A stretch of 64,000 nucleotides of DNA from Tubulanus polymorphus. Taxonomy: Eukaryota; Animalia; Nemertea. Position numbers and translations under genes: made by a program. Positions 1 to 64,000 of this stretch are shown one piece after another (within the stretch, counting starts at the first letter, position 1; every line of letters starts with the position of its first letter). The stretch spans positions 2,131,950 to 2,195,949 of the forward strand of contig NC_134026.1 in assembly GCF_964204645.1 (NCBI RefSeq), given 5' to 3'. Below the pieces are notes generated by a model. That model saw only the letters and a list, made by a program, of their open reading frames with translations, was not told the DNA's origin and did no database searches.

Positions 1-102
1 GACACCTGCTAAATTGATGAGTGTGAACAGGAATCTGAGGCGACAGTAGCACTTTTTATGTTGCCGCGACAATTTGTTTGATCGATGGTGGTTTTTGCGC
101 AT
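1..102 (-). CDS. Possible 5' start of a gene running off the left edge (basic N-terminus followed by hydrophobic stretch)
   Basis: ATG at 102-100 is open to base 1: MRKNHHRSNKLSRQHKKCYCRLRFLFTLINLAGV. Upstream minus-strand acceptor (ttttctttgttcag) at 1118-1119. No family recognised. Confidence 0.2.
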   Translation of the reverse strand, partial: MRKNHHRSNKLSRQHKKCYCRLRFLFTLINLAGV

Positions 103-3100
103 TTGTTTCAATATCACTGGATTCACGGGGACACGATATAAGAAATCATCTCGTGTTGGATTCTAGCCGCTTGACCACACGGTTTCGGTGAACAATACTG
201 AGCAATGGAAGCGGTGCGAATGCAGTGAAAGGATTCAACTGATGTCTTAACCATATATGAGCATTATACGAAAGCGACCGAAAGGGCGATTGGAAAAATA
301 CTGTTTATTTCTATTCCGCGGGATACGAACGTTCAATGAACCGAGGATATCGTGGTTAAACGGGCAGAAGTTACCGATAATGATGATCGTGTAATTCAGA
401 TCCTGATCTACTTTTTGGTTAAACCATCTCATGAATCGGCAATTTGACGCGCAACCATTGAATAAAGCGATGGTCATTGCCAGCATTAGCGGCGATGAAT
501 TCAACATCTTCGTGAATTACGAATAAGTCGCTAGTGTAGATAACGGCATTAAGAACGTACTTGCAAGCCGTTACTTCACCGTTCAACTTGAATCGGGCCT
601 TTCATGCTATTCGCTCGTGTTCGGTTTTTGTCTAATCAGATAACGCCGCATTTTCTCGTGTCAGTGTGAGAAAAAGAATCTATCCGCGCCGTGACGCATA
701 TTAAAAACACGATCCATTTAAACAGGCTGCGAACATATGAATGCAAAATGTCATGGGTGGACATTGACGAAGACATTCCCGTTCGCCGAATAGCAGCAAT
801 TATATCAACTGGTTGCTGAGCGCTTATTTCTTTCGTCACGATGACCGCGACAATGTGTACGATGGTGGAGAGCTCTTGTGGTTTGTAGATGAGTTCTTCA
901 CATGTAAATTGACGGCGCTCTTGCTGTCAAAGGTTGGATGAGAGTTTCATCTGAGAACATAATCAAATACGCAACTATAATTCATTGCCCTTTGTGACCT
1001 TTGTTAAAACAACCATAACGTGGAATCGGATTTTGAAGACCAGGTTTGAGTTTAGGTCAAAATATGGTCATCAAGCCGACCACCCTTGTTTTGATCGTAC
1101 AAGCAGACGACAAGTACCTGAACAAAGAAAATCCTTTTTCATCGCGATTTCGCTATAATTCACTGTCTATTCCATTTCTATTACGTCTATATGTTTGTTC
1201 TTCTAAGCAGCCATAATGAAAAAAAGCTTATCGGGATTGTTAGTTTCACTCTCAGTTGCAGAACTATTCAATTAACGGTTTACTCGAACATGTATCCGAT
1301 GTATAACGAGTAAGCCATCACCTGAGCTGGTCTTTTTTGTCTCTTTATCATTAGATAGATTCTAACAAGACGGGGAGTCGCAAGGGATAATTGCTTTTCA
1401 TGTAGGAAATCAATTTAACACGGTGACTTATCGAGAACTTGTCAGGACATATAATAACAGCTAAGCGTCTGCAGTGACACTGAATTCCGTGCTGTGAATA
1501 CAATCTCCTGTAAAGCGATATTCTAAATGGGATTTTTTTTCTGGCCAGCGTAAAAATCCTCGATCTCTGACGTATCAACGGAAAAATAATTCACACAGGG
1601 CCTAGTACGCATTCTTTCAAATTGATGGAAAACGTAAAATCAACCGTTATACAGATCGGAAAATCGGCACAAATTTGAAAGTTTGAAAATAACGAAAAAC
1701 GGTTAGAAGAAGACAGTACAAAATGATTGAGCAAAGCTAGTTTCATATCATTAAATCAAAAATAACAAAGGCGTTGTCTCTCACGGTTAGAATAGAAAGA
1801 TTTGTTTTGGTATTTCATGACATTTCGAGATCGTGTTACAACTTGCAGCGCAAATATTTCAGAGGAAAGCTTTCGGTTAATTAAAAAATACACAAAACGA
1901 TCGCGCGAAGCTTCGAAGAAAACCGAACACCGTTGACCTTTCACGCAAGAAAATGATGAAACAACAAAAAATCTTCTCCACTCGCCGATTTTGATCGGTT
2001 GTAAAAAAACTGCCTTGAATCTCGGCGTGTTATTTCATGGAATGAGGAGGATACCGACTGAAATATGTCTGATTGATCATCCTTGTGCTGTATTGCTGCG
2101 GCGAGACAAGAAAACCTCAAGTTCACTTCAAATATAGCTAGCAGCCACTGCCGTCTTTTAATCGAAGTTGCGAAGAGTTTAAGTGCGCACTAATGGCACA
2201 TTTCACGATTAACCGACAGCGTCTCAACGCGATAAGAATGCGATAGCAATTCGAACTCGGTTTTCGCACGATTTTGACAAATGCTCCGGGAATTTCGGGC
2301 TACACCAAAGTAGCGTCGAGAACTTTCGTTTTTATTTTTTCAATGGAATTTGATATCCTGTTAGAGAAGATTGATAATTATCTCGTGTTCAATTAATCGT
2401 TATTTCATTTGTTCGAATGTGTGTTATGCGCTTGATCGGGGATGTGAATAAGGAAATGAAGTTCACAAAATGTAATTACTACCGATATCGTATTTCACGT
2501 AACCTGTCACTAGCAGCAGATCGCTGTCAACTGAAGAAATGTTTACCTCCTGTTCCACGCTCGCAGTTGATTAATAAGGGCGGCTCCGACAGTAAAATTG
2601 TTTAAATCTACTCTCAAGTATCCGGGGTCGATATGTTTTTCTAGCTTTCACAAAAAGTCCGTCGCAGATTCGATCGATAACTGATTGATATTCGGTCGGT
2701 GTTTGCATCGGTAATTTACTCTCATTATGTTCTTTCTAAGGCTGAAATTAAAGCTGTTTTTCCACGAGATGAATCGCGTGTTTATTCCCCGCAGCAACTG
2801 TTTGATTGAAACCACATCGGTTTTCGTCAGCAAAAACCAGAATACGAGAGAGAAATCCCACTGCGAAAAATACTATTTGAAATTTATTCATTATACCACA
2901 CAATATTGACGTAGAACACGCCTGATTTTTTTTACGTAGACGCGACGTTCAGCGGGTTTATTAACCTCCTCCAACGAGGTCTAATTCTCTACGGCCCAAC
3001 GTATGAAACCCGATATGATTCGCTAAATTGTTTTATACGCGCGGTGATGCTAAATCGAATTTACTCAGGGGACCGATGCACGAGGGGAAATCATCCCTGA

Positions 3101-3358
3101 AGCCAATTCTACCGATGATTCAACCAACAGGTGAAGAAAATAAACCAATAACCTTCTACTGAATCTCCTGAACCTGACCTTTTTTTCAGCGATAACTTTC
3201 GCAGTAATTCGCAGAACCTTTTCGATCTCATCTTAACATCATTCGAACTCTATCATAACCTAGCGCTAGTATTCTTCGCAATCAGATCGAAAAAAAGGGT
3301 TTTGGTAAGATGTATATGGAGTTATTTTAGACATGAAATTGTTTTAAAACTACTATAC

Positions 3359-3560
3359 CTGATTTCAAAGTAACGACGAATGCGAACGTGTAAAATCCTG
3401 CTAAATTCCTCGGTTTGTTTAGTTTGTTGTTGGTACGTGGTGTTTGGTTTCGTGAGTACAAATTTCGTGTCGGATGCACCGATTTGTCTGTAACGCTATT
3501 CGAACGCTGCAACGCTGCTACTGGTGATGAACGCTTGACGCGGCTTTTATAGCGTGACGT
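3359..3560 (-). promoter_or_regulatory. Candidate TATA promoter with non-coding first exon
   Basis: Minus-strand TATAAAA at 3551-3545 next to ACGTCA (CRE half site); CCAGT Inr-like motif about 30 nt downstream; donor AG|GTATAG at 3358. Confidence 0.3.
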
Positions 3561-3659
3561 ATACCACTCACTCGCACCGAGTTAAACGTACGGAAACAAT
3601 ACACTGGACGGCGGCGGAGTTGTTTTAATACCCGTTATACAGATTTTTGTTTTATCTGA

Positions 3660-3890
3660 CGCCGTAACAATAAGTTTATATACATTGATAACTATGTATG
3701 CGTTGATTAAGGGGTTCTGTATGAGTCTATGTGCACTACGTCATCAATATTGGCGTTTCAAAATAACTATTACAATACACTGTATTTTGTGATTTAATTT
3801 CATAACTTTTATTTCATTTTTCATGAATTTTGATAATTATTTGTTTGGAGAGGATGTTCACTACGTCATCAATATATCGGGGCTATAGAC
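3660..3890. repeat. Dispersed repeat family A, copy 1
   Basis: Two internal direct copies of CACTACGTCATCAATA (~3735 and ~3859); reverse complement aligns with 17563-17780. Confidence 0.75.
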
Positions 3891-6800
3891 ATAGCGAACA
3901 TCGGATCGGAATAAGTCGACTGTCAAACCGGATGTTATTAATCAACAGTTTTTTTTGCTGATTTGTAAAGATATCCATCCGGTAGCGCGCACGGAAATTA
4001 AAATTGCATTTATCATTTTCTGCATATACGAAAATATACAAATCAAATCGGGAGAAAATTATTCATCATTCATTGGTCGAATTTCTGACGAGTATCTCAT
4101 CAAAAAGGATGAAAAATTAACTCAAATTACATTTCCTTCCTTGCTTCCTCCTCACAAGACGCTTCCGCAACCAACCCTCGTTGACATGTTGAATGTAGTG
4201 GCTTCTTTAGAGTTATACTGCATACTGTTTCCGAATATAACTGCACCTTTCAATCATAAGCTTCCTAATTGTGGAATTAATTTCCGGATATTCTTCATGA
4301 GGATACACAACGAGCTACTGATTTCACAATGAACGAGTATCAGGTATACGGCATATATTTGGTTCATTCATATTACAAGCATTCGTCCAGGCGGCCGTGA
4401 CGGTATATTCATCGAAATTACGCATACATTTTTAAAAAGATTGTTCAGCAACCATTTTGCATGGTTACGCGGGTTGAAAGTCTGCTGTTAAATTATTCAT
4501 ATTCAGCTAATTTTGTCTCTACTGTACTGTCAAACTTTACCGACTGCTGTGAAAATGGGTAAATTTGAATGTTATGATGCAAATCTATCGGTGCAGCGAT
4601 TAATCTGCGCTTCGATTGAAATAATTTAGTCCAATTTGCAAGAAAAATTTCATGTTAGATATCAATCTGCAACATCAGCTAAACCACGCGGTTCGAGCGT
4701 ATCATAGATGATATTATGACGACGTAATGAGCAGTAGATATATAGTCCGTCGTCAAAATTAGTTCATTTTCAATAAGCTTTGAATTGAATTTTTTGACTC
4801 CCGAATCCGTATACAATACTTTCATTCCTATACTCGGATATTGGTATTTAGTTGTCATAAATGATTGATTCATTTATGAAAGAGGTTCATTCAGATTTAG
4901 TTCCGATGTAGAAGAAATCGAACGAAGGACGACCAAGCGAAACTGGCGGATCCTCGCCTGCCATACATGGAATCCTCGATTGCCAGAGTAACACCGCGGG
5001 TAACCCTTTGTTTAAAGATCTGGTAGACTAACACGTCTTATTTACCTGTTGATGGATTCTGCCTTAATGGACAAACAAATTCATCAACATGAGCTGTCGC
5101 ACAAGCGATTCTTTTTTCTCCATAAGAGAACAGCGCAGATCTCAGTCACTTCAGTCACGAAACTATGATCCCTTGGTAAAAGCTGGTCATCTGACAATTA
5201 CCGTCTTTGCTCGTTATTTTGATACCATTCTGAACGCTGGAAATTACCCTGAGGCTAATTTGAAGACGTGCCATCCCGGTTTTATTAGCTGTTCGGCACA
5301 ACAGTTACAGACTAACAGTAAATTGGCTTTATCAGCAGACAGTCGCAACCAGAGGTAGAAAAACCGAAACGGTTTCGCGTCTTTGAAGTCAGAGTAATTG
5401 TATTTACACGGGTGCGGCTATTCTCAATATTGTGATTATTGTTGACTTTAAATATTTCCAGCATGTGTACTGCCCTTTTCATAATCTAAATGATCAACTC
5501 AGAGAATGTTCTATACCAGCCTTTTATATTTGACATGGGTTATTTCCTGCGACTTGCCATTTTCGAAAGAAGCTTTAGTAATTTGGTTAGTTTCAGATGA
5601 AATGATTTATATAGTCGTTTTGACGCGACGGTAACCCCATCGCAGACGGTTACAAGATGGCTTCAAGCTTATCGCAACTTTTTCCCTCAATCGTCTATCA
5701 ATTTCGAAATTGATGTAATTACGAAATATTTCAACGGCGAATTTTCGCACAAAATCTCTCTTAATAACGACACGATGAATAATGAATAACCTTTGTACAT
5801 GGATTGGGATCAAAGTACGACATAAATTCCTCGCTGAAACCTTGTTTGCTGCTCCTAACAGTCACGTAAAATCTCAAATAGCCGTCTGTGGAACACACTG
5901 CGCAGTAACTATAGTTTAATTCCAGATTTTCACGCTATGATAGATGATAACTGATAATGCACATGTCACCGATAACGATACATAAGAGAATTCGATTGTA
6001 ATTCACATAAATTATTGACTATCCGTTTCGATTGCCTGATTTCATATTTATAACACTTGAGGGATTCATTTTTCAACTTCGCATGGTCTCTAAATCGTGA
6101 CTACGTGTCAGCATTAATACTGGAACTCCTGCAAAAATTTAGTTCATTATTTTGAGCCAGAGCTAGAGAAATATGTTGTTTGCTTATTATTATTGATGTC
6201 CTTCAGGCTGTCAAACTGGTTACTTCGGATATTTACACAGTGGCTTGTTGAAGCCGGTGTTTTTTTCGATGGAAAGATCTTGTAACCGCGGTTTTTCTGT
6301 GATACTCGAACAGCGCTTCGAGACCGGAGCAACTACGTGTGAAACAGTATAGATAATTTCATCGAAATAATTCCATCGATACAGTTTTCGATGAACACCG
6401 ATGGAGCGCGATATCATTTCGATACTAGCACATGAGTATCAATGGCATTGAACTTATCGGAGGCCACTGACGATACTTTGACCGCGGGGAAAATTCGTTC
6501 GAAGTTTGTCCACATCGACGTCTCTCCTTTCCTTTGGGCCGGAGATTATGTGTCAATGAAAAGCATTGTAACCCGGGCCAAATATATAGATTTTTGATCA
6601 ATGGATCTGCATCAGAGAAGTGAGATGCGTTGTAAGAGGTATCGCAAATCGTAGCTTATCAAAACAGCATCACCTCAACAAGTCTGGATTTAGAAGTATA
6701 TTTTGATTAGACACCTAGCTGCTGGAGTTGGTGGAGTTCTTAACGCATAACTGGAAATTTTTTCTTCATTTTGTGCCAATTATCAGTCTTTACCTCGTGG

Positions 6801-9800
6801 GGTTAAATTTAGCCTGCTATTCAACCATAAGTTATGACCCCGAAGAAATGATCATAACAACTGGGTCTAGAGAATCCATTAGCATTTAGAAATCTCACTG
6901 CATGCGTCGAGACCCTGAACATGTCAATCGAATGATCGAATATTGACAACTCGGTATATTTCTATCAAACAGTTGCTTCATATCGACATGCGCCGCCGAT
7001 TGACAATTTAATTTGTCATATTCATCATTCAAGTCAACATCCCTTGTAAACTGACATCGAGAAAAGTCTTGGAAATATGAACTTCCTATCGCGAGACCTC
7101 TTAACAACCGTATAGCGCGAGGTTTTGTGGGCGCTAGCGACGGATACGCTGGTGTTTTTGACATGGTTTTAAGTAAAGATTGGTGCAGTAAGCCGAACGC
7201 TGATTAACTTAACGTATAGTACTTAGATAGAGAAGATGGGTTTCACCCAGGAGGATATTCTCTCGGGCATCTGTCGTGATGGAACCAAATGAATTGACTA
7301 ATGGAACATTGTTTGATCAAAGGTGAAAGGCAAAGTTCCATTTGCAGATAGTCCATCATATAATTAACCACTACTGCTTGTCCATTAGTCCCGCTACTCG
7401 AATTTATAGTGATGATAATATAATTAGCATCTTCAAATTGATAACATTGATTAGTCGCTGAAATTTGAATGGCCTTCGTGTTCACGTGTGATGAATACGT
7501 GCGATGAATCTATGAATTGTTCATTAAAATCTATGTAATAGAATCATATATAAATGATGATGGGGAAAATGAGTATATCTACATTGTAAAATATATCGAT
7601 AACTATTTTTTTCTGAAGTCTGGAAAGCCCGATAGAAATGTCAGTAATGATTGAAATAATTGAAAACCACATAATACGGTGACTAGAATCTTCCAAGCAA
7701 CGAAAATTACTGTCAAATCACAATGAACCAGTGGTGATTTAACAAACATATATTCGTCATAAAGTGCGCGTTGATATGATACTTTTCACGAAAACTGCGA
7801 TGTATGAAGGACACTTTATGTGGTATATAAGTGGGAAAATAACACTCTAAATATCCGCCGCCGCCTTCGCCTACGTTTTTTTTCGGTTGTTTCTTTTTTT
7901 TAAAGGGTGGTGAATATGACCATGACATAGCTGTCTGTATTTAGCTTTTACGGCGGAGTATCGAAAAAATAGTGTGGATTTTTGAAATATCTAAATAAAA
8001 CCATGCATATTTCTAACAGAAACGATGATTAGAGGAGGATTTCAGTCAGCGGCAAAAGAAAATTTGTTATTTCTACCACAGTAATGTACTACATTTCTCA
8101 CTATTGGTTCAAACATTTTGGACACTCATTGGAGGAGAAATCCTAGCGGGAATTAGTTCTAATGGTAATCAGAATACGGATTTATTGGTCACGAAAATGT
8201 GTGACTAATCAATCTAGGAATAAATATGAGGTTATTTGGGTACGTTCGTCCAGTACTATAGAGAAGATATATCGCCTGATGAATGCGATTACGAGAATAA
8301 GAGATACATTGATGAAAATTGCTGTGAATAAAACAACGACTTAATGGCAATGCGACACATATCCTAAACTGGCAAGCACATATCTGATTACAAACAAATA
8401 TCAGATGACGCTTGTATCCCATAAGGAGCGCACGAGTTGGTTGTTCGATATAAAACCTGCGCTCAGTTAATAGCAGTTTAAGAAAGAGTTACTTTATTGT
8501 CGGTGAAACTAAAACCGAAATACAGCTTCACACTTATTGAGAAATGTGTAAAGAGCAAATATAGTCGTGAGAAGAAAATGTAATAGAAACGGTTAAGTAG
8601 AAAAAAAGCGTCGCAATTCTGTGAGTAATTGATCTATGATCGGCTAGATTGATAGTTGCTTAAAGCAGCGCCGTCCGGCTCATTCTTAACGATCATACAT
8701 GGACCTCCGGTTTTACTTAAGCAAACTCATTTTCTGATATTCCTGCTTCAAGAGACACAATATCACCCGATACGATATAGTTGTCTAGATGATTTAGCGT
8801 TAAATGATATGTTTGATAGATGGCCGAAATGAACTACTAGCGCGGCTATTTCTAGAGCTTCAAACGATACGAGAACTTTACAGGATAAAGTACCACAAAG
8901 CCGATATCGTATGACAACGCTGCATGCTGCAAGGGTCATTTGTGGTGGTTTGAGTACTTGTATATATTTCGTTTTATAGAGCACCATTAGTGATGTCACT
9001 CGAAAGACGTGCCGAGCCGTTCCGGACAATATTCAAGCATCGGTAGATTTTTAGAACTTCCGACTTTTAATCGAGCCTGAAAATATCAATCATTGACGTT
9101 ACAATATGCCACTTCTCGGAGCGTCTCCCTCGGGTAAGGTGTGACCTTTAGTTCCAAATACTGACATTAATGTAGACTCGTGATAAGGAATTCAATTTAT
9201 TCAGCGGATCCAACTGGCATTTTGTTAATCTACGTGTGCAAACACATCGACAACAAAGTACATGCTGCACAATCTACTATATCATGAAATTATCGCTAAC
9301 TTGCAGAGATTACTTATTTCTTAAATTGTTGTATGGAGAATGAGGGATGTTGTTCCAGACGTTTGGGAAATCTGACCGATGCAATATGCACGTTTTGCGC
9401 TTGGGTCTAAATGTCTACCTACTTCAATATATCCACACAGTCAAGCCTGTTAAGATCCCTTCAACATCTTGACTGGCAGTAGCTCCGATAATGGGAACAT
9501 AACGCAGCGAAATAGACGGTCAACTTGGTACATGCGCGTACGTCGTTACCAAGAAATTGCGTTGGAAAACAATCACTATGAGGATTTATGTTCCCGTTAA
9601 TGAAGACTAAAATACAGCGATTTATAAAACTACAGCATGTGGACCTCTTAATATTCGTCACAATACACTCAACAGAATAGTAAAAATAGCCAGACTCCCA
9701 TTTTTTTCCCCAGTATTCCATGACATTTAGCAATGTGACTGTGTTGAATATATCACTAGCACTATACACGAACTACTTTCATTCCCCTGGTTATAATTAA

Positions 9801-11165
9801 TACGTTCGCGCATGAAAAGAGACCTTTTAGTAAATTGAGGAAGCACTATTTCTTGCTCGATGGCAGGCGCGATACATTATGTTTTGTTCGCCTTGGCTAT
9901 AGACACCTGTCAAATTATGATCTAATTAGCCAACGCCCATTTGAGATTTGTTTTCTTACAATGGACGGCGCTGCAAATTCGGATTAATAATACACAGCGC
10001 TTGTATAAAAATGGCAAATCAAGCTCTCACAAAATGTCACGTAAAGCTGAAATATCGACATGGAAATGAATGTGAATAGAATGTGAACATGATTTTCGTG
10101 TTCGGTCACATTATTCACAGCATCGTTAGAATATCAGTACCGGGTGTTTGTGGAAAATTAGTTAGTTTCCTAATCGTTGGTGGTAAGCTTTTTATAATCG
10201 GATGGGCTTATACCAACGTTAGGGATGACAAGGACCAAAACACGGTTGAAAAAAGTAACACTTCAAAAATATACTTTCTATCCACTTCAGTCCACAATTA
10301 ATGGCTTAATTCACAAACTAACACAGGTACCTTTCGAAATAATCCAATTCTATGTATGTTTCGAGTGATTAATCAACATTATTTTGAGAAATTAATTAAT
10401 TTCCTTACAAATTTCGCCATTGGCCGCCATTTCTCTGTATTGCACATGTGGCATGATAAGACAAGGGGACCTACAAGGATTTAGATAAAACTTTCAAGAC
10501 GAAACGACAATTTTTATTTTTGATGGTTTTCCAACCTATATTTCAAATCTTCGTGTTTTCCATTATAAATAATGAAATAATAAATTCTGGTAAAAGAAAA
10601 ATGTGAATAAGTGTTGATTTCTTAATATTTTTCAATTTCGTCGTTTCGCTTCGTTAGTTTGTGCTGTTGTCCTGGCCTCAGTCCACAGGTGCCAGCACCT
10701 CCAGTAATTTTCAAAATGGCAGCTGTTGACTCTACGGAAATTTACTCTCACTTTACGGCCGATTTGCACATGGATTTAGATCGTCAGGTGAGGTGTTATA
10801 GGTATCAGACAAACTACGAATCTGTTGTGTGTCGATTACAACAAAAATTTGACGGATATCTTAAGAGACAATGAAATGCCAGGCAAATTACTCGTCAGTC
10901 AAATTGGCTGACGAAGATTTCATACAAAAATGACCTTCCCATTCCTGACTGTGGTTTGTGAAAATATCCGATCGTGAAACTAAACCACAGACAGGTTACT
11001 GACTAGTGGAAAAGGAGTCCAGAATCTATACTAGATTACAAAGAAAAAGAATTGTCGACTGATCAAATAAAACTGAATACACTTGAATTCATTATCTGAT
11101 TTATTTATCTCAACGTTATTCGCCGCTTAGCTAGCCACCCGAAAATCATACGCTCCCTCACGTTT

Positions 11166-12810
11166 TTAGCGGAAAATTACTGAAGTTATTGCAACGATGA
11201 CAAATACGGATAAGATAGAGGGCGTATCAGTGAGGGATGCAGCGTTGCGGGTGCGGTCGTTACAACCATCCTCTGAGCAGCAGAACGATTGCGAGTAAGT
11301 GGTGTTTGGTAGTTTGCCCTCTACACAGTCACTAGCACAGGCCCTATAAACAAACCAGTTTCCTGTGTCCTGATACGTAAAACCAATCTGAAACAAAGAC
11401 GATTATGGAGATAACTTGGTTGGATTATCCTCGCTTGCCAGGGCTTTGGTTGCCTGCGACGATTATGAATAGTTCACCAGTCGTTTCTATTGATCTCGCG
11501 GCTTTATAGAAACTGCGTGATTTATTTAGGAATATACCAACAAGAGTATCGACTAAGGAAACATATTTGCATATTCATACGGAAATAGATATTGGACGAG
11601 AATGTTTATTTTCTAGACACTTTTCCATACAATATGAGTATACTCATATGCTAAAGTACGTGTAATGATTAATATTTGTACACACGCCAAATTATGTATT
11701 TGTACACCTACATTCGTGATACCTTATAACACAACGGTGGACAAATATGAATTTATTTGATAACGCGAATATCGATGACATCGTTTCGTTGTCAGATGTG
11801 GAAATTCTCATGTTTTTTAAATGTGTTTTTCAACCAATGGTATAGCTCAGAAAAAGAGACGTCTAAAAGATCGTAAAGAATAGATTATCTGAATTTGGTT
11901 CTGAGTGAGATCTAGAGAGTTTGAAAGAGAAAAGAACTGTTTGAAATGAACTGATTTCAATTCGTTGATAAATAAGTGAAGCTCACGCAATATTGTAGCT
12001 TGTTTGTCAAGATTAAAACTTGTACAGGGGGAAAACGTTTACCTACCCCGCATGTATCGTTCGGATTTTGACAAAGTTGAGGGGATACTGTGACATTTGG
12101 ACTGGTAGCATTCTCACGTAAAAAGTCATCGATGAGACTTTCATTCGAACTGAGGTTTGAACGTAAAAACGTGCAGCCAACTGTCTGCTTTAAACCCATC
12201 TTCCTAACGTAGAGCAACGATGAACCTATCTCAGCGGCTGTCTGCTCTGTCAGATTGGAATCAGTCACACCGTAATAACAGTGATAACACGAAATTCCAT
12301 AACAACCTACATTCAAGAAAAAGATCAGTGATATTCGGATAGAATAGAATTCAGTAGAATCTTCGTTATTGAACTTAGATATAGCAGCAGAAATCTAGGC
12401 TTAATCCATATTGAGATGATTTGGTTAATTTTCATACTAAATCTCTGAGTCACGTTTAGCTTGTTTCATTAAAAAGTATACAGGGTCTTGTTCCACATTC
12501 CGAGTTGAGATTTGACTCTGAGTTAACCCATTGAAAATGAACTAACTTTTTAACTCACAACTGTGGAACTGGGTCCAGAAGTGTAATATGAATAACTCTA
12601 TCTTCTTGGCAATTTCTTCTCTGAGATAATAACTAATAGGAAACTATAACGACATGAGCGGTGTCGGTGCGCTTCAGTTTTCTTCGTCGTTCTTACTTTC
12701 CGAAGAATTTCTCCCTCAAATTTTTCAATTCGCAAAACTTTTCGTTTATACATACCAGAAATGACCCCAACGAGGGTAATCGCTAAACCGAATATAATCT
12801 TGGACGCCAT
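11166..12810 (-). CDS. Ly6/uPAR (three-finger, quiver/sleepless-like) GPI-anchored protein, 3 exons, ~178 aa
   Basis: Exons 12810-12756, 12306-12047, 11387-11166 with GT-AG and consistent phase. Signal peptide MASKIIFGLAITLVGVISG, CYHC start, 10 Cys ending CCSEDGCN, hydrophobic C-terminal GPI-type tail. Confidence 0.85.
12481..12578. mobile_element. Short MITE-like inverted-repeat element in Ly6 intron 1
   Basis: GTTCCACA...TGTGGAACTGGGTCCAG imperfect termini; related termini at 59816-59887 and 63781-63921. Confidence 0.55.
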
Positions 12811-14789
12811 CTCGTTATTCTAAAATGTTGAAAATGAACCGGCACCTGTGTGGCTGGATTCAATACTACTCGGTTTAACGCTGATAACCGCTTTACATTT
12901 TAGTATGTGAGACAAAGTCATATGTTTTATCAGAGACAAAATCAATCAAAATATATATAGTTATCTTACTAACTACAGCTTTTTAAAATCGCGGTGTTTC
13001 AATGTTTTCCCTTTTCAGTCAATTTTGTAAACGCTGATACAAGCAATAAACTCGCTTGATCTGTACTTTCGTTATTCTAAGGAAAATCACATCCCCGGGA
13101 GACGTCAGCGACTTCGTCGTTTGAGCGCGGTAAGTGCATCAACTCTACGAGTAACCAAATCTAAGAGGTAATTAGGAGTTATGTAGCGAGCGCCAACGGG
13201 CTTGAAAACTATACGACAGATACTTTATGATAAAAACCCTGAAACCCACGCGGACTCGAGTCGTAGTACGTACGTACATTTTAGCAGTGGACAGAATTAC
13301 ACGATTATCACATTCTTCGCATCGCGAGAAATCGATGATGAAATTACTTGCGCATAAAGATTCTTAACATGGCTGTAATCTTTGTATTTCCCTATTATAC
13401 ATTTATCAGGGGATTTAGGATTGAGACGAATGCGTTCTGACGATTAATTTTCATACTCGTTGAACGGAAACAACTTTCGACTTCCTCTCGAGAGACCGCG
13501 TTCGACTCGCTTATCTAATTCGCGATTCTAGTTCAGTCAGCACGTTTCGCCGGAGCGAAAACCGGATTTTACGGCGAATTAACGCCGAAGATTTCTCTCA
13601 TTAAATGTAAAACTAGGAAACTCATTAGACGGTAAACAATGAAGCTATCTCTCGTTCTCCCGGGTGACATTCCGCATCAACAGATTAATATAGCATCGAA
13701 TTACTGGTCTATCTGACACAATAAAACACCGAGTGAAACAGAAAACCATCAGTAATTAAATTATCGCTAACAGCTTTTTTACACGTCGAATTATCTGCAT
13801 GTTGAATCTGCCGAGATTAAGTCATAACGTATTAATGATTTACGTCGCCTCGGGGACATTTTTCGATAAGTTGATTCTAATGGATTCTTCTCTCCAAACG
13901 CTCGAGTAACTACTGTACGTTAGGCCTATGGAGATCAGAGATATTACATCGCATCGAAAAATACCAACTCATCAAAGTTGTTTTTAGCCTCATGTCTTCA
14001 AAAGAAACTCGAACACGAAGTGATCATAGAACCCTATGGGTCTACTATAGAACGACAGATCAGAGACCAAAACACTCATGAATTCTTGATGTCAACTCTT
14101 TAGTGAAGTGTCTGTAACAGGAAATGATTTCGTGATCAGTGCTTTTCAACGTCAAGTAGAAGCTCATCAGAAACACATTCGTCCGAAAGGCTTAATCAAC
14201 AAAGTCAATTGGTCTGACTGCCAGTAGTTACATTAGGACACAATATATATCTATGTACCCATGACGTATATGCTTAAATAAATATATCTAAGGTATTGTA
14301 TGTGTGTATACATGTACAGGTTATGGCGCAAAAAAAACGGTAAACGCTCATTAGCGATTCAACACATTCATTTTGCATAGTTCGTGACACGAACAATAAG
14401 TTGCTTGATGATCAATGAGAAATAATGGTTCCCTTGGTAATCTAATTGCCTTTCTGATCTGATGGGTTGTTGTTAAATGATTAATCAACAATTCCCATCG
14501 GATAATTAAGTTAACAGGATCGAAGATCCTTTCGTTTTAGGTTAGACGACCGGCAGTTGTAAATAGATAATGTCTGCTGAATAAAGCAGGAAAGAAACGT
14601 GCTCAGAATATATTGATATATCTGCAAAAAAATCATTTCGGTGTTTCATTTCTCTTCTAGGAAAAATGACGAACTTGATCGACGGGTTAGCGTTTCACGG
14701 TTGAATTTCGCATTTAAAAAGGAAGCGGTCAACAGAGGCTGTAGTGCGTGAGACGTTGTTCCTGGCGACACTTTATCACACTGTCTCGT

Positions 14790-14980
14790 GCTCTCTCATT
14801 CCAGAGAACTCACGAATCGATCAAAAATCGGTTATTCTTAAGATTCCAGATATAGATTCACGACGAGTTCATCCGCCTCGCCAGGTATAGACATCAACGA
14901 TGCTATTTTAGTGCTGAACTGCATCGTCCAGAATTTGGGTTCGAATCCTCGAAAAAAGCATTTCACAAAACGAACGAACG
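14790..14980 (+). repeat. Dispersed repeat family B, copy 1 (SINE-like, B-box)
   Basis: Co-linear similarity with 19152-19330 (ctctcatt..gagaa, attct.aagattcca, ccgcct..ccagg, cgatgct, aatttgggttcgaa.cct); GGTTCGAATCC at 14938-14948. Confidence 0.6.
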
Positions 14981-17562
14981 AGAATCACAAATGTCGAAGA
15001 GAAGTCGTCTTGCAATAAAGATTCAAAACGCGCATGGTTGACAGAGATAAGTGGAAAACATTTGGATTAACATGCCAGCCGGCTAAAATAGATTACCATA
15101 ATATCGGCTGTTACCAGTTGAAAGAAAAGATAAATCCTAGCAACATTAATCAGTGTCTCTGTATTTCAGTCAATGCACAGCGTCAGGAGAAGCGTTTGAA
15201 ATATATTCCCTTTTTCCGAGTCACGTACGCAAATATCTTTAGGCGAAGACAAGCAGCGAAACATTTTTTCTTCGTATAACCGAAACTCCAATCATGATTT
15301 TATTTATAAAGGTTCATTAGTCTTTAATTAAACTCTGACTACGAGGGTTATTTATGAGGTTTTATTTACATATACTTTCATCAGTGAATAAACGTGTTTT
15401 CGGCGAGTTCAGGTTATAAAGGTGGAACCGAATAATCGAGAGCGTGTTGATTAGTTTGATTCGGTCGATAGTTAATTACAGCGCCAGAGGTATCCGATAG
15501 TTTACTTACTGCTGCCTGGTGTAGAGAGGGACAACACAACATAAATTTTCTGATAGCGTGACAACCACATCGCTTCAACAGCACTATTTACACTGGATCA
15601 TACCGAGTCATATAGTTATATTAATCACCCAACAGGGGGCACAATCTTGCGGCCATCTTCACTTAAATATAATTGACAGAGTTGCATAAGATTTAGTGTG
15701 CAGGTCCTCAGATTTCGTCCTCAGATTGTATGTATAGCGAACAGCGGATCGTTTCACAAAGTAGCGATTACTGGTACTGATACAAAGGATTTGAAACTAA
15801 CTCCACACGAAGCCGACTGTACAATGTTGACACACCCGTTTGCCGTGTTTCATCTAAATGGTGATTTTTGGGTTATAATTTGATAGTATTTTATGTGCTA
15901 TAGTGATTAAGAGATGCTGTTGTAGCTGGTAAAATGAAATATACAAATGATATATTTTGGCTTTTAGCCGTAAATAAAACATGAATGAATCTGTTCATAT
16001 ATTCAAGACAACAGGGTTTAACAAGTTCCAGGGTTTGATAATTTGCTTGATCGTACTAGAATATGGAGGAAGATCCATTCCTCGAACTATTCTAAAAGTA
16101 TGGAAGTGTTCAGTCGAGAAAGATTCGGCGAAAGGAATACGTACACATTGAACAAATTGATTCCATCGCCCTAGCACAAATTGAGGATGTCAATAAAAAA
16201 TGTTCGCATTTTTAAGTATGGTTTCGGTGGATTAATTTTTAGTATCGTATAGTATCTACTGTACGCGGAAATCCACTAGGAATCTCCGAAATACGATAAA
16301 CTGAAGCTATTTCCAATAAATAACATCGCAGGGTCATCGTTTGTCATCTAGTTGTCTATAAAGCATTGATCCGGCTAGATATGAGATACGATAACTATTC
16401 AGAATTGGAATCAATGTCACACAGGGTCTCGAATAGAGTACACGCACGCTGCGATTTATTCACGATACAAGATAGAAGAATAAGAAGTGGGAATACATTT
16501 TAAGATTACAATCTACAAGTCCTTGGGAGATTGCTGCGGTATATCGATGTGTCATCTGAACAACGTATCAACCGCTAGTACACGAAAAACAGTTGTGATT
16601 CAACATCGCGACAGATCTAGATTCTCAAGCCTACCGAAAAACAAGTTTCGGGAAATCGGAAACAAGTTTCAAAGTGGGTGTAAATCGTACTGATGATTTC
16701 ACGTGACTTGTTTTGTGTTTATAACGTCCCACTAAACAAATGAGTCTGCTGTTCATCTAACATTTCATTGTTCGTAAAGCCCAAAACAGAACAGGAGGCA
16801 AAAACATGTTTCCAAGCGTTTCCTTATGTCGTCTGCGTTTACGAGAAACGATGTCTACCGATATCAAACATTTTTGATTTCGTGTTTCTCAGCGTCCTGT
16901 ACGTTTGGCTTTACTGTTCGTTATCAGACCCAAACCCTTATGAAATAGAATAATAAAACAATATCGAAATGAATTTTGAAATGGTAGATTCTTCTTGTTA
17001 AATGAAAAATAAATCACAATAACGTGACCGGTCCTTTAAAATCGAGCTTACGGAATTTCGTAGATTGTATTATCACCATCTTATCGACTTATCATCGATC
17101 GATGGCTAAATACTCTGATCGGTATACGCTTCAGTTTATCAGTCGACACTCATGTAATTCAAATGACCTGCTGCAGATTTCGTCGACGCGATCAACTGTA
17201 AGTTTATGGGCTTTAATTACAACCGTGCTGAATTTCGATACACACGACAAGCCGGAATGACTGTGGGGGAAGCAGAATTTGTAATTCGACCAGAATTGCA
17301 TTAAAGATAGGACACAGACGCATCTTAGAAGCGCTATATGTAGCCATTGAATGTAACACTTTTCATAACACTCCTATTTGCTTCAGCTTGTTCTAAACAA
17401 GACAACTACCTTTATCAAGTTCATTGATGCCTTGAAAAATAACACAGATATCGCTTAACAATATAGATGATATATAATATGATATAAATATGATATTGAG
17501 GATCATTAAAGTTATTTTGGATTTGAATACATCGATATTTCAATTGAATTGACCGGCAACCA

Positions 17563-17780
17563 GTCTAGCCCCGATATGTTGATGACGTAGTGCACACATC
17601 CTCTCAAAAATAATAATCAAAATTCATCAAAGTTTTGAAATATTTCTAATTACAAAATATACGCAAAAATCCACAATTGTAATTACTATTAAGAAACGTC
17701 AATATTGATGACGTAGTGCACATCGACTCGACGCACAAAACCCGTTAAATTACGCATGTATGTAAACATTATTGTAACGG
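17563..17780. repeat. Dispersed repeat family A, copy 2 (inverted relative to 3660-3890)
   Basis: TTGATGACGTAGTGCACA occurs twice (~17579, ~17706); flanks also match copy 1. Confidence 0.75.
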
Positions 17781-19151
17781 TTTTTTCACGGCGCCAAAAT
17801 GTTCATTAAATTATTGTCGTTCCGCATTCATACATTCTTTAACAGCAGTATTTTACTCTTTTGATATCTATACATGTATAATATGTGCAACTGCCTTCGC
17901 GAGATCAAATAAAGTTTGCTTTCACGTGGATTAGTTGTTTATTCAGCGCCTAAAAACGAAGCGTTCGAGATAGTGAAGGGTATCGAACGGCTGAGTCTCT
18001 CACACAGAAAACTAATATCTTCTTGTTGAATGGAAAGAATAATTACGTCTAATGATGTGTGATAACTTGAGGTAATGCAAGCATTTGATAATCAGTCAAA
18101 CATATTCTTTTTCCATTGGTGATTAATGACTGCAGTCAAACATGTACGTATACACTATTATTTATGAGCCTTCATTATATGTCTCATCATTCCTAAACAT
18201 TTAGTGCTTATAAAAACAAAATCTGAAAAATTTTCAAATCTCTATTAAATCTCCATGAAAATAAAGTGAATTCAGTGCTTTATTCAGTGCTTAAAATCAC
18301 TTCTTTTATATTGTTCTTATCAATGATTTATTCTTGGAAATAAAACGTTTTTTGGTGCTGTTACCCAAACACTCAAATCCAGTTTCTCGCTTTATTTTCA
18401 AACTAAACAGTTTTTTTTTCTCAGAATGATGGGATTTGAACATTTGTATTTTTCCACGAGTTGCAGGAGTTGCTTTTCAAGTGAAAAATCAATGAAATTC
18501 AAACTACATTGTCGGCGTCTTCCTCTCCTGAACGCGTTCTACATCGTACGGTTTCATTTCACGAGAATATTCTCTTTTGCGTGAATAGAAGAAACTCTTG
18601 CGACGACGGAAATAATCGAAGCGACGTTTTTCATCTGGCGTCTTCACCGTGGCGCGTATTTCTTGAAATTAAAGTGCAATATTTCATACGCTCAAATCGC
18701 AATTGAATGTGACTGGGTGCAGGGTTACGCGTCGAAAGCTAATTCAAAAAAGTTAATCATTTTCCACTGAAATATATTGGATATTAACGGCATGAAAATT
18801 TGCGGCGGTGACATCAGTCAATATTGGCAATAGAACCTGTACACAGTGTTAATCAAATACAAAAAAACCATCCAGCAATATGAACGAGCATCATAGGATA
18901 TAATACATCGAATAGCTTGTGAACTCTAGATGGCCCAACTAAATTAATTAATGATATATATGCTCATGATTGAACTGGTATATACGTGTCTATTTTTGTA
19001 AAAAGGCCTACCAGTGATTAACCACATTTAAAGTTATTCAAATATCATCAAATTCTGAAAAAATATCGATAATCAGCTTCGGTAATCATCGGGTCGAGCA
19101 GGAAAAGCACGTGACCGCGTTATATAGGTTGGCTTTATTCCCAATCATCTA

Positions 19152-19330
19152 ATTCTCTCATTCATGAGAATTTTATGAATCAAACAGTTCATTCTGAAGA
19201 TTCCAAGCACAGTACCGGTATCACAGACGGGTCACCCGCCTTCCCAGGCGACATCGTCTACGATGCTGAAGTGCCACGTACATAATTTGGGTTCGAAACC
19301 TTGAATAATGGAATTGAGACAACGCACGAA
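19152..19330 (+). repeat. Dispersed repeat family B, copy 2
   Basis: Aligns with 14790-14980; contains GGTTCGAAACC. Confidence 0.6.
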
Positions 19331-22300
19331 CATAGCGGATCTATCACTGTGTCCCACATCATATCCCCACGTCAGTCGTCTATGGATACATTTGAAGGAG
19401 TGGCCTGGGTAATTTTGAACTATTATATTTCAATAGTTTAATGAACTGTTATTATCACCATCGATTTCATACGTTCAATATTTGCACGATTCGTGTACCG
19501 CGACGTTGATCCTAGATTTACAGAATCAATTTTCTCGCAATCATGACTACGAATCCGTTTTCTGTTGACAGGCAATTCCGTTGAGTTGGATGTAACGGTA
19601 TCTCGTAAGCGTGTCTGGAAGCGTTTTACAGCCTGAATACCGAACCATCTGTATTCTATCTGAATACAGAATTCCTGAAGTAAACACGATATACATGTAC
19701 ATATTTTAGCCGTTGCAGTGTCAACATACTGAAATATGATGCTAAAACCGAACTAAAACTAATCAATCGGTTACAGATAATATTACAACCACACCATCCA
19801 CTCTGGACGGACGTTGAATCATTATTTATGTGTTATTCGCTCCTCTACTGGACAGTTACTGGTGTATTAAAGATCTAAATGGGCAGCGAGCTCTGAGAAT
19901 AATTCGACGCCAGTATGTGATGACAATGTCAATTTCCATCCGGCAAGCGGCAGGAAAATTTAATAATCGACAGCCTACAGGCCGTCCGTCATCAACTGAC
20001 AGATATGTACGTAAATCGAGTCAGAGTTGCTGTTAGCAATACGGTGCTTTGGTCTCCGGGAGGTTATCTAACTCTGCAAGATTATCGCTTCACTTATCAT
20101 CAACAGACTGCTGGTCAGAATATTTGACGTAATAAGCAATATTTTCATGAGAATGTCGAATGATATATTTCGATGTAAATCGACGGTGTAATAGACATCG
20201 GTTTTTAAAACAGATGTCGTTGAAAGACTCCTCTACAAATTGGGTACGGTATATCACAGTTGAGTAGAATATGTATGACTCGAGATTTGAATAACTGGAA
20301 ATCAACTCACTGAAGTCCAACCAAGCCAAGAAATTGGAAATGGATCCCAAAGAACATTCCAGAACTCAACATTGCTGAAAAGAACACGCCTTAAAACTGA
20401 TTTCTGACGACAAGGAAGAACTTGCTTTGAAGTTAAATAATTAGATTCTACTCGATAGCCTCGTATAAAATTAGTCATTATGAATGTAATAAAGGCTAGA
20501 CATTTTATACAGAGACATAATGACCGTATTCTATACGATGCAGTGTACACACGATCCTACAGATGCTACGGCGTTATCTCTCGTTTTTGATTGTTGAGAG
20601 GACTACTTCACCCTGGCAAAATGTACTATCGGATGCAGTGAAACTGCTTAATGAATTCGGTACAACTGGATGGCTATTATCGTCGTGCCAGTGTTCTGAT
20701 GTATTTCTTTCTGAACGGTTTCAACGAGCAATTATCGCGTCACTTGTTATATGCTGGCTGAAATTGTATTTCTCATATAGCGGCGAAGCTCGTTCGCCGG
20801 ACGAACGGGTGAAAAAGACATTACTCTGAATGGGTTGTTCTCCTAGTAAAAACGATCCCAATCAGCGATAACGTATACTGAAAACAGATTTCAGCCGTTG
20901 GAACTTCTCATCGCAAAGAAAGATTTCCAGACGTACCAATTTAAATTATAACTTTTATAATCGAAACATCATTTCCAGTGTAAGAACAGAAGAATTCAGT
21001 GGCTTAGCGAGATTAGATAGAGCACCTGTTCTTAATCATAATTTACTCTGGTTTCCCGCTCAGCGAGTATCAACAAAATACAGATCTTACCAAACCGTTT
21101 ACAAACTCAGTCGATATATGAGTAAATAAAACTACGCCGATACTCAACTTCCTGCTGCCAAATGTTGTAAAACTTTATTCTATTCAAACGAGTGAAAATG
21201 AAGTTTTCGATAGATTCAAGCTTGACAGAAACAGACGCGAAAATACTTCGCCACTTTGTATATATATGTATGTATGTATAGCTTACAGTTTTTGACGGTA
21301 AAGTGAAAGGTTTTCCGGCAAGCTAATCGCAAAATGATTGACGACGTTTTCTCAAAAACTAGTGCATATACTACTTAATATACGCGCACAATTACAGGTT
21401 ACATCAAATTTCGTCGCAGCGGTAACATTTACGCATATCGACGGTATAAAGTTTACCGACGTCTGGTGCCGATGACAAACGATGACAAACCTGATATAAT
21501 CAACAGGAAATTGGCCATCTACAATTCAAGTCAGGTTTTCTTGTCTGCGTGGTGATAAAATATAAGTCTCACGCCGCATATGGTGTGAAGTTTTATAACG
21601 TGAAAACGTCAGAAGGCAAGCCGCTGAAATGGATCGCTACCGTATACACGAAAAGCCATCAATTCAAATTTTACAAATTTTGAATAGAAATCACACGTGA
21701 CTTGAACTTGCGAATATGACGAAAACCTGACTGTAGAATCTCTAGTTAGACGAGCTACAAATACACGAAAAGCGGAATTGTAAAAAAAAAATGTACCATG
21801 GCATTTATTTTCTTCGAAAAACATTTTTTGATCGAAGTGCGTTATTTTGAGAACGAGTGTTTGGATTGTATGAAAATCGTTTAGAAAAATATTTCTCGCT
21901 TACAGCATTTTGCTTAAAACAGCTGATGACTAAGCGATCACCATCCAGCACTTGTAATCCACGAACAGAAGTTCATTCTCTTCAGTTATGAGAAATATTC
22001 GTTTCATGAAATCTAAACAAATCATAAATCCTAATTTTCAAGCTGCATAACACACAGTTTAGCACAGATTTTAATGTCATCATTCATCTTCAAAAAACCT
22101 CCTCGAAATGAGTGAACGTCGAAGATTCGGCTTAGTTGATTCCATCGGTTTGTCACGTAATGATATCTGAAAACGAAAATCACAGAAACTAAGATTATAG
22201 ATTTAATCGCCATGCAGTACATACCGCATGCAAATATGGGATTGGTTTGAGATTGATTCAAACTTTAGCGAAATTTCGTTTTCAAAAGTGAAAAATAAGT

Positions 22301-23161
22301 TTAAATTCATAACTTACCAGAATATTTGAGTTGTGAAGAATGAATCTATCCTCGATGAATTGATATTCCGAATGTTCAATGTTGAAAGTTATAGAAACGT
22401 CTTCTTCAGTTGACCGCTCTCAATTCAACCGCTGCCGCTCGAAATATTCAAATAGAGTAAAACGTAAAACATCGACATACTGGTTAACGTTAAAAACAGA
22501 GAAAAACCGAGGATTAAAACTCGAACGCTGAAACACATTGTTAGTTTATAACTGTAACTAAGTAACGATGATTCCACTACGGACGGAGGTACCGACGATC
22601 TGACGTAAGAACGCTTCAACATTTTGTGTCGTTTAAATCGGTTCCGACGTAAAATTGTTAACGCGATTACGCCGGCAGCGTATGGTTGTTCCTCGTAACG
22701 ACTGACGTTAAGAACCGAACGACGTTTAACGTCTGGCAATCATACGTTACGCTTCAAACGCTGCTAGCGTACTGGAATCAACGTCCTCGTTGAAATACTT
22801 ATCGCCCGTACTACAATTCTATAGCAATCGAATCCCCATCCTTTTAAAGAATGTCAACATCTTTCTTTGTGAATGAACGTGGTTTCATGGTTTCAATATC
22901 TAAACATGAAAATCTAAGGTAGATATAGCTGCAAAACAGCGAAAATAGGTTTCGGCCTTTGTGACGCCGACACCTCAAGTTACGTGCAGGTCGTCCGGCT
23001 ACGGAGAAACTTGTGTTGAATTATTCGTCTATTACCAAAAATATATTATATTTATCTTGTGTCTTTTCTAATGTATATTTGCTTTTACCATATTCATAAT
23101 CGAAAATAACATTTCATTGGCTGGACGACATACGACAAATGATCAGATCGATGTGCCAAAG

Positions 23162-23395
23162 AGAGGGAGAGGGACAGGGCCGGGGTGAGGTAGAGGGAGT
23201 TTGACAGGGCCGGGATGAGGGAGAGGGACAGGGCCGGGGTGAGGGACAGGGCCGGGGTGAGGGACAGGGACAGGGCCGGGGTGAGGGACAGGGACAGGGC
23301 CGGGGTGAGGGACAGGGACAGGGACAGGACCGGGTGAGGGACAGGGCCGGGGCGAGGGAGAGGGACAGGGCCGGGGTGAGGTATAGGGGGTGGGT
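23162..23395 (+). repeat. G-rich minisatellite built from GGGACA and GGGCCGGGGTGA units
   Basis: Directly visible tandem array; produces the spurious low-complexity ORFs at 23094-23534. Confidence 0.92.
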
Positions 23396-24850
23396 GAGAA
23401 TGCGTGCACTTATTTCCAATTCGCGCCGAATGAAAACAAAATCCGTTTCGGAAGCGCAAATATACATTTGGGCACGGTCCAATGGGAAGAAATTGTGCAT
23501 CTGCATTTTTAGTAGTTTAAAGAGTCCGCTATGAATATGATCAAATAAACTTTATTAAACTGGGCAAACGAAACTGTAGATTTATTGTCATGATTTGAGT
23601 CGCAACTATTATCCACGCACGTTTTTTTCTTTGGAATGAAATTAAACAGCTTGGAAAAACAGAGTTTCAGCTTACATGACTAACATTGTGAGTCCGAATA
23701 AGCTTTATTACGCGTTGCATCTAAATATGTGCTTAGGGAAATATAGACGTCGTTTATTTGTCTTCGTAATAAAAGTTTCACTTATTGGCACAAGCTTTGA
23801 TTATGACCAGGTATATATTATGCTGAAGAACTATTTTTATATCAGCGATCTAGAAGCGCGATGGAAACTGCTTTATTTTCTTGTTGTCTCCTGTTACTAT
23901 CGGTTACCTACGGTAAGCTTGCACCACCATCTCCTTAATATTTTGTGAGTTAAATCGGGTATAGAAAAATCTAATCTCGGCAGTTGAAGATCTTACATCA
24001 CTTTTCGGCTTCGAGAAAGTTCATTTGCTCGGTTATAAATTTATAATTTCAGCTTTTACAGCGAATATAGGGGTCAAACGCAGCGTAAGTTTAAGATATA
24101 CGTAGCATTTTTATATCCCTGGAAAACAAACGAGGCGGTCACTCAAATTCCCGACAGTCCAAAAGATTCACACGTTGGAAATCGGTACAGTATAAAGATA
24201 GGCGCCTTAGTCCTATCAGTGACTTTCTTTGCCAAAATTCCGATTCTGCTACCGATTTTGCATAGATCAACACTTTCGCTAGGCATGCGTCAAGGTGTGA
24301 CAGAGCCCCCTATATGAAGATATCGTATATACAAGTGAGACACGACATCCATTGCGGCGGTCCCGTAAATGAATTATCCCAAGTCTAGAACCTCTTAGCA
24401 AGGAATAAGAATCTCTTTAGAGGGATTCACCCAATAATCCTCAGTATTAACAGTAAGCCGGTCTCACTAATGTAATGAAAGAAACGTTGAACGTTGCACT
24501 GAGGAAGATCGTTATTTGCCTTCAGTAGTTTTGATTGTTGAAAGTAAGGCCATAATTGATATATACAATGTTCATTGTATTAGCTACGTCTATTATTATT
24601 ATGTACGCCACACGTAATTACAAAATCGTGTATTTCAGCTGTGTTCAATTCGTTGTATCGCAACACATTCAATGAAATATATCGTATTCAGCTGTTCCAG
24701 TGGTTTCCACGTTTGGGCAAACATCACTTTGACCCTTACTGCAGGTGGACAGACATTTAGATTGTCATTTTCGACGCGGGTGATCAGCAAACCGAAAATG
24801 TTTAAGTTACAGCTGGTATCAGAACAAACGCTTTTTAATGTTGATGAATC

Positions 24851-24887
24851 TATAAAATCTGTTAGTTTATTTTGTTCGGTCTCAGTT
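24851..24887 (+). promoter_or_regulatory. TATA box plus Initiator of the plus-strand astacin gene
   Basis: TATAAAA 24851-24857 and TCAGTT 24882-24887 at canonical spacing, ~70 nt before the ATG at 24954. Confidence 0.6.
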
Positions 24888-24953
24888 TTGGTCACTCGTT
24901 TACACTTCGTACACGTCATCGAGTTCATTCCTGGGTAAAGCTAAACCTTGGGT

Positions 24954-27900
24954 ATGCGCGGAATATTGCTGTGCGGTCTAATCGGACTGCTTACTGTTCC
25001 CAGTTTCTGGGTATTTGGAGAATATCGTGATGAACGTAATAATCAAGTGAACGCTGGGCAAAAGGTAAAACCTACAGCGAGAAAACGTTACTTTATACAT
25101 ACTCAACATTTTCCCGATGATTCATGTCTCCTGGGGATGTTTTTTCGTTCTACAGATTTGTTTTTCACCAACTTCCCCACACTTATGAGTAAAATTTATT
25201 CCCCTCACAAAATGAAACCGATACTAATTTAACAGGTATTTCAATTTTATTCGATTTATGAAATGATTCAATGTATAAAGTGATGGAAGATATCGTTCTA
25301 GGTGAGAACGGTTGATGACGAAGGTTTCAGCGAGGAACAACAGAAGTCGGCTAGTCATATGTTCACAAATGGAATCGAAATCAACAATGAAGAGTCAGCG
25401 ATTGTAAGTAAGGCTGAGGTGAGTCTTATGAGCGAACTACATGTATTTACTTCATAATTTGCTTGGACACTTATAGGATATGTTTGATCATCGAGGAGAT
25501 CGCGATGAAGCCGTTGAAGATATCATCGTTCAATTGGAAAATCATGTGATGAAACAGAATGGAAAACTCACCGATGAAGAACAGAAGAAAATCATCGATA
25601 CAGCATTGGGTGTCGTTGACGGAAAAATAACAGTAGGTTTTGTAAAAAGTAGACAATTTATATTTTTGTTTATCTCTTCAAGACTAATTATTTCATACAC
25701 TCTATTAAATAAAAGGGAACATAAGGTGCATATGTTAATGTCTAATCAAGAAATATCAATGAATGTTGTTTAATAGAATTAATGTTGCATTTATTTTTGT
25801 TTCATGATAGATTGATGAAGCATTTGAGAAAATCAAGGTTCCGATGAGAATAACTCGTAGGACGGTTTCAGCTAACGAGCATAGCAGAGCGAAACGAAAG
25901 ATTCTCAAAAACAAAAACGATTTATGGGAGAAAGGAATTGTTCCTTATCGCTGGCATTTAGATCCAAGATACAAATCGAGTAAGTTCCAAAAATCGAAAT
26001 CTTTTTTTTTCAATTTTCGAACAACAATGTGTGTATCGATCCGCTAGTTCTATAAATTCGAGTAAATTACAGGCAACGGCACGAGGGAAAATTGTTTAAG
26101 AGTGATGCAATACTACGCGCGCATTTCGTGTCTGACTTTTCCTAAATATGACAAACAGTTACAAGCAAAATATGACCTCAGAAAAGATGGTTCTTTGTTG
26201 ATTGGCGATTACGGAGGAGGGTAAGAATGAAATATATACCGATAATAGCAGTAATACAAAAAGTAGGAAATGACTCGAATGTCTCTTGTTTCCAGAGCGT
26301 GTTACTCCTATGTTGGAAAACATAACAATCCTAACGGCCAGCAAATTTCATCTTGCGTGAGTTGAAAGTTTAACTATAAGATTTATTTGACATGTATCTT
26401 AATTATCATATTCCATCGAATTTATGCCGATGTTTGTATAAAACCTATACGTTCAATGAAATATCGGTGATCAGTGATATTTCTATACTTAAAGGCTTTC
26501 ACACACGAATTAGGACATGCCTTAGGACTCCATCATGAACACCAACGAGCTGACCGCGATGGTTACTTGAATATATACCCCGATAACGCCTCGCCGAGTA
26601 AGCAATGTTTTAATTTAACTCACTGTTATCGAAATAAGTTCGGAAAAAATATTTAGCGGTTGAGGTTTAATGATGTCTTGCCCAAAATGTCAGGAAATAA
26701 TGCTCAATCTTTTTTCTTATAATCCAGAATATCGTGGTACTACTGGGTTGATAAGTGCAACTGGTTATGACTACAGTGTCCCATATGACTATTCATCAGT
26801 CATGCATTACGGTCTAACGGTAACCATTGTTCATAATGTATCGTTTATGTACATTTCTATATTGCATTTCAATAGTATTTATGTGATTTCACGTATAACC
26901 TATCACTTCGATATAACAAAATTCGATGTTACGAAATTTCTCAGGACGCTTCATCTCAAAGTGATCAAAATCTTGTTTGAAATTGTATCGAAAGAGGCTA
27001 TGTAACTATTATAATTGATGAATTGATGATATTCCTGAATGACGTTTCAGACATTTTCAAGAAATGGTAGACTTGTTTATGACGTAAAAGATAAATCGGA
27101 GAGGTTTCTAATGGGAAGCCGTGGACTCAGTTTCTATGACATCATGACACTGAATAAAGGTTACGAATGCACAGGTATAAGGAAAGCCATTTAGTACTAA
27201 ACGAATTTGTTCTGTAGCACACACTCGATTCACGCACTCTAATTTCTGATTTCAGCTTTGAAATGTCCGGGCAAAAAATTTGATTGTCAGAACGGCGGTT
27301 TCCCGGCATTCATTGATCAGAAATGCCAGTGCTATTGCCCTCCTGGACTAGGTGGTGAGAAGTGCGAAAAAACTTTCAAGCCTGGTAAGGAAATGTATGA
27401 AATGTATGAATCTAATGTCTCAAATGTCCTGGACATAATTGCACATGACCTACATTTCAGCGGCCGCATCCTCGTGGCCCGGGGGCAGTTACGGTTTTCT
27501 CATGCCTTCAAGTGGATGTCCCACAAATGGGAATTTCCATCAAGGAACCAGGGAACACACAACCCCTACAGCGAGTCGAATCTACGATAAGCCCATTTCA
27601 TTTTCCACGAACCTGATAAACGGTAAAAAAGTGAAAGAACACTTTTGTATGATGAAGAATCAACCTGATAATGGAAATACGTGGCCAAGAGGGAAATATT
27701 GTCTATATAAATTAGGAACTTGTCCAGAAGGTAAACATTGAAATCTAGTTTGTGAGAATTTATGTATTCCTGTATTCAGTTGAAATTTGTATTTGTATTT
27801 GAAGGTTTTCTCGTTGGTTCGTTGACGTTTGACGACGTGGATGTGGACAACAATACGAAATCGGGCGTATTACCGGACGGTGATTACAATCAGGGAACTA

Positions 27901-30900
27901 AAATCGAATATTGCTGCCGTAATGATGGAGATCAAAATACAGTCATACATTTACCCACTGATAAACCAATAGTCTTGCTACCGTTTGTCGACGGAACCTG
28001 TCAGAAAATTGAAGGTAATTGAACTGGTTACTATTTACCTATTTCCAATAATTTTCTTTTCGAATTTGACAATCGAAATTTGATAATGAATTCGATTATT
28101 CAGAATACTTCTAAAAAGTCTGATTTTTTAATTCTCTGTTTTAGGCATGCACTCGCAAATCTCTAAAATCGATTACAAAACGAATTCTCCGAGCGGTAAA
28201 TTAAGAGTGTCGGGGCTGCATCCATTCTTCTGGCAATATAACAACGGTTTCCATGAAGAATTCTGCTATTACGCTCCTATCAAATACGGTATGTAACAGT
28301 ATTCTGTATCATCATCTATCTACATCAGAAAGAAGCCACTATGATAATCATATCCCTTTGATTTCTTTCTCTAGATTGTGGCGGGGTCATTGAATTATCG
28401 CAGAAGACAAAAACGTTCGAAATTACGAGTCCCAATTTCCCAAATAAGTATGATGCCAACAGGGAATGTATTTGGCTCATAAAGGTAAACAATGATTGTT
28501 ATGAATTGTAAGCGTTGACTTTAACAACAGTTTTCGTTTTAAACGTATTTCAAATGCGTGATACTAATTATGATACATCGAGTAAATCGATATTTCCAGT
28601 CACCTAAAGATTCCGTGATACAATTTACTCTGGAAGAAATGGACATAGTTAAAGGACGATGGTCTTGCAATGATGATTATTTAGAAATCAGAAAGCATCT
28701 TATTGGACAATATGGACAACGGTATTTTCAAATGTTGAAGCATATAAACATTAATGAAACAGCTCTTATACTTTTATCATTTTTTCATTTTCAGTTATTG
28801 CGGCAATTTCACGAACTACAACCGAACTTACACATCTAAGTACAATAGCATGATACTTGAATTTAAAACAAATTTTGACACTTTCGGCAAAGGATTCAGA
28901 GGTCGAGTAAGAATGATATCAGGTAAGATCTTGCTGTACAAAGAGCACCAAAACCATTTGTTTGTTTAAATTCAGAATGCCATGAAATAACTATTCATAT
29001 GTCATATCTTTGAATCCTGATTTCATGTTCATTTTCGGCATTATCTTCTCCTTGCTTGCAGAAACAGATTTTTGTTACAATCCTAAAACTGATGGAATGA
29101 ATTATCGCGGCATCACGAATTACACACAGTCTTACGTGCCATGTTTACCATGGGAAGAAGTAACTCACTGTAAATACCACGCTTTTACTAAAGAGTAAGT
29201 TAACCATTACCAGTATATTCAGTCCAGGTTCCTGCAGCTTTTGGGAAGCCGTTCCTCAATAAAAGCTTTTGACAATTTCATTATTATAGCGCTGTATATC
29301 AAGGATTATCCGGTGATCATAATTACTGTCGTAATCCTGATGGAATGTCGAGACCGTGGTGTTACACAGAAAAAGACGACTGTAAACAAGATAATTGTGA
29401 TGTCTGTCTCTTCGGTAAGCTCCATTATCAGCGACCACGAACATAATTACTGGTTACTACATGTCAACGGACAGCATTAATCTTCTAATTCGAATGTGTT
29501 AAGTGCATTTTTGTGGTGGTAATCTTACAGATAACTGTCACGACATATTCGATGATTGCAAGGAAGAACTGCAGAATGACCCGAATTACTGTCAGAATGA
29601 GAAATCGGCATTCATCGGTTGTCACAAAAGCTGTGGATTCTGTAAGCGATCTAGACGAGGTTAGGAGATTCAAATTGTTTAAGTGATGGAAGTGTCACTT
29701 AAATTCTCAAATTCCCAAATAGTTAGGAAAGCTGTTTTCATCTGAATTACAAAGATAAAAGGGGATATTTTTCAGCCATAAGCGAAAAGAAATGTCTTCA
29801 CCCGAAAACGAAAGAAGCGATCGTATTGACAGCGGCAAAAGAGTCGTACAATATCGGTGAGACAATCGAGTATAAATGTATGTATGGACACGGTAGATTT
29901 GAGAGAACGTGTATGAGTGATGGAAGCTGGGGTGGTGTTGATAATATATGCCACGGTTGTATGCCTGGATATAAAGAACACGACGGCAACTGCTACCGAT
30001 TGTTTGCCGAGCAACAAATATATCAGATCGCTCAGAACAAATGCCAAGAAATCGGATATCATACGCTTTGGCTAGAGACAGAATCTGAAAGAGATTTCAT
30101 CGTCAAAACATTGTAAGTCCATCGGCATCGCTAAATCCCCTGATTCAGATTACTATTTTTTTCACGTTATATTATTGATATTCTATTGGATAGCTTTTCG
30201 AGACGAATCAAAGACATCGGTCTCGGGGTGCGTCGTTCGGAGAAACAATTCCATAAATGGTTGACGAACAGCGGTAACTGTGAAGGTTATACGTCTTGGG
30301 TTCCTGGACAACCGAAAAACGATAAAAATTGTTCCTTGTTACGAAACGACGGAAACATGATCGGGGAATTTTGTGATTCTCCAAAACCCTATATTTGCAA
30401 AGGGAAAAAGCCAGGTGACACACGACTCAACACAAAGTTCGGCAATAAAATTTTTTATTCTTTTCGTTATGTTACTATATTTGGTTATCATATTTCGATT
30501 GATTTGCAGTAACGGCCGATTGCGTAGATCGTTTGGCAAGTTGTCGAAATTTGTTACATCGTCATCCACTAATTTGCGAACAAAACCGAGAGTTCGTCAC
30601 CAGTTTTTGTCAATATTCGTGTGGAATGTGCAGTAAGAAAACATTCCTACAAAATTTACAACGTTTTAGTTGAAAATTTATGCAATCTTTAACACATGGA
30701 ATTTTTCTAATATCTGTTGCCAGTTATAACAGTTGGCAAATCAAAAAGGAATGAGATCAGCGTCATGCTTTATTTCATCTCTTTTTTATTTCATATCAAG
30801 ATAAAAGAAATCCAGATTTCTGCAAAACTAATCAGCGGGGTAAATGGTATCCCGGACACATAAACCAGACTAAATCTGGTAAACCGTGCCAAAGATGGGA

Positions 30901-33900
30901 TTCTCAAACACCACAGAAACATACAAGAAATAACCCTCGCAATTTTCCCGAGGCGACTCTGGCGGAGGCGGCTAATTATTGTAGGAATCCTGACAATGAA
31001 CCGGGTGGTCCTTGGTGTTATATAAATCTTCCAAATCAGAAGAAAAATTGGGAGTACTGTGATATTCCTCAATGTGGTAAGGGAAAATGATATTCGTTAC
31101 CTGTAGTGTATAATGGCCGCTTAATAGAATGTCGCATGCTTTCTATAAATGATTGCAAGAGATTATTTCAGCTGCTGTCTGTTTTAATGTTCCTAGTCAT
31201 TGCTTATCTCTTATTGCCAGTTCACTCTCACAAGTCCTCACCAGTCATCCATGCATCTTTTGTACAAGATCATTATTCGTGGGCGACCTTTTACTTTGAT
31301 CAATAACGATTCCAACGTATCTATCATATCTAGAGAAGTTTGATTTTTGTATTATTTCCTAGGCAAAAAGGGACAGTGCAAAACTCCTACTGCAATTGCG
31401 AACGGTTTTATCGAGAAATACGTATCTCCAAACAGCAACCAAACGATCAACGTAACAGGCGATCACGTTTCAACTGCTGGTGATTACGTGCACTTCAAAT
31501 GTAACCCTGGGTTCGAGTCCGTATCTGGTAATCTAGTTAGATTGTGTTTACAGTCTGGTGACTGGTCGGGATCGGAATCAGTATGTTCTAGTAAGTAGGA
31601 GAATGATCTAAATTTCTTAATGAGCCGAAGAGCTCAAAACTTATACAAGTAGATCATTTATCATATCATATCATATCATATCATATCATATCATATCGTT
31701 CTTCATGCTTTTTCAGATTCATCATTGCTTACGCGTAATATCGGTGAAAGATTGAGACCGAGACGAAGAAGGGACAAACATCGCGATATCGTTATCGATG
31801 ACAACCTGAAAATTCCGATTGATGGTGAAATTTTGGAATGGCGAATTTACAGCGTTTCGAAGAGCACGATGTATTTACAAGTTTGGGAAACCGTCAGCAA
31901 AGACAAATTCAAACTTGTCGGTCAAAATAAAATCGAGACAAGGCTTCATCGAAGTATGACATTTAGAATACCAGAAGAGCAAAGGATTCATGTGAAAAAA
32001 GGTTATTTTGTGGGAATGTACTTTAGCGATAGAAATCCACCTATTCCTCACACAACCTGCGCGCATCAAGCGCTTCTTCCTTATAACGATACCATTTACT
32101 CGACAACCGCTAGAAAACCTGGACCAATCACCATCGAGGATGAGTACGAATTTACAAGTAGCATGAACGATTGTAGAAACTATTCAATACAAGCGACCGT
32201 AGCTCCGAGTAAGTCATTCAAAAATTGAAATTTATTCAAACACCGAAATACAGTTCAAGATGAATATTTCTACGAATAATTTTCAGAGGTTCTTAAAGAC
32301 TCTTGCGACGCTTTAGTGGTGTCTCCAATGAGAATTATTGGTAATACCTCCACTATAGCAGTAAGAGGTGACGTATTGACGTTTAGATGTGAATTCCCAT
32401 ATTACCTCAAAGGGGCCGGTGAAAGACGATGTTTAATGGGAGGCAGATACGATAAACCAATGCCTACGTGTATATGTAAGTTGCCTGTGGTCCAATTAAA
32501 TATTTAGTGATACTTTGAATTCTTCGGGAATGTCTTTTTGCTATCAATTCCTTGGCGTTTTAGACAAGAGCCCCTGCCCGAAAAACTGGACATTTATAGA
32601 TGGCTCCTGCTTCATACAACTTCCTGGAAGGACAAACTACTCACAAGCGTCGAAGTCATGCTCATCGCACGGAGACGATGTATTTTTAGCTTCTATAACC
32701 CAAGCTAGACAAAATCTCATGTCAAAATACGTGAACAGTTGGGTTTCACGAGTGGCTGGTAAGCATAGTGAATTGATTATGATATTTGTGTCAAGCGATA
32801 TATTTGTGTTTAATAGCAAAACGTAAATTTACAAATCTTTATCTCAGGATTAGTTCAGCAGCCTGTTTTATGTAAGAAAGACAAACGAGGACGTGGGTAC
32901 GCGGGTCGAGTTAGTACAGACAAATCTGGTAACACCTGCCAAAGATGGGATACTCAGAAACCACAGTGGCATAGTCTCACTAATCACAACAGATTCCCTG
33001 GGCATCCAGCATCGCTCAAAGAAACTGAGAATTTCTGCAGGAATGTAGACGGTGAACCGCGGGGTCCTTGGTGCTACCTGGCTGATAAATCAAAAGGTCG
33101 CTGGGCTTATTGTGATATACCGTTGTGTGGTAAGGAAACTTGATGATATTATACTTATTCAGTTCGACGGATAAGAATCTGGAATAGTTATTGAATAACG
33201 AACATTTATTTGATTACAGGAAAAAGCAGCAATGTAAGCACTTGTATGTCTACTGGGACGAACATGGCTGCTCAATTAGAAGATTGCCAGCGTTTGCTTT
33301 ACCCCCTTTGTGAAAGAAAAGCAGGTACGTATTGCAACTTTCGAAATACTTCCAATCGATTTATCACTTCAGACCATTTCTTGTTAAATCGCTCTCAATC
33401 CCATATTTTCAGTTTGTCCCATCGATTTTGTACAGTATAAAGACCGCTGTTTCCTGTGGAGTCGCGAGGAACGTACCTGGCAAGAAGCTGAAGATGAGTG
33501 TAATAGATGGGACGGACATCTAGCCACTGTACCAGATGACGTAACACGCCTCTTCCTAGAAGACTACATGTATGTATAAGATGAATACGATGATTTGATA
33601 TAACGTGACTTTGTAAAAATAACGTATCATATTCACACAGGAAAACGGATCGATGGAGTTCATGGATCGGTCTGAATGATAAAGAAACAGAAAACCAATT
33701 CAAATGGATCGGGAACGGACAGTCTGCGACATATACTAATTGGGGAAATGTCTGGGGGCGTCAAAAACCCTCAGGATCACGCTCTTCAAATTGTGTATTC
33801 ATGATGTGGGGCAAAGGACTTTATTACAAATGGGTTGATGATCCCTGTCAAAATAAGCACAGATATGTCTGTCAAACTGGTGTTTTATTCAAGCGTAAGA

Positions 33901-35750
33901 TTTTCTTAATCTGTAAATGTAGATAGAATACGTGATAGTTTCAAATAACCTCCTATTAGATATGGCAATAGTAGTGATTCTCACTTTCTTTATGAAGTAT
34001 TATCTTTCATTCGTTTACGGCTTCATTTTAGCTGAATTCAAAGATTCCTGTTCACTCCCTTATGTTCATTTCAACACGACTTTGGCAACGACACCGAAAG
34101 CTGAATTTAATGTTGGAGAAACAGTGAATTATGTATGTTCCGATGGATATCAACTCGTTTCCAAACAAGGATTAAACCGCACGTGTTTGGGCAAAAACGT
34201 TTGGACGAAGACTGCTCCAAAATGCATCTGTGAGTTGAAAAGTTTATTCTTATTTCATAATAGCTCAGAATGTGTTTTGAATTCATTAAATGTATTTCTT
34301 TTAGATTCCACTGATATCTATGATGAATATGGGTCGTTAGGAAACACAAGAGAACAAGATGGCGGAAAATGGGTTCATATGTTTTCGGTGAACCAATATG
34401 CAATCAAACACAAGTCTAAGATTACCCAGTGGAGTTTCCAGAGCAAAGTAAACACAACGATCTACCTTCAAGTTTGGCGAGCTGATCCTAGGAATGATAA
34501 AGCGTACGTGCTGATTGGCCAGAATAAACTTGACGTCACGGCGGGCATGAACACGTTCGACGTGGCCCCTGAAGATCAGATAGTGGCTCTACCTGGTGAT
34601 CGTATAGCTCAGTTTGCTTACAAACAGGCTGCGGTCAGATACATGCCATGTTGGAGCGGACACGACTATCTAGTTACTCGTTATACGGAGGAAAAAATGA
34701 ATGTCGGAATCGAATTGAAATATTCGAAAGGGACCTGGTATACTTGCCGTCAATACCGTCTGAAGTTTCTGGCAATGAGACAACCGCTTGATAGAATTGA
34801 AAAGGGTTGGTATCTTAACTTTGATAAACTGATTCAATTAATAGCATAGGTTATGAAATAGATTGTTTAAGTGGCTAAAGAGTATTGTTTTATCGTACGT
34901 ACGTTTCACAGTCGTGCTCGGAAATTTTACGAAATTGTGTAGAACTCCAACGATTCACGAATCGACATCACTGACCCCGATGAAAGACATATACTCGGCT
35001 AACAGCAATGTGTCATATTCGTGTAACAGTCCTGATGCTCAAATTGCTTCTGGAAGCAACCTTAGAACATGTATGGGAAGTGACCTGTGGACGTCGCAGT
35101 CTCCGATATGCAAATGTAAGTAATAACTTATTCGCGTTTCTTACCCGAAATGTCCTACTAGTTTGATAATGAGCGCGATACTACTTTTCTTACTAAAAAA
35201 AACTTCAATACCAAGTGCTTTAATCTGCTTTCGTTTACGGCTCCGATTTTTACTTTTAGTCACCAATGATATCGTTGATGTGTATGGCATCAGTCAACAA
35301 GCAAATATGTATGACGGCTCCGGTTGGATCCATATCTTCAATCCGGATGTATACACTATCAAACACAAGTCGAGAATCTCGCAATGGAGGTTTTATAGCC
35401 GAAAAGACACCGAAGTATTCCTGCAAGTTTGGCGACCCGATCCTCAAGAACCGAAGAAATTTACTTTAATCGGCCAGAACAAACTGTCAGGCATAAAAGC
35501 GGGAGAGAATACATTTAACGTGACAAAAGCTGATCAGATATTGGCGCTACCCGGAGATCGTATCGGGCAATACTCAATCAACCATCCAGGAGCTGTTGTT
35601 TGGCAACCATGTGGTGGTGGTAATAATTACCTCGTGTTGTCTAACAGGGCCCTATCTATACCTATATCGTTCGAGGGAAAATTTGTGTTTGGTGGCTGGT
35701 ATAGTTGTCGTCGTTTCCTTGTCAAGGTTACTGCCAACAGGGTACCGTGA
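24954..35750 (+). CDS. Secreted mosaic astacin (M12A) metalloprotease: SP-pro-astacin-EGF-ApeC-CUB-Kringle-ShK-CCP-CTL-ShK-Kringle-CCP-X-CCP-CTL[Kringle]-CTL-CCP-X-CCP-X
   Basis: Signal [15 protein letters not shown]; furin site RAKR; [19 protein letters not shown]; Met-turn SVMHY. ApeC 27461-28288 ([34 protein letters not shown]); CUB 28375-28922; kringles with CRNxDG/N..PWCY at 29061-29413, 30800-31076, 32848-33129; five CCPs; CTL motifs. Stop TGA at 35750, AATAAA at 35755. Some exon boundaries are approximate. Confidence 0.9.
31660..31696 (+). repeat. (ATATC)n microsatellite in intron
   Basis: About 7 tandem pentamers. Confidence 0.9.
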
Positions 35751-36093
35751 AAACAATAAAATGGTCTTCTCAAATACACATACCTTTTAGTTAGTATTCC
35801 TTCTCTAAGTGTTTTAGTAGTTCGATTTTAGAGTCTTTGGTCAGATACTTTCTTTGGGGTACAAAAAGAAACTAGAAACTACGATCATAAAATAGAATAT
35901 ACATATTTATTTTTTCTTGACAGTGATTTGTAGCTCTGTGCTGTATACACTGCTTGGTCAACGAGTAACAATTATTTGCTATCAGATTAGTGCTATTAAC
36001 TACCACCACTTGTAGTTGTTGTGCGTTTACGAAATATTACAAAACTTTTTTTAAGTACATAAGTCGATTTTGTCGTCATGGATGTCGTTAATT

Positions 36094-39000
36094 TTATGAT
36101 TCGATTACAAGAGTTGACAGCGAGGGACTGAAATGTTGACACAAACCACATGAGACTGGACAACTACGTAACATAGATTTATCATTTTCGCATTTCTTGT
36201 CCGGCCCTTTCGCCCATTGTTCACAGAGAATATCCTGGTCTCTACAATTAGCTGTAAATAAAGAATGTATTATTCAGAAAGAAAACAGGAGTTGGTGAAG
36301 TTCAGTTTGAAGAGGTGGAAATGGAGAAAAAACCAAACTTACAGCGTTTGCATAAGCCACATGCCAGTTTGCATTCTTTTAACATATAAACAGGGCTGCT
36401 CTTACAAAGTCCATGCGCCGCCCAAGACGCACAATTTCCATTTGTATCCACACAATCTGTAGAAGAAACATATATGATTTCAATAAATACCAGACGACGT
36501 AAACATCGTTTTAAAGAGATACAAAAATGCAAGATGATCTCTAGGTGATCTAATTTTGATTATAAATCTTACATATTCGTTCGTCAGTGTTGCCTTGATC
36601 TGATTCGTCCAACTTGCCGCAGCTGCCACATCCTTTCTGACAATTATACATCATCCATTCTGGATTTTTTTCACACTCTCCAATACGAGCCCATTCCGAA
36701 CACAGACGATCTTTACCGTACGAGTTTATACATCCTAAAATCATACAAAAAACGATGATTATTATCAACTTATCGCACATGGCTCAAATACCGTTGGAAT
36801 AAAGCTTAAATTTTGTTCAATATTATTTAATCGAGAAAGATTTTGTCGATTCACAGTCGAAATATGAAAACTCTTGTATAACATTATGATCATTTTTCAT
36901 CTTAGGATGATAAATGTGAAAGACGTTAGAATACATTCTTTCAGGCACCGTTTCTATAGTTAACGTAAAATGAACGAAAATGTACATTCGATAAGAAACA
37001 AAACTTTACCAAAGCTAAAAACAGAAGTACATAAACATGCATCAGGGATATAGGAGATTCTATAAAATGGAAGGACAAATTATTTGTGATATGCACCACA
37101 TACCTTGTTCATTTATGGTGAGTGATATTTGTAGTAGGATATTTGTAAGTATTTTTGTAAGACGTTTTGTGTGTTCTAAAATGTACTACTGCGCATCCTC
37201 TATCGCCATTCCAAGTTATCGTGTATTGTTGTGTCAAGTGACTGGTAGATTAGTAATGAAACTAACGAATTTTGTTATCCGCACAAAAATCACACATTAA
37301 ATTGTTAGTGAACAAATCATTCAACAACAGCGAAGGCTAAAAAGGCCAACATTCGATGACATTTCTATGATGTCGATTACTGTCATTAACGGGGATAAAA
37401 ATAGGTTTGAATTTTTGAAATGTTGGCCTTAATTGATGTTTCCAAAAAGCCAAAACCATCAAACTTCTACTGCCGATAATGCTCTCACCCTCGCCCTGAT
37501 TAATGACGTCACAGCCGGTGCACGTTTTAAAACAGTTGGCCATCATCCAAGCCGGAACTGATCTGCATAGACCGTCTTGCGACCATGCGTCGCATGTTGT
37601 GTCGTCGCCAAACATGTTGACGCATTCCGTATTACCTGAACATTGATAAATCTATTTCGACGTGAATTTTGAAATTCTTGAAACGAAATTTAATTTTAGT
37701 ATTTGCACGTTTAAGGCTGAACTTCATCTAATTCCAGATTTCTACTATTTTCAATTTCTACGTACCTAGCGCAGTTGGTTTCTGGGTGGTTACAACCTGT
37801 GTTGTTTGGAATGTATTTGTAGTTGGTGTCGCTAAAGGCGCCGTATTTTCGTATATACAATCGCTACATGATTTATAACAATATATAGACATCCATTCGT
37901 GGTTTATTTCACATTCTCCCAATTCGGCCCAAAGAGAGCATTTTAAACCGTCTTCGTGAATATCTCGACACAACTCACCCTGAGGTCGACCGGAGTTATC
38001 ATCTATCGATGTACTTTCATCAGTCGAGTCTCGCCTTCTTCCTGTTAAAACAAATGCCGCATTCGATGATAATCGTATAACTGCCATTAATATTTCGTTT
38101 CTAATTCTCTAAAACAGAAGCTGATAGCTTACCATTCTCACCAGGCCGTCCCGGACAGAAATTACACGATCGTTTGCAATTTTCAACCATCCACGACCCA
38201 TAGTTTCTACTATAACATGCTCCTTCCCTTGCCCATTGTTTGCATCTTTCGGTGCTGAAGAATATATCGCGGCAACCTGAAACCAACGAACGGTGACATT
38301 ATTATATATGCGTTAGCTGATAAAAATATCTTAAATTTGTGTTAAATTGGTGTTGATATTCATAGGACTATTTATGATGCTTACCACTAGATGTCCCCGT
38401 CTTAGGGCACAGTCCGCATGATTGTTTACACTTTGATGTCATGAACTCAATGTTCGATGTACAACCGCCTCCTTTCGCCCACTCTGGACAAAGTGTTCGT
38501 TGATCTAGACATTCTATTGCAGAAGAGATATATAATGAATTCTCATTCGTATACGAATCTATTATTAGCAATGGATAGATTTTTACTAACCTTCATCATC
38601 ATCGCCTTCACTATCAGCAGTTTCAACTGTTTCCTCTGATTCTTCTGTTCTCAGAATTCCATCATTAATCGGGTCTGTATTACACAGGTCACACGACTTT
38701 CTGCAGTTGAATTTCATCCAGGTGTTTTCCTCGGTACAGAATCCATCTTCTTTCCAATCTGGACATCCAACATCCAAATCAACACAGGCTTTAAAGAAAG
38801 GGAGAGAGAGTTGTAGGATTAAGTAGAAACTAAAGGGAAAGTGTATGTTGTAAGCCGGTACAATGTTTGTAGTCATTCTTGTCAATTTCCTCCTTTTTTA
38901 AAAATATAACGATACGCTTTAGGAATAACTTTCTGTGTAAGTTTTTCATATTTGTCAGTGCTAAATTTCTTAAGAAGCTTTATTCATCCTTACTTGAATC

Positions 39001-42000
39001 AGCATTACTTCGGTCTTTTTCGATATCTTTATCAGCGCGAGTATCGGTATCTGCTCTATCGACATCCTCGGCTTCCCCCATTGTTTCTTCATCTCTCTGT
39101 TCCCTGCACAGTTTGCACGAGTATCTACAGTTTCGCGACATCCACGCTCTATGGCCAGTACATTGACCATCTACTGCCCACCGTGGACATCCTACGTTTA
39201 AATCAACGCAATCTGAAATTGAGAATTTTATAATAAACACACGAAACCCCTACATACGATAAGTACGTATCATTTTATTTATATCCCGAAGTAGAATAAT
39301 CCAACCTAACACCTCTTATCTACACTAATACTAGCAAACAGTTATTTCTTATGTGTAAGAGTTATACCTCCATCTGAATCATCGGTTCCTCCGACTTCAG
39401 GGTCTCTCCCGTCACCTTCGTGGCCACATAATTGACAAGACTTACGGCAGTTTGTACTCATCCATCTTTCGTGAGATTCGCAGTTCCCACTGCTAGCCCA
39501 CCTCTCACATCCCACGTTCAGATCATTACACGCTAAATAAGGCAGTAACATAACCAAAAAGCCAAGTCAAAATAGGAGACGTAAATGCGTATAAAAAGCA
39601 GAAACGATAGGTGAATATAGTGAAGAAGTGCCGACAACAAATGCGTAATGATATTGAGTTGAACTCGATGAATGAGGCTCCCAAATAATCTCTCAGCAAA
39701 TCAGTCAAAAATTATACACGTGCACGTAGTTAAGCAAATGAAGTGGCTATGATTTACATATACTATGGCATTCTAGCCTTTAATTTCTACTCCATTCAAT
39801 AAGAGGAATAGAAAATATCACAGAAAAAGATGAGACAAGAATCGTGCCTTGAAACGATATGTCTTTCAGACAACCAGCAATATGATTATGAATGTTATCT
39901 TTGACAATACGGATAAAGACATAACGAGATAAGATCACATATTCCAAGAGGCAAAAAGAAGCAAAGCTTTCACCATAACCACCGAGAAAATGTAAAAAGA
40001 AATACCTACCAGAATCCCCTTCATCACCGCCTTGGATGCAGAAATTACAAGATTTTTTGCAGTTTTTAATCATCCAGTTTTTATGCGGTTCGCATTGTCC
40101 ATCAGATGCCCATTTGGGACACTTCGTTTTCTCGTCTTTGCATTCTAATGATATAAATGCAGATAAAATGTATTTTTAGCAACGTTCCTCATCAGGCAGT
40201 TGAACGTTTTGATCTAATTCTCGATATCAGTTACCTTCTCTCCCAGAATCATTTCCATTACCACGTCCTGTAGTACCACGGTCACCTTTAGGGCCCGTTC
40301 CCCCTGTATTAGTACCACGATCCCCCGTAGTACCACGACCCCCCGTAGTACCACGATCCCCCGTAGTACCACGATCCCCCGTAGTACCACGATCCTCCGT
40401 AGTACCACGATCTCCCGTAGTGCCACGATCCCCCGTAGTACCACGATCCCCCGTAGTGCTACGATTCCCCGTAGTACCACGATCCCCTGTAGTGCCACGA
40501 TCATCAGTAGTACCACCTCCTCCACCTTCGCGATCACTGCTTCCTCGATCTCCACCATCAGTTCCCCTACTACCTTCTTCACCTGCTCCAGTTGCTACTG
40601 TACCACCTGTCTCTGGTAGGCAGAGATTACAAGATCGTTTACAATTCTTGCTCATATATTTGCTGTGTTTACCAGAACAGAATCCTCGTCTCGCCCACCT
40701 TTGGCAGCCTTCATTAAAATCTTTACATCCTGGAGAAGAAGAACTTTACTACTTTCAAATGTCTAATACCACACCGAATACTCTATGAATATTCAGTGAT
40801 TTGCGAAGGGTGAGAATAGTCGATGAATATAAACCTTGATTGGCATCAGGTGGAGAACAATCATCCTCGTCTCCCCCGACTCCACCTGTTGTGCCTCCTC
40901 CACCTTCTGTAATTCCTCCGCCGCCACCATTGCACATCCCACAGGATTTCTTACAATTTTTACCCATCCAATCTTCGTTATTTTTGCACTCACCACCCCT
41001 ACCCCAGTTAGGACATTCGTCATTTAGATCATAGCAGCCTGCGAAAGATAATCAACAATTGATAATCTAAAACTACAACGATTAATTTACTTGTTATTGA
41101 GGCCTACATCAATTTAAAGGAAAACCTCGAAGCACAATCGGATACTTACTGGGTTGATCTGGACATTTGAAGCACGATCGTCTGCATTCAATTAGCATAT
41201 AACCCGGATTATTGTTGCAATCACCATTAGCTGCCCATGCTTTGCAGCTAGTGGAGGTATCCTTGCATTCTGTGAAAATAATTGACTATCGATTATGATG
41301 TAACGTATATCGATTTATGCGGTACAAAATAACCTACATCATTACCGTTACCTATTTACATAATATTATCTTAACCTGATATTTTGCACTGTTTTGATAT
41401 CACTTAAACCAAAAATTCAAAGCCGATTTTTAATTCATTTTTGACAAAACATGTATACGTTTAGACACATACCACCAGAAACTGTTGTGGTGATAACAGG
41501 ATACTGAGTTGTTTCAGTTGGAGTTATTGTTGTGGTTGGAGTTGGTGTCGTGGTCGGTGGTTCTGGAGATGTTTCAGGCTGACAAACGGCACACGATAGC
41601 GGGCAATTCTTCTTCATGTAGTCGACGTTTGCATCACAACCACTGTTACGAGACCAAATCGGACACATCGCATGATTATCAACACAACCTAAAAATTCAA
41701 TTGCGAAACCATGTAAAACTCCGTTAGTAGTCACAAGTAAGAATGGAGATCACGATGTACGTAAAGCTACCTTCGTTTCCTGTGATAGGGCACAAACCGC
41801 ATGACCGTTTACAATTTACATCCATATAACCAGGATTATCCTGGCATCCGTTATTTCTTGCCCATTGGTTACACATGTTCGCAGTATCCTTACACTCTAT
41901 AATAGATTAAGAATATACTTTTATTTTTGAATCATGCTAACAACCCTCAATAAACCTCAGAAATTTTTGGCCAAGATCCATGCTACGATGGTGATGTATA

Positions 42001-45000
42001 AATGGGTTCATCATTACCGGCCGGCGTGGTTCCATTATCGACACATTTTAAACAAGATTTCTCACAATTCTTGCCCATCCAAAACTCGTTAGTTTCACAC
42101 TCTCCTCTACTCGCCCAATCCTCGCAATTCTTATTCAAATCGCGACAACCTAATTAAACGATAATAAATATTTCTTACGACCTCGATCATTCGAAAAAAT
42201 TTGATTTTCAATTGAATGAAATGAAGCGTCATCCGTCAATATAGCTGATTTAATAACTAAGTATACCTTTATCTTTGCCAACATTAGGTCCACATACGCA
42301 GGTTCTTTTACAATTCTCAGCCATCCATTCACTATTTTTCTTACACTCGCCCATATTTCCCCATTCTTCACACCTTGAGTTCGCATTTACGCAATCTGGA
42401 AATGAGATCAATGTAAACTATGATTGCATGCTGATCGCACATTAGCATTCTCGGGTCAATCAGCGTTCTTGAAACTAACCATCAGATCCAGTGCTACCAC
42501 CCCCTCCTCCTCCAGTACCGGTAGTAGGACATGTGTTACAAGTCTTCATACAGTTTTTAGTCATCCAACTATTTGTTTCACATTGTCCTTGTTTTCCCCA
42601 TTCGGGGCATCGCTCTCTTGAATCCAAACATTCTGTCACGGTAAAAGTAAATATGCAAATAGGTTGTTTTTCAGAATATCATATCGAGTACTCGTATTGT
42701 CAAAATTTACCTTCGCATTGGCGACACGATTTTCTGCAGGCATCGAGCATATATCCCGGATTGTTTGTGCATTCTCCACTTTCTGACCACTCCTTACATT
42801 TGTCATTCTCATCAACACAAGCTATAAAATCCATTAAATAGAAAATTAGAGTTTTCTTCTTCTAAATGATCCTAGAAAAGATCGGTTAGACATTTTTTCG
42901 AAGTTACCTGGTTGGCATATTTTACAGGACAGTTTACACATTTCTTTCATCCATTCTGGATTAGCCTTGCATTCGCCATCTTCTGACCACTGTTTGCATC
43001 TGACATCCGTGTCTTCACAATCTTGGAAACAAAGAGAAAAAATACATAAACGAAAGTGTTGAAATCGTAAGCAATGACCAGTCAATGAAAACGAAATCTC
43101 ACCATCCTCGCCAGAATTGGAACATTTGTTACAGGATTTACGACAATTTGCTGTCATCCATTCTTTGTTTGATCGACATTCGCCTTGGTTCGCCCATGTC
43201 GTACATTTATGTGCCATAGTATATGTGTCCTTACATTCACCTTGAGTGAACATGATAAAAATGCATGTATATTCGGTACAACTTGTAACATAAGTCAGAA
43301 AACCTCTACATCTTATACCAAAAGGTGCGAGGCATAGTGTTTTTACCTGTGGGAGTAGTAGGAGTTGTCGGTGTGATTGGCTTGGTGCCACCACCGCATC
43401 CAGTACACGATTTCAGACAATTTCTCAACATCCACATTCTATTCTTGCTACATTCACCGCTGTCTGCCCAAATACGACATTTAGCTTCACCGTGGGAATC
43501 CAAACAGCCTGATAATTCATAATAAAAAAAGTTCCATAATTCATCGCCCAGTTGTTACTACTGGTTGATAGCTATTTCTAACTTACCCGATTCTTTGCCA
43601 CTTTCACACAATAGACAAGATTTTCGACATTTTTCACCCATCCAAACGGGATTTGCTTGGCACTCTCCATCACGAGCCCATATTTTACATTTCTCTTCAT
43701 CATAATGTAGGTCTACGCAATCGCCTGAATATAGAGTAACCAAAAATGAATAAATAATCTTCAAAAATATTCTGAACTTTGGTTCAAGATATCGGCCTGC
43801 GTGCTAAGCAAACATTATGAGTATTACCGTACCTTCTTTGACGCATTTACCGCAGGTCTTACGACAGTTTTCCACCATCCATTTTTTGTTACTCGTACAT
43901 TCCCCGCTACTTTTCCAGTACTCACACATTTTGGTATCAGAATGCGAGTCGTGGCATTTCTCTGGAATTGGCAAATTGCAATATGAAATGGGTAAGAAAA
44001 TGCGTTAAGATGAAGAAGTATTTTTTGTTATATAAAGTACCATAAAGACATCGTTTGCAGGAATTCGGACAATGGTGTAGCATCCAATTGGGATTTCCTT
44101 TACATTCTCCTTTTAATGCCCACTGTTCACACGATGTATGTAAATCCCTACAAACAGCTACAATGAAAGAAAGACAACTGATGTTCAACTGTTCTTAACG
44201 TTTAACCGGTCAATGTTAGAGCGTAATTGGAACAAACTACAAAGTATTCTTAAGATAACAAATGTTCACATATTTTCACTTACCCGGTACAACGGTCTTA
44301 TTGTAACATTTTCCGCACGCTTTTTTGCAATGTTCGGTCATCCATTCTGGATTTATGTAGCACTCCCCATAATGTGCCCAGTCGCTACACTGTGTATCAT
44401 TATTGTGTTCATTACGACAGTGCGGATCTGTTTAATAGAGGAAAAACCATCAATTCACAATCATTGTAACAATTTAAGTATTCTATTCATTTCGGATCTG
44501 TGTCAACAGAATAGAAAAAATTTTCTAGGTACATACAATTTCTTCATATTTTATGGAAGCATGATTAGACAAGATAATTATAAGTAGAAACAAACCTCCT
44601 CCGCCACCACCGGCTCCACTGATGCGGCAACTTTGAGTTCCATCTTTGCAAACGCAACGACAGTTTTTGTCTAAATATCCCGGTGCTCTGCATTTATTAT
44701 CAGAGCTACAGAGCGCTAAAAATGCAAAACGAAATTTCTCATTACTCACTGAATGTTAGTGTGCGCTCTGAACAACGGTCATAAGCTGTGGTAATGGTTA
44801 CTTCAGAGTGCTGATAAAGTGCTGATTTTGAAAGTCTCGTAGAGGCAGAGCTAGACCCTATCTCCCCACAGTGGGCGCCCTTTCTGTCATGCCGGGTCGT
44901 TAAAACCGACATATTCGATACTTATCCCCTATGGGAACTGAATCTTTTTGGATGGATTTCTTCAAACATATCTTGTAACACCTATGGTGGATCCCGCTTG

Positions 45001-48000
45001 TAGCCTTCCGCATGCCGAGCAATTCCCTTCGTGTTATTTTAGACCCGCGCCTTCCAATTTAGCTAAGATCCGTCCCTCGTTTCTCAGGATAAAATGTAAT
45101 TTCGTAACTCGATTCAGCTCTAGGATTCGGTGACTCACCTGAACAGTTATACATAAGGTTTACTATCTTAACGTCCAGAAATGTCAATGATTTGTGAGAT
45201 ACTCGTCCAATTTCTTTCTCTCTCGAACGATCTAAAGCTATAATGGTTTGGCTACCGTCTTTGGAAAATGCCTTTATCAAGAAAGATAAGAATATCATTT
45301 TTCCGAATGAATTATTTATCGAAATATTTTTCCAATCATGAAATTTACCGTAACTCCGTAATGCATGATAGATGATAAATCGTATTCAACCCCGTGGTTA
45401 TTTATTTTAGCTTCTTTGTATTTCTGAAACCATTCAGTCATAGCCGGATCTACGTTATCCCAAATTATGAATATGTGGTCATCTCTGTTTGGAAGCTGGT
45501 GTTCGTGAACTAAGCCAATTGCGTGCGCAATCTCATGAAGATACAATCCTCGCTAGAAGTAAGATAGATACAATTGAAAAGTAATTCAAGATTAATAATT
45601 AAAGATGTGCGTATATTGTTTTTTTCTTACCCATCTGCAGCCGTTACGATCAAGATTGATAGGTTGCGCGCCACCTATCATCCCTAGATTTGAATTACAT
45701 CTGGAAATACACGAATATTGAAGATCGTAATCGAGTTATTTAGAGAACATGAATTTCGACTTAGTGCTGTAGTTATATAGTTTTCGTGAAAGTAAACTAT
45801 CACAGAATTTCCTAGTGGATTTTTACCCATTTCCGTCTCTGAATCTGACTTTGTTGAATTGCCACGGTTGAGCGGGTGAGAATTTCAGGCAGGTTTTCTC
45901 ACTCCATTCATCCATTGATGCTTTTATCATTGCGATATCAACAGTAGCTGGAGAAAGAAATAAATACCACGCATTCACAGAATATCTGCCGCATTGTAAG
46001 GCGTGTAATATACTATAACTACAATAATATAGGACTTTGTTAACGGGGTTGAAAAGTAAGACACTCGAACTGCAACATTTTGCTTCAATTTTTTTTACAT
46101 GGTAGAAATACACGTTTAATTGTATACATATATCACCGGCTGATGATTAATGATACGTTGAAATCAAAATTTTGAATCTACTTACGAAAATCACTGAGTA
46201 CGAATTCGTATGGAATTGTTGCATTGGTCCATCGAAAAACAGTATCCCTTACTGCTTTTCTTTTATTGCGTCTTCGTTTTCGTCTACTGAAGGATAAAAA
46301 TACTAATAAAAAACGTTGTAAACAGATAAAATGCTGTTAACAAACGCGCAGGCTACAGCAAAAAAAAAAATCTATGAAGCCTGATTAAGATCTCTTTACC
46401 TGAAAATATGCATACTACGAAGGTTATTTGGTTCGAAACTCACCCGGCTCGTGGTTGATATAAACCTTCGTATTGGTCCTTGGTTAAAAGCAAATCCAAC
46501 TCAGCTAATACGGTATTATTAGACATTACTAATCCACCAGATGCTATAGCTGTGTATAAAAACCGCAACGAAACAAACAGTGAGTGTTCGAGCTTATCTG
46601 GGGTATATGTATAGAAAAATTAAAATGCGCAATAGAAATTTTCTAGTTTTTCTAATATTTCTTTATTACATCAACGAAAGACTTTTAAACCAATTAGGCA
46701 TAGTTATGAAATAGATATATTGCTATCAATTTTCCTTCAAAAAGTTCAGACTGATGTTGGGGCAATTTATTTGTCATGTCGTCTGACATAAATGAATTAT
46801 TGTCTACTGCGCTAAGTACTTTGTTTACGTGGTTTATACTCAATGGCAGGTTCCTCGTGTAACTGAATAAATCATTTCTATGAATTATGTTTTGTGGATC
46901 GAGTCATTAGTTTGTGGCTAGCACTTTTATCATTTTCATGATAGAAAATTGGAATATATCAAATGCCGGTCACGGCGTATTCTTACCGCTATCGCGCCCA
47001 CCGAGCGCCTTTAATAATGCTTGGTCAATTGTCATATTTGGTTCTCGTTCTGAGATGCCAGGTGGCCCGACAATTCTCTGTAACTGATCCCATCCAGGTG
47101 GATATCCAGGACTATCCGGTAAACCTGGCGGTTCAGCCCGCATCACCATCTCACTAATAGCTGGGGGACTTCCAGGCGGAGCATTCGGACCGTCATCCGA
47201 GCCTGGAGGTCCAATTTTTCCTTTTTTCAATCCTGGTTGATGGCGAGCAGGTCCCTGTGGAGTGTTTTGGTTATTAGTTCCTGGGGGTGATGGTGGGTCA
47301 CCAATTCTAATATCGTTAGGTGTTAGGCGCATCTCCGACAAACGGTTGATCATGTTATGCGTCGATGGTCTACCTGAAGTTATGCCCGAAGATGGTCTTC
47401 CCGAAGGAGGTCCGGTACGAGAAGGTCTCCCGCTAGGTGCCCCTGTCTGGTGTATATACTGACCAGTATGTGGTGAATGTACTGGTGGCCCTATCGGAAT
47501 TGCGTAGAGCACAGATATCTGCATAATATAATAGACAATATGACGTTTCAGTTTTTTAGACACTGTAACAGTGGATTTATTTTATCACTTTTGTTGAACG
47601 CTTTTGAAATGCGAAGAAGCCAGAAAGAATGCCGAAAGAATGCAATCTTCCGAACAGCTCAATAAAAAATTGTTTCCAACTTCGTTTAAAAACAATAAAG
47701 GCCAAGGCCGTATGTTTTCTTATCTCGTTTCCTGACTCGTTATCTCGCTTATTTCAACATCCGTAGCTGCCAACTTCTTGTAGTGATAGACAATTGATTG
47801 AACTGTAGCATTGTTAGTGGCAGGTTGCGGCCAAGAAATTCAAAAATAGCGGAAATAAGTCGAGCAGTTCTTTCCAAAATAATGATAAACAATCAATTAA
47901 TAGGTTTTAGAGAATAACACATATTTTCAGTTTCGTTAAATCAGCAAACAATAGAAACAAGTGTACTCGTTTAGATATCATAACTCTAGAACTATTAGCT

Positions 48001-48090
48001 TCAATATTTCATAAGAACAACATTTTGATTAAAGAAATATCAGCTTACCATTACTGAAAGTAAAGTGAAGACTGTCCACTGAATATCCAT
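36094..48090 (-). CDS. Secreted astacin metalloprotease with Pro/Gly-rich prodomain, EGF-like domain and 27 ShK domains
   Basis: Exon 1 MDIQWTVFTLLSVM (48090-48049) joins ISVLYA as a signal peptide. Pro-region ELDLLLTKDQY; polybasic RRKRRRNKR; HEIAHAIGLVHEHQLPNRD; SIMHY; EGF-like exon ~44596-44715; 27 phase-1 exons each with C..C..W...C...M...C...C..C. Stop TAA at 36096-36094. Confidence 0.92.
40268..40512 (-). repeat. Coding 18-nt tandem repeat encoding (GTTGDR)n
   Basis: cccgtagtaccacgatcc units inside ShK exon 16. Confidence 0.9.
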
Positions 48091-49031
48091 GTTTCGATAG
48101 TCAAAGAAGACGTAGATTCCTTATATATAAACAACGCAAATGTTACTGTCGACTGTTTTACTATGAACTGTTTTCCGCTCTATTCCGGTGACACGCATTT
48201 ACTTATACTCTCTATTTAAACCACAGAAAAGGATGTCTTCCATAAACTAATGACTGTTTCCAAAAATGCGAATGAGTATTTGTTTTGGTGAGCAAATGGA
48301 TCCTGTCTCAAATGAAAAACCCTATTTGGTTGCGTGGTACATTGTCGGGAACTTTTATACGATCGTGTATTTATGACTGTACAGCAATAAAAACTACTAA
48401 TGATATCCCATCAGTTATTAATGTCAAATTATAACTCCACGCGATAAATCTACGGTGATTTCAATGTTGCTGCATCGGTAGAAACAATTGCGCACAAAAT
48501 ACTAGTTCTTTGCTCCTATTTTTCTGAATCTGTAGATTTTTTATAATATTCTTGTTGTTGTCGATAGAATCGAGTCTCTGTTTCATTGCCACAGCGTAGA
48601 AGAGTGCATTGATGACTGTTGTTGGTCTCATTCGCGAGGTACTGTTCTGTTTCAGTGATTGCAAATAGATTACGCAATTTTATAATTTGCGCATCGTTTA
48701 AGGTGACTTCTTGGCAACTCCGACGATGATAAAAAAAAGTCCGTGAGTTTATGAGAGGCATCTGGAAAAATTCCAACTCTTTTTTCGACTTGTTTTTACA
48801 CGAATGATAAGTTTCTATTCACACCGTCGGTCTGACTGTGTTCAGTGCAAATTATGCATCGCAATGATGAAAGAAAAATCCGGCAATTACTTATTTACCC
48901 GGAATTTTTACCAGGAATCACTTTCTCTATCATTCAAGCGGAAAGTTTGTTCTCTGGGGCCGAGGAGAAAGGATTTCTAATCTATCTTTAAACTTTCTTG
49001 ATTTACCGAGTGGCAACGGACTTGTAAATTA

Positions 49032-49310
49032 TTAGTTTACACTTGATGCTTGGATGCTCAAAGCGATTTTTGAACTGTTTCTTGTATTTTGTCGTTGCAT
49101 TTTTAATGTGGCCGATGAACTAGCTACAGCCCCCGCAACTTCTATCTGCGAGTCTCGAAGTTCAGTGCGAAAGAGGTCGAGGATATCGTTCAATTCCAAG
49201 AAATCAGTTGGGAGCACATCTGCCATTTGATCATAACTCAAGGCATTTTCCATGTCGATTCTGGCAAATTGTTCAACAAAAAGTAGGGCTTCCTCATAGA
49301 GATCAGTCAT
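49032..49310 (-). CDS. Small acidic hypothetical protein (~92 aa)
   Basis: ORF MTDLYEEALLFVEQFARID... preceded by a strong acceptor (tttttttcccag, ~49347) and a candidate upstream donor (~49459). No recognised homology. Confidence 0.35.
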   Translation of the reverse strand: MTDLYEEALLFVEQFARIDMENALSYDQMADVLPTDFLELNDILDLFRTELRDSQIEVAGAVASSSATLKMQRQNTRNSSKIALSIQASSVN

Positions 49311-49940
49311 TCTAGAGTCAAAAATACTGTGATCACTAGAAATTTCTGGGAAAAAAAACAATATAGTAAACGACTGAATCCTTCTTGATCTTGGTGCCGG
49401 CTGTTTTGTTTGCGGGCCACCGTTGGAGTAAGTGACGGGTTAAACTCCCAGAAATTTACCAATTCAGGAGAAAGAAATATTTTCAAGTAAAAAGATTTTG
49501 TATTTCTTATGACCGAACGAATTATTAAAATCAGGGAACGTTCAATTAGTCTAATCAATTAGCAAACAAATGAGATAATAAACTCGATCCCGCCGCGGCC
49601 GGCCCGGGTCACTGATTGTGCACATAAAAATGATATGATCGGGTGTAACAAGAACATAGAACAGTAACATATAATAAGAATTCACAGGGCAACGCTGTAT
49701 TATTTTTTCATTCTCTCGGGATCCCGGCTCAGGGGCGCGCCGAGTTCGCCACGCCGTTTCATCTGAATTATGGCAAGTTTGACATTTATACTGCTAAATT
49801 AGACCATTCGCCTCTCAGGACAGGTTCCTGTCCCGAGAAACGAATTCTCCCAGGGCAGGTCCTCGGATTCTTAAGAATGACCCTACTCGTTCGTTTTGGT
49901 ACGTAGAATGTGCATCTGTCAAAATCACATGACAACAAAT

Positions 49941-52900
49941 ATGGCGGCGCCCATGGTTGTTTACATTTTATTGATACTTATAGTATATTTCTCATATTTC
50001 AATGTTAAAGCAGTGTCCTTCGATGAGTGTGAAGCTACTGGTACCTGGGAATTCATCGACGAATTCGAGAACAAATCCTTTTACGTTTGCAAGCTTTCTG
50101 ATTCCTCTGTGAATCAATATGAATGCGGATCAAATGGTCATAGATATACGATCAACAAAGAAAAGTTATTTGTCAATGAGCTGAATGTGTCAGATTCAAC
50201 ACTGTTATCATTCGTCGATCTAATGAAATTGCTCACTTATGAATGTGCTAAGTGCAAAGTTTGCTTCGCGGAGAATTCGAAAAACGTTGACGCCCGTATA
50301 AAACCGACAAGTCTTCGCAGACTTCAACATATAAATCACGTTCATCTGGTCTATATGAATCATCTAGATGTAGGTTACACGACCAATCATTTCTACCCTG
50401 GTATACATGTTACCATGCCTGGTTATATCAACAATGTGCTGAACTGGTATTTCAAAGTGTACTTCCCTCGTGCGATTAAACTTGGTCAAGAATTGAGACG
50501 CACGAATTCGTCTGAAACGTTCATTTACACGACACATCCGTGGTTAGTTACTATGTATCTGAATTGTCCGCGTTATTTAATCCTGAGTGGAGTTCAGCTA
50601 CAGGTATATTGTGAATTCACTAAAAATCATTCAAATTTTCTTAGCAATAAGATTACAATGTTAGATATAGAAATGCTCTACTCCGAGGAACTGGCCTGAA
50701 AATTAATATAGATAATTTTTATAGGTTTATTAGATTTTTAAGACCACAACATTTCGGCTGTTATCTGGCTGTTAGTCAACAGCTGAAATGATGTAGTCAT
50801 CCAAGTTTGATAAGTTACCTATATTGTTAATTTTCTATTTGTGTATTTTCTTAATGAATTTCTATTATCAGTGCCCAAATAAGGAAGAAATATCATCATT
50901 CACTGATGCAGTTAAAAGAGGTGTGATAACTTGGCACGCAGGACCATTGAACCAGGAAGCTGAGAATTCCGATGCATATTTATTTAACAATGGTTTGGCA
51001 ATCAGCGAGGAACTGGATGAACGGTTTGGAATTAAACGCAATTTCCGTACACTCAGTCAAAGAGATATACCGGGTAATTTCAAATATTCATTTCATCTTT
51101 CAAATTAAGTTCAGTGAAAATGGCTTAAGTCGTTGAGGTTGGGACGACTGTTGGTGACTTATCCAAGACAACTAGCACTTTGTACAGTGGAACTGCATTA
51201 TAACAAATTGTATATAATGATTATCAGTTATAACAAACCTAGGATTTTGTCCATAATCGAAGAATTTCAAAAATTTCTTACTGGATATATAACTTAACTA
51301 TTAGTTGTTATAACCACCAGATTTTCTGGTCCACTGAAATTCGTTGTAATGAGGTTCCACTGTAAATTGAATTGGAAAAACAAATCGAGACTCAAAAACA
51401 CGACTTCAGAGACTGAGACACTTATCAAAAATGACAATTTAATCTAGTTAAACAGTATCTTATCTATGTATTTGAATTTAATTTTAGGTATGACGCAGGC
51501 TGTTATTCCATTTTTAGCAGCGCACAATATTTCTGCGGTATCAGTGGGTGTAAACTGGGCAAGTTCTCCTCCCGCGGTACCCAGTCCAAATCGATGGAGA
51601 TATGGTAATTCTGAAGTTATAACATACTGGCATAAAGGCGGTTACCCGGGCTCGCCGGGAAAAGATCCGAAACATCCGGGAGGACTCAGTCGTAAAGACT
51701 GTCAAATCGTTCAGAATCTCGATCACGCTTTGTGTTTCGCTTTCAGAGCTGACAATTACGGCCCACCGGATAATATTCAAGAGATTAAACGCTATTATCG
51801 AATATTAAAGGGACAGTTTCCGTCTGCCAACATCAGAGCATCTACTTTAGAAGACTTTACGGCGTTTTTACACAAAGTAAAATCAGAATTACCAGTCGTG
51901 ACGTCTGAAATCGGTGATACTTGGATCCAAGGATCGATATCAGATCCTTTGAAAATATCCGTGTTCAGAGCTATCAAACGAGCGCAGAAGAAATGCTTCG
52001 AGATAAAAAAATGCTCCTTGAGCGACTCACGAATACGCAATATGACGAGATACCTGACTAAATTACCAGAACACACTTATGGCATCGCTTCAGCTCTGGA
52101 CAAAATTCACTGGTCAAACGCCGAATTCTATCCTCGACAATTCACTCAATCCAGTTTTCAGAACTGTACGAAATCCTGGATATCGCATCGACGATTCAAT
52201 GATCTGGCAGTCGAAGCATTAATGGATCATCCGCTTGTCAACGATATCAACAATCAAATACGAGAACTTCGTCCTAAAATTCCAAATCTAGACGGCTTCG
52301 TGAAAAATCCCGATCTCATAAACGACGGCATTAGATGCTCAAATGGCTTAGTACTGAAAATAAATAAACACGGATCTCTCGTTGAACTTTTTGATGCCAA
52401 TAAAAACATCCATTGGGCATCGGAATCAACTCCCTTGGGCCAGCTGATTTATAATACATATTCAGAAGAAGATACGAGAAATTTGACAAAATATTACGAC
52501 TATCAGGAAGGCGGTCCGGGTTACTATAAATTGAATGTATCGCGGGCTAGACCCGAAAGTAAATCATGGTTTCCCGATGTCGTAGATGTTTATACTAACG
52601 GAAATAATTCCGATATTTGTTCGAACGGAATCTACATTCTTCTACAGTTCACCAATGTGACTGCCTCGAAAAAATATGGCGCACCGCAAAATATTTGGCT
52701 TAAATATCAAATTCCGCACCATTTCGAGAAAACTATCGATATTGAACTGCAATACTTCGATAAGAATCCAACACGACTTCCAGAAGCGTTGTTCTTTAAT
52801 TTCTATCCGGTTCAACTGCCCGGACATCATTGGTTGCTTGAAAAGTTAGGACACATGATCGATCCGAGTAATATAGTTTTAAATGGTAGTCAATACCAAC

Positions 52901-53163
52901 ACGGTATCGATCAAACTGTTCAATTTATCGACTCAAATAATCACGGAATGATCATTACTGCTAACGATACAAACATAGTTTCTATCGTAACAAAAGAAAT
53001 GGCTCCTACGCCTTACCCAGCTCCTCTATTCCCGATGAGTAAACCTTTAGCTGTAGCGTTCAATATTCTAAACAATGTTTGGGAGACGAATTTCATATTT
53101 TGGTACCCGTTTCTACCAGAAGATCGACATTTTAAAACGAGGTTTTCTGTCGTGTTGAATTAA
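49941..53163 (+). CDS. Secreted DUF5054-like / GH38-related putative glycoside hydrolase, 3 exons, ~846 aa
   Basis: Exons 49941-50603, 50872-51073, 51488-53163 in frame; hydrophobic N-terminus. Motifs HLVYMNHLDVGY, LPVVTSEIGDTWIQG, EHTYG, TRLPEA and FNILNNVWETNF match my recollection of DUF5054 proteins. In-frame ATGs also occur at 49908 and 49929. Confidence 0.8.
51185..51362. mobile_element. Tc1/mariner-pogo-type MITE in intron 2
   Basis: TA|CAGTGGAAC...GTTCCACTG|TA termini with TA duplication; related fragment from ~62859. Confidence 0.8.
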
Positions 53164-54089
53164 GCATTAAGCGTGCGTGATCTGATAGGCAATCTCCTGC
53201 TACTTTTTTAATATCCTTTTGCATCTTTCTTACTGTACAGATTTAGAAAATAAAACAATATTTAAAATGAAACTTTCCTGTATTCTAATCATTAATCCGT
53301 CTAACGGTCGGACACAATGAAGAGACCTAGCACATAAACAGAGAGATCGAATAGTTTACTTAAATATCATAATAGAGGGATTTTATTAAAAGAACAATCG
53401 ATTATATAATACAGACTAGTGTATATATATAACTATAGCGTCCCAACAATAACTATGAATGCAAGCACTGCATGGTTGAACGATGCATAATTCTAACTAC
53501 CGAAAACTTAAAGCATTGTTGTGTACTTTTTATCGAAATTTGAAATGCTACAAAAAATCATCTGACCAGAATACAAAAACATGTAGAAATCAATGGGATC
53601 AAGGACTTCTTTAGTTAGGGATAGAAATTTCTTTCCATTATTGACGGTTAGTTTCTCGCACCTCCCTGAATCGAATGAGTATCTCATCACAGAAACTTCA
53701 GGATCACTACAACTTCTCTTGAAATTCACTTTTAATTGAATAAATTATTATAAATTTTGATTTGCTGTTATATTTTGTTACAGTATGAGAAACATTTTTA
53801 GAACTATACATTATAGTACATAGTCGAAATTATTTTCAAACACAATTATGTTACCGATAAAGGAATGTAAGTCTATAGGCTGAGAGCTTAGACAAGCACA
53901 GTTCATGCCTACTGGATACTCTGATCCAACTACAAACGGGCATGCAATGGGCAAATACTGCAATGAAAAAACTCAGGACCTTTTCTTAACAAATACGTAG
54001 TGACGAATTTTAACTGAAACATAGTCATTGATTCTATTGTATCTTTACTTTTCAGATGGAGTTTTTTCATAGGACTAAATGAAGGTTTT

Positions 54090-56562
54090 CTATAATTTTC
54101 CCAATTTCTCCATAAACTGAAAAATAAGAAAGAAAATCGTAATTTTCCAAATACACATTCTACAAAGTCAGTGAAAAACATTTGCAAAAATAAAAACATC
54201 GAAAAGACTTACGTTTCTCATTGTGGTTCCCATTTGAGCAGGTGACATGGTTACTTCAACATTAGCTTTGCGTAATGCTTCAATTTTCTCTTCAGCACCG
54301 CCCTTACCGCCGGAAATAATCGCACCGGCGTGACCCATTCGTCGACCAGGAGGGGCTGTTAGACCTGCGATGAAAGCTACCACCGGTTTCGCATCTGGAC
54401 CCTGAAATTATCAAGGAGAGATTATCATCACCTTTACTATGGGATACATCGAATAATAGGCCCCAGTTATCAGTATTTGACGCGGTATTAAATTCGTTCA
54501 ATTAGCTTGAAACAAATCTTAGCACACAACTGTGAAACTGAAGTTCACAGTTGATTGGTTAGAGAACATTTTTATTTTGTCAGATATTGCCAGTACACAA
54601 GTTTTAGAGAAAATCCATTCACAATTAATAATCTTCGCAACAGCTTCAAATCTGAAAATTTAAATCAGTGAGTTTGTAGCGATAACTTACTGAGTTGTGT
54701 TCAATCAGATATTCAGCAGCTCTTTCTTCAGCTCCACCTCCGATTTCACCAATCAATACAATACCTATTACAAATTGATTCAAAAAAGCAGAATTTAGAA
54801 ACCGATCTACCTCACTGCCGAGACTGGTTTAATAAAACCCGGAGAGTATCAATCAACCGACAAACCTTCAGTTTTCGGATCGTTTAAGAATACTTCGAGG
54901 CAATCGATGAAATTGGTTCCGTTGAAAGGATCACCACCGATACCAACGCATAAAGTTTGTCCAAGTCCGGCTGCGGTAGTCTGATGTACGGCTTCATAGG
55001 TGAGAGTTCCAGATCGGGATACAATACCTAGTCATCGATAAATATATAATTAAATAAATGTACCAAAAGGAATAAACAGTTCATATGAAAAACTACAGCG
55101 GTAATCATCCAGTGCTAAAGGCAGGCCAGGCTTCCTAAAGGACCCCCAAATTTAAAATTTGAGGACAATCACTGATCACTTCAAGTATTTGTTTCAAAAC
55201 TTCTGGAATTTATTGATGGGGTGAAGTGTGGAAATTAAAATGGTCACTCGATAGACTCGGCAATGCGAGCACAGCATCTAATTGTGCCAATTGTGTAGGA
55301 CAGACAGCTATCGGGTAGCTTGCAGGATGTAGGTTGAGTACTCACCAATTCGTCCTTTTCTATGAATGTGACCAGGCATAATTCCTATTTTACATTCACC
55401 GGGCTGAAAAATAATGAAATGATTGTAATGGAACAATTGTTAAAACATGAATTTAGAACATTGTACATGTATTGTAAAATGAAAACTCATACCATAATGA
55501 TTCCGGGACAGTTAGGTCCGATCAATCGACTTTTATCCTGTCGTTTTAATTGGTGTTTAACTTTAACCATATCTTGTTGAGGAATACCTTCCGTAATACA
55601 CACAATTAAAGGCATTTCTGCATCGAGGGCTTCAGTGATGGCTTTACCGGCGAAAACTGGCGGCACATATATCACAGTGGCAGTGGCTCCAGTTGCATCT
55701 TTAGCTTCTTTGACGGTATTAAATACAGGTAAATTCAAGTGAGTTTTTCCTCCTTTTCCCGGCGACACGCCACCTACTATGTTAGTTCCATATTCGATGG
55801 CTTGTTGACAATGGAAGGTTCCCTAGCAAAACAAGAAATCCAACTCTTAATTAAAACAAGATTCATATAATGACTAACTCAGCGATTATCATAATCTATA
55901 TCATAATACCTGTTTGCCAGTAAAACCCTGGCAGATAACCTTAGTATTTAAGTCAATTTTAAGGTTACCCCGTGTAGCAGTGTAACAACAGTGGCGAACA
56001 CCGATAAACCTTTGAACTGAAAGAAAAAATGAAACTTTGTACAATGAACATGGTTTTATCGTTAAATGTTATCGTTTTATGTCTCATCATGAATCTTTCT
56101 TGCAGAATTCAGAACAACTTCCATTTAGGGTTCCCTTATAGTCAAGTCCCCAATCTGAACATAATCCAGCCTAACTATAGTACATTAACAATGTCAATAG
56201 ACAATTGGCAGCATAACCTTGCAGTCTGTGGATTCCTTGTCTACTCCAATACCCGCACAGAGGATGCTGCACAATACTATTAATCTATCAGTCACTCGAA
56301 ACATAGATAAACCGAAAAAAAACACTCCGGCGCCGGCCCCGCACTACTAACAAAAAACTGTTTATTTTGATAATTAGTACGACCAATAAAAAGTGACAGC
56401 ATCCCGAATACTTTCTGTAGACGTTCTAAATACCTATGAAGACCTCTAAATACCTATATACAGATAGAAATATTTCATCTCATTTAATTAACACATTATC
56501 GACTGATAAATTACGACATACATACCTGCTAAACGTCCGAAAACACGAGCGGCGGCTGCCAT
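54090..56562 (-). CDS. SUCLG1: Succinate--CoA ligase subunit alpha, mitochondrial, 8 exons, ~327 aa
   Basis: Exons 56562-56526, 56016-55910, 55822-55493, 55403-55346, 55027-54866, 54764-54691, 54401-54213, 54116-54090. Motifs [32 protein letters not shown] and phospho-His MGHAGA. Confidence 0.97.
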
Positions 56563-57053
56563 TTTTGACAAAAGTTGAGTTTCTTCAGGGTGAGGGAAGG
56601 ACGAGCTCCACAGTTTCCCTTCTTGTTGACCTTGAGATAATTACGCGGACCATAATCAAACAAACTAAATTTTCGAAAATCTTCCTGCTAACAGTGATTG
56701 GTTTATAAATGAATCATTGATTGATAGATTCATGTGATAATTAATTTCTAAATATTTTCATCGGTTATAAATAAACTTTTGCTCAGAGATTTCAAAAGGG
56801 TGGAGTCACTCGTAAGGGCATCCATAAAACCTGGATCTAGCTATTCGCTTCCCTATGTCTGCTGCTCAGTGACATTTCCTCTTTGCAGTTATTTTCCTCC
56901 AGTTTTTCAACTCTCCCTTATCTAAAAGAATATATAAAAGAATCGTATATTAACTTTTATCATCTAATTTGTCTCAGGGGGCAAGTTACACTTCCAAATG
57001 ATAGTCCACTCTGATATCCTCGTATTTATCACACCCGCAGTAACCCGGATGTT
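56563..57053. promoter_or_regulatory. Probable divergent promoter region of SUCLG1 and GOLGA7
   Basis: Head-to-head genes; candidate GOLGA7 5'UTR donor GTAAGT at 57054 preceded by ETS-like CCGGATGT. Confidence 0.45.
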
Positions 57054-57598
57054 GTAAGTACTTATCAACATTTTCGCTGAGTTTTTTTGACAGATTTTAT
57101 CCCTGCAAAATGTCAAATAATCGGGTAAAATGAACGACTTGTATATTCTCCGTATTCGTGAATTAAAAGTCTAAAAACAAAGCTCTTAATTGTAAAGTGA
57201 CGTTCTGCCAAAGATCAGTTCTCTCTGATCCAGCCCAGGTCTCTTCTTTCTCTGAGACATTTCACATTTCTTCGAATTGATTGATTGGAATTGAATTGAA
57301 TTGGGTATCTAAAATTATTTAGTATTTAGAGGTTCTTATACAGAAAATTGGGTTCATTGTTAACAAAACAGAACATGTAATTGTAATCATTGCAATTCAA
57401 TTGAGCCCTTTCTCTTGCGATAGGATAGTATTTGTCTTGCGCGGGCCGGCGTAGCCTACTGAATGAAAATTGGGTAACACCTAAGCTTTGATTCAGCCTC
57501 TACTAGGCTTATTTTGGTTGAGTCATAACAGTAGAATTCACTACAATGCTTAAACTCATGCGTTATTAGATTTTCTGTTTGTTTTGTAGAATATCAGA

Positions 57599-58903
57599 AT
57601 GGATGATTTGAGTCGTTTACACAACTGTACTAAAGTATTCATTCAGAGAGATTTCTCTGAGGGTACGCAAGTGAGGTTTCAAAACAAATTACCCCCTGAA
57701 CTGGAAGGAAAGGTAACTGATAATTCTTACTCCAAATTAAGATACCTCTAGTTCGCTTATATCACCTTCGTAGGATGATTACTTTCTGTGAACAAAAACC
57801 CTTCGAGCAAAACTTGATAGATGAAGTGAATTGAAGTTCGATAACGATATGCTTTTAACCTAGAAATATATATTTCTATATTGACTTGAATGGTTTTTTG
57901 GATTGATCGGATTTGACTTCAGCGATCAAGTATAACGGGTTTTACCACTTACTGTTTCGCGACCTAAATTGAATACAGTGTTTCTATTAATTGCAGATTG
58001 AAAGAGCAGCTTTTGAATATACGATGAGTCAGTTAAATGCAATGTTTGAAGATGCTGAGAAATTAAGCAGTCGAACGTATTGTGAAAGTTGTTTGGCTTG
58101 TATGACGGCTTATTTGTCTTATCTTTGTATGGATACATATTATGAAAAGGTGGAAAAAAAGATTTATTTGAGAAAAATACAAAACTGTCGAAATTCACTG
58201 AACTAATGTCAGCGATTTTATTTTTGCAGTGTTTGAAGAAAATATCACGATTCACGCAAGAACAAAATAATACTGTATATGTGCCAAGAGGTTTGATGGT
58301 GATTGACCCAGTTGAACGGGGGTTGAGAGTTGTATCCTTTTCCTACTCATATTTTAGTTATCGATATTAATAACCATCGTCCGTTATAGCATCGTCCTTT
58401 TATTTGATACCAGTGCAACATTTTTGTGTAAAAAACTAATGTTAACTTGAATTGATGAAAATATCATACCATTTCCAGGGTCCGATCTAAGGAATGAAGG
58501 CCACTTGCCAGGGGGGGCAAGCATATCTGAAATTTTGCTTGCCCCCTCCAAAAGCTACTTGCCCCACACAGGCAGTCCGATTGGTGGCATTCACATCCGT
58601 TGTATAGAGTAGGAAAAAGCTTTGGGACATAAAATTGCACTAAACCCGGGGGACAAGTGATAATGATAACCTACTTGCCCTGATGAAAATATACTTGTCC
58701 CGGGCAATCGGACAAGTGCTTAGATCGGACTCTGATTTCTTACTGAGCTAAATTCATTATGCCATGTTGAAATATTGGATAAATATAACAGACTGTAATA
58801 ACACCGGTAAATAGATAATGATAATCGAGATAATTTCTTCGAATTTGTCCTTAACAGATTGTTGTAGGTGGAGATTTGTATTTTAAATGAACCGAACCGG
58901 TGA
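57599..58903 (+). CDS. GOLGA7: Golgin subfamily A member 7 (GCP16/Erf4-like), 4 coding exons, ~134 aa
   Basis: Exons 57599-57712, 57997-58149, 58230-58331, 58868-58903; [37 protein letters not shown]. Confidence 0.95.
58332..58867 (+). other. U12-type (minor spliceosome) GT-AG intron
   Basis: 5' site GTATCCTTT; branch site TCCTTAAC at 58848-58855, ending 12 nt before the intron end; no polypyrimidine tract. Confidence 0.93.
58476..58734. mobile_element. Non-autonomous DNA transposon (MITE) inside the U12 intron
   Basis: TIRs CAGGGTCCGATCTAAG / CTTAGATCGGACTCTG (15 of 16 match); ATTTC on both flanks; subterminal ACTTG(C/T)CC repeats. Confidence 0.85.
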
Positions 58904-59815
58904 TATCAGCCCATCCTCGATCAAAACGGAAATCAATTAAACGACGGATTGTGTTACGTAAACAATGCGGTTTCTCATTCGATTATCGGTACATTTCTAT
59001 AATCAACGGATTGATACGCGGCAGCGGCGCGGAGGAACAGCACTAATCTATTCCTAGATTCCACTCGTTTGAAGATTTAGAAAAGTCTGGATTTATTATA
59101 GTTTTCCATGTGTTGAGTCAATTTGTGAGACAATTTGTTATTTTGCGCAATCCGGAAAAGAATAAGTAATTTTTTTTATGACATTGTAAATGAGAAATGA
59201 CTATTTGATTATAAATCATATCTACATATTGAATATTTGTTGCTTCGCTCTAGATAAATATTTGTATAGCTTATCATACTTACATGTACAAGTGCAATGA
59301 TAGTTTGAGTGGCTGAAATGTGCTGTAGTCTGTTGCTGAAAATAGTAGCCAAGTTATGGTAAACTTGCCATTTTCAGCTACTGATCGCAGTCATGTGAAA
59401 TATATTCACCGGAAATATATTTTAAAAACGTTGCTGATGATAATTAAGTTAATGTATTTTAACGTTATGTACTGTAAATAAAGATTCTATATATTCCTTC
59501 GATAAACTGCGTATATTCGTTTCAATCATGATTTTCCTTGTTTATCCGTAGGCTTAAGCAAATTTCAATTCTAGTTGGAGATCGATTCTGGAATACTCTT
59601 CTGACAAATTCGTTTCAACCACGTATCCCTATTAAATAATTAGTGGCAGAATGTGTAAATCCGGATAGTAGAGAGTTGATTATCTCGACCAGACTGTGTC
59701 TATTGAACCATACTAACCTGAGTCCATTCTAACCCGAACGAACCTGAGCCTGATTTTTCAGGGGGATAGTTAGAATGAATCTTATTCATTTCGGCAATCC
59801 CTGAATATCAGCACA

Positions 59816-59887
59816 CTGCACCAGGTTTCCCAGAAAAAAGTTTAAATCTTAGATCGATATTATCTTTTTTTGTAAAACCGGACCCAG
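59816..59887. mobile_element. Short inverted-repeat element
   Basis: ccaggtttc.cagaaaaaa ... tttttttgtaaaaccggacccag; similar termini to 12481 and 63781. Confidence 0.4.
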
Positions 59888-60039
59888 GTACCGGCATCCC
59901 GCCCGTCAGGTTTGATGATGTATCGGTTTCTGTTGATACTTAGCAAGGTGTTGGCCAACGCGGAAGTAAATCGATTTCCGCAAATATTCTTTCAAAAAAC
60001 CTTTCAAAGAGTCGTAGTTTTCCCTAAACCTTAGCGAAA

Positions 60040-61464
60040 ATGTCATCGCCGAATAATACTTCTGATGTAAAACGCCCAAACAAAGTTCATAGGTAAATAT
60101 TTAACCCGGTTTTACTGTTTTTCTGTCCAAAACAAAATTCAACACAAATTCAAATTAAAAAGCGGTTTATTGTGTTATGCCGGTGTGGCATAATTGTGTT
60201 CGTAGTCGTGGAATCGAACCTCATACATTTAACAGGTGACTCAGGAACCATCATTACAGTATGGTTCCTAGGTCACCTGCACCCAGGAAATGCAAAAGCC
60301 GAAAAGGGCGTTTATATATAACCGCCAATCAGACGGATGGGCTTGCGTTATACCAGCATATTCAATCATGAAACTAGACTACAAACAGGTTACTGGCTAG
60401 CAGTAATACCTGGCCTGTAAGATTACTTACTTGTGTTTCTAGTCTTGAGTGCCAAGCTTCAGCAGCTCTGGCTCTTGCTCTGGTATCACGTCTCCCAAGG
60501 GTCAGAGTCTGCTTATGGAAATGTCAATTAGGCCTATCATTATTTAATAATGCTCATTTCTTATTTCGATAATGCTTTACTTTTGATATAATTATAGGTA
60601 TAAACCGCCACCAGCTAATGGACCTTTAGAAGATCCTACACCCGATTACATGAATCTTCTAGGGATGGTTTTCAGTATGTGCGGGCTCATGTTGAAGGTA
60701 CGGTTATAAATATACCCCTTTTTACAAGTTCCTCAAATTTTTAACTGCAAATTTCAATAAGTTGAGAAATTTTGATATTCTAATTTTACATACTTGCAGA
60801 TGAAATGGTGCGCCTGGGCAGCAGTTTATTGTTCATTCATTAGTTTTGCTAGTTCTCGTTCGTCGGAGGACACTAAACAAATGCTCAGTAGTTTCATGTA
60901 AGTTCATATTTTTTTACGAACACGACTCTAAGCATCGTGTATACCGCACCCAAGATAACAGAGTCTGAGGTTTTAACCCTCCAAGTGCTGGAGATAATTT
61001 GAAAATTTAAAAGAATTCCACCTCGATGCATTGTATAATGGGCATGCCATTAACTCTTTCAGTGCATCTACACCGCAGTGAGGTGTATGAATCGGTTATG
61101 GATTTTGCTAGTACACCGCAGTACGGTGTATTGGTGTAATTAGTATTTATTTTTTATCTCCATTGAAAGATGGTAGCATCTGTCAGACATAGTGAAATAT
61201 TAGTACCTAACGATACACTGCACCGCTTTGTAGACGCACTATAGTGGTATTCCCGTTATTCAACACACTAGGGTGGTTTTTTTTAAATTATCTCCAGCAC
61301 TGTAGGGTATTGATTAGTCAGCACTGAAAGGGTGAAATTACATTTGTAACTCAGTATGTGTTAAAGATGTCACTTATGATGCATTCGTTTATTTCAGGTT
61401 ATCGATATCGGCTGTTGTGATGTCATACCTTCAGAATCCACAGCCAATGACCCCACCGTGGTAG
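60040..61464 (+). CDS. WDR83OS: PAT complex subunit Asterix, 4 exons, ~105 aa
   Basis: Exons 60040-60092, 60598-60697, 60800-60897, 61398-61464; [28 protein letters not shown]...[31 protein letters not shown]. Confidence 0.96.
60973..61336. mobile_element. piggyBac-like MITE(s) in Asterix intron 3
   Basis: TTAA-CCCTCCAAGTGCTGGAGATAATTT pairs with AAATTATCTCCAGCACTGTAGGG (61285-61307); a second pair is CTCTTTCAGTGC (61054) / GCACTGAAAGGG (61321). Confidence 0.65.
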
Positions 61465-62858
61465 CACTCATTTCTGTACATTTTAATACTTATTCATTAC
61501 TTCATTTCTGTGTCAATAAATTATTTGTCAGTTTCACACACTAAGCTTCTCTCACCTTATTTATTTATGACCGGAGTACATATTTCCTCCCACCAACCTC
61601 TCCCCAATTGAAAAATAGCTTTTACATGTACATGTACCAGTAATCATTTTGGTGGAGATCCATGATTGATGTAGAACTTACTTTTCCATTAATCAACCTC
61701 ATTAGCGTCAGACCGATGAAATATAATCCTCATTTCTCAAAAGCCAACCAACCTGAAACTGATTGAAACCAGAACACTGAGCAATCTTAATTTTCAGTTT
61801 CATTTATTTCCGATTATATATAATGCTAAAGATAAAGCAAAACATGTAAATTATCATCATTGTTAAATTATCGTTAATTATTGAAAAAGGAATATTCAAC
61901 AAGTGAAACGTACTTTACATACGTGAAAAAATATCAACAAAACAATATCACCGAGTACTGAACGCAGTACAGTGGGTTAAAAATTGAATTGAGTAGAAAA
62001 TTAAAAAGAAATACAGGCCATTTATAAAGAAAATGAGTGACTAATTTTAATACATTCTTTCAAAATGCTTTGTAAATTATGACCAGATCCGTTCCAAGAT
62101 CTGTAATTGCCATCGTTCCTTCGCTGCAACCACAGATTCAGTTACGGGAAATTTCATGCATACATTCCAATACGTACATACTGACTACATGTATTTTGAT
62201 TTTGTTCAAAAAGATATTTCGAAACAACAATATAGGCCCTCAAACTCAGTCGTCACAACGACAGATTGCACATCCTTAAAAAAAGTAGAAATGCACTGTA
62301 TAGTAAAGAAGCTAGAAAGCGATGTAACATACATTGAGAAAAACTACTGAAAATATCGACTGAATGACCTACAATGTTGATCGCGGTGGAAATCTGTCAC
62401 ATCTGTACAATTGTTATTCCTATATAAATTATGTTTTAAATATGTTTGCATTGAATCTATTTTTTTCATTAGAATTATTGATCCTATGAGATTCACAAAC
62501 ACACCAGCAAATAGTCAGCCAGTTACGAATTATCGAATGTTTTGTGGGGATATGTAATTCAGAAATATTTGTTAGAATTAAATTAGCTTATTCTAATTCG
62601 TAATTACATGAATACATAAATCAGAGAAGTTCGCCTGATGATGGCTAATAGTATTTAGCCAAAAAATATCTTTTTTATCTCAGAACTGTTCATGTTTGGC
62701 TGAATTTAAGGTGGGATTTCTCTCGTTATTCATCTTACACGGATATTGTGTATTTTCTCGTTTCGTGAAAATAAGCAATATCTACGCAACCAAAATCCAG
62801 TTCCACAGTTACAAATTTAATTTAATTCGACTCCTATCAATTAGTTGATTTCCAATTA

Positions 62859-62940
62859 CAGTAGAACTTCGTTACAACAAACTTCATGGGACCAGAAAAT
62901 ATGTTTGTTATAACCGATAGTTCGTTTTTATCCAGTATGA
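62859..62940. mobile_element. Truncated copy of the TA-MITE family seen at 51185
   Basis: TA|CAGTAGAACTTCGTTACAACAAACTTCATGGGACCAGAAAA matches the reverse complement of the end of 51185-51362. Confidence 0.6.
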
Positions 62941-63780
62941 AAACAAATTTTTCAAATGAATTTTGTTGAGGCTTTATCGTTCATTTGACTCTACAAAAGT
63001 CAAGTCAAATCTTTACCCATAACTGTGGAAGAGAAGCTCCAAGGACAAGACTCAAACAACTCAAACAACTCAGGCAACTAGTTATCATTTTCGGGCAGAA
63101 AAAGATTTAGAGCCTAGCAAGTATCTGAATAGAGATCATTGACAGTGTTACGTAAGTTTAAAAATGCCATTATAACAACAGACAACAGAAAAAAAATATA
63201 TTAACATATCATTTGATTCTCGAAGAAACGAAAATATGTACCTTATCAAAAAACAATGTAAATGGGCCTCGAGTCTTACCCAGCAGAGGAATGACCACGA
63301 TACCTGAGAACAAGTGACGATTAGTATGAATGAGCTCAGTAGTGTCAGTTACGATCATTTTTTTTCTTTAGCAATCATGATACGATAGTTAAGAGATACT
63401 CTTTTCATTCAAATACAGAAGCAGTTTGAAAGCGAGATAGTTTTTTATACATCTAGGTGCTGCTTTATCAAGCATTTAGGGAAAAGCAAAAATTGATTAG
63501 CCAATTGAAATTTTGAGTATTATTCAGAGTGAATTTGATTTATTGAATACATTTTCTAAGTCTTGGAAACGTGGAAGTAATGTAAGGAAAGGCATGTTGT
63601 TATTGCAGCAAATCCATTATTATCTATGGTAGCATAATTACTAATCGTATAACTCAATCACCGGAACAGTAGAGACCATAATCAAAAAGTGGGCAGATTT
63701 GAGGAAAGTTCAACAGCTGAATAGAATTCACGTTATTCTCAAATCATACATTAAATGCAAATTTTAGAGTTCTATAATAT

Positions 63781-63921
63781 CTGGGGCTGGTTCCATAGTC
63801 AAAACTTAATACCAAAAGTGGTCTTAAATCTTAAGACTGGTCTTAAGTTAGATTGGCTATAGACCTAAGTTGGTCTTAGAACGGTCTTAAGTCTAAGCTC
63901 TGACCATGGAACCGGTCCCTG
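63781..63921. mobile_element. Palindromic MITE
   Basis: GGTTCCATAGTC...GACCATGGAACC termini; internal GGTCTTAA repeats. Confidence 0.65.
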
Positions 63922-64000
63922 GTGCCAGATTCTCGGTAAAGTTAAACTATTGGTTTCGTGGCTGTTGGTTTTTTCATGATTTCACATGTACAAGAAGTCA

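What the first reader, a model, noticed from the sequence alone, without database searches (positions are those of the whole stretch)
36094..44427. Astacin protease carrying 27 divergent ShK domains: possible self-processing toxin/peptide library
Seen: 27 six-Cys ShK modules, each on its own phase-1 exon, differing in sequence and separated by Gly/Thr- or Asp/Glu-rich linkers (e.g. EESEETVETADSEGDDDEG). Dibasic sites are nearly absent from the linkers; one RRR occurs near 38035. Known: astacin-ShK fusions exist but typically carry only a few ShK domains; free ShK peptides can block Kv channels; astacins often prefer acidic P1' residues. Inference: the protease may cut its own acidic linkers and release many ShK peptides into mucus or venom, and symmetric exons would allow combinatorial splicing.
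Basis: partly seen in the sequence, partly recalled or inferred. Interest (0 to 1): 0.8.

Follow-up and report, generated by a model that had tools for sequence, protein, structure and literature searches.

The report
Ribbon-worm protease with 27 ShK modules
A ribbon worm has an expressed, alternatively spliced gene for a protein-cutting enzyme that trails 27 small toxin-like modules, about three times the usual eight, which likely stay attached as a multi-point binding tail rather than being released as a cocktail of toxins.

Summary
The gene is real. It lies on the minus strand (48090-36094) and has 36 exons: signal peptide, prodomain with furin-type site, intact astacin, then 27 ShK modules, all passing Pfam, entered through phase-1 introns. 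A neighbouring gene matches Tubulanus polymorphus, a ribbon worm. Spliced contigs from two studies support 33 of 35 introns, put the astacin and ShK1-16 on one contig, and show exon skipping: the main form lacks ShK23-24, and ShK18 is optional. Relatives in molluscs, annelids and nemerteans usually carry 8 modules (42 of 60), at most 16; 27 is the most on any astacin I retrieved. The self-cutting library idea is weak. Median linker length is 9 residues, only 10 of 26 linkers offer an internal acidic site, acidity matches protease-free ShK arrays (p=0.50), and 1 of 27 modules has the Lys-Tyr dyad. A central five-module block on long acidic linkers keeps partial release open. Verdict: an extreme, spliced expansion of a known astacin-ShKT family, most likely a tethered multivalent tail.

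The parts
48049..48090 (-). Exon 1 coding part: start codon and signal peptide (5' UTR runs on to at least 48400)
   Evidence: Model; hydrophobic stretch, Kyte-Doolittle 2.17 over 11 residues; spliced to exon 2 in X3 record 13
46987..47518 (-). Exon 2: end of signal peptide and a 177-residue Pro/Gly/Ser-rich N-terminal extension
   Evidence: no Pfam hit; covered by spliced contigs of X3 and X4
46444..46549 (-). Exon 3: prodomain with the aspartate-switch-like ELD motif shared with relatives
   Evidence: same motif in P0001, P0008, P0011, P0014
46186..46286 (-). Exon 4: polybasic furin-type activation site and start of the catalytic domain
   Evidence: a polybasic KR-K-A site at the same place in relatives
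45139..45947 (-). Exons 5-8 (45947-45827, 45700-45631, 45552-45349, 45271-45139): astacin catalytic domain with HExxHxxGxxHE, SIMHY Met-turn and the S1'-side loop
   Evidence: Pfam PF01400 on 3 of these 4 exons, best E=7.6e-21; PDB hits tolloid-like 1, BMP1, astacin
44596..44715 (-). Exon 9: Cys-rich (EGF-like by eye) spacer and Gly linker
   Evidence: no Pfam hit; similar spacer in relatives
43103..44427 (-). ShK1-6 exons (44427-44284, 44157-44041, 43961-43833, 43724-43587, 43508-43347, 43240-43103); five of six have the long Cys1-Cys2 spacing of ancestral positions 1-6
   Evidence: inside X4 record 15
40835..43021 (-). ShK7-15 exons (43021-42908, 42821-42711, 42632-42480, 42395-42267, 42149-42018, 41896-41771, 41688-41473, 41269-41150, 41038-40835): short-spacing modules, mostly short or Thr/Gly-rich linkers
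   Evidence: inside X4 record 15
40235..40729 (-). ShK16 exon with a 129-residue linker holding an 18-nt tandem repeat (40310-40516, 11.5 copies)
   Evidence: joints 40728/40834 and 40144/40235
40010..40144 (-). ShK17 exon
   Evidence: joints
39368..39532 (-). ShK18 exon: cassette exon, both included and skipped
   Evidence: X3 joints 39212/39368 and 39212/40010; X4 loose ends at 39217 and 39533 equal the letters at 40011-40025
38133..39212 (-). ShK19-22 exons (39212-38994, 38788-38591, 38513-38385, 38276-38133); the two most acidic long linkers follow ShK19 and ShK20
   Evidence: joints shown in X3 and X4
37979..38041 (-). 63-nt linker-only exon piece (starts with RRR) ending at an internal donor used in the main transcript
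   Evidence: Joints 38040/38132 and 36733/37978 in X3 and X4; donor and acceptor sequence
37489..37978 (-). ShK23 (37978-37766) and ShK24 (37635-37489): open frames, good splice sites, skipped together in the main form; inclusion not directly seen
   Evidence: Pfam pass; skip joint in both spliced runs, unjoined X3 contig at 37789-38007
36094..36734 (-). ShK25-27 exons (36734-36573, 36456-36343, 36251-36094, stop at 36096-36094); ShK26-27 best match ancestral positions 7 and 8
   Evidence: joints shown in X3 and X4
35906..35911 (-). AATAAA polyadenylation-type signal at the end of the 3' UTR
   Evidence: X4 record 14 ends at 35913

Best explanation
This is an expressed, alternatively spliced ribbon-worm gene for an astacin zinc protease, predicted to be secreted, whose tail of 24-27 ShK modules likely stays attached and likely works as a long multivalent binding arm. 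Shown: gene structure, intact catalytic motifs, splicing, and a family background of about 8 modules. Inferred: (1) a furin-type convertase removes the prodomain at the polybasic site; (2) the enzyme acts outside the cell, probably at skin, mucus or gut surfaces, as reported for ShKT-astacins; (3) the disulfide-locked modules, many nearly abutting, form a beaded arm that holds the enzyme on substrates or surfaces through many weak, varied contacts; (4) the arm grew from the 8-module ancestor by internal duplication of symmetric phase-1 exons, keeping the ancestral last two modules; (5) exon skipping adjusts its length. Occasional clipping in the long central acidic linkers is compatible with this reading but is not its purpose.
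For: Single gene: X4 record 15 is 3502 nt, exactly the spliced length of exon 2 to ShK16 plus a 3-nt insertion; record 14 is 1369 nt, exactly ShK19-22 + linker piece + ShK25-27 + UTR. Catalytic motifs intact. No transmembrane or GPI-like stretch (best window 1.08 over 19 residues). Family: 42 of 60 proteins found with the Owenia relative have 8 modules, range 0-16, mostly from molluscs including filter-feeding bivalves. Internal growth: relatives show six long-spacing then two short-spacing modules; the window has a run of 15 short-spacing modules (7-21) in the middle, and its modules 26 and 27 score best against ancestral positions 7 and 8. Linkers are poor cut sites: median 9 residues; cleavable-type fraction 0.38 against 0.61 in relatives and 0.46 in protease-free arrays. 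Dyad in 1 of 27 modules, against 4 of 384 scored modules of relatives. The PDB profile search ranks domains of larger proteins (2mcr, MMP23 domain 2k72; E 1.6e-10, 1.2e-8) far above free ShK and BgK (E 0.085-1). Hydra HAS-7 runs at about 30-40 kDa against 33.3 kDa predicted for the mature protein with its tail (PMC8191133 passages). ShKT-astacins are mostly in barrier epithelia and gut (PMC9848320 passage).
Against: No binding partner, tissue or protein-level result exists for this gene; the arm's role is inferred from architecture. No single contig spans the gene: contigs break at the tandem repeat and at the ShK18 branch. Linkers 15-26 are more acidic than 1-14 (0.231 vs 0.128), and five consecutive modules (16-20) have long acidic linkers on both sides. 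The S1'-side Lys suggests an acidic-P1' enzyme that could cut them. Isolated ShK domains from nematode metalloprotease tails are active (PMC5401880; PMC9699480). M12A proteases and ShK-like proteins are in the mucus proteome of another nemertean (PMC7460313). The tree was the quick version and leaves the gene in an open fork (SH-aLRT 83), so one-to-one orthology is not shown.
Confidence: 0.55

Rival explanations
1. Processed peptide source: after activation the astacin, or a neighbouring protease, cuts the long acidic linkers and frees the central modules 16-20 singly and the rest as blocks of 2-10, adding ShK-fold peptides to mucus or proboscis secretion.
For: Cutting all 10 cleavable-type linkers gives blocks of 10, 3, 2, 1, 1, 1, 1, 1, 2, 3, 2. 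The one dyad-bearing module lies in the five-module central block (read from alignment; 5 in 27 by chance). A Lys aligns with the Lys pair of the Limulus enzyme in 8a28 (PMC3186203). Nematostella NEP3 is a multi-ShKT precursor whose first domain is released (PMC5832418). Host phylum is toxic (PMC6410017).
Against: NEP3 uses Lys-Arg sites, found here in 2 of 26 linkers. Acidity equals that of relatives from non-venomous molluscs and of protease-free arrays. 16 of 26 linkers are too short or lack an internal acid. None of eight paper searches listed a title or abstract describing an astacin that frees its own ShK modules.
Confidence: 0.2
2. Intact defence or feeding protein: the whole protein is secreted in mucus or proboscis fluid, and the tethered modules bind ion channels or surface proteins of prey or predator by avidity while the protease degrades tissue.
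For: Nemertean host. [quoted passage not shown] In the vampire snail, five of seven M12-ShK transcripts are more than 100-fold salivary-gland enriched, and absence of the dyad does not exclude channel activity (PMC6409789). Divergent modules suggest varied targets.
Against: No tissue data for this gene. Oyster and apple-snail relatives of the snail genes are expressed in all tissues (PMC6409789). The main texts of two transcriptome toxin surveys that include this species do not mention astacin (0 hits each; supplements not read).
Confidence: 0.15
3. Near-neutral expansion: symmetric phase-1 exons duplicate easily, extra modules are tolerated, and only about eight matter.
For: Long arrays arose separately in Owenia (16), Biomphalaria (15), Babylonia and Antedon (14), Lineus (13). 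ShK23-24 are skipped in the main form.
Against: All 27 modules keep six Cys, a Trp and a Met although only 41% identical on average, so duplications are old and constrained. 11 of 15 exonic differences seen in the runs are synonymous. Even the skipped exons keep open frames and splice sites.
Confidence: 0.1

Closest known systems
Lophotrochozoan astacin-ShKT (M12-ShK) proteins with about 8 modules: e.g. oyster LOC111135757, Patella, Lineus (9-13 modules), Owenia CAH1783615 (16), Cumia CreM12-ShK (3-9)
   Same: Signal peptide, prodomain, polybasic site, astacin (56% identical to the oyster domain over 198 residues, up to 62% to others), Cys-rich spacer, ShK tail ending in two short-spacing modules; the same HEHQLP variant motif and lengthened S1'-side loop.
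   Different: 27 genomic modules against a median of 8 and a maximum of 16; an internal run of 15 short-spacing modules; a 177-residue Pro/Gly-rich N-terminal insert; a 129-residue repeat linker; exon skipping shown. Owenia's expansion includes identical repeats (max identity 1.0), this one does not (max 0.66).
Nematostella NEP3 family (multi-ShKT toxin precursor; PMC5832418)
   Same: Secreted precursor with several ShKT domains.
   Different: NEP3 has three domains, no protease domain described in the passages read, and Lys-Arg processing sites; here dibasic sites are in 2 of 26 linkers.
BmK1 (Brugia) and ScK1 (Steinernema): ShK domains from nematode metalloprotease tails
   Same: 2mcr is the best PDB match to the module profile (E 1.6e-10); astacin-type enzyme plus ShK tail.
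   Different: Tested as isolated single domains that keep the pore Lys; natural release was not shown in the passages read. Here Lys plus aromatic occurs in 2 of 27 modules.
Sea-anemone ShK / BgK potassium-channel toxins
   Same: Six-cysteine ShKT fold family (Pfam PF01549).
   Different: Single-domain peptides with a Lys-Tyr dyad; only weak profile matches (E 0.085-1).
Nymphon striatum KAG1661053 (43-44 ShK modules)
   Same: Even longer ShK array with Thr-rich linkers.
   Different: No astacin domain; near-identical repeats (mean identity 0.75).

Membership tests
Astacin metallopeptidases (M12A) | Zinc motif HExxHxxGxxH with catalytic Glu and family-specific Glu after the third His | tested here: met
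   HEIAHAIGLVHE in exon 7; Pfam PF01400 E=7.6e-21
Astacin metallopeptidases (M12A) | Met-turn SIMHY with Tyr | tested here: met
   SIMHY in exon 7
Astacin metallopeptidases (M12A) | xxRxDRD motif after the family Glu (PMC9848320) | tested here: inconclusive
   HQLPNRD: the final RD is kept, R and D are replaced; the same variant is in oyster, limpet, snail and Lineus relatives
Astacin metallopeptidases (M12A) | Signal peptide and prodomain with switch aspartate | tested here: met
   Hydrophobic N-terminus and ELD motif conserved with relatives; sequence-level only, no signal-peptide predictor available
Astacin metallopeptidases (M12A) | Zinc-dependent proteolytic activity | not testable with these tools
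   Needs recombinant protein
Acidic-P1' astacins | Basic residue in the S1' pocket (GQR/K motif, or the Lys loop of LAST_MAM; PMC3186203) | tested here: inconclusive
   GQR/K absent; loop reads GRVSHK, with Lys aligned through the Owenia protein to the Lys pair of 8a28. That 8a28 is LAST_MAM is recalled; only calls it Limulus astacin. No structure was modelled.
ShKT domain (PF01549) | Six-Cys pattern and Pfam gathering score | tested here: met
   27 of 27 exons pass, 22.0-43.8 bits against a cut-off of 20.9; six Cys invariant
ShK-type Kv channel toxins | Lys-Tyr (Lys-aromatic) dyad | tested here: not met
   Lys-Tyr in 1 of 27, Lys-aromatic in 2, Lys/Arg-aromatic in 3; position set by the BgK alignment
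ShK-type Kv channel toxins | Exists as a free single-domain peptide and blocks channels | not testable with these tools
   Needs peptidomics and electrophysiology
Multi-domain toxin precursors of the NEP3 type | Dibasic processing sites between domains | tested here: not met
   2 of 26 linkers have a dibasic pair, 0 of 26 a furin motif
Lophotrochozoan 8-ShK astacin group | Clusters with the group on the catalytic domain | tested here: inconclusive
   Nearest rows are group members (62% identity), but the gene sits in an open fork of 70 rows at SH-aLRT 83 in a quick tree; shared motifs and terminal module pair support it

The most novel reading that the evidence does not exclude
A ribbon worm has turned a housekeeping astacin-ShK protein into a self-processing polyprotein: its own protease domain cuts the long acidic linkers to shed a set of divergent ShK-fold peptides, mostly without the classic dyad and so with other targets, and alternative splicing changes which peptides are made.
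Probability: 0.15. Interest if true: 0.8.

Novelty: new variant of a known kind. Interest (0 to 1): 0.45.

Why it matters
What ShK domains do on astacins is an open question, although about 900 such proteins were counted in 2019 (PMC6409789). This gene has the longest astacin-linked array I could retrieve, from a toxic worm, with natural splice variants and a clear split between uncleavable short-linker blocks and a central block on long acidic linkers. One protein can therefore test tether versus release directly. It also supplies 27 natural, divergent ShK-fold scaffolds, nearly all without the dyad, for asking what else the fold binds. If the tail simply stays on, it is a record-length member of a known family and of moderate interest.

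Tried and rejected
No whole genome was held for this window, so paralogues elsewhere in the genome were not counted. The run search listed no holder on record as RNA; X3 and X4 are taken as cDNA only because their contigs are spliced. A second read-laying over 36500-40250 gave no result, so 23 joints not displayed stay unseen and inclusion of ShK23-24 is open. Contig depth rises towards the 3' end in X3 (60 to 1874); the tool says contig depth cannot rank parts of a gene, so I did not use it for or against separate array-only transcripts. AATAAA also occurs at 10 places inside the gene, unremarkable in AT-rich DNA and not used. I looked for hidden modules in introns over 150 nt and found none. 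My first acceptors for the ShK23 exon (38002, 38043, 38044) were wrong; RNA gives 38041, and linker counts carry one extra residue in that linker. The gene's own product was not found in the protein collections: none of 347 fetched proteins matches the array above 67%, so any public annotation of it was not seen. The protein atlas gave no result for the Pro/Gly-rich exon. Order of modules against ancestral positions correlates only weakly (Spearman 0.33, p=0.10), so only the terminal pair is claimed. The careful tree did not finish. Look-ups of earlier scan findings returned nothing. No structure or complex prediction was run. Supplements of PMC9415933 and PMC4986456 (toxin tables for this species) were not read and might list this transcript.
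Full report
1. Observation. A six-frame scan and a relaxed motif search found 27 six-cysteine modules on the minus strand between 44419 and 36139. Each was scanned as a single exon translation, and 27 of 27 pass the Pfam ShK cut-off. Triplet shuffles of the region gave at most 1 hit in 200 trials. The modules average 41% identity (26-66%), with six Cys, one Trp and one Met invariant.

2. Gene model. 36 exons from 48090 to 36094 give one open frame of 1967 codons: signal peptide, a 177-residue Pro/Gly-rich stretch, prodomain with an ELD motif, a polybasic site, the astacin domain (Pfam PF01400 on 3 of its 5 exons; zinc motif with both glutamates; SIMHY), a Cys-rich spacer and 27 modules. All introns from the spacer onward are phase 1, GT-AG, median length about 110 nt. 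There is no transmembrane or GPI-like segment.

3. Transcript evidence. Of six runs listed, none is on record as RNA. Four were laid: X2 and X5 show no splice joints; X3 (study P1) and X4 (study P2) are spliced. X4 record 15 is 3502 nt and runs from exon 2 to the ShK16 exon; the model predicts 3499 plus a 3-nt insertion seen in that run. X4 record 14 is 1369 nt, and the model predicts 1369 if ShK23-24 are skipped. In all, 33 of 35 modelled introns are supported: 12 by displayed joints, 1 by the pieces of X3 record 13, 1 by X4 loose ends, and 19 only by this length arithmetic. The two not seen flank ShK24. Both spliced runs join an internal donor at 37979 to ShK25, so the main form has 25 modules (1847 residues). 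ShK18 is both included and skipped in X3 (two joints) and in X4 (two loose ends matching 40011-40025), giving a 24-module form (1792 residues). The first 30 nt of the two competing exons agree at only 18 positions, so this is not misplacement. No contig spans the whole gene; 23 joints were not displayed.

4. Organism. A neighbouring exon at 51487-53160 matches a Tubulanus polymorphus protein at 100% identity, with the next hit at 49%. This is a palaeonemertean ribbon worm; nemerteans use toxic mucus and proboscis secretions (PMC6410017, abstract and passages).

5. How unusual is the count? A search with the catalytic exon gave 22 relatives, 0-10 modules each. A profile of the 27 modules against 1.84 billion representatives, which ranks module-rich proteins first, returned 150 proteins; 28 of 150 carry an astacin, with 4-16 modules; the top hit has 43-44 modules and no astacin. 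Named long ones are Owenia (16), Antedon and Babylonia (14), Strongylocentrotus (12), Acanthaster (11-12). A search with the Owenia protein over lengths 661-2104 gave 60 proteins: 42 have 8 modules, median 8, maximum 16, one has none. Across the 90 fetched proteins with at least 150 aligned astacin residues the maximum is 16. Counts use my own profile of the window's modules. The libraries are clustered and length-limited, so longer arrays may exist unseen. In print I saw 3-9 modules in Cumia (PMC6409789, section 2.3 and passages) and six called exceptional in Hydra (PMC8191133, passages).

6. How the array grew. Eight-module relatives show six modules with long Cys1-Cys2 spacing followed by two short ones. 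The window shows long spacing in 1, 3-6 and 22-25, short spacing in 2, 7-21 and 26-27, and modules 26 and 27 score best against ancestral positions 7 and 8 averaged over 42 relatives. The simplest reading is internal duplication of symmetric exons with the ancestral end kept. In a quick tree of 91 catalytic domains the long arrays fall in separate places, and the window's gene sits in an open fork with the lophotrochozoan group (SH-aLRT 83); exact orthology is not shown.

7. Testing self-processing. For: many astacins prefer Asp/Glu at P1' through a basic S1' residue; a Limulus enzyme uses a Lys loop instead of the GQR/K motif (PMC3186203, abstract and passages). This family has such a loop, aligned to 8a28 through the Owenia protein, and the window keeps a Lys there. 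Linkers 15-26 are more acidic than 1-14 (0.231 vs 0.128), and modules 16-20 have long acidic linkers on both sides. Against: the median linker is 9 residues and 15 of 26 are 10 or shorter. Only 10 of 26 are at least 8 residues with an internal acid (my own rough criterion), none within ShK1-10. Overall acidity is 0.204, with 28 of 58 relatives higher; astacin-bearing arrays (n=28) and protease-free arrays (n=121) do not differ (0.154 vs 0.143, Mann-Whitney p=0.50; relatedness not corrected). Acidic linkers are thus a general trait of ShK arrays, not a mark of self-cleavage. Dibasic sites of the NEP3 kind (PMC5832418, passages) are in 2 of 26 linkers.

8. Testing the toxin reading. With the dyad position set by the BgK alignment, Lys-Tyr occurs in 1 of 27 modules, Lys-aromatic in 2 and Lys/Arg-aromatic in 3; in relatives the figures are 4, 50 and 85 of 384 scored modules. 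So there is no enrichment. The profile matches domains of larger proteins far better than free anemone toxins. The dyad is neither necessary nor sufficient for activity (PMC6409789), and isolated domains from nematode metalloproteases are active (PMC5401880, one passage; PMC9699480, passages), so activity is not excluded. M12A proteases and ShK-like proteins were reported in the secretions of another nemertean (PMC7460313, passages; PMC9132205 and PMC10674772, passages, mention ShK-domain candidates). The main texts of two surveys that include this species have no hit for astacin (PMC9415933, PMC4986456, passages; supplements not read).

9. Mechanism and verdict. Most likely (0.55) a secreted, convertase-activated astacin whose ShK modules stay attached as a multivalent arm at an epithelial or mucus surface, lengthened by exon duplication and tuned by splicing. 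The function of the arm is inferred, not shown. Partial release of the central block (0.2), an intact defence or feeding protein (0.15) and tolerated expansion (0.1) remain. Eight paper searches (listings and abstracts seen) showed no description of this gene, of an astacin with more than 20 ShK modules, or of spliced ShK arrays; subscription papers are not covered. It is a new variant of a known kind: real, expressed and the longest of its family in my sample, but the library interpretation fails most sequence tests. Interest 0.45.

Noticed in passing
window about 23850-35750, + strand: A second, convergent astacin gene (or gene cluster) ends about 160 bp from this gene's 3' end. Exon pieces hit Pfam Astacin, ApeC (apextrin C-terminal), Sushi x2, C-type lectin x2, Kringle x2 and ShK x1; CUB-like and further ShK-like pieces by eye, plus three related ~160-residue segments (31653-32225, 34307-34786, 35262-35747) with no Pfam hit. 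Astacin plus ApeC plus kringle looks like an unusual mosaic.
   Followed up: partly
window 49953-53160, + strand: DUF5054 glycoside-hydrolase-like gene; 99.8-100% identical to LOC141899346 of Tubulanus polymorphus. Used to place the organism.
   Followed up: yes
window 40510-40568: A 57-nt in-frame skip inside the tandem-repeat linker appears in unspliced runs X2 and X5 as well as X3, so likely a length polymorphism of the linker in DNA; a 3-nt insertion at 41507 in X4 lies in another linker.
   Followed up: no
window 46987-47518, - strand: 177-residue Pro/Gly/Ser-rich extension before the prodomain, absent from the relatives printed; no Pfam match.
   Followed up: partly
window 37337-37489, - strand: The ShK24 frame stays open for about 50 codons into the next intron; ShK23-24 might form an alternative last exon rather than a cassette. 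No AATAAA was found there.
   Followed up: partly
window 55487-55822, - strand: Exon of a succinyl-CoA ligase alpha-like gene (Pfam CoA_binding).
   Followed up: no
window 23170-23390: G-rich tandem repeat upstream of the second astacin gene.
   Followed up: no
proteins P0023 and P0027: A sea-spider protein with 43-44 near-identical ShK modules and no enzyme domain; a Tubulanus protein with 11 ShK modules followed by von Willebrand A domains, so this species has at least one more long ShK array.
   Followed up: no
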